Made by a program: the position numbers and the translations under genes. Positions 1 to 64,000 of a DNA stretch of 64,000 nt are shown piece by piece (positions within the stretch are counted from its first letter, which is position 1; each line of letters starts with the position of its first letter). Below the pieces are notes generated by a model. That model made no database searches and was not told the DNA's origin. It was given only the letters and a program-made list of their open reading frames with translations. The stretch is from Podarcis vaucheri (lineage: Eukaryota). The stretch lies in NCBI GenBank assembly GCA_965113315.1, contig OZ220370.1, one strand, 5' to 3'.

Positions 1-219
1 TGGGTTGGGAAGTGGAGGAAAGTTTTGTGTGCGTATCTCATACACAAGACACAAACAAGATGCATCACAACAAATTAATCTTTCAGTTAAGTGTATTGTG
101 CCGTGACCTAGCCTTTAATGTACCTCAGCTTTCTAATGGCATACAGTCCTGTGCTGGGTTTAGTAGGGCTGTTCTGCTGTTTTCACTGATAAATTTAGGG
201 GATTAAGGTAGGTGTAAGT

Positions 220-552
220 GGGACATGGGTGGTGCTGTGGGTTAAGCCACAGGGCCTTGGACTTGCCGATCAGAAGGTCGGTGGTTCGAATCCCCGTGAC
301 GGGGTGAGCTCCCGTTGCTCGGTCCCTGCTCCTGCCAACCTAGCAGTTCGAAAGCATGTCGTAGTGCAAGGTAAACAGCGTTTCTGTGTGCTGCTCTGGT
401 TCGCCAGAAGCAGCTTAGTCATGCTGGCCACATGACCCAGAAAGCTGTCTGCGGACAAACGGCGGCTCCCTCAGCCAGTAAAGCGAGATGAGCACTGCAA
501 CCCCAGAGTCATCCGCGACTGGACTTAACAGTCAGGGGTCCCTTTACCTTTT
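220..552 (+). mobile_element. Sauria (Squam1) SINE with an internal deletion
   Basis: tRNA-like head with A box (TGGTGCTGTGG) and B box (GGTTCGAATCC), Sauria body (CCTGCCAACCTAGCAGTTCGAAAGCA) and ACCTTT-type tail. It lacks the TAGATAAATAGGTACC segment present in the other copies in the window. Confidence 0.9.
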
Positions 553-2924
553 AAGTAGGAAGACAATGCCAAGTTATTCTGAGGGAGAAAGAGGGTAAGT
601 TTTTTGGGTTGGGTTGCTCACTTTTTCCTCCCAACAATATGTGAAATGATATTTTGTTGTCATGATACAGCACTGTTGGTCATTGGGAGGGAATGTGGTG
701 GCCTAGCTGCATTGCAGTGGCAGAAAAACCTTTAGTATTAAAGGAAGATAAGTTAGAACAAAAAGATGGTGCCGTTGTGTTTACTGGCTAGTGTTTTGTC
801 TCTGAAAACCTTGGTGACTTTCTCCTCTAAAAAGTCACCAAGCACAGCTTCCCATTTTTGCAGCCTGCAGCTAGAGCTGTGAAGGTGTTCTTGGATAGGC
901 TGTGCTGGGAAGCTGTCAGGTCCTTAGTCTGAGGCATCCAAAACATTATGGCCAGCAGATTTGGCAGGTTGCTGCAGGTGGGCAAAAACTGATTCCTCTT
1001 CTTCCTCTTGGGGAAGTGGCCCATGAGCAGGAACTGTGGATTCATACACATTAAATAAATATGTAATCTAATCACTACTGAGTGTGGTAAATTATAATTC
1101 CAATTGCCAGATGTGGTTCAGCCTTGCAGACTTTTCAAAGGCCTAAATGTTGCAAATAGTGGATTAGCTACACTGCAGTATGAGACAATTCAGCCTTGCA
1201 TAGATCAAAAGTCATATTCTTAAAAGTTTTTTTTTTAATTACACAGAGGATATTGTAGGGTTTAATGTATGTGCCTAACCATGTTTAAATGCGTTTACAA
1301 CAGATCATCAGTTTATTTGCTGTTCTGCCCAAATGGAAACCCAGATTTGCTATCCTACAGAAGCAAATACAATAGCAAACAGTATGAAACATTATCTAGC
1401 AGTTCAGTTAATAATCATTTATGTGCTGGCCCATTTGTGTGTAATTGCCTAGGCTTAATGATCCTGTAATTATTTAAAAAAATGTTTTGTCATTTTTGCC
1501 TCAGATAATCCAGCAAAATGTATTTTGCACGATTGTACATAATGTAAATGTACAATCGATGTTCTTTATCTCAGAGGAAAAAGTAATCCCAAGATTTTAT
1601 ATCATTCTGGCAACATTCCTTTTTATTATTTAATCTATTTATTTTATAATGAGAATTAGTAATCACAATTTGCATTACAAATTTCCGCAGTTTTTAAAAC
1701 CTTGGAGATTTGAAACTTGTAAAATTTATGATGAACACAAACAGTTGCTTTATCAGATGAAGGAGAAAGCTGTCCTGCCAAATTTCTGCCTATCTTCTTA
1801 AAGGCTATGCAAGAGAGAGTTATGTTAGCAGGTGATCAAAGTGTAGAAATGGATATGTGGAGGCAGGCAGGATCTAACCTCCTGGCTACACCCCAATCTC
1901 CAGACTTCAACTTGTTACCTCTGTGTAGGGCCCAAATGTTCTGGTTGTACAATCTGAATGTAACAGCTGCAGAAGGTCCTACACACAGTAAACACATGGA
2001 AATTGTGGACAGAACCAGAAAGCACAACGTCAGCCCCGCTTTCATGCATACATTCATGCCTAGCTAACAGGGTTGTTGGGAGAATAAAATTGGGGGGGGG
2101 GGGGAGAGAAAATCATGTTTGCCACCTTGAACTTATGAAAGGAATGGTGGGACGTAAATACACACTTGGGTGGGTTGTCTGCACAGGGATACACTGGCTT
2201 ACTCCCAGATAAGGAAATCTAATTGAACTCTCAGTTTGCCTTCTGAATTGTTACTCTGATCCCATGGTTAAGATAGGATATCTTTTTGTAAACTGCTTTA
2301 AGGGTGTTTTTTTAAACAGTGGATATAAATTTTAATAAACATTTTTGACCTCTGCTGTGCCTTTAATCCTTGATTGTTTGATCCACAGGTCTTTCAGTTA
2401 CTGAGCAATTTTGTAGGTAGTCATTAAGACTCCCAATCCAATCCTGCAAAAGGCCATGTATGGGCCCAGTTCAGTCATAACCATGGAAAGCCTCATGATG
2501 TTAAGAGCATGAGCTATGGCAAGTCTTGAGCCTGTGTGCTTCCCTTTCTCCTCTTTCCTGCTCCTTCATGTTCAAGAGGTGGAAATGAGAAACATCCGAT
2601 TCAATATGCCGCAAACCACAGTTTGCTGTTTTGTCCAGTTGCAGCAAACCATGGCTTGCGCAAGCCATAGTTTGTCCGTAGCTTGAACCTTGCTCTCATT
2701 TCAGAATCATTTGTAGCCTTGGAACAAAATGGCAGACTGCAACTAGAGCTTCTAATCTCCCATTACACATGGATACTTGACAAGGACCATATTCATGCTT
2801 ATAACCAAAAGGGGGCTGTTACAGCATTATCAGTGCACAGTTTGCAATGGCTGAATGTTACTAGTCAGTAGTAGGAGGGCAACACAATTTGGACAGTATG
2901 GATCTATCTATTGATCTATCTATG

Positions 2925-3140
2925 TTTAGTATACTGCCCTTCATCCATAGATCTCAGGGCGGTTCTCAAGATAAAAATACAAAATACATAATAAAAACAA
3001 GTACAAAACAAAACACTAACTCCTCCCTCTCCCCCTCCCATTTCCACAAACACATTTAAAAGGGTACAGAATGTTAATCAGCCCAAGGCCTGGCTGAAGA
3101 GGAATGTTTTTGCCTGGTGCCTAAAGGTGTATAATGAAGT
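2925..3140 (-). mobile_element. L2-clade LINE 3' end fragment
   Basis: Similar by eye to 48115-48455 (CCCTTCATC..TCAGGGCGGTT..; TTAATCAGCC..GGCTGAAGAGG..TTTT). Confidence 0.6.
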
Positions 3141-3176
3141 CGGGAAGATTTCTCTACATGTCTGTTTGTGTGCATG

Positions 3177-3178
<2 letters not shown>

Positions 3179-3210
<32 letters not shown>
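3179..3210. repeat. (GT)n microsatellite
   Basis: Directly visible. Confidence 0.95.
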
Positions 3211-3213
<3 letters not shown>

Positions 3214-6200
3214 CCAACACACCTATTTCATTTTAAAGTGAGTACATTCTAGTTTTGTTTCTTGGGAATAAAATTCAAATATAATAGAAAACTCATTGAA
3301 TGGAATGGAAAAAGCTAGACAAAAATACACCTTGAAAGGTATATATTTGGCCAGAATATTAATCTTTAAAATATATGAATATGCCCCATGAGACTGAAGG
3401 AAAGGTTCTGCCATCTCTTATTATCTGGCTTAGTAGGCTGAATACATGAATAATTCAGCTGGGAAAGTTTTTCTGGTAATGCATCACCAAGACTCTAACT
3501 ATTAAGATGCCGTCATGAAACACTGGAAGGGGAAAATCCAGTCTCAATTGCTTTAGTGGCTATGGCAGTAATGGGGAATAAATCTGATTTTTCTCACTTA
3601 ACTCTTAACACCTGAGTAACTGTCAGAGATCTTCTGCTGGTATCTGCAGCACAAATGGCAACACAGATGCTTCATTCGGGGGCATAAATTAGCATATCAT
3701 TTCCATAGGGGGGGCACGTTACACGTGATGATGGCTCACCAGCTGGAGCATGCCTGGCCCTTGGGAAGTTTCAGATTCAACGGCAAATCGGTCAATTTTC
3801 CAGGTGAGCAGGAGCCATAGAAACACAAAGCACAGCTTTATTAAAATGAAGGGGATTCAGGTGCCATGTATACAAGGTGACACCTTTTCACTTCAAAATA
3901 ATGACCTTCAGTCTTAACTTGCCTGCCAATACCCATAAATTACAAGGGAAGGGGGGGAGATGCTTTTAAAGGCGCAGGAACAGATGCAGTAAAAACACAC
4001 ACACAACCTACAGCATCCATGCTTCTTATGCTGTGCCATTTACTCTGGCTCCAATGCGCTTCCACCATTGGTGTCTGAAGTCATGCGCACACACAGCATT
4101 AGCCAAAATCCACACCTATCCTCTTGGATGCGTTTCCCCTCAAACCAGCTTCCATCCAGTTTGAAAACATAAAACCATGTTCACTTCACAGTTAAGCTGA
4201 GGTGTGTACGTTTGAGACTGTCATTGTGCATGGCTACGGAGGCTTTAAAATAGTGGACCAACATTTATTTAAAGGGATGTGGAACAGTGACACCAGCTCT
4301 GAGTAGATAGACCAAACGACTTCCTGGGCAGACAAGAACTAACCATACCTCTGCATCTAACAAGTAACCAACCTAACCCCACTCTCCCTAGAGGAGCACG
4401 CCTGGCTTTATTTTGTGGTGGGCGGCATGTTGTGATATACAGTTACTGACTCTTACTGAAAGAGGTAACACTTGCATGCATGAAAGCGATTTGCTCCCAA
4501 CATAGCAAATGCTGTACATGAATGACGAAACTTTCTAAAAGGAGAATTTAGACCCCGTATCTTTGCTAACACAAAGATTGCATGATTTCTTTCGTAAGAA
4601 AACCAAGTAGTTTTCTTTTTAAGTCATTTGGAAGCTTTTTTTTTCATCTTTGTCTTGATGCCAGCTGATGGAGACTTGTTTGCTGCAACTTTTGGAAACT
4701 CTGTGAGGAAACGCTCACTTACAGCATTTCCAAAGCAAACTCGCTGTGATTTATTCTAGTCTCAGTATTTTTGTAGGGAGCATTTGTTTAAAGGTGGATG
4801 AGGGTAGATGTAAATAAAACCAAGTTTAAACATTTCTGGCAGTCACCGTTGTGCTTTGCTCTGCTACTGGAGAGTAGGAATCTCTCTTCCAAACACAGCA
4901 AAGACTTGGTTCATTCAGGCCAGAGAGAAAACAGAATGTTGTTTCTGTTTTCCTAATTTTAATATTGTATAAGTTGATAAATTGAATCAAACTAATATGA
5001 GCCCTTTTAAAGAAAATAAACATATCCCTTGAGTAAAGCTACTCTTGCTACCCCACCTGACATAGTCTTAAAGCATTAAAAACGCACAACTTTTATTTGA
5101 TGAAAGGGAGAAACAAGATTATCTAGAGTAAGACTGCTCCACACTTAATAAAATATAAACAGCTGTTATCTTCTGGCTGCAAGGATAGCTGTTGCCATTG
5201 TTTTCAGAAAACAATCTGCATACAGCTTTAGTTTTAAGAGTTGAACTTAAATAATACTGGTCCCGTATTTCCAACAATGGATATTTACTGCACTCTATAA
5301 ATCACTCAGTTGTAAATGATGCCAGATGAGGCTGGCAGAGGTGAAAGCACAAATACTCATAGGAACATGAGAAGGTGGAATGAGGGTAATATTCTTAATG
5401 CCAAAACCCATTTTGCATTTTCCATCACACTGGTTTTCTGCATTTCTTTCCCCACCAACACACACATATTGAACCATTGTTCAAAACACCCACGAACATT
5501 AGTATGAAGAATGTAAAGTACATGTTACTCTTTCAAATTGAAACATGCCAGAAAAATATAACACTAGAGAAATACTTTTCCTTGGGAAATACCTTCAATA
5601 TCAGTGTGTATCATTTTGGCCACTAGATGTCAATGTGGTTCTACAGTAGTTTGTCCAGCTCAAATTAGGGGGGGCATATGGGTCTATTTCAACATCCAAT
5701 AGCCAGTATAGAGATATCATCCTTTACAGGACACTTGTGAATTAAGCAGGTATGACAAATTAAGTTATACAAGCAGGACTCCTGTACAAATCTGGGAGTG
5801 TCATGCTTTCTAAGTGGTAAGACACTAATACTTCAGGATATTAATCTCAATTCACTAACGGTTGGTGTGTCCCGTCCCCTCTCTGCCACCCTCCCATTGG
5901 AAGAAAATTTTGCTGTTTAAAAAGAATATCAAGAACAACTATTTACTATTCATTTGGTGGAATGGGGGGGCTATATATCAAAAAGCACTTTAAAAAGATG
6001 ACAGAAAACATGCTAGAAAAATAGCAAAAAATAAAAAAATAAAATAAAAATATCAAACTCTTGGTCCAAACCCCCTGGGAAACAGAACCCTGGATTCTCA
6101 GTTCATCTATTCTCAGTCCACCAAGTACAGACGGACATCCTTTTGCTCCATAATTACCAAACAGGACATCAATGCTGCTGCCACAGCATAATGATGGTTT

Positions 6201-6797
6201 ATTCGTTATTTAGTGCTGAGGGTTGCCACCACCTACACATCACCAATATGACATGATAAAAAAAAGAATAAAAATAGTGTTCTTCATGCTATTTGCTAGC
6301 AATGTTGGTAAGCAGTTTTCTTTCATTTTAATGGAGGGGGTCAGGTGCCAACTTTCTCAACTCATAGGCTCATTGAAGTTCCATTACTGGATAACTTTGA
6401 GTGTAGCAGCATATACTATTTTAAAGCAGGTGGAGATTTAGACTGCAAGCAACCCTATATGCACTTCCCTGGGAGTCAGGGCTCCCCCAGATTACCAATT
6501 TACTCAGAATTCATCCTGATTTGCTTGCACAAAGCTTACATGGTGGTTAGACTATCTCTGATCTTCACTGAGCAATTATTTCATGTCAGGGCACTGTCTG
6601 ATAAGCAAGGTAAGGCTGACCAGCCAAGGGCTATGAAAGGGAAGGATTGTTTTCTGAGATGGGGAAGGGGTGTAGGTTATTAAGGATACATTGGAATGGT
6701 TTTAGCTGGGAGCTATAGGTGACAACAAGTGGTGCTCTGTCATTTTCCCTTCTTGGTCTGTCCTCTTGTAGATTGTCTATGGATACAAAGAAGTAAC

Positions 6798-6934
6798 CAG
6801 TGATATTTTTCTATAAAAAGAGGTGTTGGAACTCACCATGAAGGCCTTCCTTGTTCTCTTATAATGACAATGGTGGCCACCTGAGAGGTGCTGGAACTGA
6901 GTTCTAGCAAGTTCCAGCTGAAAAAAAAGCCCTG
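6798..6934. mobile_element. hAT-like non-autonomous DNA element (MITE)
   Basis: Ends CAGTGATATTTTTT / AAAAAAAAGCCCTG; 8-bp flanks GAAGTAAC / GGAGTAAC match at 7 of 8. Confidence 0.6.
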
Positions 6935-7295
6935 GGAGTAACTCAGTGGTTTTCTTGATTCATCTGAAAATAATAATATTTATAACAATACCAGCAACAA
7001 ACAGCTATGATTATAATTATTATTATTCACCCTTCACCACAAGGTTCCATGGTGGGTCACAACATTGTAAAAACAGCTGAAAACAACTCACAAGCACAAC
7101 TGGACTGATTTGTGTGGGTGTGGGTGTTGTCACATGCCAGGGTAAAGATGTGCATCTTTAGCAAATGAAAGAAAGTATCAGTTGAAGGTGCCAGGTGCTC
7201 CTCTGTGCGGAAGGAATTCCACAAGTGAGGGGCTGTTTTCTCCTAAGCTTTTGAGGGCAGAGAAAATATCAAGAGAGCAAAAGGGTAAAGGACCT

Positions 7296-7643
7296 AAAGG
7301 TAAAGGGACCCCTGACCATTAGGTCCAGTCATGGCCGACTCTGGAGTTGCGGCGCTCATCTCGCTTTATTAGCCAAGGGAGCTGGCGTACAGCTTCCGGG
7401 TCATGTGGCCAGCATGACTAAGCCACTGGCGAACCAGAGCAGCACACAGAAACGCCATTTACCTTCCCGCCGGAGCGGTACCTATTTATCTACTTGCACT
7501 TTGACATGCTTTCGAACTGCTAGGTTGGCAGGAGCAGGGACCGAGCAACAGAAGCTCAACCCGTTGCGGGGATTTGAACCGCTGACCTTCGGATCAGCAA
7601 GTCCTAGGCTCTGTGGTTTAACTCACAGAGCCACCCGTATCCC
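7296..7643 (-). mobile_element. Sauria (Squam1) SINE, full length
   Basis: Reverse complement of the family at 220 and 39792, with the (AAAGGT) tail at left and the tRNA head at right. Confidence 0.92.
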
Positions 7644-9491
7644 TTAGAGAGACCTACTTGCAGCCTAACTCAGGGGCAGCAACCTTAAAAGAAAACAAGA
7701 GGTAAGCCCAGAAAAAAGTAATAATTACTCCCTCAAGTAACCATTCTTTGTTATTTGTTTAGGGATGAGGTAGAGTCAATGCAGTGCCCTCTAGATGTCA
7801 TTGAAATAACTCCCATAATTCCTGACTATTGGCTATGCTGATAGGGGCTGATGGGAGTTGTAGTCAAAAATATCTGAATGGCACCATGTTGGCTACCCTT
7901 GAGTGAGCTCATCCATTTCTTTTGTGCTTTACATTCTTCCTAAGAATATATGCTCATGCTGGATAAATTCTATTTCTTGGGAATGCTACATACCTTGCTT
8001 GCTGCCTTCTACACTTCTTCAGTTGTGCATTTTCTTATAAAAATGCATTTCCCTGCGCACCACGGGGGAGCCCTACTGAGCTCAATAAGAACTCACAGTA
8101 TGCACTGTTATTATGCTGTCATCTTTGCTGGATCAGATTGCTAATTGTTTGGGGCAGATGCCTTTTCTTTATGGCATCCAGTAAGGGGGCGGGGAGGGGG
8201 GGAATGTTACCAGCTCTACAGGAATATGCTTTCCCTGGATTTACACCATTTGGAAACTCAAATCTACCAGGAAGTTTCCTGTTAAATCTATATCTCCATC
8301 TATCTATATAAAGAAGCCCATGTATTTTCCTGATAGTGTAATTATTTTAAGAATTCATGTGGTTTTTTTTAAAAAAAGTCGCAGCCACAGAAGGACCTTA
8401 CAAGGCATCTCTCAGCCCTCAGTGTGTTAAAATGGCTGACTAGAGAGACTAACATAACCTTAACTGTAGTGGCATGAACAACATACCAGTGTAATAATTC
8501 ATTTAGAATGATGACACCTGAGACCTAATTTAAAAGTCCTAGATGAATTCTGTTCTCACATTCAAGCCTCAAGGCTGCTGCAAACATACCTACGAAATCC
8601 TAAGAACTATAGTGAGCCTAATTGAATTGGACTTAAATGGACCGTTGAGGTGGCCTCACAGAGCTCCGGGGAATTTATATTGTCTATACTGTATCAGAAT
8701 CACAGCTTGAACTGAATAACTGGTTACATTCAATCATGTTACTGTAACTCATGCTTGAGGTAAAGGGGAAACCTTTAGCTATCAGCAAGGCTGTATGGAA
8801 AACAATTTCAAATCACTTTAAACCCAGTTGGCAACTACTTTGCCAATTACGGAGTCCTTTGGGAGAGGTGTGTGCTAGGGCTCAGGACTAAATGATTTAT
8901 GTCAAGCGCCCTGGTCTCTGAGGCATATGTGGGAGCCTGCAGAGGAGGTGCTTCTGGCTAATTATTTCTCCTAAGAATACTTTAGCGAAGGTAATTTGCG
9001 CTTGCAGATGAGTCACACACTGAATAAAAAGACAAGAGGGAAACGGAGGCTGCAGCGAAATGGTATACCAAGAGATAAAAGGGAAATGAAGAGGGTTCTT
9101 TGAAAATGTTCAATCTAGTATGTAAAAACGAAGAGCAAACGCTTAGATTTGCACTGGAGAGGGGGAATTCAAGAGTAATGTAAAACACATTTTAACGATA
9201 ATATCTGAATTTGGAATATAGTTTAAAATGCTGCTAAGGTTCTCTTTCTCAAGTGGCATTCATATTGCAGTCATTAATGTTAAGGAAATATGAGTATTAT
9301 TAATCCAGAGCAGCTGATGCAATATGGGCCGAAGTACATTTCTGGATTAAAAGGAGGTGCTTCACTTTGTACCGGCTTCTTGTTAGGGGTTTGCTCGCTA
9401 TAATTGGAAAACTCATAATAGCTTTCCCCCAAAGTTGGAATTTGAAGAGCAGAGCTCTTTAAAGCTTCTATTTCTTTTAGCTCCAATCCAA

Positions 9492-9611
9492 GGGTTGTAG
9501 TCAAGTAGGTCCTATTCAGAACAGACGTATTAAAATGGATGAATCTAAGTTGGCCATGTTTATTAATGTCAATGGATCTACTCTGAGTAGGAATGGCATT
9601 GCATACCACCC
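9492..9611. repeat. Old palindromic ~110-120-bp MITE-like repeat
   Basis: GGGTTGTA..TACCACCC ends with a self-complementary interior. Related copies lie near 38558-38665, 41711-41816, 52312-52420 and 60063-60150. Confidence 0.55.
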
Positions 9612-10283
9612 CATATGTGCAGATGTAATTTCTGTTGTTGGAATTGTCAGGTCTTATGACTGAATTAATACAATCAATAGTGTACTTATATGGTGCTTTT
9701 TTAAGTGCTCAAATTTCTCAAGATGGAAAATCTCAGCAATAATTACAACAACCCTGTAAAGTAGATCTCTGCTGTTAGCCTTGTGGTGAAGGCAGCGAGG
9801 GATTGGGTGAGTTTGAGTGTTTTCACTTGGATCACCCAGTGTTCTTTTAACCTGGTACTCCCAACGCATCATTCATAAACCCATCATTCACTACACTAGT
9901 TCTCAAATGAGTGTACATTAATTTCAGTTTTTAGATTAAGGAGTTATGGTCAGACAATAATACTATGAACTGGATTTCCTTCTATGGCTGGATTTCCTTC
10001 TTGACCAGTTCAAATAAAACTATTGTCATACCACCCCAGCCACAGAGATCAAAGTGAATTTAGATGCATGGCACCTTCATGACAAGCAGGCAACGCACAT
10101 CAAAATTATGAAAAATAATAATCCTATTAAGCAGATGTGGATGTTATTGTCACGTGAAGGTCCTGGCAAAGAATGTGGAATTGATATGTGTTAGAGAGTT
10201 GTGGGTTGTCTAGCCTCCCAAATAGGAATGTTCTGAAATATTCTATCAACTGTGTACTTCTTAGTTAGCATGGTACAATCTGA

Positions 10284-10469
10284 CATAGGCGCCAACCCCT
10301 AGGGGCAGAGAGGTCTTTAGGACCCCCCCCATAAAATATATGAGGGGGCGGGACTCCAAAGTTTATAGGTATTGCCATTCAGATGGTGTGCATGTGCCGT
10401 GTCCTGTGATCAATTATGTGGGGCGGGGCTTACCTGTCCCCCCATATTTCATTCAAGTTGGCACCCCTG
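10284..10469. mobile_element. hAT-like MITE
   Basis: TIRs CATAGGCGCCAAC / GTTGGCACCCCTG; perfect 8-bp TSD CAATCTGA (10276-10283, 10470-10477). Confidence 0.8.
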
Positions 10470-11686
10470 CAATCTGAGCTGTAACTGACAATCCCCACAA
10501 TGGTCTCCAGCTGCTACTTAGACTTAATTGTACTCAGACCCTGCCCTGAAAATAGCAAAGCAAGTGTAGAAAAATATGAATGTTTCATCATGGGTAACAA
10601 AGGGCAGAAGGAGAGCTTCAAAACCAGGAATGTCCCCGGCCTGTCAGAGATATGCTACCTGTCCAACCAACAAGTTGTCAGCTGGCTTCATGTTTACTGT
10701 CAATTCACACATTATGGAATCAACTCTGGATAATCCTGTGCCGGGTTTATCAGTTTGATTGATTGAGCTAAATCACACGCATATTCTTTTAAAATCAGGA
10801 GCTATGTGGACGGTCACAAGGGGTAACAAGGGCCCCCCTGTTGTAATCTGCCCTGGACCGCCCTCCCCCCTTTTGTAATCTGAGCACTAGGGTTGATTCA
10901 GTGTAAATGTTCAAAGTGTAGAAGTTCATTGGAAATGTATTTGCCAGCCCTTTTGTTACAATACACCTCAAGTTTAACATTTCAATTACATTTGCCTCAG
11001 CTGCGTTGGAAGTTCATCCTGTTACGTCGTAGACTAAAACCTCAGAAAGCAAAATTATGTAACATTGCCCAAATCAGTATGAGGACATTAATTGTCATTC
11101 TGAGGATTTCTCTTGCATAAACATCAAAAACATTGGGTATCAATTTAGAACTGTCTTTGCCCCCCCACCTCCTCCTCCTTTTTAAAAACCAAACTAGAGA
11201 TTTAGCGCAGCTGCTGCCAGCAAAATCATATCTGACCCTGAAAAATACAATTGCCATTCTCCTACTTGGAGAATATTGAAAGTCAGATAAGCAGTAGGGG
11301 TTGAAAAGCACTTCAGGCAGTCCCATTAAAAAGGCACAGGCATACCAAGTGCACACAGTTAACCTTAGAAAAAGAGCAGAGAGAATCAGGTGGTGTACAA
11401 ACAGCAATTGTTGCTACACAGGTTGCAGGGGGAAAAGCTGGGGGAAATCATAGTGAATTACTCGGCAATCAAACATGCTACAGAAAGAGTTAAAGCAGCA
11501 TTCGTTTTTCATGCTGCAAAAATGTACTTCAGATAAGAGAACACTTCATATGGTACACAGAGTGACCCCATTAGGCATAGAAGACAAACACTAGTCCTAT
11601 CAGGAAATTCTGCACCTAAGGAGCTATTGTTCCTGCTATGTGAGCATCTTCAGTTGAGCTTCAGAGTTTAGAAGCAAAGGCTAGTA

Positions 11687-11912
11687 CAGTGGTACCTCGG
11701 GTTACATACTCTTCAGGTTACAGACTCTGCTAACCCAGAAATAATACCTCGGGTTAAGAACTTTGCTTCAGGATGAGAACAGAAATCGTGCTCCGGCGGC
11801 GCAGCAGCAGCAGGAGGCCCCATTAGCTAAAGTGGTGCTTCAGGTTAAGAACAGTTTCAGGTTAAGAACGGACCTCCGCAATGAATTAAGTACTTAACCC
11901 GAGGTACTACTG
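11687..11912. mobile_element. Tc1/mariner (Tigger-like) MITE
   Basis: TIRs CAGTGGTACCTCGGGTTA / TAACCCGAGGTACTACTG with TA on both sides. A second copy in the opposite orientation is at 62071-62309. Confidence 0.9.
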
Positions 11913-13260
11913 TACTGGGAGTTTACACCATTCCTGTTAGCCCAGCAGTTACATCAACTCTGCTGCTCTTGTCCCATGTTATTCACATTCTCTCCCCCCC
12001 CCCCAACATTCTCTGTATGTCTGTCTGTTTATTTATTTATAGTGTTATTTAATTGCTACTCTTCATCCAAAAATATAGCAAAAAGGCTTACAAAGAAAAT
12101 AAAAAATGAATACAATATTTAAAATAATAAAGTGAGTAAAAAACCCCCAATGAAAATCCATAAACTATGATCCCACTCGCTGAATATTTCACTCATCCCT
12201 TGACATATTCCACACCCATTAACACCCTAACTTCAACCAAACTACACCTACAGACGTTTACACTTTTAGACACCCCCCACAAACATTTACTTACTCTCAG
12301 CATTTATCAGTCCCACCAGTCCCCTAGGTATATATACAAGATGTTTACACTACAACACCTAACTACAACACTGTCAGTTTTATACTATGTATTCTAGAAC
12401 TCCACCAACACCAATAAAAACTTCAGCTATTCACCAAAATACTCATTCACATCGGATTATTATCTATGGCTGAGAAACCAAGTTCTTGCCCAGGTGGCCA
12501 CCAGTTTCCTGCTGCTACCTGAAACATCACAATGTAGGAAACTGCCTTATACTGAATCTATTTGGTTTAGCATTGTCCACACAGACTGGCAGTGGGTCTC
12601 CAGGAGTTCAGACTGGAGACATTCACAGCCGTTTCCGAAAATGATACTGTGCAGAAGTTCTACCAGAACTATGGCCTTTCCCCAGCTGAGAGATGGCTGG
12701 ACTCCAAACTCTCCCTTCAATGTCCCCACACTCTCACCCTGAACAACATTGTTCGGAAACATGCACCAGGCTTTGTTGAGGCTGAGATATGGCATTTGCA
12801 AGAATGGAACACAATATAATCTCTCTTTGTACAGCATCAAGTTTATTTCTATTTTTACGAGCTTATTTATGCCTGCACTTTATCTTTCTTAGGAAATTCA
12901 TTTGTATGCTTTTGCTTTCTAGCTCTTCACATCTTCCCCTTTGCATGGCTGAGCTTTGCTGATCACAAGGGCTAAGCAGATTGAAAACACATGTGGCTAC
13001 AGAGCAAATGCTACCTTTGACCTCAAGCTATTTCTCCAAGGGAGCATTAAGTTTTCCTGTTGCCTAAAGAATTTATTTTGCCTGGGGCAAAATGCCTTGA
13101 CATATATCAGGCATGTTTTCATTTCAATTACTTTGTAGAATAGTATGTTCATAACCAGTTTTGTGATGCTTCTGGAAATTTTTAGACGCAGTGCTGTAAT
13201 TTTCCTCCAAACTACAGGCATAATCCTGACTTCTAAGTTGGGACAAAAAGTGAGCCACAA

Positions 13261-13830
13261 TAGAATCATAGAATTGTAGAGCTGGAATGGACCCTGAGAG
13301 TCATCTAGTTCAACCCCCTGCAATGCAGGATTCCCAACTAATGCATTCATGACAGATGGATGCCACCTTGTGAGGGAGTACATTCCACTGTCAGAACGTT
13401 ATTCCTGATGTTTAGTCAGAATCTCCTTTCTTGGTTCAGGTCCTACTCTCTGGGGCAGGAGGAAACAAACTTGCTCCATCTTCCATGTGACCTCCTGGTT
13501 TGGTGTCATCTGCAAATTTGATGAGCGTTCCCTCAATTCCTTTGTCCAAGTCATTTATAGCTTGGGCAAAGGAATTGAACAACAATGGTCCCAGAAAGAA
13601 CCCTGTGGCACCCCACTTGTCACTTTTTTCCAGGATGATGAGGAACCATTAGGTAACCGACTCTTTGGGTTTGGTCAGTCAACCACCTGCAAATCCACCT
13701 AAGTTACCTCATCTAGCCCATATATTACCAGCTTCTCCACAAGAATATCACAGGGGATCCACCAAGCTTGTAAGTCTATCAAAAAAAGAAATGAGATTCA
13801 CCTGGCATGACTTACGTTTGAGAAACCCAG
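13261..13830 (-). mobile_element. CR1 (L3) LINE remnant with internal deletions
   Basis: CR1 3' terminus (TAGAATCATAGAAT on +). The minus strand encodes LIKFADDTK (GGTGTCATCTGCAAATTTGATGAG on +) and a GVPQG-like motif. Confidence 0.85.
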
Positions 13831-14190
13831 GCTAGAAATCACATCTTTCCTCTCTTCATGTGCACCCAAAATCTACTCCAATGTCGTCATCCCCCAACCC
13901 TCTGAAGCAGATTTTGAGGGGGTGAGAGGACTGCAGAAGAAAGGAGAGGAGATAGACCTTCCATTGCACAAGCAGTGCTGGGCCCAGCCTTAAGGATGCA
14001 ACTAGATGTTGGATGCATATTACACAGGAACAGCCACTTCTAGATTTGTAGTTGGCACTGGAGAAATGGAAAGGAAAGGGTGTTCAGCACTTCACCTTCC
14101 TGCCATTTTCAAAGTCTAAATCAGCTGCCTCAAACAACCCACTCACTACCAACATAGGGGCACAATGAAAAAGGAAAGTAGCAGATAAGG

Positions 14191-14292
14191 CTATGTAGAG
14201 GGAAGTTTTTAATGTTTGTTGTTTTATTATTTGTTGGAAGCTGCCCAGGGGCAACCCAGTCAGATGGGCAGGGTACTACTACTACTACTAAT
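14191..14292 (+). mobile_element. L2-clade LINE 3' tail ending in (TAC)n
   Basis: GAAGCTGCCCAG..CCCAGTCAGATGGGCAGGG followed by a tandem tail; same family as 45625-45764. Confidence 0.7.
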
Positions 14293-14799
14293 GTTAGGAT
14301 TGTCCCTTCTGGGGTGGGGGGGAGCCCAGCAGGATAATGTAACACAAATCTGTGTGTAAGGTATAGTTTGGCCTTTATTGTTAAAAATATCATAATTCAG
14401 ATCATGTCAGCTCCTATTTCTAGGTAAAATTCTGACATCAACAGAACATGACAATCTAACATGACAATGCCAGAGTGGCTGTCACAATTTGACAAGCCAG
14501 AATTAAAAGATAGTTATACACACAGGCATCTCCATTCATCTTTCATGGGCTGAACTATAGATCTGAAGGAAATACTTGTACAAAAAAAGGGGCACGGTCT
14601 ACTGGGATGTTCAGTGAAAGCCTCACAGAAATCGATAGGAAGTGCACAAGAGAAGGTTCAGTTCAGTGGGGCCTAATGTGCAAGAGCTTTCCAGAGGATT
14701 ATGTCCAGGTGATGAAGCTCTGTCTGAATGCTTTCAGGATAACGACCCACTTTCTCCACTTTGTTTCCTAGTTTTAGAAGAGGGTTGCATTCCACACTG

Positions 14800-15250
14800 G
14801 CCAGCCAAATGTCCTCAAGCATCTGCACCAGTTGACTATTCGCTTCTGAGCCCAATTCAAGGTGCTTTCATTAACATATGAAGCCCTAAATGACTTAGAC
14901 CCCAATAGACTAGTTTGGAGATTCAGATCACTGGAAGAGAGCCCGTTGGTAGTGCCACCATCCTCAAAAGTTCAGGAGGCAGTGGCTTATCATGACAGGA
15001 ACTTCTCTGTGGTGGCCCCCAAATTGAGAGGCTAACCAGGCACCAGCACTTTGCAGCTTTCATTGGTTACTACCTTTGGAAATGAAGCATTATTTTTTAG
15101 TTATACTCCCTGTAAATTGTTTTATTAATTGTTTATTCTTTTATTGTTGTTGCCATATGCTTTACTGATTATTCATCATTTTGTAATTGTATTTTAGTTA
15201 TAAAGCCCACCCTAGTATCTAAGGATGAAGGGTAAGTAAGAAAGACTAGA
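14800..15250 (+). mobile_element. Old L2-clade LINE 3' region
   Basis: GCCCAATTCAAGGTGCT..AAGCCCTAAATG and TTCTCTGTGGTGGCCCCC motifs typical of L2 ORF2 C-termini. Confidence 0.6.
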
Positions 15251-15874
15251 AATAAATTGAAGCAAATAAATGTCTCTGGGAAGCTGACAAGCAGATCATA
15301 AAGGACTGTGGTTCTCCAGCAGCTGGTATAATTCTCTGGACCTGAACATATAAGCGCCATGGCTAATTGCCACCAACGGCCTTTGCCTTCATGAATTTCT
15401 CTAATCTCTTTTTAAAGCCATCCAACTCTAGTGACCACCAACACACAGCAGAAAATCAAAGAAAAGTCATGACTTCAGTTGTATCAGCTTCTGCACATCT
15501 AGGGAAAGGTTCCATACTCCATTGAAAAGGACCATTTTGAACTTCCTACAATCAATATGAAGCACACAGATTTTGCTATTCATGGATTAATTCTTTCCAG
15601 ATTTTCTACTTTGGTAAATTTAACTGTTGTTCAGTTCACAAGCATTTCACTGAGCAACTCTGAGCAGTCAATCATCTTCAAGTCCATAGGTTGTTTACAA
15701 GCCAATCATTTTGACAGCTCATTGCATGAGTTTCTTCCTCTAAGGGAATTTTTGCAGTATTTGACTACCTTTAATGCTTTTAAATAAATAAAAATCATAG
15801 GTATTCCTCACGATTTCACTACAAACCCACGAACATGAGGTCAAAGAAGCTAGCTCAAGAGGCAGCACAGATTA

Positions 15875-16134
15875 CTGTATTTTTCTCTCTATAAGAGAGC
15901 ACCAGACCACAAGACGCACCTAGTTTTTGGAGGAGGAAAACAAGAAAAAAAATATTCTGAATCTCAGAAGCCAGAACAGCAAGAGGAATTGCTGCGCAAT
16001 GAAAGCAGCAATCCCTCTTGCTGTTCTGGCTTCTGGGATAGCTGCGCAGCCTGTATTCGCTCCATAAGACGCACACACATTTCCCCTTACTTTTTAGGAG
16101 GGAAAAAGTGAGTCTTATAAAGCAAAAACTATGG
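15875..16134. mobile_element. Tc1/mariner-type MITE with a long internal hairpin
   Basis: TIR-like ends CTGTATTTTTCTCTCTATAAGA / TCTTATAAAGCAAAAACTATGG with TA flanks; 35-bp inverted repeat at 15961-16039. Confidence 0.75.
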
Positions 16135-16377
16135 TATATTTCTTAGAGAGGTGCTAGGGTTACCAGGATAACTTTATATCTCTCTTGTTTTATAGGGGAC
16201 CGAGCTACTCCTAGATTCTGAAATCAGAATGAATTATGCAGATCACACAATCCCCATATATAACATTTATTCAGTTTGCATTGTCTGTTCAAGTGGTAAC
16301 TTTTGAATTTGTGCAGAATTCAAAATATATTGGCAAAGAATAGTGCCAACCCTATTCTGTTTTCATCAGATCTCACC

Positions 16378-16554
16378 CAGAGTGCAGTGTCAAGTTCTGG
16401 GCAGCACAGATTAGGATGGATATACTAACAAACTGGGATCCAGAGGAAGAAGAGAATGATTGGAGGGGGCCTGGAGACCAAGCCCTAAAGGAATTGAGTA
16501 TGGTTGGCCTGGACAACAGACCATTAAGATGTGATAGTCATTTATAACTATTTA

Positions 16555-16605
<51 letters not shown>

Positions 16606-17040
16606 TTATTTATACCCTACCCATCTGGCTGGGTTTCCCCAGCTACTCTGGGCAGCTTCCAACAAAACACTAAAATACAATAACCTATGAAACAGTAAAA
16701 GCTTCCCTAAACAGGGCTGCCTTCAGATGTCTTTTAAAAGTTTGGTAGTTATTTTTCTCTTTGACATCTGGTGGGAGGGCATTGAAGCATTGTCACACAG
16801 AAGATGGAATGAATTTGTCTTCCGTTGCTCCAGAGGGTAGGATCAAAAGTGTTCACATTGAAAGAAGAAAGATTTCAACTGAGCATTAGGAAGTTCTTCC
16901 TGAAGGTAAAAACTGTTGACAGTGGGACAGTCAACCTTGGAAGGTGGTGAATTTTCCATTAGAAGCTGGATGGCCATATCTTAGGGAATGCTGAAGGGGT
17001 AGTTTTCCTGCATCAGTAACAGTTTGGGCTAGGTGACCTT
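16378..17040 (+). mobile_element. CR1 LINE 3' remnant interrupted by an L2 tail insertion
   Basis: CR1-like motifs (TGTCAAGTTCTGGGCA; GCTCCAGAGGGTAGGA; CATTAGGAAG..TTCCTGA) occur on both sides of the 16555-16783 insert. Confidence 0.7.
16555..16783 (-). mobile_element. 5'-truncated L2-clade LINE with long (AAT)n tail
   Basis: (AAT)n followed by TTTATACCC..CCCATCTGGCTGGG; same family at 23453, 34800 and 62636. Confidence 0.85.
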
Positions 17041-18483
17041 TTTTTAAAATGTAAAACAAAACAGAGAAATCTTCACAGTTACAGACAAAAAAAAAAATAC
17101 TTGTGTGTGTGTGTGTGTGTTTGTTTGTGCGGAGAGAGAGAGAGAGGGACAGACAGACAGGGAAGAAAATGTTACACGTAAGAACATCAACTGCACCAAG
17201 GACTAAAGGCCAGATAATTGTAGGGATTGTCTGAAGCAAACAAGTAGGAGCTCAAATATTTCCATATGAAGTAATATTTAGGAGGAATAAGGTTCTTTGC
17301 AGGCTGATTGTTAATATGGAGTATAAAAGTCAACCAAATGTCTGGTCCTGCTTCACTTCCTTCAGATGGTGGGTAGCTATATGTAAAGCTCTCTTAAACC
17401 AGTTATCCAATGTAAAAGCTGCAGCGTCCTTCTACCCTCGGCCTCCACCAACCTAGCAGCCACTAACAGATAGACTACCAATGACTTTAGTACAATGGCT
17501 GAGTTAGGTGGACTAGTTCACCTTCTGATCAGGAGTGCCAACTTGGCCCCGCAACCATGGGTGCCCAGGGCTGTGGGTGCTATGCAGTGTGCATGGCCCT
17601 GGCACTAAAATTTGTGGGTGCCTGGCCCCTTCATGGGGAATTTTGTGAGTGCTCAGGCACCCAGGGCCCCAGGGATTTGGCACCTACGCACCTAATATAC
17701 TTTTCTGGCTGAGGAAGAATACCAAATGATGTAATAAATTGTTGTGTGGAGTGAAGCACCAAAACAAGGGATGTAAGAAGACATTGACTTCTCTTCCACC
17801 CCATATTTGTTGCATGCAGCACTGGTTCTGTTCCACTACAGTTCAGCTTTTGACAAGAAAATTATTCATTTTGCTCTCCGCTATGGCAGAATTTTCATGG
17901 TTAAAGGGGACAGCAGTGCCACAGAGAATGTGCAAGAGTTCTTCTGAGGGAGGGAGAAAGGCATTGCTGGTCCATAAAGGGAAATGAGGCAGCAGCAGGA
18001 CTCAAGTTTCCTCACAGAACATGAGCCCCCTCCCTTCTCCTCCCCCTCCCTTATGAAATCTCTCACTCTCTGCTCTGCCTGCCTGCTTGCTTGGGGTCTG
18101 TATCACTGTGGTATCACCCCAATCCTATCCTTTTTACTCAAAAGGAAAATCCCACTGTATTCAAGGAGCACACTCTCTTGCGTGCATAGGATTTTAGTCC
18201 TGGAGAGTTCCTACATGGTGCCTGGCATTAACTCCACCCATTGCTAGGCGGCATGTAGGATCTTAAGTGACCCTCTGCTTAACCAGCCCCAACTGGCACC
18301 AGCTTCCACTGGAGAAACGCATTCAATAAATCTTCTATTATGGACACAGGAAGCTTTGCCTACCAGCATTGTTGTCCAAACTTTTACCAGTTTTGACGCA
18401 GATGCACAAACTCTGAAGGCTAGAGAAGCAATGACATGAAGAAGCACTTACAAATATGCACTTGCTACAGTATAAAGCTAGTT

Positions 18484-18643
18484 ACAGGTAGGTAGCGGTG
18501 TTGGTCTGCCGTAGTTGAAACAAAATAATAACAAAAGAATTCCTTCCAGTAGCACCTTAGAGACCAACTAAATTTTTTATTGGTTATGAGCTTTCGTGTG
18601 CATGCACACTTCTTCAGATATACTTCTGGAAGGATTTTTTTTT
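18484..18643 (-). mobile_element. Penelope-like element terminal fragment
   Basis: GTAGCACCTTAGAGACCAAC..GAGCTTTCGTG motif, short inverted piece (CTGGAAGGA), and a 15-bp TSD AGTATAAAGCTAGTT (18469-18483, 18644-18658). Confidence 0.8.
18585..18620 (-). ncRNA. Minimal hammerhead ribozyme core (Penelope-associated)
   Basis: Minus strand reads UAU-CUGAAGA-A-GUGUGCAUGCACAC-GAAA-GCUC-AUA: CUGAnGA and GAAA cores, palindromic stem II, UC cleavage site, short stem I. Confidence 0.7.
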
Positions 18644-18721
18644 AGTATAAAGCTAGTTCACTTTAAGCCACCAAGAAGTCCACTGAAGAAGTCAACAAAT
18701 GTTGCCTTCGCACATAGATAA

Positions 18722-19009
18722 TGTTAATTACTGAGCTGAATAGGATCCAAAATGCAGCAGTCTGATTGGTCCTAAAACAACAGGATTCAGAATGCAGCAG
18801 TCTGATTGGTCCGCAGGAGCCACCCAATCCAGCTCCAGGTGGAAGTCTGATTGGCCTACAGGAGAATCCCGGAATTAGCCAATCACGTGCAGCCCATTGT
18901 GTAAATAATGTATATAAAGCAGATATTGTGGGGGGAACTTCCATTTCCTCCTCACCACTTGAGCTGAATAAAGAGCATGAAATCCACTCTCGACTTTGAG
19001 TATATTTCA
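18722..19009 (+). mobile_element. Solo LTR (288 bp)
   Basis: TG..CA ends, 5-bp TSD GATAA (18717-18721, 19010-19014), TATATAAA at 18911-18918, AATAAA at 18967-18972, five CCAAT/ATTGG boxes. Confidence 0.85.
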
Positions 19010-20044
19010 GATAATAGTCATAGGACTTGGCTCTCCAACTATGAGGAATACTTTTCATGTGACAAAATAAGCTGTCTGTGGTTAAGTGCCTGCCATATAA
19101 ATCCACTACTACATAGTTAACCTTGATGACAAGTGTGTATCAGAGCTTCTTTTTTATTGCTTTGTTACACACAGCTGAAAACACTATGTTTGGCAATACG
19201 AGAAACGTTTAATACATTTTGAAACTTTCAGGCAGATTTTCCTCTTTGTTTCCCTGCAGTATAAGCCAAATTATGCAAAACGAGAGCCTGATTTTTGCAG
19301 CTTTTGTACAAGTGAGTAATCTCTCTTATTTGATGCTAGGCAAGTCTGAACTGGGCCCAGAGTAGTGACTCGGAAGAAGCTGAATTAAATTGGTAGCCTG
19401 GGGTGTTCCAATTATTCAGCTGACTTTAGGGAACCTGGTACCAGATTTCTATATTAAAAGGTGAGGATCTCACCTGTGTAAATAATGAAGGGAGCGATTA
19501 AATTTCGTTCCAGCAGAGACCTTGCCACTCAGAGATCTTGTTAATGGCAGTTGAACTGGTAAATAATTAATCAAAGTCCACAGTGAATAAATATATACTT
19601 CCACCCACACAACTTCATCCATGTCCCAAGGACCCAAGCAAGGAGTTTCTTCTTCTTCTTCTTCTGAACAGCCTGAGATTATTAAATTATTCAGGAGCTT
19701 TTCTCCTGGTTGCAATAGGATGTGTAACTTTAAACTGCCTCAGAAAGCTTCTTGCTCCAGATAAAAAAAATATGTTGGTCATTCACAGAACTCCTCCATC
19801 TCTCAAAAATCTGGTGGGGATCCATGAAGCACTGCTCCCTCCAAAGCGCAACCTTTGCTACTGAAATACTGGAAAAGAGTGAGCAATCGACTCGCTCACT
19901 CCTGATTTCCTTCAGCGGAAGGAGCATTAGAATGTGTCTTACGCCATGAAGAGCTTCACAGTCATCAAACTCAGGTTTATGTGGCAACTTTGACCACTCA
20001 CTGCTGCATATATGCAACTGAAGTTTGCAGGATCTTAAGCTTAA

Positions 20045-20325
20045 TCCCCTTCATGGATCACTGCGTTGTCGTGGCGAAGGGTCTTGAATAACTCGGAGAA
20101 GCTATGAGCTATGCTGTGCAGGGCCACCCAAGATGGACAGGTCATAGCCAAGAGTTTAGACTACCTGGAGAAGGAACTGGCAAACCACTCCAGTATTTTG
20201 CCAAGGAAACTCCATGGACATAAAAAAGGAGAAGCTCTGAGAAGAAAGTGAGGGTTTCCAAGGCATCCTCTGGTTCATGGGGTCACGGAGAGTCGAACAC
20301 GACTAAGACGAATAAACAACAACAA
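20045..20325 (+). mobile_element. Bipartite BovB-derived short element (5' UTR joined to 3' end)
   Basis: BovB-type 5' sequence (GGATCACTGC.TTGTCGTGGCGAAGGG..GGAGAAGGAA.TGGCAAACCACTCCAGTAT) joined through a short spacer to a BovB 3' end (CATGGGGTCACG.AGAGTCG.ACACGACT..(AAC)n) matching 49377-49430. Confidence 0.75.
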
Positions 20326-20327
20326 GC

Positions 20328-20500
20328 ACAGAACATAGGACTCAGACCATTCGTTCATCTAGTTCAGTATTGGTAGCACTGACCAACAGTGATTCTCCAG
20401 GGGTTTCAGAGAGGGATATTGTCCAGCTTTACCAGGAGATGCCAGGGACTGAACTCAGAACCTTTTGCATAGAAATCAGATGCTCTGCCACTGAGCCTTC
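20328..20500 (-). mobile_element. Old tRNA-derived SINE
   Basis: Minus-strand head AGGCTCAGTGGCAGAGCATCTG..GGTTCTGAGTTCAGTCCCTGGCATCTCC. Related copies near 12533-12684, 37304-37578 and 47631-47790. Confidence 0.6.
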
Positions 20501-22342
20501 AACATGTAGGGTTCATGGAGAAAAGAAACAGTTCTTGCTAAGAGCAGCCACTTCTGCCACTGTGTTCCTTCTGCTGGAAACTAACTGTACTAGTGCAAAG
20601 AACAATGCACAACATTCAGGATATCATTTGCATCAGCATACCAGTAGGCTAGCAGCAATGGATGGAAGATGGCCTCTGAGGATGTGATCCTATCCTGTCC
20701 AGCAGGCATGATTTGTGGATATGATTGTTCTCCCACTTAAGAACATTTCTGTGTGATCTTTACTTAACGCCCCATTCTTTGTTGACCCTGCATTGCAATG
20801 GTCAGTGCCAATAAAACTGTGCTAATGGACTACAGAAGTTGGGGAGTGGAGACGGGCATTAATAAGGTTGGAATTTGTAATTAATTTTTCAAGTTAATTA
20901 AAATGTCCAAAAGCACAATAAAACTGCAGGGGAAAAAATCTGGTAAGGGAATGTCAGCCTGTCTGATTAATGCAAGTCAACTGTCTTCTGAGGGTAATAG
21001 TAATAATGATGAGATTATGGATATGGAAGAAGCAGCTAAAGAGATGTGAGATGCATGTGGAATACAAACTGTGTCCTAGTTACTATTTTATGGTGCACAA
21101 TGGATCTTATTAAGGAGGAATAGCAGTAAGAATTACCACTGAATTGCTCCATAAAAGTATTGTGTAATTAACAGTGCTGCACTAGCAGCTGGAGCACTAC
21201 CTCCCATTGATATTCCATATCCTCAATTTACTTTCAGTCTTTAACTAAAAATATGTGGGTTTCCAGTGCAATTGCAGACAGCTTGAAAAATATGCTGCAT
21301 TTCCTACTTAATGATAACACTTGAGCAAAAAAGAGATATGTGCTACAGTACTCATATGGAATATTATGCTCTAGTGTACTAGTCAAACAGTCTGTATTGT
21401 GCACTGAAATCAGTGGGGAATTGTTTCTATTATGTGAGTAGGATCAGGCAAATGATGTGCTCAACAACTCAGCAGTGATGGTCCCACCCCACCCCCTTCA
21501 CAGTTTCCCATCTCAAGATTGCTCTTGTGTCAACTGTGTGCGCCCTTAGCACTGCTTAGTCACATGGCAAACTTGTCAAGCTGGAGAGGTGATAGAAGTT
21601 GGGGTGATTAATTGCTCCAGAGTCTTATAAGGGTGATCATCCATCCTTAGTCATCATTTTGTGTACTGAGTACAAAGGTAGTGCACGCTTACTTTGTGAA
21701 ATTAGTGACGTACTGAGAGTGGGTCACAACAAGACGAGAGACAAGCTTAACTGGTTATATCTATGGAAGGTAAAAGTTATGTAAGAAAAGACGGGTCCTA
21801 TGAATAGTGATATTGCTAGGCATCCATGAATATGCAACAGTTACATAATGAATTGTGGTTATCTAGGATGAACAGTGTGGGTCCACCACACTGGTGAATT
21901 CTTTTATGCTATGTCCATTAGAGATCTTTTGTTCTGGGCTCCAGGCAAAACACTTACACACATGAAATACCATTGCATCATAATGCATGCTTTGATACTC
22001 ATAGTTTTGACTATGTACACATTTTTGCATGCTATTTTTCAAACATATTCATTCTGATAAACACTTTCCCCCAATCTATGCATTTTTGCGCCCATTGTTT
22101 TGTTTGGATAAGTGCAAATTTCAAAGGATGGCTGTGTTTTGGTTCTCATATTGTTTCGAAAAGTACAAATTTGTGAAATTTGCCTTTAAATGTGAACTGA
22201 ATTACATTTCTTTCCCATTCCTGGTTCCAGATTATTGGTTATTGGGTTGAAGCCTTAAAGCTTTTATGATAGAGCTAGATACTCTAGGTATATTATTTCC
22301 CAGCTATATATAATATGGGCTCCTACACTTGGTAAAAAAAAA

Positions 22343-22427
22343 TGGTAAAGGACCGCTGGACGGTTAAGGCCCGTCAAAGGCGACTATGGGGTTGAAGCGC
22401 TCATTTCACTTCTGAGGCCAAGGGAGC
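22343..22427 (-). mobile_element. Sauria SINE 3' fragment
   Basis: GGTAAAGGACC..GACTATGGGGTTG..GCGCTCAT matches the Sauria 3' end. Confidence 0.6.
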
Positions 22428-22999
22428 TAATCCGTTATATGAAGGAAAATGGAACTGAGATCTCCAGATTGACTGAGAACAACAGCCTGAGATGGGATAC
22501 AGACTTTAAAAAAAATCTTGTTTATGAACAAGATTTCATGAGGTGCTGGATACCATCTTGAAACTAGTTTTGCTAAAGTATTGCTTGGAAATGATGTAGT
22601 GAAATGGGCTAATGTATTCACTGTTGGTGAGGATGTGCAAGGATAACACAGACACTTGTGCACATTAAGATTACAGGGTATAACCACACTCTGATACGAC
22701 AGCCTCATTTGTTTCAGGCATTTCTTCAAAGCACTTTTACTCCACACACAGAAAAATACCTCTTATTGGGTGTAATGAACCAGGAAGCAATATCACAGTT
22801 TAGCAGGGAGCTGATTTTAATAGGGTAAAGTTTTAAAATGCAGCATAATAGAAACGTAAAACAACTTCCAACTATTAATAGATAGTATGACAACATTTGA
22901 AAAGTATTAACTATGAAGATCTTAATCAGCTGAAAGCTAAATCCAATCCCAGATTTAATAGAGATGATTTAATAGAGAAATTGTATCCAATACAATATA

Positions 23000-23360
23000 A
23001 AGGTAAAGATAAAGGTACCCCTGCCCGTATGGGCCAGTCTTGACAGACTCTAGGGTTGTGCGCTCATCTCACTCTATAGGCCGGGAGCCAGCGCTGTCTG
23101 CAGACACTTCTGGGTCATGTGGCCACCGTGACAAGCTGCATCTGGCGAGCCAGCGGAGCACACGGAACGCCGTTTACCTTCCCGCTGGTAAGCAGTCCCT
23201 ATTTATCTACTTGCACCCGGGGGTGGTTTCGAACTGCTAGGTTGGCAGGCGCTGGGACCGAACGACAGGAGCGCACCCCACCACGGGGATTCGAACCGCC
23301 GACCATGCAATCGGCAAGTCCTAGGCGCTGAAGTTTTACCCACAGTGCCACCCGCATCCC
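23000..23360 (-). mobile_element. Sauria SINE (second subfamily) with a 27-bp TSD
   Basis: Full-length copy; TAGAGAAATTGTATCCAATACAATATA at 22973-22999 and 23361-23387. Confidence 0.92.
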
Positions 23361-23452
23361 TAGAGAAATTGTATCCAATACAATATACTTGGCTATAAAT
23401 TGTCAGCTATATATGTCATCAACTAGAAATATGTAAGACAATTCAGGTTCTC

Positions 23453-23501
<49 letters not shown>

Positions 23502-23689
23502 TAATTTATTATTTATACCCCGCCCATCTGGCTGGGCCTCCCCAGCCACTCTGGGCAGCTTCCATAGAAACAAAAAATACACTAAAATATCACAAGTTAA
23601 AAACTTCCCTGAACAGGGCTGCCTTAAGATGTCTTCTGAATGTCAGGTAGTTGTTTATCGCTTTGACATCTGATGGGAAGGCGTTCCAC
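23453..23689 (-). mobile_element. 5'-truncated L2-clade LINE with (AAT)n tail
   Basis: Same family as 16555-16783. Confidence 0.85.
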
Positions 23690-23744
23690 TTTTACTAGTT
23701 CCAATTATTCCAGTATGTTTCCATAATGATTATTTGCTTGTTTA

Positions 23745-24750
23745 TATTTACAAAATTTATATTTCATCCAATAGCAAAAGTTCTCTAGGCAGCTTACAAT
23801 AAAAGTGAAACAATTGCATGTGAAATTAAAAGCGTAAAATCTAAATGCAGCATAAAACCAGGAGCACAGAGGTCAAACAATATAGTAAAACTCACAGCAG
23901 TAGCAACCATTTCACAGATCTTAAAACTTCAGGGGGGAAAAAACAATATTGAAATATTATTAAAACATTTTTAGGTGAAAAATAAAACAACAAAGTCCTG
24001 GTGTACAAAAAGCCAGCCTGTAGATGCCAGGGGACCCTCTCTGGGGAGGACATTCTATAAGTGAGGCACAACAACTGAAGACCACTTCTTCCTAGTAGCC
24101 ACCTGCAGCACCTGGCTTAGTGGAGGGTAACAGAAAAAGGGCTCCTGAAGCAGATCTTAAAGTCAAGGTAGGAAACGTCTATAGGAGACAATCCTAAGTA
24201 ACCTGGCTCCAAGTTAAGATCAGTACATTGTTTGGAAACTGCTTGGAAGCCAATGCAGATGACAAAATGAGATAATAATGTCCAATCCTTGTAAACTATC
24301 TTGCTGCCCAATTGAAGTTTCCAGGTACCCCATATACAGTGCCTCGCGCAATCCAATTAAGAGGTTAAGAGAATGTGGATAGCTGTGGCAAGTCTATCTC
24401 TGTCCAGATAGGGTTGCAGCAAGTATATCAGTCCAAGCTGATAAAAGGCGTCTTGGCGACAGAAGCCACTTGAGCCTCTAAATAGCAGTGCTGAATCCAA
24501 AAACACTCTCACATTGCAGCTATTGTCCTTAAGAACTGGCTGAACAACACTCAGCTGGTCAAATGTTCCTTGGATCGGCCTCATCCAGGCACTGGTTTAG
24601 AATACCCACTGCCTCACCTAGATTTGATAAAATCTAGTGTCATTCACATAGTAATGGCACCTTGGTCCATATCTCCGAATGATTTCATTCAGTGGTTTCA
24701 TATGAATGTTAAAAAGCATGGGTGGATGAAACAGAGCCCTGTGGGATCCC
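23745..24750 (-). mobile_element. Degraded L2-clade LINE (RT region to 3' end)
   Basis: Minus-strand peptides GIPQGS, PMLFNIHMKPLNEIIRRYG..HYY and AFYQLGLIYLLQPYLDRD resemble the L2 RT at 44378. Confidence 0.75.
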
Positions 24751-25561
24751 AAAGTATAGCTGCCATGGAACAGAATGGGGAACCTGCAGCCCTCCAGATG
24801 CTTTGGGACATCTGGCTCTACCAGCATGGTCAATGGTCAAGGATGGGAATTTTAGTCCAGCAACATCTGGAGGCTCAAAAGGCTCTCCACCCCTGTAGTA
24901 AAGCAATAACCACCCAGTGCCACATTCTGGAATTCAGAATCCAAACTGGAGTGGAAAACATTTTCTCTAATACCTATCACTTTTCTCTCTCTCAGTGTCC
25001 TGAACTGTGAGACTTAACATTCCTCTATAGATCTGTAACCACTTGGCTTAACAGAAAGCTTATGTTACAGCTGCACTGTTTTTCTTTTGTTCCTTTAATT
25101 CTAGGGCTGAGCTTAGTGCTTTCATAAAATCATGCCAAACTGGTATAAACAGCTAAAAGGGTGTTTTTAAAACTGTGACTTAAATTGGCTTTTGCGTTTG
25201 AATGTAAAACCTACTTTGGCTAGAATATACATTTGATGTAAAATCTGTTCCAAAGTAGCAAAAGTCCAGAAGGGATTAAAAAGTGTTCTACAGATATGAG
25301 AAAGCAGCATCCATTGTACTGCCCTCAGTTCCTTACCTGCAAAGAATAATTTAGAATAAGATCCTAAATTTAAAATGCCTAATAAAATTATTCATGCAGC
25401 AGATTGCTTTTATTTGCTGTAATTAGATATAATTAAAAAATGATTAGGTGGACTTTGAGGAAGCTAGATTAAACAACACCACTCTTTATTGGAGAAGAAT
25501 TTGGTAAAATGCAGTATTTTCTAATGACATCCATGATGGATAAGCAACCCTGTGCTTACTG

Positions 25562-25815
25562 GAGAGCCAGTATGGTGTAGTGGTTAAGAGCGGTAGTCAC
25601 ATAATCTGGGAAACCGGGTTCGCGTCTCCGCTCCTCCACATGCAGCTGCTGGGTGACCTTGGGCCAGTCACACTTCTGTGAAGTCTCTCAGCCCCACTCA
25701 CCTCACAGAGTGTTTGTTGTGGGGGAGGAAGGGAAAGGAGAATGTTAGCCGCTTTGAGACTCCTGAAGGGGAGTGAAAGGCGGGATATCAAATCCAAACT
25801 CTTCTTCTCTTCTTC
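25562..25815 (+). mobile_element. tRNA-derived SINE, Squam3-like
   Basis: A box TGGTGTAGTGG, B-box-like GGTTCGCGTCT, L2-like 3' end and (CTT)n tail; a near-identical inverted copy is at 32737-32991. Confidence 0.8.
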
Positions 25816-26148
25816 TGTGCTTTTCGAAAATGAATCTGGCCCTACAGGGATTCCATTCAAATGCTTTAAAACCTTCAGTTTTTCTCCCCCAAGCATTTGA
25901 AAGAACACCCAAACATCCTGTTCCTTCTGCTGCCCATTAACCTAAGGGAAAACTCACCTTGTGGTCCAGCACAGAGTAGCAGGTGGTGGAAGCAGCTCCC
26001 TTGAAGATGGGAGAGGCCCACCACCAAACTCCTCCTTTCCCCCCTGACTCTTGCAATATGAAGATGTTGGTGGCATACCAACATGGGCAGAGTTTTGTTG
26101 AGTTTGGAACTTAACAGGTTAAGTTGTTCCCATGATGCCACACCATTC

Positions 26149-26156
26149 TGACGTCA
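26149..26156. promoter_or_regulatory. Palindromic CRE (TGACGTCA) in the LTR
   Basis: Exact motif, also at 29459-29466. Function not shown. Confidence 0.4.
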
Positions 26157-26380
26157 GGTTTCAAAGCTGGGAGGAGTTTGGGAGGAGTGTTTTCAGTTCT
26201 CACTCTATGCTGTGAGGGGAAAGGAAGCAGTTTTGTCATGGCTGCAAGTAGTCCTGGTTTTTCCGGAGATTTGTTGGAATAAACAACTGTAAATAGACAA
26301 ACCTGTACTCTGTGTGTTTGTCAAAGGACGTGATAGCTTTTACCCGCTGTGTAACTCTGCTGGGCGTGACTGGACGACGG

Positions 26381-26462
26381 AGCTAAGTGGCGCAGCTGAG
26401 GGAAGCGTGCCGGACGGCAATAAAGAGCTAAAGCTAATTGTGGATCGTAAATCAATTAGCGA
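26381..26462 (+). ncRNA. tRNA-iMet-like module inside the LTR (copy at 29691-29772)
   Basis: AGCtaAGTGGCGCAGC[tgag]GGAAGCGTGCcGGaC compared with vertebrate tRNAiMet AGCAGAGTGGCGCAGCGGAAGCGTGCTGGGC (recalled sequence); T-loop-like GGATCGTAA versus GGATCGAAA. Not a functional tRNA, because the anticodon arm is replaced. Confidence 0.7.
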
Positions 26463-26494
26463 GGGTCACGCCAAACAATCAATCAATTTCTACA

Positions 26495-26503
26495 GGTTAT
26501 GGG
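26495..26503 (+). promoter_or_regulatory. Primer-binding site, half-tRNAiMet type
   Basis: GGTTATGGG directly after the LTR is complementary to CCCATAACC in the tRNAiMet anticodon arm, as in Drosophila copia-type elements. Confidence 0.85.
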
Positions 26504-26746
26504 TAACCTTAATCACCGATCGTAAAGCTGTCACTGGAGGCTGCTGAAAGCTTTGATCTGCGGTGAAGAGCAGAGAAGCATGGCAGGAGGCGGAGGCCGG
26601 AATCTGAGGCAAGCGGCTAGTTGAAAGACACAGAGGTTTGCCTGTGTTGCTGCGGAGCTGAGAGCAGCAGGGAATCGTTTCTCCACGCCAGAGGAGCTGG
26701 TGATTTTGTGAGTACAGCTTGGGGCGTCTTGGGAGAACGGGAGAAC

Positions 26747-29122
26747 ATGACAGATGGCCAGGAGGTGTTTCAAGCTCCGTTTGAACAGCTTGAGGAACTC
26801 ACCGCCCAAGCGTGGAATACCTGGGCAAGAAGGGTGAGAGCGTGGTTTTTAGCCACGGAAGTGTGGGACATTTCCCAGAGGGAACCAGTGCAACTGGTGG
26901 ACAGAGATGTCAGAGATGCAGAGACACTGCAATCTGCTTCTCTGGAGGAGAAAATGCAGAGGGAGAAAGCTATGAGAGCTGAGATCTGCATGTTGCGGGC
27001 AGGTGTGCACGCCAAGTTGCAACAGCACCTGGAGAGCGTTGAATCTGCGTGTGAGGCCTGGAGAGTGCTGAAACGTCTGTGTGAAGACTCAGCAGGAGGC
27101 CAAGGGCAGATGGAAGTTGAAAGCCTAGAGATGGCTGGAGCCCCTGTTCCTGATGATTTAGCCTCAAGGAGTGCTAGTGAGCAAGTCGGGGGGGCGGAGA
27201 ATTCCAAAGGCAAGTTTGAAAAGTTTTCCACTGTGCGTGCTGGAGTGGAGTTCAGAGGGGGCGGATCTGGCAAGGAGTGCTTTTCCGGAAGAAGGAGGGC
27301 CAGGCCAGCTGAAAAGAGCCCCAGGCAGTGTTTTTCCACTGGAGTTCGTCGTTGCTACGTGTGTAATGCAACGGGACATCTGCGTCGAGATTGCCCCCAC
27401 CGGAGCAGAGAGGCAAGACAGGATGTTGTCAAGGCCAACTCCCATGGGAACCAGTCGGGTTTCCATGGCAACCAGCCTGGGAGAGCAGCCAGGCGTGGGA
27501 CTGAGTCAGGTGGACGTGACCACAAGGAGGAGACGTATCAGATCACGGCTAGTCTAGCTTTGTCTGAAGACAGCTGTGGGACAGGCTCAGAGCTTTGTTT
27601 TGTTTTAGACTCTGCAGCAAACTGCAATTTGATTCCAGAGGAACCTGCTGTCGAGAGGTGGAATTGCAAGGCAATTCCTGCTGGGAAGACTGTACTTTTC
27701 GCAAATGGACAGAAAAGAAATGTGACTAATGCTGTAAATGTGCATTTTTCTGTTTTACAGGAGACGTTGGAGTGTTGTACCGTTCCTGGGATGCACCACT
27801 GTCTTTTATCTGTGCCTTATTTGTTAAAAAAGGGGTTCAAGGTTTGTTTCGAAGATGCTGTCTGCACAATCTCCAAAGGAGGGAGGATGCTTGCCAAGGT
27901 TAAAAAGGGGCAGAATGATCTCTTTATTCTTAAATCACCTCTGGAGGGTGAGGGGAAGGTTGGGAAAGCACAGGCTCTACGTGCTGAAATCAAAAGTCAT
28001 GAGTCATGTGTACATGCTTGGCATGCACGAACAGCTCATGGTTCTCTAGAAGAACTGCAGGTGCTGCCTGAGGTTTCCAAAGGTTGTCAAATCTCAGAAT
28101 GTGGATATGCTGTGAATTGTGAAACTTGCAAACTGGCAAAGGTAAAGGGATGCAGTTATCCAAAAGTAGAGAGGGTAACCACAAGACCTTTTGAAATAAT
28201 CCACATAGATTTGTGGGGTCCTGTAAGGGAACCAAGTCTGGGAGGGTCAAGGTTTCTGCTGATGGTGCAGGATGATTTTACGCAGAATACCTGGACTCTT
28301 GGTCTCAAATCCAAGGATGATGCAGCACAGCTGATCAAAGGGTGGATTGAGGAGGTGGAACTCAGGTTCTCCACCAGGGTGCAAGCAGTCACCAGTGACA
28401 GAGGAGCTCAGTTTACAGGGTCTGCTTTGCAGAAGTTCTTTCACAAGAAAGGGATACGTCACACAGTGACTTCACCCAATCAGAGGGGAGTGTCAGAGCT
28501 CAGGTGTCAGGCTCTGGTTAAAACTGCACAGGTGTTGCTGAAAGATTCTGGGTTACCTCCAAGGTTTTGGCTGGAGGCAATCAAGTATGTGAGCTTCACC
28601 TGGAATCGTACCTACAATTCAATGGTAGGTGACACACCGTTTGGGTTGTTGCATGGCAGGAAACCCCGGATTCATTTTTTGCGTATGTTTGGGTCAGGTG
28701 CATCTGTGCCAGTACCTACTGCTTTGCAGGGGCCAGATGGATCCAAGTTCCGGAAAATGATCTTCTGCGGGTATGAGCCAGAAGCACGTGCATGGAGGTT
28801 TGCATTTCCATCAGGTGATCAGAGTAAGCTACTGATCAGTAAACACGCTGAGTTCTATGAGCAGGATAAAAGGTCAAAAACTGCTGTCATGCGTGATGTG
28901 CTCTCAGAATGTCTATCTGATTCTGAGGAGGAAAGGGAGGCAGAGGCTGATCCCGGTGATGAGGGCCAGGTCCAAGATCAGGATTCAGAATCCGATGATG
29001 ACGATCAGGTAACTGACCAAAGTCAGGAACAGGAGGAGGTATCTGTAGTTTCTCCACAAGATGTTAAGAGAACACCCAAAAGCGAGCCCAGTTCTCCTGT
29101 GAGTGTAATGGAGAGGATTTGA
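26747..29122 (+). CDS. Copia-like Gag-protease-integrase polyprotein without RT (791 aa from the first in-frame ATG)
   Basis: Gag N-terminal W..W..R..A motif and A.EAW..L motif; CCHC knuckle CYVCNATGHLRRDC (27353-27394); protease-like FVLDSAA (D at 27608); HHCC WHARTAH..CETC; integrase IHIDLWGP / TSDRG / GVSE; FGS..IFCGY C-terminal domain. Confidence 0.9.
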   Translation: MTDGQEVFQAPFEQLEELTAQAWNTWARRVRAWFLATEVWDISQREPVQLVDRDVRDAETLQSASLEEKMQREKAMRAEICMLRAGVHAKLQQHLESVESACEAWRVLKRLCEDSAGGQGQMEVESLEMAGAPVPDDLASRSASEQVGGAENSKGKFEKFSTVRAGVEFRGGGSGKECFSGRRRARPAEKSPRQCFSTGVRRCYVCNATGHLRRDCPHRSREARQDVVKANSHGNQSGFHGNQPGRAARRGTESGGRDHKEETYQITASLALSEDSCGTGSELCFVLDSAANCNLIPEEPAVERWNCKAIPAGKTVLFANGQKRNVTNAVNVHFSVLQETLECCTVPGMHHCLLSVPYLLKKGFKVCFEDAVCTISKGGRMLAKVKKGQNDLFILKSPLEGEGKVGKAQALRAEIKSHESCVHAWHARTAHGSLEELQVLPEVSKGCQISECGYAVNCETCKLAKVKGCSYPKVERVTTRPFEIIHIDLWGPVREPSLGGSRFLLMVQDDFTQNTWTLGLKSKDDAAQLIKGWIEEVELRFSTRVQAVTSDRGAQFTGSALQKFFHKKGIRHTVTSPNQRGVSELRCQALVKTAQVLLKDSGLPPRFWLEAIKYVSFTWNRTYNSMVGDTPFGLLHGRKPRIHFLRMFGSGASVPVPTALQGPDGSKFRKMIFCGYEPEARAWRFAFPSGDQSKLLISKHAEFYEQDKRSKTAVMRDVLSECLSDSEEEREAEADPGDEGQVQDQDSESDDDDQVTDQSQEQEEVSVVSPQDVKRTPKSEPSSPVSVMERI

Positions 29123-29461
29123 AAACGCTTTAAGTCAGAGGGGGAATCCTGTAATGCAGAGGACACACCTGCTGGTGATGGGGAAGCATCTGAGTTTGTG
29201 CCCAGAAGGTCTAGTCGCACAACAAAGGGCGTTCCACCTGAAAGATACCAGGCAACAAGTGCGTGGGCAAGATTCGCACAGTGTGATTCTGGGAGTGTTG
29301 AAGGGGTTCAACAGGTGCCTGGGAAAGATGCCGGAAAGAGGCACAAGGCAAAGGGGAAAGTGTTGAACTCAAAAGGGTCTTGTCAGAATGTGCGGCAAGG
29401 GGGGGTGTTGAGTTTGGAACTTAACAGGTTAAGTTGTTCCCATGATGCCACACCATTCTGA
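29123..29461 (+). pseudogene. In-frame continuation of the polyprotein beyond a single TGA
   Basis: The same frame continues KRFKSE..RRSSRTTKGVPPERY (Copia post-integrase RRS.R..P.RY motif) and a degenerate EP.S..E..W..A-like RT leader, then runs through the PPT into the 3' LTR. Confidence 0.7.
29397..29405 (+). promoter_or_regulatory. Polypurine tract
   Basis: AAGGGGGGG immediately 5' of the 3' LTR. Confidence 0.85.
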
Positions 29462-29804
29462 CGTCAGTTTTCGAAGCTGGGAGGAGTTTGGGAGGAGTGT
29501 TTTCAGTTCTCACTCTATGCTGTGAGGGGAAAGGAAGCAGTTTTGTCATGGCTGCAAGTAGTCCTGGTTTTTCCGGAGATTTGTTGGAATAAACAACTGT
29601 AAATAGACAAACCTGTACTCTGTGTGTTTGTCAAAGGACGTGATAGCTTTTACCCGCTGTGTAACTCTGCTGGGCGTGACTGGACGACGGAGCTAAGTGG
29701 CGCAGCTGAGGGAAGCGTGCCGGATGGCAATAAAGAGCTAAAGCTAATTGTGGATCGTAAATCAATTAGCGAGGGTCACGCCAAACAATCAATCAATTTC
29801 TACA
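29406..29804 (+). repeat. 3' LTR
   Basis: Direct repeat of 26096-26494. Confidence 0.97.
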
Positions 29805-31812
29805 AGTTTTCCCATTCCCTGCTGAGATTTGCCCCTGCTGCCAGCATCTTCACTTTACAATGGACAGAGGAAGGCTAGACTTAGTGGACCTCTCTCAACT
29901 TTGTGGCAACCCTTCACCATCCACAGACATCTCTCTGGCTCCAAGGTGAGTTCTTTGCTCATTGCGGGGGCGGGGATGAGGCAGTAAGTAACAATGGGTA
30001 AGTGGAGCACCTTTGCTTTAATTTTCCCAACACCCCTAAATGCTGGCGCTGTCCCATAAGGCTGAAGCTCTCTTTCAAGTCAGTAGAAGCTACTGTACAT
30101 ATTGTAGGATAGTGGCAAGGAAGTTACTGAGTTGTGAAACAAAAAGGCCCTGTTTGCACCTTGTCTTTGATATGAGCTCAGTAAGCTACTATCAGCTTTG
30201 GCTCTACTCTCCACAATAATTTAACAACAGTGACCTACCTCTGACTTAATCAAATTACTAGTCTGTTACAGAATCCCCCCCCCCTTTAAATCTGGTCGGC
30301 AATAACTATCTCCTTATGGAATTGATAGCCTGGCTTTCAGCATTATTATGTTCAGTCACAGCGATACTCATCAGCTTTGTATGAACTACATGTTAATTGC
30401 AAGGCAACAAGATGGTGTTATCCATGAGTAGCTAGCCCAAGAGTGTACAGGGATGTATACTCCCTCCTGCACTGAAACACAGATGGAAATGCACACCCCC
30501 ACCAATGCAAATAAGCGCAGATAGTGACACAAATCTTTACATACATCAGACGTGCATTGTATCTGGAAGCTTTGCCCATGGAAAGCTTACTATTTGCACT
30601 GATCTCTCTTGCTTCTAATGCTTCCCCCTAATGCCCTACTTTAACAAAACCCAGGCAGCTAGAAAACGCAGCAGTGGTGCCGTCCAACAGCAGCACAAGG
30701 CCAAAACAAACACGAGTGACTTGCTGACATCCACTACAATTAAGAACTAAAGAACAGAAATTCGTTGGGGGGGGGGAGTTAAGTGGGACAGTCTTTGGAA
30801 AACATAGCTTTCCCTCTCAATAGTGGGGCATCTGGTGACATTAGTTGAAGTTCTAAAAAAACCTCCCCATGGTCTCTATAAAATGCAGCAATTTTTTAGA
30901 AAAAAGAAACTGTCGTGCATTTGAGTTTGCTTGTTGCCTGGACATGCATGTCCATGTTTGTGTATTAGATATTGTTTAAACAGAACACACCTTTAACGTG
31001 ATGGCTTCTTTCTAGATGGGAAAAGAAAGATGGTGATCAATTTATTTTATTTACAAAGAAATGACTCCATCCTGCCTTCTTTCTTTCTTTCATTATTTAT
31101 TGAGTAAGATAATAGCTTATGGTACATACACGGAGCCAGCTGTTTGCAGGATGCCAAGAGCAGGTGGTCGGGGAGGCCTCTGATGAATTGCAAAAGACAC
31201 TTACCAGCTGCTATCTCTGTGTGAAATGAGCAAACCTGCAAAATCTTTATTTTCAATTGGATTGTACTTTTAAGTAAGCAAGGGAGACAGCCAGTATAAC
31301 TGCAAACCATGACCAACAACAACCCCCAAAAATGTGCAAACACAAGTGATTAGCATACCAGTATTTCAAAATACTGGACGGCTAACAAGCCCATGGTTTG
31401 CAAAGCGAGAGAAAGAGAAAAGGAGGTTTGGGTGTGTGCTGGTTGGTGGGTGGAGGAAGGAGGCATGAGGACGGCAACAGGGAAATGTCTGATGGGCCTT
31501 AATGGCCTTCTGTGGAATCCTAACAATTCCCACACATTCACTTCATCAACCATTCAGACTCCTAAACAACAAAGCTGGGCTTTGAACTTCCTCTTTTGCA
31601 TTTATGTAGGGCACTCTTGTGCGCTGCCTCACCAGGGTGCAATCCTTTGGTGATCACCACAGCCTCAAATGGTCACTGATGAGATGCAGGGATAATGGGT
31701 TACAAAGACAGACATTAATAAGGTAAGATAAGAGAGGGGAGGTTTATTAATTTTTCAAGTAAAGTTAGGATGCCCAAGGGCACAGTAAAGCTGCAAAGAA
31801 TCTAGTGAGGAA

Positions 31813-31968
31813 NNNNNNNNNNNNNNNNNNNNNNNNNNNNNNNNNNNNNNNNNNNNNNNNNNNNNNNNNNNNNNNNNNNNNNNNNNNNNNNNNNNNNNNN
31901 NNNNNNNNNNNNNNNNNNNNNNNNNNNNNNNNNNNNNNNNNNNNNNNNNNNNNNNNNNNNNNNNNNNN
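31813..31968. other. Assembly gap (156 N)
   Basis: Run of n. Confidence 0.99.
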
Positions 31969-32736
31969 ATTAAGGAGGAACAGCCGTATCAATGATTGCT
32001 GCTGACAGAAATTCCAAAGCAGAAAGCTAACTTTGCTTTATTGGCAGGCCGGCTTCCATCTCACATGTCCAGGGTAACCTCTAAAAAGGGACACTCTCCT
32101 CCTTCCCAAATACTTCTATAAGCATAACATTGTTCGTTGATAAATGAGATTTGTAATTTTTTCTTTTCTGAAAAACACTAAAAACATCAGGACTTAAAAA
32201 AACAACCCTGTCTTTCCCTCATCACCCCACATACTTATGATTGCAACATTTAGACTGTGTGTGGGTCCTCACAGTTTGAGAACCAATATTTCTATTGGGT
32301 AAAAATTATCTTCTCTACCCCTCCTTTATTTTCTTTTATGCCTTTCCCCTCTTATTTGGGTTCCCTCACACTCCTATGGCTTACGGCTCTAATTCTTGTT
32401 CTTTATTGTCATTTCTAGAACATAAATGGTAAACATGTTGACCAGAAAAGAACAGAAGATAACATTAGGACATGACTAGAAGTCACAGAAAATGTGTGTC
32501 TGCATTTGGCCCTAACACATTTCTGTCATAATGTTTAGCAAAAGAACCCTTGGATGTTAAAGGAACCAGCATTCTCTATCTGCTACAAGCAATCTCCAAT
32601 GAACAGGGATGGAGAAGTACTTGAAGATCACTAATTTTTTTGATCACTAGAGCCTTCTCCAATCTGATGTCCTCCAGATGCTGCTGGACTATAACCAGGG
32701 GTGGATTTGGGAATGTGCAAGTAGTACGCACATACT

Positions 32737-32991
32737 GAAGAAGAAGAAGAAGAGTTTGGATTTGATATCCCGCCTTTCACTCCCTTTAAGGAGTCTCAAA
32801 GCGGCTAACATTCTCCTTTCCCTTCCTCCCCCACAACAAACACTCTGTGAGGTGAGTGGGGCTGAGAGACATCAAAGAAGTGTGACTGGCCAAAGGTCAC
32901 CCAGCAGCTGCATGTGGAGGAGTGGAGACTCGAACCCGGTTCCCCAGATTACGAGACTACCGCTCTTAACCACTACACCACACTGGCTCTC
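32737..32991 (-). mobile_element. tRNA-derived SINE, Squam3-like
   Basis: Reverse complement of the 25562-25815 family, with a (GAA)n tail on +. Confidence 0.8.
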
Positions 32992-34799
32992 AGTGCTGGG
33001 TACTGGGTGCTGAGCTGAGAGAGCACTGTCTCAAAACCTGGTAAGTAAGATGCTGGGCTTTGAGAAGGAGGCCTGAGGCCTCCTGCCTCCTTCCAAAAGC
33101 CTACTTAACACTTTCCTGGGGTTGGAAAGGAGGTGGGAGGGTTCTAGGACCCTGCCAGAGCTCTCATACCTCCTTCCCAAAGCTTGGTGCATCCTTATCC
33201 ACCTTTGGAAATGCAGAACAGGGGTTGGAGGGTGCACCAAGTTTTGGCCTCACAAAGGGTGTCAAAGTACCCAAATCTGCCACTGCTACAACTCCCATCA
33301 TCCTTCCCCATTGGCCATGCTGGCTAGCCTGATGGGAGTTGAAGTCCAACAACATCTGGCAGTCACTATATTGGGGAAGGCTGGAGTATATGCTGCAAGG
33401 TAGACCCAGGTCACCAGCTGCATTTATGGGTATGGACATTAAGAAAGTAACAAACTTATGTGTCAACATGCATCGTTGTACAGCTCCCGACCTGTTCAAA
33501 GTTTTTGTGTAGCAGTAGAGAAGCAGTGGCATATGAGGGGAATTCTAGCTCCACATATTCTTATAGAATCAGAGGCAATAGTATTTCTGAATACCAGTTG
33601 CTGGAAACCACAGGAGGCGTTGGGACCTACTTGTTGGTTTCCTACAGGCATTTGGTTAGCCAATGTGAGAACAGGATGCTGGACCAAACAGGCCATTGAG
33701 CTGATCCAGCAGGCTCTTTTTATGTTTTTAAACCAATTTATATGCTTCCACAATGTTTAGAAGCCACTTTTAAAAAGACGACTAATGGAAGGATGTCAAT
33801 GCAATATAAGAAAAATAATTGTGTAGGAATTTCATTTTAATATATAGGTGAACTGGATCTTTAAAATACCAAGAAGTAGATTTAGCAGAAGTAGAGCGAT
33901 ATCCCATTTCTAATCTTTCCTCCAGTATTTGAGATGCAACTTTAGATCTGGAACCTGCAACTTAAGCCCAAATAACCCACGTGTTCTTGTGTTTTATTGA
34001 CTACTTGGGATCACTATCAATATTACTACTATAGGACCATGCCCTTTCCTTCATTTAGTAATCCTTACCATCTGTATGACATACTCAAGAACTCAAGAGT
34101 CTTTCACATGCATTATGCAGTTGAAATCCCTATGCCAGGGATAGCCAACCCTATAGATGACATTGGAAAAACTCCTTTAGAGACTGGCAAAGCTAAAACA
34201 ACAATGCAATGCTTAATTGGGAGAGAAAAACATGTTAGGAAAAAATGGTGCATTGGGGGAGCTTGCCCATGTGTCTGTGTTCATCATCCACCCTGTTGCA
34301 CATTTCAAGTGCCTGCACTCTTATACCAATTTAACAGTCATGGAGAATTCTGGGAAATGTAGTTTGTTAGGGGTGCTGGTAATTGTAGCTCTGTGAGGTC
34401 AACATTTCCTAGGATTCTTTGAGGGAAGCCATAACTATTAAGGTGGCATAGGAATGCTTTAAATGTGACCATGAACTCTACACCCTGCATTGTAATTCTG
34501 ATTCACCTCTGCAGGCCACAGCAACAACCACCGCAGCCACATTTTACAAGCACATCATGTCTCTATGGTAACATGAGATAAAAATCACAGCTGGGATCTC
34601 ATTGTTATCGCTCTGAAACATGTTAGAAATCCGACTTATGCAGTAAGCTCAGTTAGAACACCTTGTCAGTTGTGGTGGGTTGTGTTTCAGACAAACTTTC
34701 CAAAATAGGTCAGGGACAAGGAAAACCTGCTAGACACCAAATTGTTTCCTTGAGAAAAGAAATCATAATTAGGAATGCTATTGCAGCTATAACATTATA

Positions 34800-35086
34800 T
34801 AATAATAATAATAATAATTTATTATTTGTACCCCGCCCATCTGGCTGGGTTTCCCCAGCCACTCTGGGCGGCTTCCACAGAAACCAAAAAACACTAAAAT
34901 ATCATACATGAAAAGCTTCCCTGAATAGGGCCGCCTTAAGATGTCTTCTGAATGTCAGGTAGTTGTCCATCACCTTGACATCCAATGGGAGGGCATTCCA
35001 CAGGGCGGGCGCCACCACCGAAAAGGCCCTCTGCCTGGTTCCCTGTAGCTTCGCTTCTCGTAATGAGGGAACCGCCAGAAGGCCCT
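34800..35086 (-). mobile_element. 5'-truncated L2-clade LINE with (AAT)n tail
   Basis: Minus-strand RAFSVVAPALWNALP..FRRHLKAALF, an L2 ORF2 C-terminus. Confidence 0.88.
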
Positions 35087-38000
35087 TCCGCCAGAACATT
35101 ACAGTACCTTGTATTGATTTTTCATATCCTGTGTTTGCTTTCAGTTTATTAATGGTCTCACATACAGGAAATCAAAGAATTATGACAGGGGTGGTGTGTG
35201 CCATTTTGCCAAGTCAGCATTTCTGGAGTAAATTCTGTTTTTATTGTATTTATGTCATAAAATCTCATGCCAGGACTGAACTTGGCATGCAGATGACTTA
35301 GAGGGTATTGTTTCCCCAGATTTAAACAAATCAATCTGACTGTTAGATACAGTTAAAAGAAAACCACAGAGATGAATTGATTTTCCATAGGAATCTATGC
35401 TATTCCCTTTTCAGTTCTTTGTTGGTTCATCTGAATGGCTGAGAGGTTAACTTTTGGAATACAGACAATTTTCAGCAAAGCTTCCCCCCTTCTATCCATG
35501 AAATAATAGAAGATGGCATAGAAATGATTTAGCTTGAGAATGTTTCTCTCTCTCTGTGACACACATACAAATAGGTGGAAACATTTATTTTTAGGTACTT
35601 CTCTCATGCACATATTTGATCAGTAATTATTTCATGATGTATTTCTCCAGTTTCTTCTGATTTGATACATTAAAATGGCTGACATCTTTTAAAATGCAAC
35701 TATCTTCAAAAAGCTTTTCCTGAGCCATATTTTAAATATGTAATTACCTGAAAGACTCACGCCGCTGCATTATTAAAATGATCTAAATACATATTTATGC
35801 AACAGACAATAATGGCTTCATTTTAAGAATTCCCTTTCACTTTATTTACATGACAGACAGTGTCCTATCATGTCAGCCTCTATAAACCTCATTTCTAGCC
35901 ATATGAAGCCATAACTCTCAGCTTCTGGGATTTTGTACTGCCTGGTACTGAATCTAAGATTACTGCCATTTATTCCCACATAGGAAGGTTTTAAACCTTT
36001 TAGATAAATAGGGAAAAATATATCCGGGGGTGGGGGTGAGGAGTTTGAAAGAAGAAGAAAAACCCAAGCCAAAATAACAGCCCTGAAAGGTTGTCTGTGT
36101 TGCCATGCCTATGATTCCCAGTAGCAGATGTTTGGGGCATTGAAATTCCCATCAGAACAGCTGCAGAAATGTAGAATCACATCTGGGTTTGTGACACGGC
36201 TGCATCATTACCCACTGACAGCAAAACAGCCAGATGCCTCTGATTCGTTTTAGAGACTGAGCTTAAAGTTTGGGCTTGTGAATATTCCTGCTTTACAACC
36301 CGCTACTTGCAGTTTGTGAAGCAATGGCAGGGCTGGGCAGCCAAGCTGATTTAGTAGTCCGAGGAAATGGTAAGAGCTTCCGACTATCAGCCTCTCTCTC
36401 CTGCACCACCAACACCCTGAAGCTACATTACTACCATTTGGCAATAAACAGGTGTCTACGACAATTCAGACAAAGAGCTACAGTGGCTGCCCTGAGTAGC
36501 GATTTCTCAAGCCCGGTAGAGAATAACAGTGTGAAGCAAGGGTGGCAGGCACCACTTGCAAACCATTTCTGCAGCCTCCAGGGTTCCTTTGAAACCCCAA
36601 TGCAACCACAGATGGTGAGAATAAACATATTGTTGCACCTGGCCCCAGACTAGAATGCAGACGTTTAAAACATAAACAGCACCCAGGAGAAGTAGTCGTT
36701 TCATACAGAATTCTTAAGAGTTCTAATTACTTGACCCAACATGACTGTCTATCCTAACTTTCACAACAGCATACAGTATAGGTTCACATGAGAAGCAGAT
36801 TAGTAGCCTAGTCTAGCATTACTGATAACAGCAATATTTAGATCCATTGGACAGTGATGCCGGAATTGTGCTCAGCTCTAGTTGCCCCATCTGTTATGTG
36901 GGATGGTTGGCTTTCCATGGGACCCGCAACCCTTTTCTCCGAGGGCTGGCAGTCAAGTCCATCTTGCTTTCTGAAAATTACTATAAGCAACCAGAAGAAA
37001 GGAAACGGAGCCTCTCCAGACTGTTTAACTCTGCTAGTTGTATGAAGATAATTTCAGGTGCACTGCTGGGACCCATTTAAAGTGGAATAAAGGCCACATT
37101 ATTCTGAACGTGTCAAGATAGTTTATTAGGGTGAATACACGAGTGCCTTCCTATTCCATCTCTTACACTTACATGCCTATCTTGCAAGGGGGCTCAGGAA
37201 TCCCCTGGGGGACAGTGACATAGAAGACTCAAGGATCCCCTGTTTCACATAAGACTTTTGAATGAGGAGAGGGAAAAAAGAATAGGAGGGATTTATGATC
37301 TATAGAACATAGGACCGGGGAGGGAGGAATAATAGGAAGCTGCCAAGTCAGACCAACAGTCCATCTAACTTAGTATTTATTGTCTGTAACAGCCTTCCTC
37401 AATCTGGTATCCTCCAGACATTTTGGACTAAACTCCCGTTATCCCCAACCATGGACCATACTTGTTGGGACTGCTGAGAATTGTAGTCCAAAACATCCAG
37501 GAGATACCATGTTGGGGAGGGCTGGTCTACACCAATCAACAGTAGCTCTCCGGGATTTCAGACAGCAGTCTTACCTGGTACCTTTTGCCTACGAGGAAAC
37601 AAACTTTCAGCCAGTGTTTCTGGAGGGAACACATGCATACATTGAGAGCTGAGTGGGCTATGATGGAAAGTGATGTAAACTGGGGAAGGAAGGGGTCTTG
37701 GGTGACACACCTATATGCTAATAAAACTATTCATTAGCACAGCTGAAAGAGATAAAATAAGCATCACTGGCTGTTGGAAGATTATTGGTAATCACAGTAA
37801 GACCAGAATTAGTTTTACCAGCAGTTTTCTTACAAGTTCCTCCTGGAATACAAATCCTTTCTGTTTCTATGCCATCAAATTTCTATGTTCTATCACTGGC
37901 ATCAGTAAAAGTAAAACGACAAAGTGGAAGGATTACTTAATAAAAAAAAGAAAGGTTAATTACAGTTTTGCTGTTTCTCTAGAGGATTTTTTTTGGGGGG

Positions 38001-39791
38001 GAAAGGAAATTTGTACTTGTATAAGAGAAACCACAAATATCTGAATGATTAGCCACCATAACATTTTCATTGAAACCTGCATAAAGAGTAGTTTAAAGCA
38101 ACATCTATCTAAAACAGAATAATATAGTTTAAACTTAAGAGGACAGGAGAAAAATCAATCACATTGCTTAAACATGAGGTCTACAAAACACTGTAAGACA
38201 GACTCAGGAGAATTTCTGCATTTCAACTATCTCTGTAGCCTTCCAGAAATGAAACTTGATAACAATTAATAATGTAATTAGTAATTAATTTATAAAATGC
38301 ACCCTCAAAGGCATTTTGGGTTATTTACTAAAGATAAATAATGCTCCCATTAAAAGGACCAGAAAAGGAATAGCATGCGAAGATTGGGAAAAGGAAGATG
38401 GTAGAGGCTGGTACTGCAGGAAGAGGAGAAGTGACCTAGTATTAAATTATAGGATGAGATTTTACCCTGCAATGCTATCCTTGTTTATTAAGAACTAAGC
38501 CTCATCAATATCAGTGGGACTTACTCCCAAATAAGCGTGTATGGGATTGCAGACTAAAGGTTGTAGTCAATGTTTGTCAGACCCATTTAAATTATTAGAG
38601 ATCACTAATTTGGTTCATTAATTTCAGTGGGTCTGTCCTAACAGAATTTTCTTTGGCATAAGCCTAAATTTATTCTATGTCAGCCTCAATACTTTGTGAC
38701 TGGGAAAATGCAACTTCCCATCTAGTCAACAGTTTAAAGCATGACAAGCATGTTATGGTCACCCCACTTCCCCTAGCAGCATTTGGAAGGGGGAAGTTAG
38801 AGGCTTAATGGCATTTTGTAATATTTGTTTATTTACATACAGGTTAAACATAGGTGGTGGCACAACTTAACATCCCAACAGGCAGTCAGATCTGTTGGCC
38901 CACATCAGATCTTCAGGCATTATAGGCTACAGCCTCTCCTTCATTCTTTGTCAGAGATATTGCCCAGATATTACAGTATCCTTAGCTGGGTGTGTGGGAG
39001 GCAAATCAGCTACTGTATTACCAAAGCTTCCTGAAGGCCCAGATGTCAATAGCAACCTTCCTAACAAAAGATGTACCTGGCAACTCTGTCATGGGATTAT
39101 AAAAAAACAACAACTGGCCATTATTTTGGAGAAAAGAAAGGGGAACATAATCCCAGATGTGTGAAGTATGTATGAAGTCTGAGTGCCACTTGCTGGGGAT
39201 TGTGTCCTGCTTGTGGGCGTCTGATAGGCATATGGTTGGTCACTGTGAGAAAAGAGTGATGATCTTGATTGGTCTTTGGTCTGATCCAGCAGGGCTCTGA
39301 TATTAGATCATGGAAGGAAGGTCATGGGCTGGAAGGAAGATATGAGGGTGTGAGAAAACCTCACAAAAACAGCCAGGAAGTAATCTAAGGCTAATGAAGC
39401 TTACATGACTCTTAAGTATGCAAAAGCTTAATGTGTGTTATGAAAACTCACAGTAATTGTGAGCATTAGCAGCATTTGAGCTTGGTGGAAAGAGTTGTTT
39501 ATTTTCCCCCTGCAGATATAAGAAAAAAATAATAATTTTGCACTTAAGGTACCGTCTTTTCACATTCTTGGCCAATGGGGATGGAGGGCAGGTATGTGTT
39601 TGCAAAATCTCCATATACCTCTTGATAATTATGTTAACTGGGTGGTGCTGTAGACAATGCAAGATGTAACATTTAATTAGACCATTCTTGTTCACTACTC
39701 TGTACTTCAACGAGAAAATGAAACATTCTTTGGACAACCATTTTGTTTTGTAAGTGCCACAAACTATATGTTGAATGTTATGAATATAAAA

Positions 39792-40141
39792 GGGACGCAA
39801 GATGGCGCTGTGGGTTAAACCACAGAGCCTAGGACTTTCAGATCAGAAGGTCAGCGGTTCGAATCCCCGCGATGGGGTAAGCTCCCGTTGCTCGGTCCCT
39901 GCTCCTGCCAACCTAGCAGTTCGAAAGCATGTCAAAGTGCAAGTAGATAAATAGGTACCGCTTCGGCGGGAAGGTAAACGGCATTTCCGTGCGCTGCTCT
40001 GGTTCGCCAGAAGCGCCTTGGTCATGCTGGCCACATGACCCAGAAGCTGTACGCCGGCTCCCTTGGCCAATAAAGCGAGATGAAAGCCGCAACCCCAGAG
40101 TCGGTCACAACTGGACCTAATGGTCAGGGGTCCATTTACCA
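39792..40141 (+). mobile_element. Sauria (Squam1) SINE, full length, 14-bp TSD
   Basis: A and B boxes and Sauria body; TTATGAATATAAAA at 39778-39791 and 40142-40155. Confidence 0.93.
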
Positions 40142-43100
40142 TTATGAATATAAAAACATGCTGTCTTCTCCTCCAATACTTTTGTGAGCAGTGTTGCTAT
40201 CTTTCCTTATGGCGGGCTTTCTCGCTTTCTTGACTTATGGTCATTGCAGTGCATGCCAAATGGGCAGCACTTAAGTTGCAGCACTACTTTAATTTCTTGA
40301 CACTGTTCCATAAACATGGTTTTCAGTGATTGAGAGAACCATCCAAAGAATGGGAAACCCCCAGATATTCTGCTGTTCCGACAGTGTAAATTCTGCTGCA
40401 CCCAAACGGGGTGGTGGGGTATGTGTGGCAATACAGGGCAAAGGAAACAAATTGCAGCAAGAGTGCATCCAGAGTAGCCAATCCAGAAACAGCTCCCAGC
40501 ATGCATGGCTGCACCACCGGGCCAGTGAGGCACTCATATGCGCAGGAGACACACCTCAGTCTCATCAAGCTAGCCCCTCTCAGTGTCACACCATGTCATT
40601 CCACCCCATTCAACACACTCCAACCACACCCTGGAACCACAAGCCAGCAGAGAGATCAATGCAAGACAACAACAAAGAGAAACAAAGCCGCAAGGGGCAT
40701 GGAGGCAAGGCCCTGTGAGGTGAGCCACACATAAGCCAAGGTGCAGCAGGCAACATGACAGCAGGCCAGACTGGACTTGCAGAGATCAGAGTGCAGGTGC
40801 AAGTGGCAGGGCTCTTACAGCACACTGGGCTCAGGCAGAAGTACCATAAGGCTGCCCAGATGCCTTCCAGCCACATACAAGGATTTAACGAAGTCCCATT
40901 CATTTCAACGGACCTCCTCTAAGTATGACTTAATCTGGATCTATTTTATGATTGGCAATTTTACATTATGATTTTTTTACTGTACTACTTCAGAGGAAAG
41001 TGTTAAATATTTCAGTGCCCTCGTTTTTGAAAACAACTGCCACCAAACCTAAACTCTCTATTTAAGAGAATAATGGAACATTCTTCCTGACAACTTTGCA
41101 TTTCTATCCAGGAAACCCCCCACCCACCCAAAAAAAACCCAGCAACAACTGGAGGGCAATTTCAGTCCCACTCCTGCCATCTGGAGTGGCATTGTCCAAC
41201 AATGGGTATATCATATGGGCTGCCTATATCTGGACGAGCAGTTTTTGCTCTGGGGCTTCAGTTAATTTATACTTGAGAGTAAAACATCCATTCAAACACC
41301 TGCCAGTATAACACTACACAGAATCCCATGCATTCTCTCACAGTGTATATTATTGTTTGGATATCAGGAGCTCCAAGGGATTCTCCTTACTGGTTGCAAT
41401 GTCTTTTTTTCATTGCACAATGACGCAAGAAGAAGGGACACTGGGGATAAGAAGGCAGGAGGACAAATGATTGCAATTTAGTTGAAAGTAAGAAAAGAAG
41501 CAGAGGATATAGGAAAGAGGTATTTCTGGCAACTGTTATAAGGAGAACAAAAAACGTGGGGAAACAGCTGTGACGCCAGCAGTAAAGGTAACTTTTTACT
41601 ACAGCTACAGAGAATATTTATAATAATTTCATTATTATAATAAAAATCTAGACTGGGCTCCCTCGCAATTAGTTATACACTTGCCATTGCCACTGTGTTG
41701 CATATAATATTAGTTATACTCAGGGCAGACTCATCAAAATTAACGGACCTAAAGTCAGTCATGTTCATTAATTTTAATAGGCCAACTCTGAGAATAACTA
41801 ACATTGGATACAACCCCATTGTTTGTTTGTTTTTAAAAAGCAAATGAGACACATAAATTAAACTACATAAGAGGCTGGCAGTTGTTAACTACTTCTGTGA
41901 TCCGAAGTTGGCCGAGGTTCCCTTTTGGTACTTCCTAGCATCCCTTGAAGGAGAGAACCTGTGACCCTCCATATATTCTGCAACTCAAACTCCCATCAGT
42001 CCCAGCCAGCACTGTTAAGGGTCAGAGACAGGGACAGCCTGTGCCATCTCACCACTTGAGGTGAAACAAAAAGGTACTGCCCTACCACCCACCACAGAAC
42101 CCATTACTTGGGTTGTGCAGTAACACCTGCAAAGCAGCAATGGCGACAGCAGGTTCCAGCGAGATCTTGCAGAGTGCACAACATCTTGCTGGAAGCTACT
42201 GCCGCTTCTCTGCTGGTCAGGGATGATGGGAAATGCAAGCCAATGACTTATGGAGGGTCACAGGTTCCCCAGCCCTGGTTCCTTGTAACTTAAGTCAGCT
42301 AGCAAACCCAGAAGCAGGCTAAGGCTCAATCATTTAAAGTAGTATCATACCACTTGAAACAGTCAAGGCTCCCCCCCCCAAAAAAAAAAATTATAATCCT
42401 GGGATCTGTATTATGTTAAGGGTGCTGAGAGTTGTTATGAGATCCCAGTCACCATCACAGAGCTCCAATTCTCAGAGTTCTTCAACAATAAAGGCCTCTT
42501 CCCAGGGAACTCTGGGGCTGTTTCTACATTACTAATATGCGAGAGCAATTATTTTTTTAAGTTTGCCAGCTCTGCTATTTTCTTTAATGCTCTGCGCATG
42601 TCCATTTTCATATTTTAAAGGCACATGAATCATAGCACCATCATGACTACCAGAATAACATGGGGTTCACTTCTTATACATGTATACACATATATAATTT
42701 TGTTTTCGAAAAGGAGAATAAAAGGAGAGTACATTTGAAAAATAAAAGTAATAAAATTAGCTCCTGTAGCCTTGGCTCCCCCACCCCCATTTTTTAAAAT
42801 TGTAAGAAAATATGCCACAGCAAAAACCACCCCCCTCCACCTAAGTGGGAACAGAAGGGAAGGGTACAAATGTTGTAAAATAAACGCCTTATGTGTACAG
42901 TACTGGTTTAAGTGTCAACTTTTGATTAATATGTGACTTGTAAACCTGGTTGATGAGTCAGGGACATAATGTCTGGCTCTCTATACAAACACAAGGAGGA
43001 TATTCCCCTAAATTGCCTAATAATGTATTTGTTCTCTTAAATCCTGATAATTAAAGTGTGGGACAAAGGCTGACACAAAGGGTGTCACAACAACTATCAC

Positions 43101-44396
43101 AGCTATGGATGAGTGGCTTTGCTGTGGCATTCAGGCCACTAAGCTAATTTATGAATTGGTCCCCAGCACCTATTTTAGGAGGTTCTACCATTAGCACTAA
43201 GCAATTTGGAGTTGGAAGACTAATTAGAACAGAATTAGTTGGGGCTGCATGAGCAATTTGCAGTATTTGCTGGTATAAAAACATAGATGTTGGCAGTACA
43301 AGCAGAAACTGACCTGTACTGAAAGTTCTTAAAAGTAACTTTTTAGGTGGAATTGAGCAGGTGGGAAGGTGGCTAGGAAGGTTTCCTGAAATCGTGCTCC
43401 CTGAGCTCACCTTTTTTGTTTCCCCATCTGCTGTTCATATACTCCTAATGGCAACCAAAATAACCTTCCCTGCAGTTGCTGGGCTCCATTTTTGCTGCTG
43501 CTGTTCTTTGTTACAAACTTCCTCCAGTTCCTATCCAGACAGGAAGGAAGAACTGCTACTTGCTCCTGCTGTCACTCTGGGAGTTTCTCCCTTAAGCCTA
43601 ATCAGAGTAAGGGCAGGAACTGGAAGCACTGCTCCCATCTTCTCTCAGTGGGAACGGAAGGAGATTTTCAAAAACAAATAAAACCAAAACCGAGCATCGG
43701 TGAGGTATGAACCCTACCACCAACAAATGGGATGAACACCCTGCTTCCATTTGCATCATCCCAAATCACTAAAATGCCACTCAACTTCAAAGCCAGTGAA
43801 TGAAGTGGTGAAACTGGGAAGCATTTGTTTTGGCTCAGCTTCAGACATACCTAGTTTCAAGTGCTTGGCTGGGTCAAATTCAGTGGCCTTGTGTACAACT
43901 GATGAGCAAAGGAGTTGCTACTTCTATTGAGTCATGAGAAATCATTTTCTTAATCAGGTATTCTCAGAGCACCTCTCCCTTGTGCTGTTAACATTTTTGC
44001 GTCAATTTTTTTATTAACTGATTAACCAGTTAATAAAAAAGAAGCACGAAACAAATGATTGGTATTTGATACCCTAATTAAAATGCTCAGTCTCATATGC
44101 ATGCAGAAAGATTAATTTCTCCCCATTATTTCCAATTCACATTAATTTTGTCTCTTACATAAAATTCAAATCTAATTGTCCACTCACCTTTGTTTTTCAT
44201 TCTACTGACATTAGGACCATTTCCACCAAGGAAAGCAGGCATTTCATGTAGTGCTTGTAGGGATAAGGAGCTTTTTCGGCCAGAGGGCCACATTCCCTTC
44301 TGGGGGCCACATGTCACTGGTGGGTGGGACCAAAGGCAAAGGTGGGCAGGGCCAGAGTAAAAAGTTTGGGGTGATGAGTGTTCAGACCCCTGAACA

Positions 44397-45764
44397 CTTG
44401 TGGGGTGCCTCAGGTCTCCATCCTCTCCCCCATGCTTTTCAACATCTATATGAAGCCACTGGGAGAGATCTTCAGGGGGTTTGGGCTAGGTGTTCACCAG
44501 TATGCAGATAATAACCAGCTCTACCTCTCCTTCAAATCAGAACCAGTGAAGGTCCTGTGTGAGTGTCTGGAGGCGGTTGGAGGATGGATGGTGGCCAACA
44601 GATTGAGGTTGAGTCCTAACAAGACAGAAGTACTGTTCTTGGGGGACAGGGGATGGGCTGGTGTGGGGGACTCCCTGGTCCTGAATGGGGTAACTGTGCC
44701 CCTGAAGGAGCAGGTGCGCAGCCTGGGAGTCATTTTGGACTCATTGCTGTCCATGGAGGCACAGGTCAATTCTATCCAGGGCAGCTGTCTACCAGCTTCA
44801 TCTGGTATGCAGGCTGAGACCCTACTTGCCCACAGACTGTCTCGCCAGAATGTTGTAAAGGTAAAGGTAAAGGTACCCCTGCCCGAACAGGCCAGTCTTG
44901 ACAGACTCTGGGGTTTGTGCGCCCATCTCACATCTATTGGCCGGGGGCCAGCGCTGTCCGAAGACACTTCCGGGTCACGTGGCCAGCGTGGCAAAGCTGC
45001 ATCTGGCGAGCCAGCGCAGCACACGGAACGCCGTTTACCTTCCCGCTGGTAAGCGGTACCTATTTATCTACTTGCACCCGGGGGTGCTTTCGAACTGCTA
45101 GGTTGGCAGGCGCTGGGACCGAACGACGGGAGCGCACCCCGCCGTGGGGATTCGAACTGCCGACCTTTCGATCGGCAAGCCCTAGGCGCTGAGGCTTTAA
45201 CCCACAGCGCCACCTGCGTCCCGTTGTAAAGGTAAAGGTAAAGGTACCCCTGCCCGAACGGGCCAGTCTTGACAGACTCTGGGGTTTGTGCGCCCATCTC
45301 ACATCTATTGGCCGGGGGCCAGCGCTGTCCGAAGACACTTCCGGGTCACGTGGCCAGCGTGGCAAAGCTGCATCTGGCGAGCCAGCGCAGCACACGGAAC
45401 GCCGTTTACCCTCCCGCTGAGACCCTACTTGCCCACAGACTGTCTCGCCAGAATGTTGTATGCTCTGGTTATTTCCCGCTTGGGTTACTACAATGCCCTC
45501 TGCGTGGGGCTACCTTTGAAGGTGATTCAGAAACTACAAGTAATCCAGAATGCGACAGCTAGGCTGGGGACTGAGAGTGGCCGCTGGGACCATATAACAC
45601 CAGTCCTAAAGGGTAAAGGTAAAGACATCTGAAGGTAGCCTTGTATCGGGAAGTTTTTAATGTTTGATATTTTACTATGTTTTATATATGCTGCAAGCTG
45701 CCCAGAGTGGGGAAACCCAGCCAGATGGGTGGCGTATAACAACAACAACAACAACAACAACAAC
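44397..45764 (+). mobile_element. L2-clade LINE RT-to-3'-end fragment interrupted by SINEs
   Basis: GVPQVSILSPMLFNIYM, QYADNNQLY, NKTEVL, RSLGVILD and LQVIQNATARL..HITPVLK; ends in an (AAC)n tail. Confidence 0.9.
44858..45415 (-). mobile_element. Tandem Sauria SINEs (full copy 44858-45222 plus 5'-truncated copy 45229-45415)
   Basis: Two near-identical copies separated by GTTGTA and flanked by a 45-bp duplication (44813-44857, 45416-45460). Confidence 0.92.
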
Positions 45765-47199
45765 GCTGGAGGAGTGACAACAGTAATTCCTACTTTGGTA
45801 CAGTAAGCTATATTCCAGCCGCATAAAAGCCAGAACATTGCCCACCCAGGCAAGCAAAAAGTAACACCACAGCTTCAAGCACACACTTCAGCTAAACAAA
45901 AGCACTTGAGGAGGGACGGGAAATGGAAAGATGTGGAGTTGGGAGGTGTCTGGACAGAGTCCCAAGGGCCAAAAAGAGAGGTCTGGAGGGCCACACTCCG
46001 CTTGAGGTTCCCCACCCTTGATACAGACAGTCACATCTCCTATTCGCACACTCAGACTTTCACTACATGCGCTGGCAAGCTAAGAACCTTTCAGTGACAA
46101 GAATGTCTGTACTTATTGGCAAAATAAGTGCCCCGAGACCATGATACAGGGCAGGCTAAAAGCACAAGTAGAAATAGTTTGTTCTGGATCCCTGCAAATC
46201 GACCAAGCCCAAGTTTAAATTGAAGAACTCCATATTAAATATTGCACTTATTTTTCATTTAAACGGCAATCTATGAGACGTGCCAAGGAAGAAAAGTACT
46301 CTTGTTAGAACTCTGAAGGGCTTTTGTGTTGCATTAGCATGCTTAACTCCCCTTAGAATAATAATATAAAAATGGCATATGCAGCACAGAATGAGTGTTT
46401 TTAATAACTTTCCTAAATGTTCAATTAACAACCATGTATCACACAAATTGGATGCTGAAACTACAGAGGTGTTTTCAGCTGCTCTGTAAAGCTCAGGACA
46501 AAACGGTTGTACTGGATCAACATCCAGAATATTCATAGCAACTGAACTTTTTAAAAGGTTTTTTCCTGCTACCTCTCAGAGAGCCAAACTCGCCTAGTAG
46601 CAAAAGGTGCAAATTTATGATGCAAATTTAAACTAAAAGAGTTGTAAAATTTAGAAAGGTGGTGAAGGTCATTTGTCCTTCACCTAATTCATTGCATCCA
46701 TACCCAACATGCCTTGCAGATTAGTCCATTTTAATAGGTGAACATGAATTTATTGATAACCAAAAGTCGAGGAGCCAAACCAGGTATTATGTTAATTGTG
46801 TGATCCCTTACGTGGTACATATATGATATATATGTCAAAGCAAAGCAAAGGCTTTCCCCCCAAGTCAAGGGATATATAAATCTTCCAAAATAAATAAAAT
46901 GAAATATATATATATTTTTAAATGCAATAAATGTGGACTTTCTGTAACACATTTGATGTTTTGTTTTCCACTAGTTGTTCATTTCTCCTAATCTTATGCA
47001 GAGATCCTGTACTGGAGCCTGGAGACTCCTGGGAGTCAGCTATACAGCTGCAAATAAAATGTTTTAAGTGAAATATACAATGTGACACTAGATGGTGATG
47101 GTGAGCCTTATGGAAAATTAAATGTATTTTTAAAAACACTTTAAAAAAAAAGCATTTTCACAACGTTTTTTTAATGTGTGTGTAGATTCCACCCAGATC

Positions 47200-47473
47200 A
47201 GAACACAAGAAGAGCCTGCTGGATCAGGCCAATGGCCCATCTAGTAAAGCCCCCTGTTTATCTAGGTCACATGCACACCCCAGGGTTCTTTGGGGGAAGC
47301 CACAGTGGCCAGCCAGACACCTATGGGAAGCCTGAAAGCAGGACCTGAGTGCAGTGGTGCTCTCCTCACTTGTGCTTCCCAGCAATGACCATTCAGAGTC
47401 ATACTGCCTCTCATAGCGGATGCAGAAAATAGCTATCATGGCTTGGAGCTATTGATGGCCTCATCCTCCATGA
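47200..47473 (-). mobile_element. CR1-type LINE 3' fragment
   Basis: AGAACACAAGAAGAGCCTGCTGGATCAGGCCAATGGCCCATCTAGT. Related pieces near 33557-33727 and 39190-39300. Confidence 0.65.
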
Positions 47474-48114
47474 TAAGGGAACAGGTGCTATTCCATGTTT
47501 CCTGCCAAAAGAAACCAGATGATGATGATAGCTATCCAAGCCAATGCCTGCTTGACTGTTTACGTCAGTGCTGGTGTCTGTTAGCAAAGATTCACCAATG
47601 AATATTCAGCGCCACTCACTCTTCCTTTGGGTGGAACCATAGTTCAGTGGTAAAGCACATGCTTGGCATCTAAAAGGACCGAAGACTCAGTCCCTCTCTA
47701 GCATCTCCAGCTCCGAGACATTGACCCGCCAGACACATTAGAAGGCAACGTGGACAAATAGTCTGGTGTGAAGGCAACTTACTTCCTCTCCACACTATTC
47801 TTGGCTTGTGTGCAAAAGGAGACCTTCACTGTGTGTTCTCAAGATGTGTTCAGGCTAGCAGTGGCGACAGGAGTCTCTCCTTTTCATACCTGGAAACCAT
47901 CCATTGTGTATTTTCAGCCTGATCCTATTGTGGTTATAGGTGCATATTTCTCTGTCACCCTATTATCCCCATGGTCTCAGCAAGATTGTTTTGGAGAGTT
48001 ACTGCATCTGGGGCAAGAGTTTTACGGTTGTGGCCCCAAACGGCATCTGCTGCAGATCTGCCTATTTCAGGTACTGTCATTAATCTGGCAGGAATTTTGG
48101 TTTGGGACAGAAAT

Positions 48115-48455
48115 ATTATTTATTAAATTTATATACTGTACCGCCCTTCATCAAGAGGTGTCAGGGTGGTTCACAGAATAAAATACAAGATAAACACACT
48201 AAATAATTAAACCAAAACAACAAAACAAAAACATCCTCCATTCCCACAGATATATTTAAAAGGCTGTAGGATATTAATCAGCCTGGTTGAAGAGGTACGT
48301 TTTCGTCTGACGCCCAAAATATATATAATGAAGGCGCCAGACAAATCTTCCTGGGCAGAGCATTCCACAAATGGGGAGCCACTACGAAAATGGCCTGTTC
48401 TCTTGTTGCCACCCTCCAGATCTCACATGAAGAAGGGCCTCAGATGATGATTAAA
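48115..48455 (-). mobile_element. L2-clade LINE 3' fragment
   Basis: GGCAGAGCATTCCACA..GGAGCCACTAC.AAAA.GGCCTG is the WNALP region on the minus strand; same family as 2925-3140. Confidence 0.7.
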
Positions 48456-49376
48456 GAGAGGATCACATTCTCACCTGCCCTGTCGATAACCACAGCCCCA
48501 CTCCTTGTCTTCATTCAGTGGCCAGTTCAAATGTGTTAATGTCTGTATGCTTCAACAAAGGCTCCTTCAATTAAAAAAACACACCCTATATAACAAAAGG
48601 CACTGCACCACACGTTGCCACTTGTTATACTAACAGAACATCCCTGTACACCTGTAAAGTGTGTCTACAGATTTGATGACGTGGGCTTGAAGCAGTGGTA
48701 TTTTTCATTCCCTCCATCTAGACCAAGTGGAAACAGTGCGAGCAGCTATCTTCCAGGGGAGTAAATGGAAAAGGAAGAGGGTTTACTGAAATGGACTGTG
48801 GAAATTAATAAAAGTGCCCCAGTGCAGTTGACAAAATGAAAATGATAAGGTGAGGGTACCATCTAGTGGATAAACAGTAAAATGATTCCTATGGCATTTA
48901 ACCTGTCTAGTGAGCTTGGCAAGCAAGTTGGGATGTTGCTCTGCCATGGAATGGCAAGTCAGTTTAGGATATAACATGCAAGCATCATGTATGACTTCCA
49001 TGCATGTGAGCTGAAATCCTTGGGACTTCTTCACTTGCATAGACAATGCTTGTCTATGTTCCCCTCCCCTGCCATTTGCAATTTTACAATTATGCATATG
49101 CATTCTGGGGTTCTTGTAGCTGGATTGATTTTGTTTGTAAATTAGTGTTTTTCAGGGAGTAGTAAGGGCACATAAGCAAATGCAGAAAAGAGGCGAGTGC
49201 ATGACTATGTTGCTAGAGGTGTGGAACAGGTATCATCGAGTGGGTGAGGACTGGTATACAGATTAATGATGGTACAGAATAGTAGTGGGGAACCTCCAAT
49301 CTGTGGGTCTAATGCCAGGCTTCAGGGTTTGGCCTGCCAGACTGTTTTGGGCAAACACATCATCTTTCCTGATGAT

Positions 49377-49892
49377 TTGTTGTTGTTTAGTCATTTAGTC
49401 GTGTCCGACTCTTCGTGACCCCATGGACCAGAGCACACCAGGCACTCCTGTCTTCCACTGCCTCCCACAGTTTGGTCAAACTCATGCTGGTAGCTTCGAG
49501 AACACTGTCCAACCATCTCATCCTCTGTCACCCCCTTCTCCGTGTGCCCTCTATCTTTCCCAACATCAGGGTCTTTTCCAGGGAGTCTTCTCTTCTCATG
49601 AGGGGGCCAAAGTATTGGAGCCTCAGCTTCAGGATCTGTCCTTCTAGTGAGCACTCAAGGCTCATTTCCTTAAGAATGGATAGGTTTGATCTTCTTGCAG
49701 TCCATGGGACTCTCAAGAGTCTCCTCTGGCACCATAATTCAAAAGCATCAATTCTTCGGCGATCAGCCTTCTTTATGGTCCAGCTTTCACTTCCATACAT
49801 CACTACTGGGAAAACCATAGCTTTAACTATACAGACCTTTGTTGGAAAGGTGATGTCTCTGCTTTTTAAGATGCTGCCTAGGTTTGTCATTG
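49377..49892 (-). mobile_element. BovB (RTE) LINE, 5'-truncated
   Basis: ORF ILKSRDITFPTKV..VMYGSESWTIKKADRRRIDAFELWC..LEKTLMLGKIEG; (AAC)n tail; 13-bp TSD CTTTCCTGATGAT (49364-49376, 49893-49905). Confidence 0.95.
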
Positions 49893-51494
49893 CTTTCCTG
49901 ATGATATATTGGCTATTATTGAGAACTTATGGTTTATGGATGTTGGTGACTTATGCCAACCAACACACGTCTACCCATTTCCTCCCTCCCCGTTTGCAAC
50001 TATATCTTCTGTGTTATCCATGTGGAAATTGCTTTTAGTAAGGACTTTCCCATGGAAACCTATTCTAGGAACAGGGACACATAGTAGATGAATGGAAAAC
50101 CAACACTGGGGTCAGGTCTGGAGCTGTTGTCCTGCAAGCGGAAGCAATCTTGTGCAGCACACACATGATCTTGTACGAAGAATAGCTTGATGCACACATC
50201 AACACATCATGCACAACATTGTGACAACCAAGCAGATGAAGACAAAGATTGCTTTGATTCCATCCTTGAGGAAGATAATGATGACGATTACTTTTACAAT
50301 TAGTTAAAATGTTTGAGGAAAATATTGAACTTCAGCTCTTGTGGATTTGATTTTCATTTCACATGGAATATGTTGTGTTTGTGTTTTGCCCTTTTTGCTT
50401 ACATTTTGTATTTTGGGCTATTTTGCATATAACTAAGGTATTTTTCAATAAAAATTACTCATTACTGAGTCAGGATGGCTAATAATTTTACTATAGTTAT
50501 CATGAATAGGTAGGTAGATTTTCCAAGGTGGGACTGGTGACCAACCCAGTTTCAGGCCCCTGTAACTGGAAGGAACTATGCTGACAGATTTTTTTTGGGG
50601 GGGGCGGGCGGAGAGGGAGTATTGTTTTACCTCACAAATGTTACTTTGATAAGAGAGATGATCAGTCACTAATCAGTGTCAGATTAATGCAGCAACAGGA
50701 TACAATGGGTTTTAGAAGGAAAACATGCAAAAGGGAAAGAGAACATAGATAAAATGATCTGCTCATCCGTAGCTGCTACAGGGTCAGTTTGCACAGTGTA
50801 GCAGCTAGGTGCCCTCTGAAGCAATGTAAAGCAGCCTCGATGTGACTGCATAACATCATGTGTCCACTGGTCCTAATGATTTCTTGAAAAGCCATGCTAA
50901 TGTTGGTGATGAATGAATGCAAACAAACTGGTGAAGGATAGAACATAGACTCCATTAGAAGTCTCCCCAGTATAAATTCAATTGAATGGGAACCTAGTAA
51001 GGAAACAGCAGTTGCAGAGTCCGCATTATTTTAACAGAGCTTGTGCAGGAAACTGTGTCCAGAGATTGTTCAGACTTGCCCTTTAATAAACAAACAGATC
51101 ACTTGCTGTATGTTTGTAGAGTAATAGTGACATCCTGTGGCCAGTTTTGATTAGTCCAAGAAATGGACATTCAACAAAAATTAAAAATTAAATAAATGAA
51201 TCTTGCTGTTGTCAACACCAACAGGTAAACGAGGAAAATGTGATGGACTAAACAAGGCAAAAATAAATAAATAAAAGAAAGATGCAATTACACTCAGTTG
51301 AATTTGAAAAAAATAAATCAAAATAATAATATGAAAGAAAAATTTGGCTGCAAACTTAACTGCCTTATGCAGAATGGTCCATTTGCCAGATTCACTTAAA
51401 ACATTGTGACAGTGATAAAATAGGTAAATCAGCTCCAAAGCTTCTGTGATAAACAATTGGTTCCAAATTATAAAATCACACTGTTGTTGTAGAT

Positions 51495-51818
51495 AGGGGT
51501 CAGCAAACTTTTTCAGCAGGGGGCCGGTTGACTGTCCCTCAGACCTTGGGGGGGGGCCGGACTATATATTTTTTTTGGGGGGGAATGAATGAATTCCTAT
51601 GCCCCACAAATAACCCAGAGATGCATTTTAAATAAAAGCACACATTCTACTCATGTAAAAACACCAGGCAGGCCCCACAAATAACCCAGAGATGCATTTT
51701 AAATCAAAGGGCACATTCTACTCATGTAAAACACGCTGATTCCCGGACCATCCACGGGCCGGATTTAGAAGGCGATTGGGCTGGATCTGGCCCCCGGGCC
51801 TTAGTTTGCCTACCCATG
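51495..51818. mobile_element. hAT (Charlie-like) MITE with an internal tandem duplication
   Basis: Ends AGGGGTCAGCAAACT / AGTTTGCCTACCCATG; 8-bp TSD TTGTAGAT; ~64-bp unit repeated at 51601-51664 and 51672-51734. Confidence 0.82.
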
Positions 51819-54800
51819 TTGTAGATCAAATATCCCACTGCTGCAAGGCAGACCCAACCATACACATATTGACTGACATGGTCCACATCACGATCTGATA
51901 CAATCATTGAGCAGCTGCACCCCTAAAATTTATGTATGTAGAATACTTACACTCTGCTTAATAGACAGTAAAACTAAAAACCACATTCATGGCTGACATC
52001 TGGAAGAGATATAACATGGTGGTCCTATGGTGCCAGAATTATTAAGGAAGCATCTCTAGGCCGCATCCTTGCTTGGTGTGGTGCTTCAGCTTTTTCCTGC
52101 TAGACAGCAATTCCCATTGATGTCCTCTGAGGCAAAATATTTGAATATTAAATAGCCCAAGATGCCTCAAATAAGTGATGCAAGCCCCAGGCTGTAAACT
52201 AAGTGTCAAGACAAGACACAAAAGGCAAGTGTGTATGTGTCTGCGATGATGGTGATGAATTTCCTACAAATACGATAAGCCTCATAAGACCTAAGGAGGA
52301 TAGGCAATACAGGGTTGTATCCAACAAATCAGAGTAGCCACAGTGAAATTAATGGACCTAAGTAATGTCCATTATTGTCAATGGGTCTATGCTGAGTATG
52401 ACTATCCCTGGATATAGCCCATAGCCTCTGCTGTCCAGTGTGTTCTTGATGTGCTGTGCTCTAAGCCAAAAACAACATTTGGAACATAATCAAAATTGGA
52501 GAAATGTATTCAGGATTCTCAAGAAACATTTTGTATTCAAGTTTGATGAAATCTGGACCTCTCCACCTCCTTGCCTCTCACCTTTTCCTCAGGTAAGCAG
52601 CAGTAATGTTGCCAGGACACTCTTTTGTATGTAATAAGGAAAACGAGGGGCTAACACCGATCTTCCAAACTGAATACATATGAAGCTGCCTGTTCCTGAA
52701 TTATCTTGCCCCCCCCCTGGACTATTTTGATTAACAGTGGTGCATTCAATCGTTATATTGTTAATCTTATCTACTTTTATTGTATTGTTATGATTTATTA
52801 TGTCATATAACTTGCCCGGGTAACAATGAAGGGTGGGACCTAAATATTTTAAATAAACAGAGAAACACTTAGTAACTAGGGATTGGTAAAACTTTTAGCT
52901 TTGGTTTGTTTCAGTTTCTCTAATTTCCAGTTGACCCCACTTCTTCCTATGTTTGCAATTAAACAAAAAGTCTGATGAAAATTTGTATGCATTTTTGAGA
53001 ATATTTCTCCCAGTATAAGCATTTTCCCATGTAATCTCCCCCAAGGAGCCTTTTTTGTATATAATTTTCACTAATACACATATTTTTGTACTCATTCTTT
53101 GGCAAAAAATTCATAGGAGTGTGGATTTCAAAGGAGAGTTGTATTTCGGTTTTCATTTTGGTTGGGGAAATGTGAATTTTTTTAAGGTTCTCATTAAGAT
53201 GCAAACTGAACTAATTTCTCACCCATCCCCATTAGCAACAACCTGAGTCTTTCTTGTGAGGCCTTCTTACCAAACCCTGAGAACCAGTCACAGCAACAAA
53301 ACAGCTTGTTAAACATCAGCTGAGACAGAAGGTTTGTCTCATTGGAATGCTACTTATTCTATGCTTGAACGGTTCTTGGAACAGCAGGGACCTGAGCATG
53401 CCTATGTATACGAAAGACAGGTCTGGTAGATTTTAAATTGGCATTCATTGAGTGGCATCCATTTTGGCTACCTTTCTCATTTCTCCCCTGGGAAGCCATT
53501 GTTTATGGCAAGTGGGAATTTTATATTGACATATTTCTAATACCCATCCCTCTCGCTTAATGCACAGTTTGAAGTAAATAGGTACAGTTTTGTAGGAAAA
53601 TTAATAAGAATGCTTCTGGAAAAAGTATGCGCCTTGTCTGTTTAGCAGAAAAGATTGCCACTGTTTTAGAGGGTAAAGTGAAACCCTGGGATGCATACTT
53701 CATTCAGTGGAAAGTCATTCCCTGTAAACAAATTCATAGCGCTCTGGTCTACTTGTTCAACATTTTGCTCCTCTTCCAGAGCAGCCTATTGATTGATATA
53801 CCTCAGGGAAGAAATTGCTCCAACTCACTCCAAACAGGCTCCTAAAGAAAATATCAGTTTTAGAAAAGGAGAAGGGGGGTGGGGCGGAAAGAGCAGTGGC
53901 GGCAAGAATTGCTAATCTTTCATTTCACTGAACATCTGGATAGCGCAAGGCTGTTTTAACCCCCTGAGTGAAAGGAGAATTTAGCACCAAAGGGTAACCA
54001 TGCAAAGGCTGTGCTGTTAATCTGACTACAACAGAGAAATCTGTGTTACACATTCATTGGGCCATATGGATATCAGTTTGCACCTGCAGAGAGTACTGAA
54101 GGGAATTTTATCTACTGGGGGCTAACAATGAAATTTAATTTAGAGCCTTGCCTCTTTAGTATGTGATAGGGACTCAAGTTAAATACAGTGAAGCATACTA
54201 TTTTGATTTTTAAAATGTGTGTGTGTGTTTGTGAATCATTTTATTTTCTGCTTTGGGATGTATTGACATAACTATGTTCATGTGATGTGTCAAAAGGACA
54301 GATGAAGTGCATAAAAATGGTGTTATGGCAAAATATTTTTAAAATTCAAGGCTGATGGATTTTCACACCCACATTCCAAATTGCAAATGAGAGAGAATGG
54401 TGTCATAAGTGGATTGCATCTTCTCCTGTGAAGAATCAGGCCCCAAAATGTTCAAATGATACTTTAAATGGGTTTTGCAAACCTGAAAATTAACACAATA
54501 TTTTTGTAGGAGAACAGTATTTGTCAATTCTGTTAGCCAGTCAATTAATATTGAGGCAAGGTTTTCTGGACATCAGGCGCAAAGCCCACTGACTGCTACT
54601 GCAGCGCCAACTCACGAGCAAATGTAATAGGAAGAGATGGCTCCTCACCACAAGAAAATGGCACTCTCGCTATTAGTGGTGGCCATTTTGCTCCACCCCC
54701 CTACCTGAAGGAGACTCCAATAGGAATTTCCTAGGGCAAAGGGCGTCTGAGGAAGGAGAGCAACCACGGGGGAGCAGACTTGACCCATTTAGAGTCTTTC

Positions 54801-56330
54801 CAACCACTCTTTCTGCTCTGTGGTATCCTTCCTCTATGGAATCTTGTGAACAAGGTTCACAAGTTTAGAACCAAGCAATAGGACTAATTTGTGGGGGCAA
54901 TAAAAGCTTAAAATAAAACCCAGAAGACAGTTTATTGTAGGGAATATCGGCAAAGATAGAAAATCATTTGTAAGAATAAAAGAAGAGAAAATGGCATTGG
55001 GAGTCCAAACAGAGCAAAGTGCAGAATTGAGAATCAAAATAAGAATCCTCCGGGCTGCATGGCCTAGACCCAGCTCAACAAGAGGCAGAAATCAATGCCT
55101 AGAAAACGGAAGAGGCTGTCTCCAGAGAGAATTCCAAAAACCCAGAGAAGGCCTTTCTTAGAAGTCAAAGCAGGTCACAAGGCTACAGGAGAATGATTCA
55201 CCTCCTAGACAAGTTGAGGTAAATCAGAGTCTGAAATATATGTAAGGCAGGAACCGATGCTGGTAACACTTCTCACTGTAACAAAGATGATGATATTTTA
55301 GAGCAGGGATGGGGAATCTATTACACTCCATATGTTGTTGGACACCAGCTCCTATCAGCCCCAGCCAGCATGGCCAATGGACAGGCATGATGAGAACTGT
55401 GGTTCAGCAGGACCCGGAGGTTCCCTATCCCTGATTCCTTAGAGAACATGGAATAAAAGGAGAAACTTGTTGCATTTTTAACAAGGGCATTGCTAGGTAA
55501 AAACCCACTATCTGTCAGCTCAGGCCCATGGCACAAATGTGCATCTGCTAATTTACATGTTTAGGTGCCTCTGGGTAAATTAAGATGCTATCTGACTGGA
55601 GTCTGCCCAGCATTGCCCCTTCATCCAGCTGGTCTAGAACAAAGTCTGGTCTGTAAACACAGTTTTAAAATGTATTTTTTACAGTTTAGCAAAAGGGAGG
55701 GAAAGGAGCAGGTGATCCAGGGTCTGCCACAAAAGATCCAGGGCTCCGCCCCGCTCCGCCCTGAGAAAGCTAGAGAAATGTAGGTGTTTACTGATTAATA
55801 GTAGAGGGGATCAAAAGCAGCTGTTGAATCAGGGACCAGAACTTCTTTCGGGTCAGAAAGTCTGGGGAGTACAGTTCAACGCCACCATGTGGGCTAAAAG
55901 CAGCTGTTGAAAAAGCCTGAAACCAACAACCAGATACATAAATAGAACCCCAAAATTGTTGAGCTTTAATGACAAAAACTGCTTAGGGTCAACTTTTCTG
56001 TTTGGGTGAACTGGAGGAAAAAAGTTGCCTATAAGCAGTTTTATTAAGACACTTTCCTGGTATCCAGAGAAAGAAGGAAGAACAGATGAACTGACGACTG
56101 CCAGGGAAATATTTTTCTAGTTTTTAGACTAGGAATGTCAGTAAAATCACATGACAACTGTACAGTGCTTGCAATATAATTCTAAGTATTAATAATAGCA
56201 CAGCCACTTCCTCTTTTATCACAACAATTAGGGCTCTTTCATTTCTACAATTCTTTAATATTTTTGTGTTTTTAGGGGGAAAATATAGTGATTGTTTTAA
56301 TCTTGAAGCAAGCTAGACATGTAAACTACA

Positions 56331-56332
<2 letters not shown>

Positions 56333-56366
<34 letters not shown>
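56333..56366. repeat. (AT)n microsatellite
   Basis: Directly visible. Confidence 0.95.
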
Positions 56367-56368
<2 letters not shown>

Positions 56369-58091
56369 TGTATGGAATGCTCAGTGGACTTAATCAAACT
56401 CTAGGTTTGTCCATAACAAGTTCAATAGTTGCTATTTGCTGTTAGATCCTCAGCTTCATTAAATCTAAAAGTTTCAGCTTTTGTTCGCAGTTAGTGTACT
56501 TAAATCTATAAAGGCTGCCATAGCTATCTCCTAAGAGACATAAAACGGAGGTCCTGACCACTTGTGGTCATTAAGGATCCCATGGCATATTTTGAGCAGA
56601 ATATATGTTATATTCCGTTCTCCAGATTCCATTTCTTCCTTCCTAAAACATCAGCCTTTCTCAAACACTAGATGCAGTTGTCCTGCATTTACTATTATTC
56701 TAGCTGAGAATCAAATCAGAAAACCCTTTTATGAGATAAAATTAAAGAATGTCCACTGGTCCTACTTTACAGAAGGACAGTTGCTCTATTTATCGGCCCA
56801 AGATCAGTTTACAGATAAAGAATCTAAGATGAGACAGCAGCAGGAGCTTGAAATTGTCCATTACCCAGATAGCAGACAAGTCACCTGGTCATAGTCTTCC
56901 TCCTGTGATAAGAACTGCTGTATTGCTCTTGAAATTTATCAGCATTTTAGTATGAATTTCTCCTGATAATATACCCTTTTGTATGTAATTCCCTATACAT
57001 ATAAATTAGCACGTACAAAATTCATACAGATTGGTTGTCCTCTTTTTAGGTGATCCATTTCCTGGTTTGGGGCAATGCCTACAAAATTGGTGATGATTTT
57101 GAAAAATATGTCACCTAAAAGTATATCAGTCAACTGCTTGTACCTCCTAAGGGAGACCCACGTCACGGCGGAACTGTGGTTCTGGACTCTTTATTCCATT
57201 TCAGACACAGTGATCATTATTAAACTGTGCTGTGCAGATAAGTGCTAGAAAAATTGCCAGGTTATTTTCTTCACATAAAATTAACCAATTTGCCTCTGTG
57301 TGTGTATGTGGGATGGTAAAGAGCTGCTAAGCAATCCCATTCAAGTGATTAACCTTTTAGTTCATAAAAGCCACCATTTCAGATGTATAAATAATATAAT
57401 AAAGGGAATTTTCACACCAGAGTAATGTAGCTTACAATATCCTTGGCTCCTCTCCTTAATTGGTAAATAATTCCTCAAACTCTGAAATAAATTGTGCTCC
57501 CACCCACATTTCCTCATCCAATTATCATGAAATAGGGAAGCACACTTTGCCACCCTTTGCAAAAGAGGAGATTAGCAAATTGTTTCAACAGCGTTTTTCC
57601 ACTGCTCAGGGCTGCGTGAGGCTGGCACCTTTAGGGTAGGAGGTTGCCAGAGAATCCTTGTAGGGATGGGCGAGTCTGTCAATTTCAGTTTCTCCTGGCT
57701 TCTCGTTTTCCCATTCCCATGAAAATAGACAAGCAGATCTGCAATCCTCCACATTTCAAGAACACCTGCCTAATTCTGACTTGATTTTATGAAGTGCTCT
57801 CGGTCCAAAAAAGAACAACTTTTCACACTTTTGTCAAAGAAGGCATTTTATCCCCTAGAGAAAGTGAGGTAATGTTGCGTTTTCCTTGGGGTGCTATTTC
57901 TATCCACTAGACTTGGTCACGTGTGATACATTGCTACTGCGAAAATAGTGATTGTTCTTTTCCTCTTCTCATGGAAGTCCATAGAAGGCCCAATTTGGAA
58001 ACCTGCATTTGCACACACAGAGATCTGTATTATGTCTCCCAGCCATTCACCTCGTAGGACAGGACGAAGAGGAATAGAAAGCCTATATAGT

Positions 58092-58859
58092 TGGGTCGGA
58101 TAAACAGGAATATATCATGAGAAGACACACCAAGGCTCGGTATGTCGGCAACGGGACTGGATGGGGGGGAACTTTCCTTTCTTTTTTCTATGTGATTAAC
58201 CAAGAATCCCCCCCCACAAGTCAGAAATGCCACTTAAATGACCTAAGCTGGATGATTTATGACTGTGTGGAGATAATTTCTAACCAAAAGCATGTTTTAA
58301 GGAGATCGTGGAAAGTACAAGAGCTTTGGGATGATGCAGTAAAAAACAGCGTCGCCATTTTGGCAAGTTCTGTCGATAGATTTATGTCTGGGAGGAGGAA
58401 TGGATCTGTTTTCATATTGCGGGCGAGCCTCCTCAGAGGACTAAAGAAGGCGGCAGATTTGTGAAGATTAATGATGGAAAGAGTGCTTTTATTTATGGAA
58501 GTGATGATATATGGAAACCATCTCGATATGGTGATTGGACGAACGGAAAAATTCACACAGGATTACAACTGGTGTTTACCTGCTTAAGGAGATTATCAGA
58601 AGAGATCACAAAGAAAAAAGAAAAATATATGAATAAGATGAGATGTGGGAACAGCAAGATAGGACTGGATAGAATTATGAACATTATTTGGACAGATTTG
58701 TGGACATTAATGCAGCAGCAAGAAGATGATTGGAATCTCCTTCGGAACTTGAAATATGGGTACCCCCAACAAAAATTTAAAATTTGGCTTTGTAATTCGG
58801 AATTTATGTGATGTGATTTAATTTGATTGGTCGGTTAATAAAAAATATTTTTTTAAAAA
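58092..58859 (+). mobile_element. Retroposed insert with L1-type TPRT hallmarks, identity unresolved
   Basis: 16-bp TSD AGAAAGCCTATATAGT (58076-58091, 58860-58875), AATAAA at 58837-58842 and an A-rich tail. Confidence 0.75.
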
Positions 58860-61162
58860 AGAAAGCCTATATAGTCCTACCTTGATTCTTGAACGCCCTG
58901 GAACTCGTATGTTTCGGCTCCTGAACAATCGAAAACCGGAAGTGAGTGTTCTGGTTTTTGAACGTTCCTTTGGAAACCGAATGTCCCACAGGGTTTCTGC
59001 GGCTATGTAAACATAACTCTCTATACAGTATGTGGTTTTTTAAAAGAAAAAATCACTTGTTTGGTGCTGTAAATGCCATTTCAATAATGAAACCATGTGG
59101 AAATGTGCTTCGTCACACATATTTCCCATACCAGAACCAGGAAAAAATCTTTAAGTAAAATACATCTAACACTTTTAACACTGCCGGCCTGATCAATATA
59201 TTATCCAGTTGTTGTTTCTGTTGTTGTTATCATATTATATTTGGTGGTAACTCCCACCTACCCCGAGAGAGATTATTTTACTTTCTTCTTTACCAGTGTT
59301 TGAATAGGTTTTGATGGGTTCAGTATTTTAAATTGTTAAAAAGTGTTCCCCTCACTGTATTAAAATGTTTTGTCCTATTTCTTATGCTGGCCTGTAGAGT
59401 AGTTCAGACTGCTGATTTATTTATATTGAAAAAAATTATAAACCACTTAATTTAAAAGCAACACCTCTAAAGTAGTGTATACAAAACAATTTAAAATTAA
59501 TAATAAACATTGTATTTCACATACACTTAATATCTGTAAACCTTAGCCTATGTAAACATAACTCTCTATACAGTACTGTATGTGGTTTTTTAAAAGAAAA
59601 AAATACAGCGACAATTCAGCTGTTTGTGGATAGCAAACATGTAGTTTCTACTCTGCATGAAGGGGCAGGAGAGATCCTTATAATAGCTAGTTTGTTTAGA
59701 TTTCTCACACTTTTTTTGTCAACCTGAAAAGTCAGTAAAAATAAGTTAATAATACACAATAAAATCAGCAAATGTTGAAAGCAAGTATACATAACCAAAT
59801 TATGTGTCAGTATAGGCTTGTTGGAGCAGAGGAAAAGCTTTTTAGGTGGGGTCTAAAACAGTACAGCTTAACGTAAAAGGCAGAAAATTCCACAGCATAG
59901 GTGCTGCCAGACTGAAAGCTTGACTCCTAAGAGATATGGAACAAACGTTATATGGCACAAGCGAAAGTGCAATTTCCATGATTGAAGCAGTTGCATAGGC
60001 ACATACGCTCCAATTTTGTTTTAGTTTTGCAATTGTGAAGATATGCTTTTAGTTGTATTTTATGGGTAATCTCCAATATTAATTGTACTCAGACTATTGA
60101 AATCAGTGAACATGACCATTAATTTCAGGGGGTGCTGTCTGAGTATGCCTAACAATGACTTGGGAGGGATAGGCCTGAAAGGCAGAGAAATCCTAGCAGC
60201 TAATAGAAAAATAAAAAAGTAGGTGAGACTCCACTGCCTAGGCACGTATGTTTTAAGTTTCTAGTTTAAAACAAAATGAAATACCTGCCTGATAATGTTG
60301 ACACTCAGAAACAATAATACTGCTTGAGTATTCAATCTAATTGTCAACAGAGATAAAAAGATTCGGTAAGGGCTACTAGGTTAAAATACACAATTAATTT
60401 CAAGCTTTCCTCCACAAAGCTGAAGGCTAATGGCACCCTCCTCTCACCTCCAAATGAAATCTGAGATAAACAGATCTAGGGACGTAATAAAAGGATCAAA
60501 TGTTATGAGGCCTGTGATAAAATGGCGAGACTTGGCAGCGCTGCCTGCTAGCATTTCCCAGAGGATTTTGTTCAACTATTTTATAGCTTTTTCTCCAGGT
60601 CAAACTCATTGCATTAAAATACTGTAAATATTTACAGTGCATCATATGAATTTCATGAAGCAATGTGCTCGAGCCTGGATACTTTCATGTAGCTATTGTG
60701 CAACATAAGCCAACATTTCGCTGAAGTGTAATATTGTTTTTAAAAGCATCAGTGGTCTTTTAACCTAAGTGCAAACATCTAAAATTAGGGGTCAGCAAAA
60801 ATACTACTCAGATAGAACCAGTGTAAAATGTCCATATACACCATCCAGTTCAAAACCTTCTTATCTGAGGGTTTGGTAAACAGATAACCAGCTTCGAGCC
60901 TTAACTTGGTAGAAGTGCTATGGGCCACATCCTTATACTCTAAATTCAGAGGAACCTCTAGGCCTGAGGCTGAATGTGGCAAGTCTTGATATGGTCCTCA
61001 GCACTCTCCCAAGACCACACACCCTCCACAACCACACCCTGCTCCTATGCCACACCTCTCACCAGCTCCTTGAGTGTTTTCAGCAGGCTGCAGAGTAGAA
61101 AGGGATGTGTAAGCATGTACAGAAACCAGCCTACTGCACAAAAGTAACATCTACGCTAATTA

Positions 61163-61594
61163 CAGAACAGGATTTAGGTCTGATGAGGCCCTAAACTGCT
61201 GAAGGTAATGGGGCTGTTTATATGTCCAGCTGTCCTTTGTCAACAACAAATTGTTGCTGTTTTTTGTGTTGAATATATGCTATGTGGTCATTTATGGACC
61301 TAATAGGTATCTAAAGCCATTTGCACATGCAGAATGTAGGCACCCTATATATATATAGAAATGAGCAAACCAGTGATATTTTAGGAAGCAGGCTATCAGG
61401 CCCATTACTTACATCATAAGAGCCTACACAACACCACACACTGTTACTGTGTGTAGGTGTTATTTTATTTGTTTTTTACCTTATATTTTGGAAAGGTACA
61501 TCCAGGTTTTTTCCCCTTTAAATTTTCTTGGGGCCCCCAAGAGAGTGGAGACCTAAACTATAGCTTGTTTAGCTTATACGTAAATCCGGCACTG
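61163..61594. mobile_element. hAT-like non-autonomous DNA transposon
   Basis: Ends CAGAACAGGATTTA / TAAATCCGGCACTG; 8-bp flanks GCTAATTA / GCTAATTC. Confidence 0.7.
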
Positions 61595-62070
61595 GCTAAT
61601 TCTTCCACCACTCTTGCCTCTGGCCCCACCCAGCACTGGCCTGTGTCTCACAGAAATTTACCCAAACAGGACTGAGGCCTTCATTGCATTGTGTGTGAAA
61701 GACAGGTTTTCTGCCTTTCTGCTGGTAGAGTAGCTGCTGTACACTGTGCATGCTCAGCCCAGGAGGCGAGGTAAAAACACACAACCAGGAAATGTTTTTA
61801 TGTTGTATCAAAATGGCATAGGCACTCCTATGTTCCCTGGAAATTCTGCTAAGAGGCTAAGGGGACTGTGCTGACGCTGGCACCCCACTCCCGGCATGCA
61901 TGGAGGGAGCTTGTCTGTCATCTTCCCATGCCCCACTAAGCAAGAGACACAGACCACCAGGCAATGTGCACAGCCAAGGGAACTCTGTGGTGCTGTCTGC
62001 TAGAGCCGGCAGGAAGAACCATGTTCAGGGGTTGCTTTGTTCAAATCCACACAGGAGACAAAACAGTTTA

Positions 62071-62309
62071 CAGTGGTACCTCGGGTTAAGTACTTAATTC
62101 GTTCCAGAGGTCTGTTAAGCTGAAACTGTTCTTAACCTGAAGCACTACTTTAGCTAATGGGGCCTCCTGCTGCTGACGCGCCCCTGGAGCACAATTTCTG
62201 TTCTCATCCTGAAGCAAAGTTCTTAACCTGAGGTAATATTTCTGGGTTAGCGGAGTCTGTACCCTGAAGCATATGTAACCTGAAGTGTATGTAACCTGAG
62301 GTACCACTG
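62071..62309. mobile_element. Tc1/mariner (Tigger-like) MITE
   Basis: TIRs CAGTGGTACCTC / GAGGTACCACTG with TA TSD; same family as 11687-11912. Confidence 0.9.
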
Positions 62310-62635
62310 TACTTCCCTTCTCAGGGAAGGAAAGCATAAAGCCAGGCAACGGCAGCAACAAGCAAGGGAACTCTCTGAGGTACAATCTGTAAAGTGGGCA
62401 CAAATATAACAAGGAAGTCCTCAGAGAGATCCCCCCCATTGTTCATTGTGAAGGGAATAATTTGGTAGAGTCGCACAGACAAATTTGCACATTGGTCAAA
62501 AATCCAAAGAGAAAATTCCTCACAAATCCTCACTTCCTGATATTGGTTGCGGCCTAGGTGATCCTCTGCCCACACCTGCCACCTCTGCTGCATACCCTCC
62601 TTCATTCCTCCAATGAAAATAGGGACACCCTATTC

Positions 62636-62676
<41 letters not shown>

Positions 62677-62709
62677 TGTTACTTATACCTTGGCCATCTG
62701 ACTGGGTTG
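62636..62709 (-). repeat. (AAT)n microsatellite with a residual L2 tail
   Basis: (AAT)n followed by TTATACC..CCATCTGACTGGGTTG. Confidence 0.75.
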
Positions 62710-64000
62710 CATCCTCCTGAAGCGTGATGCATGTAACATCATACATGTGCATTGGCTGCCCCCCATTGCTGGCTGCAACTCAGCACCTCTGAGATCTGCC
62801 AACAACTGTTTCCTGTTTAGCCTATTCACTGGCATATATTTGCCACCAGAACAGGGCCACTGGCAGAGTGTTTCACCAACGTATTTTTGTGGGGGGTGGT
62901 GGGGTATTCCACCAGCTTAGCAGAGGTTCTGCCAAATCCTAAAGCCCGTTCGAGGGATCTCAAGTGTAGGAATATGCCCTAAGTTTCTAGTCCTTTCGAT
63001 GTAAGAAGTCATTCCAATAAAAATGCAGATCTAGGACAACCACTTTTTAAGACAGGATGGGCCAAACCATAGCTTTGTTAGCTGGGCATTTAATGCCCAC
63101 CCCCCGCTGCTCTACAGAGTGTAAGCAAAACCAGACTAGTGTGTTAAGGACAAGTTATTGAAGTACTTAGCCAGTTGAACAAGTTTAATTATCCCCCTAC
63201 CCTCATAAATTGAAAGCAGCATCGTTTAAAAAATCAAAGCAAAATAAAGCAATTCTGTTAAAAATGAAAAATTTGACATAGTAACAGCTTATTTACTATG
63301 TATTTTTAATGACTGAAAAGACAGATAATAAGCAAGATATGATTTAATGGCCACATTTAGCCCACCCGAACCCCTCCCTATAAAACTACTCTGTTCCAAA
63401 GCTTGATAAATCAAAGTCTGCTGTGTTACCCAGCAGACAAGCCAAGGCTTTGGTCAAAAATGTAAAAAGGTGTTAATTAGCCATCAGAGGAAGCCCATAC
63501 AGTCTCATAAATGTAATAGAAGAAGCCTATTAAACCAATAAACAAATTAATTGAAAATGTTACATCAGGGCTACAGGGTTCATACAAAGTACACCCAGCT
63601 TCATATTAAGATCCACTAAAAAAGAAATTCTATAGCAGGCATGTTCTCTATTTGTTTCTGTTTTACTCATAGAAAAAATAATAATTTCCCCTTACAAGAA
63701 CCTTCTGTCTCGCCCCCTCCCCTGCTTTCCCTGATTTAAAGTTATGATATACTTGGGTAAAACAAAGGAGCAAAATTAAATAAAACCCTTATGATTCCTC
63801 CTCACTCAGGGCGGTTAACCCTCTCTAATTAAAATCAATGGGATTGAAATCTCCCATTGAAACCAAAATGTCTTAAAAGTATTTAACTGTTGATAGATGG
63901 TAAGCCAGGTTTCATAGAAGACAAGAAAACATAAAGTGGAAAGGAACACCAAGGAATGCATTCACATTCAAATTACCTCTGTCCACCAATTTAATAAAAT

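Follow-up and report, generated by a model that had tools for sequence, protein, structure and literature searches.

A Ty1/Copia lineage of Podarcis-type lizards that probably propagates without a reverse transcriptase of its own

The LTR element found at positions 26096-29804 (plus strand) of the window, that is, of the whole 64,000-nucleotide stretch of Podarcis vaucheri DNA analysed here, is a recent insertion of a Ty1/Copia derivative that carries no detectable reverse transcriptase (RT) or RNase H, and it probably represents a propagating non-autonomous ("semi-autonomous") Ty1/Copia lineage of lacertid (Podarcis-type) lizards which traces back to one old RT-RNase H deletion. The same defect is common to independent copies that have already diverged from one another, and, to judge from their sequences, this indicates that the lineage propagates in the RT-less state.

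The two LTRs, of 399 bp each and with TG..CA ends, are identical at 396 of their 399 positions (a divergence of 0.75%, two of the three differences being in a CpG context), and they enclose an internal region of 2911 bp. An earlier note on this DNA had described a young Copia element with a target-site duplication, TG..CA LTRs with 3 mismatches in 399, a primer binding site (PBS) and a polypurine tract (PPT), and the sequence confirms this anatomy, the binding site being better termed PBS-like. The features are as follows:

26091-26095, no strand: left target-site duplication AGTTT (5 bp); at the empty site in a contig of run X15, AGTTT occurs once
26096-26494, plus: 5′ LTR, 399 bp, TG..CA, with AATAAA at 26278 and 26419
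26495-26508, plus: PBS-like site, the 9 nt GGTTATGGG inside a 14-nt palindrome
26747-29119, plus: 791-codon ORF from the first ATG, with a degenerate Gag, CCHC knuckle, altered protease region, integrase and acidic linker
27353-27394, plus: CCHC zinc knuckle of Gag/NC (Pfam zf-CCHC, E 2.7e-5)
27605-27622, plus: protease active-site region, LDSAAN, placed by alignment to relatives (no Pfam Pol_BBD)
28013-28141, plus: integrase N-terminal zinc-binding region, with H..H and C..C motifs (weak Pfam gag_pre-integrs, E 0.017; alignment)
28181-28504, plus: integrase catalytic core (Pfam rve, E 5.7e-11)
28652-28867, plus: SH3-like C-terminal domain of the integrase (Pfam SH3_retrovirus, E 4.5e-10)
28865-29119, plus: acidic, serine-rich linker 3′ of the integrase, 78% identical to P0004, with all indels in frame
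29120-29122, plus: in-frame stop TGA, in this copy only; the Podarcis muralis relative reads through here
29123-29290, plus: conserved post-integrase tail (KRFKSEGES...RRSSRTTKGVPPERYQATSAW..FAQCDS) in the frame of the ORF, 80% identical to P0004
29291-29396, plus: degenerate RT-leader remnant and deletion junction, placed by alignment, 49% identical to P0004 with indels, Pfam blank
29397-29405, plus: polypurine tract AAGGGGGGG, adjoining the 3′ LTR
29406-29804, plus: 3′ LTR, 399 bp, matching the 5′ LTR at 396/399
29805-29809, no strand: right target-site duplication AGTTT, the same as at 26091-26095

The PBS-like GGTTATGGG lies immediately 3′ of the 5′ LTR and presumably fits the anticodon-loop side of the initiator tRNA-Met, as in the priming of Drosophila copia and Ty5. 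For the anticodon-loop mode of priming, see the references given in PMC10886601. There is no tRNA gene within the window, and a tRNA-like stretch that had been suspected in the LTR is unsupported, both Rfam and ARAGORN giving no match on the element. The cis signals of reverse transcription and integration, namely the LTRs, the PBS-like site and the PPT, are kept by the lineage.

The coding region is preserved to very different degrees along its length. When the 791-codon ORF and the 94-codon tail were compared with Pfam at a cut-off of E<=1, neither the Gag capsid domain nor the protease domain (Pol_BBD) was detected in the ORF; about 70 residues of Gag are absent, and the protease triad is DSA where DSG would be expected, the autonomous relatives having IDSGA(S/G). 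With these two domains undetectable and the triad altered, part or all of the protein may have lost its function. The catalytic core residues of the integrase are present (D in HIDLWGP, D in TSDRGAQF and E in GVSELR), with a 3-residue gap ahead of the catalytic E with respect to the relatives, and the best-preserved part of the ORF is the integrase together with the linker and tail at its C-terminal end, while Gag capsid and protease are degenerate. The claim that the element keeps Gag, protease and integrase therefore stands for the CCHC knuckle and the integrase domains, but not for the capsid and the protease, given the lost Gag residues, the DSA triad and the stop. The in-frame stop at 29120-29122, the undetected Gag capsid and protease and the DSA triad had no place in the earlier note.

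The TGA separates the integrase ORF from the conserved tail (in the alignments the stop codon was treated as X), and this tail is the counterpart of the IN-RT boundary in autonomous Copia; its RRS..NSKGS stretch, which extends into the remnant, has about 52% identity to the autonomous P0158 (30/58 by hand count). The RRSSRTTKGVPPERY motif and the degenerate RT-leader share one frame that continues to the PPT, just as had been noted beforehand from the letters. Homology to the autonomous relatives stops near KVLNSKGS, which is the start of their RVT_2 domain, and neither ORF nor tail gave a Pfam match to RVT_2 or RNase H at E<=1, in agreement with what had been predicted. The element has the direct TG..CA LTRs, the 5-bp target-site duplication and a Copia-type integrase upstream of the IN-RT boundary motif; however, since RVT_2 and RNase H are missing and the alignment stops where the RVT_2 of the relatives starts, it is a Ty1/Copia derivative, without membership among the autonomous elements.

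An old loss of RT had been argued from the strong divergence of the RT remnant, and this argument does not survive, as the remnant has about 37% identity to P0158, its nearest autonomous relative (11/30 by hand count), a value equal to that between the full protein and its closest relatives, P0002 (the representative of the 90% cluster of P0158) and P0003. It is the comparison of two RT-less copies with each other that dates the RT-less state. The second of these copies, P0004 (XP_077785850.1, a predicted protein of Podarcis muralis), aligns to residues 597-791 of the element, then to the tail and the remnant, and on into the LTR-encoded end. Its short RT-leader remnant also leads directly into the homologous LTR, so that the IN-tail-remnant-PPT-LTR junction is common to both. 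Identity is 74% over the integrase C-terminus at 28535-28864 (81/110), 78% in the linker (63/81) and 80% in the tail (45/56), and falls to 49% in the remnant (18/37), as against 77% for the coding parts taken together (Fisher p = 0.001). In other words, 20-26% of the residues in the coding parts, and 51% of those in the remnant, differ between the two RT-less copies, with several indels. This residue-by-residue comparison concerns one independent copy, taken from a predicted protein model, and a word search with P0004 as query returned P0004 itself as the sole match.

Raw reads give an indication of the abundance of the element. In runs X24 and X23 depth is about 0.1-3.6x over the unique flanks, 6-90x over the internal region, and about 230-280x over 29272-29435, an excess which might partly reflect purine-rich partial alignments. 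Under the two organism labels the internal region therefore has some 5-50 times the depth of the flanks, and depth is continuous across the junction. The argument on copy number uses these raw-read depths only, summed contig depths having been rejected as not being copy numbers. The 3′ terminal stretch of about 130 bp is about four times as abundant as the rest of the element, which would mean that other elements share it. As for the locus itself, a contig of run X15 joins 26090 directly to 29805, a precise empty site with a single AGTTT, and contigs of X16 extend across both junctions, which is the filled site; this copy is missing there under another organism label, a mark of recent transposition, the insertion being polymorphic or lineage-specific. 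X15 also has a loose end at 29414, with a variant in which the same TTGTCAGA motif is found near a variant LTR start, and runs under 8 organism labels contain 29-49% of the sampled words. Two other readings of the locus were discarded, that of a segmental duplication, by the target-site duplication and the empty site, and that of a host-domesticated gene, by the multi-copy, polymorphic and LTR-flanked state.

The best protein matches of the element are RVT_2-bearing Copia polyproteins, and the RT-bearing proteins nearest to it belong to lizard Copia elements at 37% identity (P0002 and P0003), with no closer RT-bearing protein among 1.84 billion cluster representatives. In the phylogeny the integrase groups with P0003 and P0158 (SH-aLRT 99) within a clade of lizard Copia elements, and its branch, at 0.93, is 2-2.5 times longer than those of P0158 and P0003 (0.36-0.43). 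Intact Copia ORFs of 1385-1386 aa fall in one 90% cluster with Podarcis lilfordi proteins; the candidate partners P0158, P0159 and P0161 are known here as protein sequences. Beyond these, a word search with the whole ORF among 5.8 billion proteins gave one plant match at 27%, scans of metagenome and viral contigs gave one unrelated match at 24% and otherwise none, and a phage collection gave no match.

Alternative explanations for the RT-less structure are that the deletion is an accident of this one copy, or that it has been produced again and again. A single internal deletion suffered by a full-length Copia after its insertion at this locus would be in keeping with there being no second copy within the window, but it is scarcely credible: P0004 has the same junction elsewhere, at an identity (75%) that excludes an orthologous locus, reads cover the junction without a break and at multi-copy depth, and the PPT and the reading frame are left exactly in place. 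The read depth, P0004 and the precise empty site together thus speak for a multi-copy element and not a one-off, and the proposal of the earlier note, that an RT-less lineage propagates and that the deletion did not follow insertion, is supported. More consideration is due to copies dead on arrival, which an unseen autonomous master would repeatedly generate by template switching, with no self-perpetuating lineage at all. Retroelements often suffer deletions in the course of reverse transcription, transposable element proteins are sparse in protein collections, which could thus lack a closely related autonomous master, and the excess of the 3′ terminal stretch would mean that other elements have it in common. 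However, two RT-less copies with an identical junction that have diverged to the extent given above, indels included, fit one old deletion after which the copies diverged in the RT-less state, and the exhaustive search of representatives yielded no RT-bearing protein above 37%; we consider repeated generation very unlikely.

A different objection would accept the RT-less lineage as real, and would hold that its polymerase comes from outside Copia (Gypsy, BEL or an endogenous retrovirus), or that the ORF survives chiefly because its product inhibits or competes with the autonomous elements, and not because it contributes to the element's transposition. The distance to the nearest autonomous Copia and the degenerate Gag and protease give this some weight, but the 5-bp target-site duplication, the Copia-type integrase, a remnant that can be aligned to lizard Copia RT leaders, and the existence of autonomous Copia with intact ORFs in the same genus all point the other way, and we regard it as unlikely.

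If we accept, then, a propagating Copia lineage with one old deletion, this deletion would have taken RT and RNase H from the first RVT_2 residues to just upstream of the PPT. Lacking a polymerase, the element would have to have its RNA reverse-transcribed in trans, and the most plausible route would be packaging into particles formed by an autonomous Copia from within this clade of lizard elements, although it is uncertain, at an identity of 37% to the closest autonomous relative found, whether the element could co-assemble with the Gag of that relative. The integrase and tail that it encodes may still be in use, both having evolved at a lower rate than the RT remnant once RT was gone. On selection in the ORF, neutrality at 5.5% divergence per lineage would predict about 5.8 new stops, and one is seen (P(<=1) = 0.02); the indels that separate the linker from that of P0004 all keep the frame. 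The 33 best-supported read differences in the ORF comprise 11 synonymous and 22 non-synonymous changes, against about 9 synonymous if neutral, and they give no clear signal of purifying selection on Gag, protease or the N-terminal part of the integrase. A more far-reaching reading, to which we can give only tentative credence, is that of a currently active vertebrate Copia lineage which lost RT and RNase H so long ago that about a quarter of the residues now differ between its subfamilies, which would keep its own integrase and IN-RT tail under purifying selection, and which would borrow the polymerase alone from an autonomous Copia of 37% identity.

Comparable strategies have been described in plants. 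In wheat, the Gypsy elements RLG_Sabrina_SA and RLG_WHAM, with the partner RLG_Wilma, are abundant and RT-less with an intact ORF for a partial polyprotein, and such elements and their autonomous partner have co-evolved for millions of years while sharing little beyond the LTR ends and the PBS (PMC9744471). These are plant Gypsy elements that keep GAG-protease and are without RT and integrase, whereas the lizard element is a vertebrate Copia in which the integrase is best kept. BARE2 of barley and Tos17 of rice are Copia elements without functional gag, active through a partner in trans (PMC9744471, PMC3735527, PMC3977881); they lack Gag and keep RT, while in the lizard element RT and RNase H are gone and the upstream portion of the polyprotein is retained. 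In the mini-Ty1 system of yeast, experiments show that the terminal cis sequences suffice for packaging, reverse transcription and integration by helper Ty1 proteins in trans (Xu and Boeke 1990, reviewed in PMC4974528); this is an engineered non-coding deletion with no ORF, not a natural lineage, and the parallel lies in the helper that the lizard element would have in trans. TR-GAG elements, for their part, encode Gag only. Like TRIM and LARD elements they are LTR-PBS-PPT shells mobilised in trans (PMC10886601), TRIM and LARD being non-coding in contrast to the lizard element and its 791-residue Gag-remnant, protease-like and integrase protein. In squamates, the OCA2 insertion of the corn snake is related to Anolis Copia-6 and testifies to active Copia (PMC4657000). 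The autonomous squamate elements (P0158/P0002 of Podarcis and the corn snake insertion) belong to the same superfamily and clade as the lizard element, P0158 and P0003 are the sister group of its integrase, and the IN-RT boundary motif is common to both sides; unlike it, the autonomous elements carry a complete RVT_2 and RNase H. The RT-less borrowing lifestyle is thus known from plants, and a limited literature search turned up no vertebrate Copia described as living in this way, nor any integrase-carrying "coding satellite" among LTR retrotransposons.

In summary, the semi-autonomous strategy, documented mainly in large plant genomes, would extend to a vertebrate Copia still inserting in wall-lizard-type genomes, and the part retained would be an unusual one, the integrase and not Gag. 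Such a lineage would offer a natural system in which to ask which retroelement proteins have to work on their own RNA and which may come from another element, to what distance from its helper a parasite can evolve, and what Copia activity contributes to structural variation among closely related lizards.

The Copia insertion at 26096-29804 is bounded by two long terminal repeats (LTRs) with three mismatches between them, of which two fall in CpG context, and with AGTTT on both outer sides:

26096-26494, plus strand, 5' LTR: 399-bp direct repeat, TG at its start and CA at its end
29406-29804, plus strand, 3' LTR: 399-bp direct repeat, TG at its start and CA at its end

The internal region comprises 2911 bp with one long frame. 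At its inner edge the 5' LTR is adjoined by GGTTATGGG, within the palindrome GGTTATGGGTAACC, a PBS-like site with a putative match to initiator tRNA-Met, and the purine run AAGGGGGGG (PPT) stands immediately 5' of the 3' LTR. These coordinates bear out the description in an earlier note, made from the sequence alone, of LTRs with three mismatches, a target-site duplication, a PBS-like site, a PPT and a 2.9-kb interior. The observed/expected CpG ratio is 0.44 in the element and 0.26 in the window, a higher value that fits a young insertion; there is no second copy within the window. The stretch AGTGGCGCAGC..GGAAGCGTGCC in both LTRs (26385-26416 and 29695-29726) may resemble, read in the same direction, the 5' half of the initiator tRNA-Met of vertebrates; scans of the element with Rfam and ARAGORN gave no match.

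The frame has its first ATG at 26747 and, 791 codons on, meets a TGA at 29120-22; beyond this it has no further stop over 94 codons up to the PPT, and it continues open into the LTR. The stop of the present copy lies in frame between the integrase linker and a conserved tail (29123-29290). The passage from integrase through tail to PPT that had been described from the sequence is found in one frame, although the TGA interrupts it in this copy. In the ORF, Pfam recognizes a CCHC knuckle, a weak gag_pre-integrs, rve (E 5.7e-11) and an SH3-like integrase C-terminal domain, and neither in the 791-codon ORF nor in the 94-codon tail piece is there any RVT_2, RVT_1 or RNase H at E<=1, the negative anticipated for RVT_2 and RNase H. 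In the integrase, the H..H and C..C motifs persist and none of the three catalytic acidic residues is lost; a gap of three residues precedes the glutamate. In the closest relatives Pfam finds Retrotran_gag_2 strongly (E 1e-28 to 1e-38), and also detects the Pol_BBD protease, with E about 1e-5 for the two nearest and values as low as 1e-21 for those further away; neither has a Pfam match in the element's ORF, where alignment with the relatives reveals that about 70 residues of the Gag capsid domain are absent and that the protease triad is DSA, not DSG. The statement that Gag-PR-IN is kept is overstated, Gag capsid and protease being undetected by Pfam and the triad altered.

An exhaustive HMMER search over 1.84 billion cluster representatives returned a sole close match, P0004 (XP_077785850.1), an uncharacterised protein of 315 aa from Podarcis muralis, encoded on a 101.8-Mb sequence and 75% identical to residues 597-791 of the element. 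It runs without a stop past the position of the element's stop (which the alignments treat as X), shares the tail RRSSR..KGVPPERYQAT..FAQCDS, and after a brief degenerate segment reaches ..RGG, its terminal residues aligning with the translated start of the element's LTR. Since it follows this path through tail, remnant and LTR, it represents an independent, diverged copy with the same architecture of integrase, tail, remnant, PPT and LTR, which upholds the view that we are dealing with an RT-less lineage, and not with a deletion after insertion. Identity is unevenly distributed along the shared region.

Identical residues between the element and P0004, by segment
Integrase C-terminus: 81/110
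Acidic linker: 63/81
Post-integrase tail: 45/56
RT-leader remnant: 18/37

The first three segments, pooled, differ from the remnant (Fisher p = 0.001), and the indels between both copies, at least four, are all in frame. Judging from these two sequences, the integrase end, linker and tail have changed more slowly than the RT-leader relic after the loss of RT, and the divergence of two copies that have a common junction implies that the RT-less state is older than their separation, over which about one residue in four has come to differ.

The next-best matches among the 1.84 billion representatives are only 37% identical, and they bear RT. P0003 (1065 aa) includes the start of RVT_2. P0002 clusters at 90% with proteins of Podarcis lilfordi and with the 1385-1386-aa ORFs P0158, P0159 and P0161; the alignment of P0158 spans the whole of P0007 and P0015, complete autonomous Copia polyproteins with full RVT_2, as far as their RNase H end. 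P0158, P0159 and P0161 are near-identical intact ORFs on Logan contigs of 4.3-4.8 kb, which suggests that the lizard genus of Podarcis lilfordi has an intact autonomous Copia, possibly expressed or active, a candidate helper for the RT-less element. A tree built from 46 integrase regions unites the element with P0003 and P0158 (SH-aLRT 99), nested in a clade (SH-aLRT 100) to which P0007 and one protein of Podarcis lilfordi also belong; the terminal branch of the element measures 0.93, against 0.36-0.43. Homology to the autonomous elements ends where the element's ..GKRHKAKGKVLNSKGS corresponds to their ..W.EAM.KEL..MK.LGVF.. (the RT start), after which the element goes on to the PPT. The earlier note had taken a strongly diverged RT remnant as a sign of age; this argument does not hold as stated, because the remnant is about 37% identical to P0158 (11/30 by hand count), as is the whole protein to its nearest relatives, so that the divergence of the remnant gives no date for the loss of RT by itself. 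It is the comparison of the two RT-less copies that dates it.

Of the 31-mers sampled from the stretch, runs under eight organism labels contain 29-49%, and four of these runs were aligned to it. In X15, contig record 1 (2679 bp, depth 87) joins 25815-26090 unbroken to 29805-30315, with 5 mismatches and 2 gaps in 787 bp of flank, and is a precise empty site with a single AGTTT. In X16, contigs enter the LTR by 30 nt from each flank, so the site is filled. Empty in one and filled in the other, the site shows the insertion to be recent and either polymorphic or specific to a lineage, with the duplication arising as the element inserted. The X16 5'-junction contig (25789-26125) has a word depth of 67.5 against 143.8 for the 3'-flank contig (29775-30400), a halving that could reflect either a heterozygous insertion in that individual or depth noise beside the microsatellite. 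Further along the 3' flank there is a run of 156 N (31813-31968), an assembly gap or masked.

Raw reads were taken from X24 and X23, two organism labels, each about 1.9 Gb, with both read directions summed per bin. The four bins composed entirely of unique flank have a depth of about 0.1-3.6, the internal region one of about 6-90, lowest in Gag and 28-90 over integrase and tail. From this the family is put at some 5-50 copies with >=90% identity. Depth rises to 230-280 in the bin 29272-29435, about four times the integrase region; as this also exceeds the LTR bins, the final ~130 bp ahead of the LTR are common to more elements than the remainder. Possible explanations are (i) a cis-acting segment conserved across subfamilies, (ii) recombination between subfamilies, or (iii) a piece shared with the helper. 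Five X15 contigs match from 29273 on, with diverged upstream codons (FQVTSAWVG, where the element has YQATSAWAR), and point to subfamilies or recombinants with a common 3' end; a loose end at 29414 in X15 carries the motif TTGTCAGA near a variant LTR start. Just upstream of the insertion, a very high-copy repeat (25500-25827) has a depth of about 10,000-22,000, with a tRNA-like loose-end consensus (GTGGTGTAGTGGTTAAGAGC...) followed by a (TCT)n microsatellite near 25801-25808, and has the appearance of a squamate SINE derived from a tRNA.

The evidence for selection on the ORF is mixed. Neutral divergence of 5.5% per lineage predicts about 5.8 stops over the 886 codons, of which there is a single one (P(<=1) = 0.02), and the uneven conservation of segments and the in-frame indels also speak for constraint; against it are the degenerate Gag and protease domains and the read differences within the ORF, the 33 best supported of which, all upstream of 28300, divide near the chance ratio into 11 synonymous (~9 expected) and 22 non-synonymous. 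We read the integrase C-terminal half and the tail as probably constrained, and Gag and protease as much less so.

LTR retrotransposons that lack RT, still code for part of the polyprotein and evolve alongside a helper are already known, such as RLG_Sabrina_SA and RLG_WHAM of wheat, with GAG-protease only and RLG_Wilma as partner; in BARE2 and Tos17 it is Gag that is missing (PMC9744471, PMC3977881). No account of a vertebrate Copia lineage without RT/RNase H but with integrase came up in a literature search; repeat libraries of the Repbase type could hold one. Copia is active in squamates, as in the corn snake OCA2 insertion with RT and RNase H (PMC4657000), and Ty1/Copia RNA with the terminal cis sequences alone can transpose with the proteins of a helper acting in trans, as in the mini-Ty1/helper system (PMC4974528). 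In copia and Ty5, priming relies on a PBS paired with initiator tRNA-Met in its anticodon-loop half, according to references 37 and 38 as cited in PMC10886601. In the present lineage the cis signals are intact and the polymerase is absent, and it is multi-copy, diverged and recently mobile. Its RNA would be packaged and reverse-transcribed by the Gag-Pol of an autonomous lizard Copia, and integration of the cDNA may be the work of the integrase that the element itself encodes. The 5-bp duplication fits a Copia-type integrase, which could be the element's or the helper's.

Follow-up and report, generated by a model that had tools for sequence, protein, structure and literature searches.

A remodelled copy of tRNA-iMet, the predicted primer tRNA, in both LTRs of a non-autonomous Copia element of the lizard Podarcis vaucheri

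Background

Where does a tRNA-like sequence found within both long terminal repeats (LTRs) of a retrotransposon come from, and what does it do there today, when the tRNA in question is the very one predicted to prime the element's reverse transcription? The locus that raises this question lies in a stretch of 64,000 nt from the genome of Podarcis vaucheri (contig OZ220370.1 of assembly GCA_965113315.1), which is referred to below as the window and whose positions are used throughout. A sequence-only reading of the window had proposed that each LTR of a Copia element carries a sense-strand likeness of tRNA-iMet, that this module could be either an internal Pol III promoter or a tRNA mimic, and that no description of such a feature in vertebrate Copia elements was known.

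The claim of novelty calls for some qualification. In 2024 Kojima reported the Helenus TRIMs, whose LTRs contain tRNA-derived modules and which occur in fungi, animals and a plant, remarked that "not a few" LTRs in Repbase contain part of a tRNA, and grouped Helenus, Cassandra and Ajax together as TRIMp3 (PMC10886601). The insertion of a SINE into an LTR was proposed there as the origin of LTRs that bear tRNA or 5S sequences, and no relation was found between the tRNA-like sequence of an LTR and the primer site (PMC10886601). Copia elements of lizards or other vertebrates are not among the cases listed in that paper (PMC10886601).

Results and discussion

A Copia element without reverse transcriptase

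The module resides in a non-autonomous Ty1/copia derivative of 3.7 kb (3709 bp in full) that encodes gag, protease and integrase and has no reverse transcriptase (Table 1). Structural hallmarks of Ty1/copia are present, namely two LTRs with TG..CA ends, a 5-bp target duplication (the length typical of this group), a primer binding site (PBS) after the 5' LTR and a polypurine tract before the 3' LTR. Within the 791-codon frame (about 2.4 kb) one finds CCHC, rve and SH3-like domains, whereas reverse transcriptase and RNase H are absent across the whole element. The best relatives are Copia polyproteins. A first protein word search returned only two distant, plant-like Copia matches, and in an exhaustive HMMER search the nearest named relatives came from Podarcis wall lizards. 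One of these, a protein of Podarcis muralis (P0005, XP_077785850.1), is 71% identical over the integrase C-terminus and leads from there, as in the element described here, into the polypurine/LTR junction. Since the P. muralis relative has the same layout without reverse transcriptase, the element represents an established non-autonomous Copia lineage and no one-off deletion; judging from its sequenced relatives, this gag and integrase lineage is old and diversified. The long frame is closed by an in-frame stop at 29120-29122, beyond which the same frame stays open for about 95 further codons, up to the LTR; the annotated P. muralis protein continues past the equivalent position.

Table 1. Features of the element and of its tRNA-iMet-derived module, in window coordinates
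Feature	Position	Strand	Basis or remark
Target-site duplication AGTTT (5 bp), left copy	26091..26095	+	Read off the sequence
5' LTR, 399 nt, TG...CA ends	26096..26494	+	Aligned to the 3' LTR
tRNA-iMet-derived module, 5' LTR	26381..26462	+	Local and global alignment against shuffles
Exact 11-nt block AGTGGCGCAGC (tRNA-iMet nt 6-16)	26386..26396	+	Sequence and alignment
4-nt insert TGAG in the former D loop	26397..26400	+	Alignment; common to relatives (GAG before GGAAGCG)
Exact 10-nt block GGAAGCGTGC (tRNA-iMet G18-C27)	26401..26410	+	Alignment
AATAAA, aligned to anticodon-loop letters CATAAC; putative poly(A) signal	26419..26424	+	Alignment; kept in related subfamilies
8-bp hairpin GCTAATTG/CAATTAGC	26434..26460 (arms 26434-26441/26453-26460)	+	Predicted fold
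T-arm remnant TGGATCGTAAATCA	26441-26454	+	Alignment; inside the loop region of the 8-bp hairpin
PBS GGTTATGGG	26495-26503 (feature 26495..26508 including TAACC)	+	Reverse complement of tRNA-iMet nt 32-40
Frame for gag (CCHC), protease region and integrase (rve, SH3-like)	26747..29122	+	In-frame stop at end
Polypurine tract AAGGGGGGG	29397..29405	+	Abuts the 3' LTR
3' LTR, 399 nt, TG...CA ends	29406..29804	+	Aligned to the 5' LTR
tRNA-iMet-derived module, 3' LTR	29691..29772	+	Differs from the 5' module at one site (T at 29725, C at 26415)
Target-site duplication AGTTT (5 bp), right copy	29805-29809		Read off the sequence

When Logan contigs of three DNA samples, together with the raw reads of one RNA run (X24), were aligned to positions 26000-26800, the left flank (26000-26096) proved to be single-copy in all three DNA samples (depths of 87, 47 and 16) and to agree at each of 97 nt. 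In these samples the contigs of the left flank stop matching at 26095-26096 yet continue for another 123-531 letters, a break that fits an empty site, so that the insertion would be absent or polymorphic in the three samples. This pattern agrees with the 99.2% identity of the LTR pair (3 mismatches in 399 nt) in suggesting a recent insertion. The RNA run contributed few reads, which come mostly from diverged relatives and in which transcript ends could not be mapped.

Apart from the two LTRs, the 64-kb window contains no further copies of the element. Scans of metagenomes and viral sequences with patterns from the LTR or the module gave no matches, a search of viral contigs with the element protein and with an alignment of eight Copia proteins gave no confirmed related locus, and a spurious 77-codon frame of the LTR, used as a protein query for translated relatives, gave no candidates. 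The window also holds three copies, 70-86% alike, of an unrelated dispersed repeat some 200 nt long (16583-16787, 23486-23689 and 34799-35001), and a run of N at 31813-31968, which is an assembly gap or a masked stretch.

Similarity of the LTR to the primer tRNA

The 72-nt vertebrate tRNA-iMet given in PMC8216282 was used as the reference, a zebrafish 5' fragment being identical to it over 30 nt. All of the motifs picked out in the sequence-only reading, AATAAA and the 8-bp stem included, were found in place, and alignment to the published tRNA confirmed its two exact blocks separated by a 4-nt insertion in the D loop. In the local alignment (score 32), nt 6-29 of tRNA-iMet, counted as string positions, are matched by AGTGGCGCAGC and, after a gap of 4 nt, by GGAAGCGTGC, which is followed by a single mismatch and GG. 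This is the top tRNA-iMet match on either strand of the 64-kb window, and when the LTR was shuffled 5000 times with dinucleotides preserved, the best score on either strand was 29, so that the proposed likeness in each LTR is borne out. Elongator tRNA-Met and tRNA-Lys reach scores of only 12-17. The first exact block spans the end of the acceptor strand, nt 8-9, the 5' strand of the D stem and the start of the D loop, that is, the A-box region, and a 25-mer that crosses both blocks occurs twice, once per LTR, where none would be expected by chance.

When all 72 nt of the tRNA are aligned globally to the module of the 5' LTR, 55 tRNA positions are identical; the score, to which the 5' part contributes most, was again reached by no shuffle out of 5000. 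Similarity begins at nt 1 of the tRNA, where the LTR has AGCTAAG, most sister copies AGCTGAG and the tRNA AGCAGAG. The 3' half is less clear: the T-loop-like ATCGTAA is indeed present at 26444-26450, but the significance of the T-arm remnant by itself is weak (score 16; p=0.06 without constraint, and 0.02 if the hit has to be collinear with the 5' match). Taken as aligned, this stretch of both LTRs is a remodelled sense copy of tRNA-iMet.

The second part of the observation concerns the primer. The 9-nt PBS, which lies immediately 3' of the 5' LTR, is the reverse complement of the anticodon loop and two stem bases of tRNA-iMet, and the tRNA copied in the LTR and the predicted primer tRNA are therefore the same species, as had been proposed. 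To our knowledge, a sense copy of the tRNA in the LTRs has not been reported for copia or Ty5. Like the lizard element, Drosophila copia and yeast Ty5 have a PBS directed at the anticodon-loop region of tRNA-iMet and not at the 3' end, and many fungal Copia elements are primed in the same way (PMC10886601). The complementarity of the lizard PBS extends over only 9 nt, as compared with the half-tRNA priming of copia and Ty5.

Together with the next five bases the PBS forms a palindrome, GGTTA-TGGG-TAACC (26495-26508), for which zero variants are listed in the aligned related contigs and RNA reads; positions 26510, 26519, 26521 and 26527 do vary. Scans for duplexes between the tRNA and the leader, and between the module and the internal region, yielded nothing above shuffled controls, and additional tRNA contacts of the Ty1 type and a cyclisation partner were accordingly dropped as candidates. 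An 11-bp long-range helix with one G.U pair, GUGAUAGCUUU/AAAGCUGUCAC, is predicted between 26330-26340 and 26523-26533. It would enclose the entire R-U5-PBS region and is reminiscent of retroviral U5-leader stems; the z-score of the whole fold is only -1.05.

The module in related LTRs

The first 60 nt or so of the LTR (26108-26161) are covered at a depth near 200,000 in the DNA samples, which implies that the start of U3 is common to thousands of LTR copies from many subfamilies; it is far more abundant than the remaining LTR. Between 26324 and 26431 the depth is about 150-2500 in X1 and X3, and about 390-400 over the module part (26378-26431). The latter corresponds to roughly 4-25 single-copy equivalents in these two samples, and the exact subfamily is thus small. 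Its copies retain both blocks. Two substitutions are frequent among sister copies, 26385 A>G, which is a change towards the tRNA, and 26408 T>C, which converts a G.U into a G-C pair under either hairpin model.

For the main related subfamilies, which are known here as 30-letter contig ends and not as full LTRs, the alignment ends at 26322 and picks up again at 26433. The unaligned ends that precede 26433 read GAGTGGAAGCGTGCCGGGCAGCAATAAA plus two letters (agreement 0.93-0.99) and themselves match tRNA-iMet, with a score of 26 against nt 14-31 (0 of 2000 shuffles) and of 22 against nt 14-40 (3 of 2000). They preserve the GGGC of the anticodon stem better than does the 5' LTR copy in the window, and they have the same GAG before GGAAGCG and AATAAA at the letters of the anticodon loop. 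Since these relatives match tRNA-iMet and share the TGAG-type insert, the module predates the split of the subfamilies, with AATAAA conserved. As far as the aligned contigs go, the module is a feature of the family, retained in many copies with an invariant AATAAA. In X2 only, a piece of about 30 nt (26386-26415, with C at 26408) appears at about 800x single-copy depth, a figure inferred from bin means and per-site depths, while its flanks remain unaligned; this island may represent a high-copy LTR subfamily that has retained just 26386-26415.

Could the resemblance nevertheless be due to chance? The module was, after all, picked from a whole window of 64 kb in which other matches to tRNA-iMet score 24-27. 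These other matches, however, are T-arms of SINEs or unrelated short matches, the score of the module is beyond the reach of the LTR shuffles, and the relatives independently match additional tRNA positions. Furthermore, the a-priori link to the PBS makes the comparison a single directed test. We find coincidence scarcely credible.

No predicted tRNA fold and an interrupted B box

Whatever its origin, the module no longer resembles a working tRNA or Pol III gene. At gathering thresholds Rfam has no match anywhere in the window, and searches of 501 nt and of 106 nt at E<=10 return noise matches only and no tRNA (RF00005 tested). ARAGORN calls no tRNA down to 80% thresholds, and at the module it finds nothing at the default, 80%, 60% or 40% settings; the 60% setting yields a false call at 26456-26538, just as it yields one on the reverse strand of a genuine tRNA. 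The predicted minimum-energy fold of the module consists of two plain hairpins (-27 kcal/mol, z=-2.3). In the first, a bulged 9-bp hairpin made of the former D arm and the TGAG insert, 26388-26397 are paired with the block at 26401-26410. The second hairpin has the perfect 8-bp stem GCTAATTG/CAATTAGC, which had been noted earlier as an alternative pairing and which indeed forms part of the optimum. Forcing a cloverleaf-like fold with acceptor and D stems gives -16.6 as against -24.9 kcal/mol for the optimum, a penalty of 8.3 kcal/mol, and the tRNA-like fold that had been suggested is not supported. The same is true of the supposedly compensatory acceptor pairing between the altered 5' end and TTAGC at 26456-26460: the stretch contains GCTAA three times, TTAGC is already taken by the perfect 8-bp hairpin, and in the majority of sister copies position 26385 is G while the opposite side is unchanged.

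The module might also be an internal Pol III promoter whose A and B boxes drive transcripts initiated in the LTR. Such a promoter has been shown in Cassandra and proposed for Helenus and TRIMp3, and the element would then be of the Helenus kind. The A-box region is near-intact (TGGCGCAGC is exact, with GG displaced by 4 nt), GGATCG lies 54 nt downstream, which is about the spacing in a tRNA, and it is upstream of about 26381-26386 that the relatives vary, the module and the sequence downstream of it being common to them. Against this, the B box GGATCGTAAATC contains one extra base, which puts A58 and C61 out of place. Downstream, beginning at 26704, there are also 20 stretches of at least four T, with which Pol III would be unable to make the 3.4-kb genomic RNA. 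The element is, moreover, about three times as long as the longest TRIMp3 (range 311-1263 bp), and neither ARAGORN nor Rfam sees a tRNA in it. The promoter proposal thus appears very unlikely to us.

Origin of the module: a proposed capture of the packaged primer

On balance we lean towards the view, which we hold to be somewhat probable, that the module arose when the element captured its packaged primer, tRNA-iMet, and that it would now serve as an ordinary R/U5 hairpin and poly(A) region. Were simple read-through into the primer the cause, the copy would be antisense and would lie downstream of U5. For the tRNA to appear in sense in the plus strand, minus-strand synthesis must once have been templated on a tRNA, and since tRNA-iMet is the RNA that these particles select as primer, a template switch onto a co-packaged tRNA-iMet would be the simplest route. 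Within the virus-like particle, a reverse transcriptase copying U5/R into minus strand would have switched onto the co-packaged tRNA, run off its 5' end and switched back, leaving a sense insert that begins at nt 1 of the tRNA, and normal replication would then have spread the insert to both LTRs. Subsequently the tRNA character would have been lost: the D arm and TGAG would have become the 9-bp hairpin, AAUAAA would have come to occupy the position of the anticodon loop CAUAAC, and the T arm would have turned into the 8-bp hairpin with a remnant of the T loop. The resulting layout would be a stable hairpin, AAUAAA about 70 nt before the end of the LTR, a second hairpin, 32 nt of U5 and the PBS. 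Base modifications of mature tRNA-iMet hinder reverse transcriptases, which makes the copying of a full tRNA less easy.

The AATAAA within the module is, judging from its position and conservation, a probable polyadenylation signal. A second AATAAA, at 26288-26293, adjoins a TAAATAG and may belong to the promoter instead. Conservation across subfamilies could equally reflect a function related to the tRNA, to which we return below.

One may also consider an origin at the DNA level, in which a SINE or retro-pseudogene derived from tRNA-iMet, or else part of a tRNA gene, was inserted into an ancestral LTR, the present role being the same as under capture. This is the route that Kojima proposes for LTRs bearing tRNA and 5S sequences (PMC10886601), and the core of the module is flanked twice by GAGCTAA (26380-26386 and 26425-31), which could be the scar of a duplication. 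The second GAGCTAA, however, is missing from the relatives, and the identity with the packaged primer would have to be a coincidence. The sole tRNA-derived SINE seen in the window is unlike tRNA-iMet, and we know of no SINE with a tRNA-iMet head in squamates. We therefore rate a DNA-level insertion as quite unlikely. The SINE in question is of the Sauria type and is present in two copies (215-520 and 39800-40120) with an intact-looking B box GGTTCGAATCC; having a different head, it was ruled out as the source of the module. These two copies account for the other moderate tRNA matches in the window, and their type is in keeping with a squamate genome.

A primer mimic?

A different answer to the question of function, as opposed to origin, is that the module might act as a functional mimic of the primer, presenting a region like the D arm of tRNA-iMet to a protein that handles the primer. 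The helper's Gag, integrase or reverse transcriptase, or a host protein that binds tRNA-iMet, have been considered as partners, and such a mimic would aid primer acquisition or packaging. Several observations are in line with this. The copied tRNA and the primer are one species, the module is retained in several subfamilies (including the block at ~800x depth in X2, whose flanks do not align), and both of the common sister substitutions keep pairing, the one at 26408 by creating G-C and the one at 26385 by moving towards the tRNA. There is also a viral precedent for primer mimicry in HIV-1 (PMC5113203, PMC5689005).

On the other side, a tRNA-like fold was not detected in the module, and complementarity between tRNA and leader, and between module and internal region, is within shuffled controls. 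The anticodon CAU, which is the main identity element for MetRS, is lost, AATAAA standing in its place. A role in R/U5 and polyadenylation, moreover, explains the conservation equally well. We consider a mimic, which none of these tests supports, to be unlikely on this analysis. In a more general form, one might suppose that the Copia lineage without reverse transcriptase keeps the remodelled copy of its own primer in R as a working cis-element, which could, for example, dock to the primer-selection or packaging machinery of the helper, or could allow minus-strand DNA to pair with the 5' part of the primer tRNA; this supposition seems to us decidedly doubtful.

Comparison with known small-RNA-derived LTR modules

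How does the captured-primer reading, which we prefer, sit with the systems already described? The Helenus TRIMs resemble the lizard element in being non-autonomous and in having a sense tRNA-derived sequence within their LTRs. They are, however, non-coding and only 311-1263 bp long, whereas the lizard element measures 3.7 kb and has a gag-protease-integrase frame of 2.4 kb. Their A and B boxes are recognisable, while in the lizard module the A box is near-intact and the B box (GGATCGTAAATC) is broken. Their tRNA sources are Thr, His, Ser, Ala, Pro and others, in contrast to the lizard module, which is derived from the element's own primer, tRNA-iMet. Finally, Helenus elements of animals apparently depend on Gypsy and have 4-bp duplications, whereas the lizard element is a vertebrate Copia with a 5-bp duplication. 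Of the features that define Helenus and TRIMp3, the lizard element thus has the tRNA-derived LTR sequence, but it is not a miniature non-coding element and does not have conserved A and B boxes.

The Cassandra TRIMs of plants are comparable in that they are non-autonomous and carry the sequence of a small-RNA gene, that of 5S rRNA, in both LTRs. In Cassandra, however, the 5S Pol III promoter is conserved and transcribed, while the lizard module has no evident Pol III competence. The tRNA-like element of HIV-1 offers a parallel of another kind, since there, too, a segment of genomic RNA close to the PBS is similar to the primer tRNA of the very element that carries it; this segment competes with tRNA-Lys3 for LysRS (PMC5113203, PMC5689005). 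The HIV-1 segment imitates the anticodon arm as well as the overall fold of the tRNA and binds LysRS, whereas in the lizard module the anticodon is lost and no tRNA fold is predicted. In other words, the former is a mimic by shape and the latter a copy by sequence. The lizard element differs from the cases described by Kojima in that it is a protein-coding vertebrate Copia element of 3.7 kb with a 5-bp duplication, has no intact B box, and carries a copy of its own primer tRNA.

Conclusions

Were the module a primer mimic, it would be without precedent outside retroviruses and would be relevant to the question of how helpers are parasitised by non-autonomous LTR elements. Should it be a working cis-element, the parasite element could compete with its autonomous helper. 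If, as we think somewhat probable, the module was captured, it would be a clear case of a retroelement that has incorporated its own packaged primer tRNA, likely by template switching within the particle, and in which the anticodon loop has turned into a polyadenylation signal and the arms of the tRNA into hairpins of the LTR. The small-RNA-derived LTR modules known from Cassandra, Helenus and Ajax would then extend to protein-coding Copia elements of vertebrates, and a second route to the origin of such modules, besides the insertion of SINEs, would be suggested.
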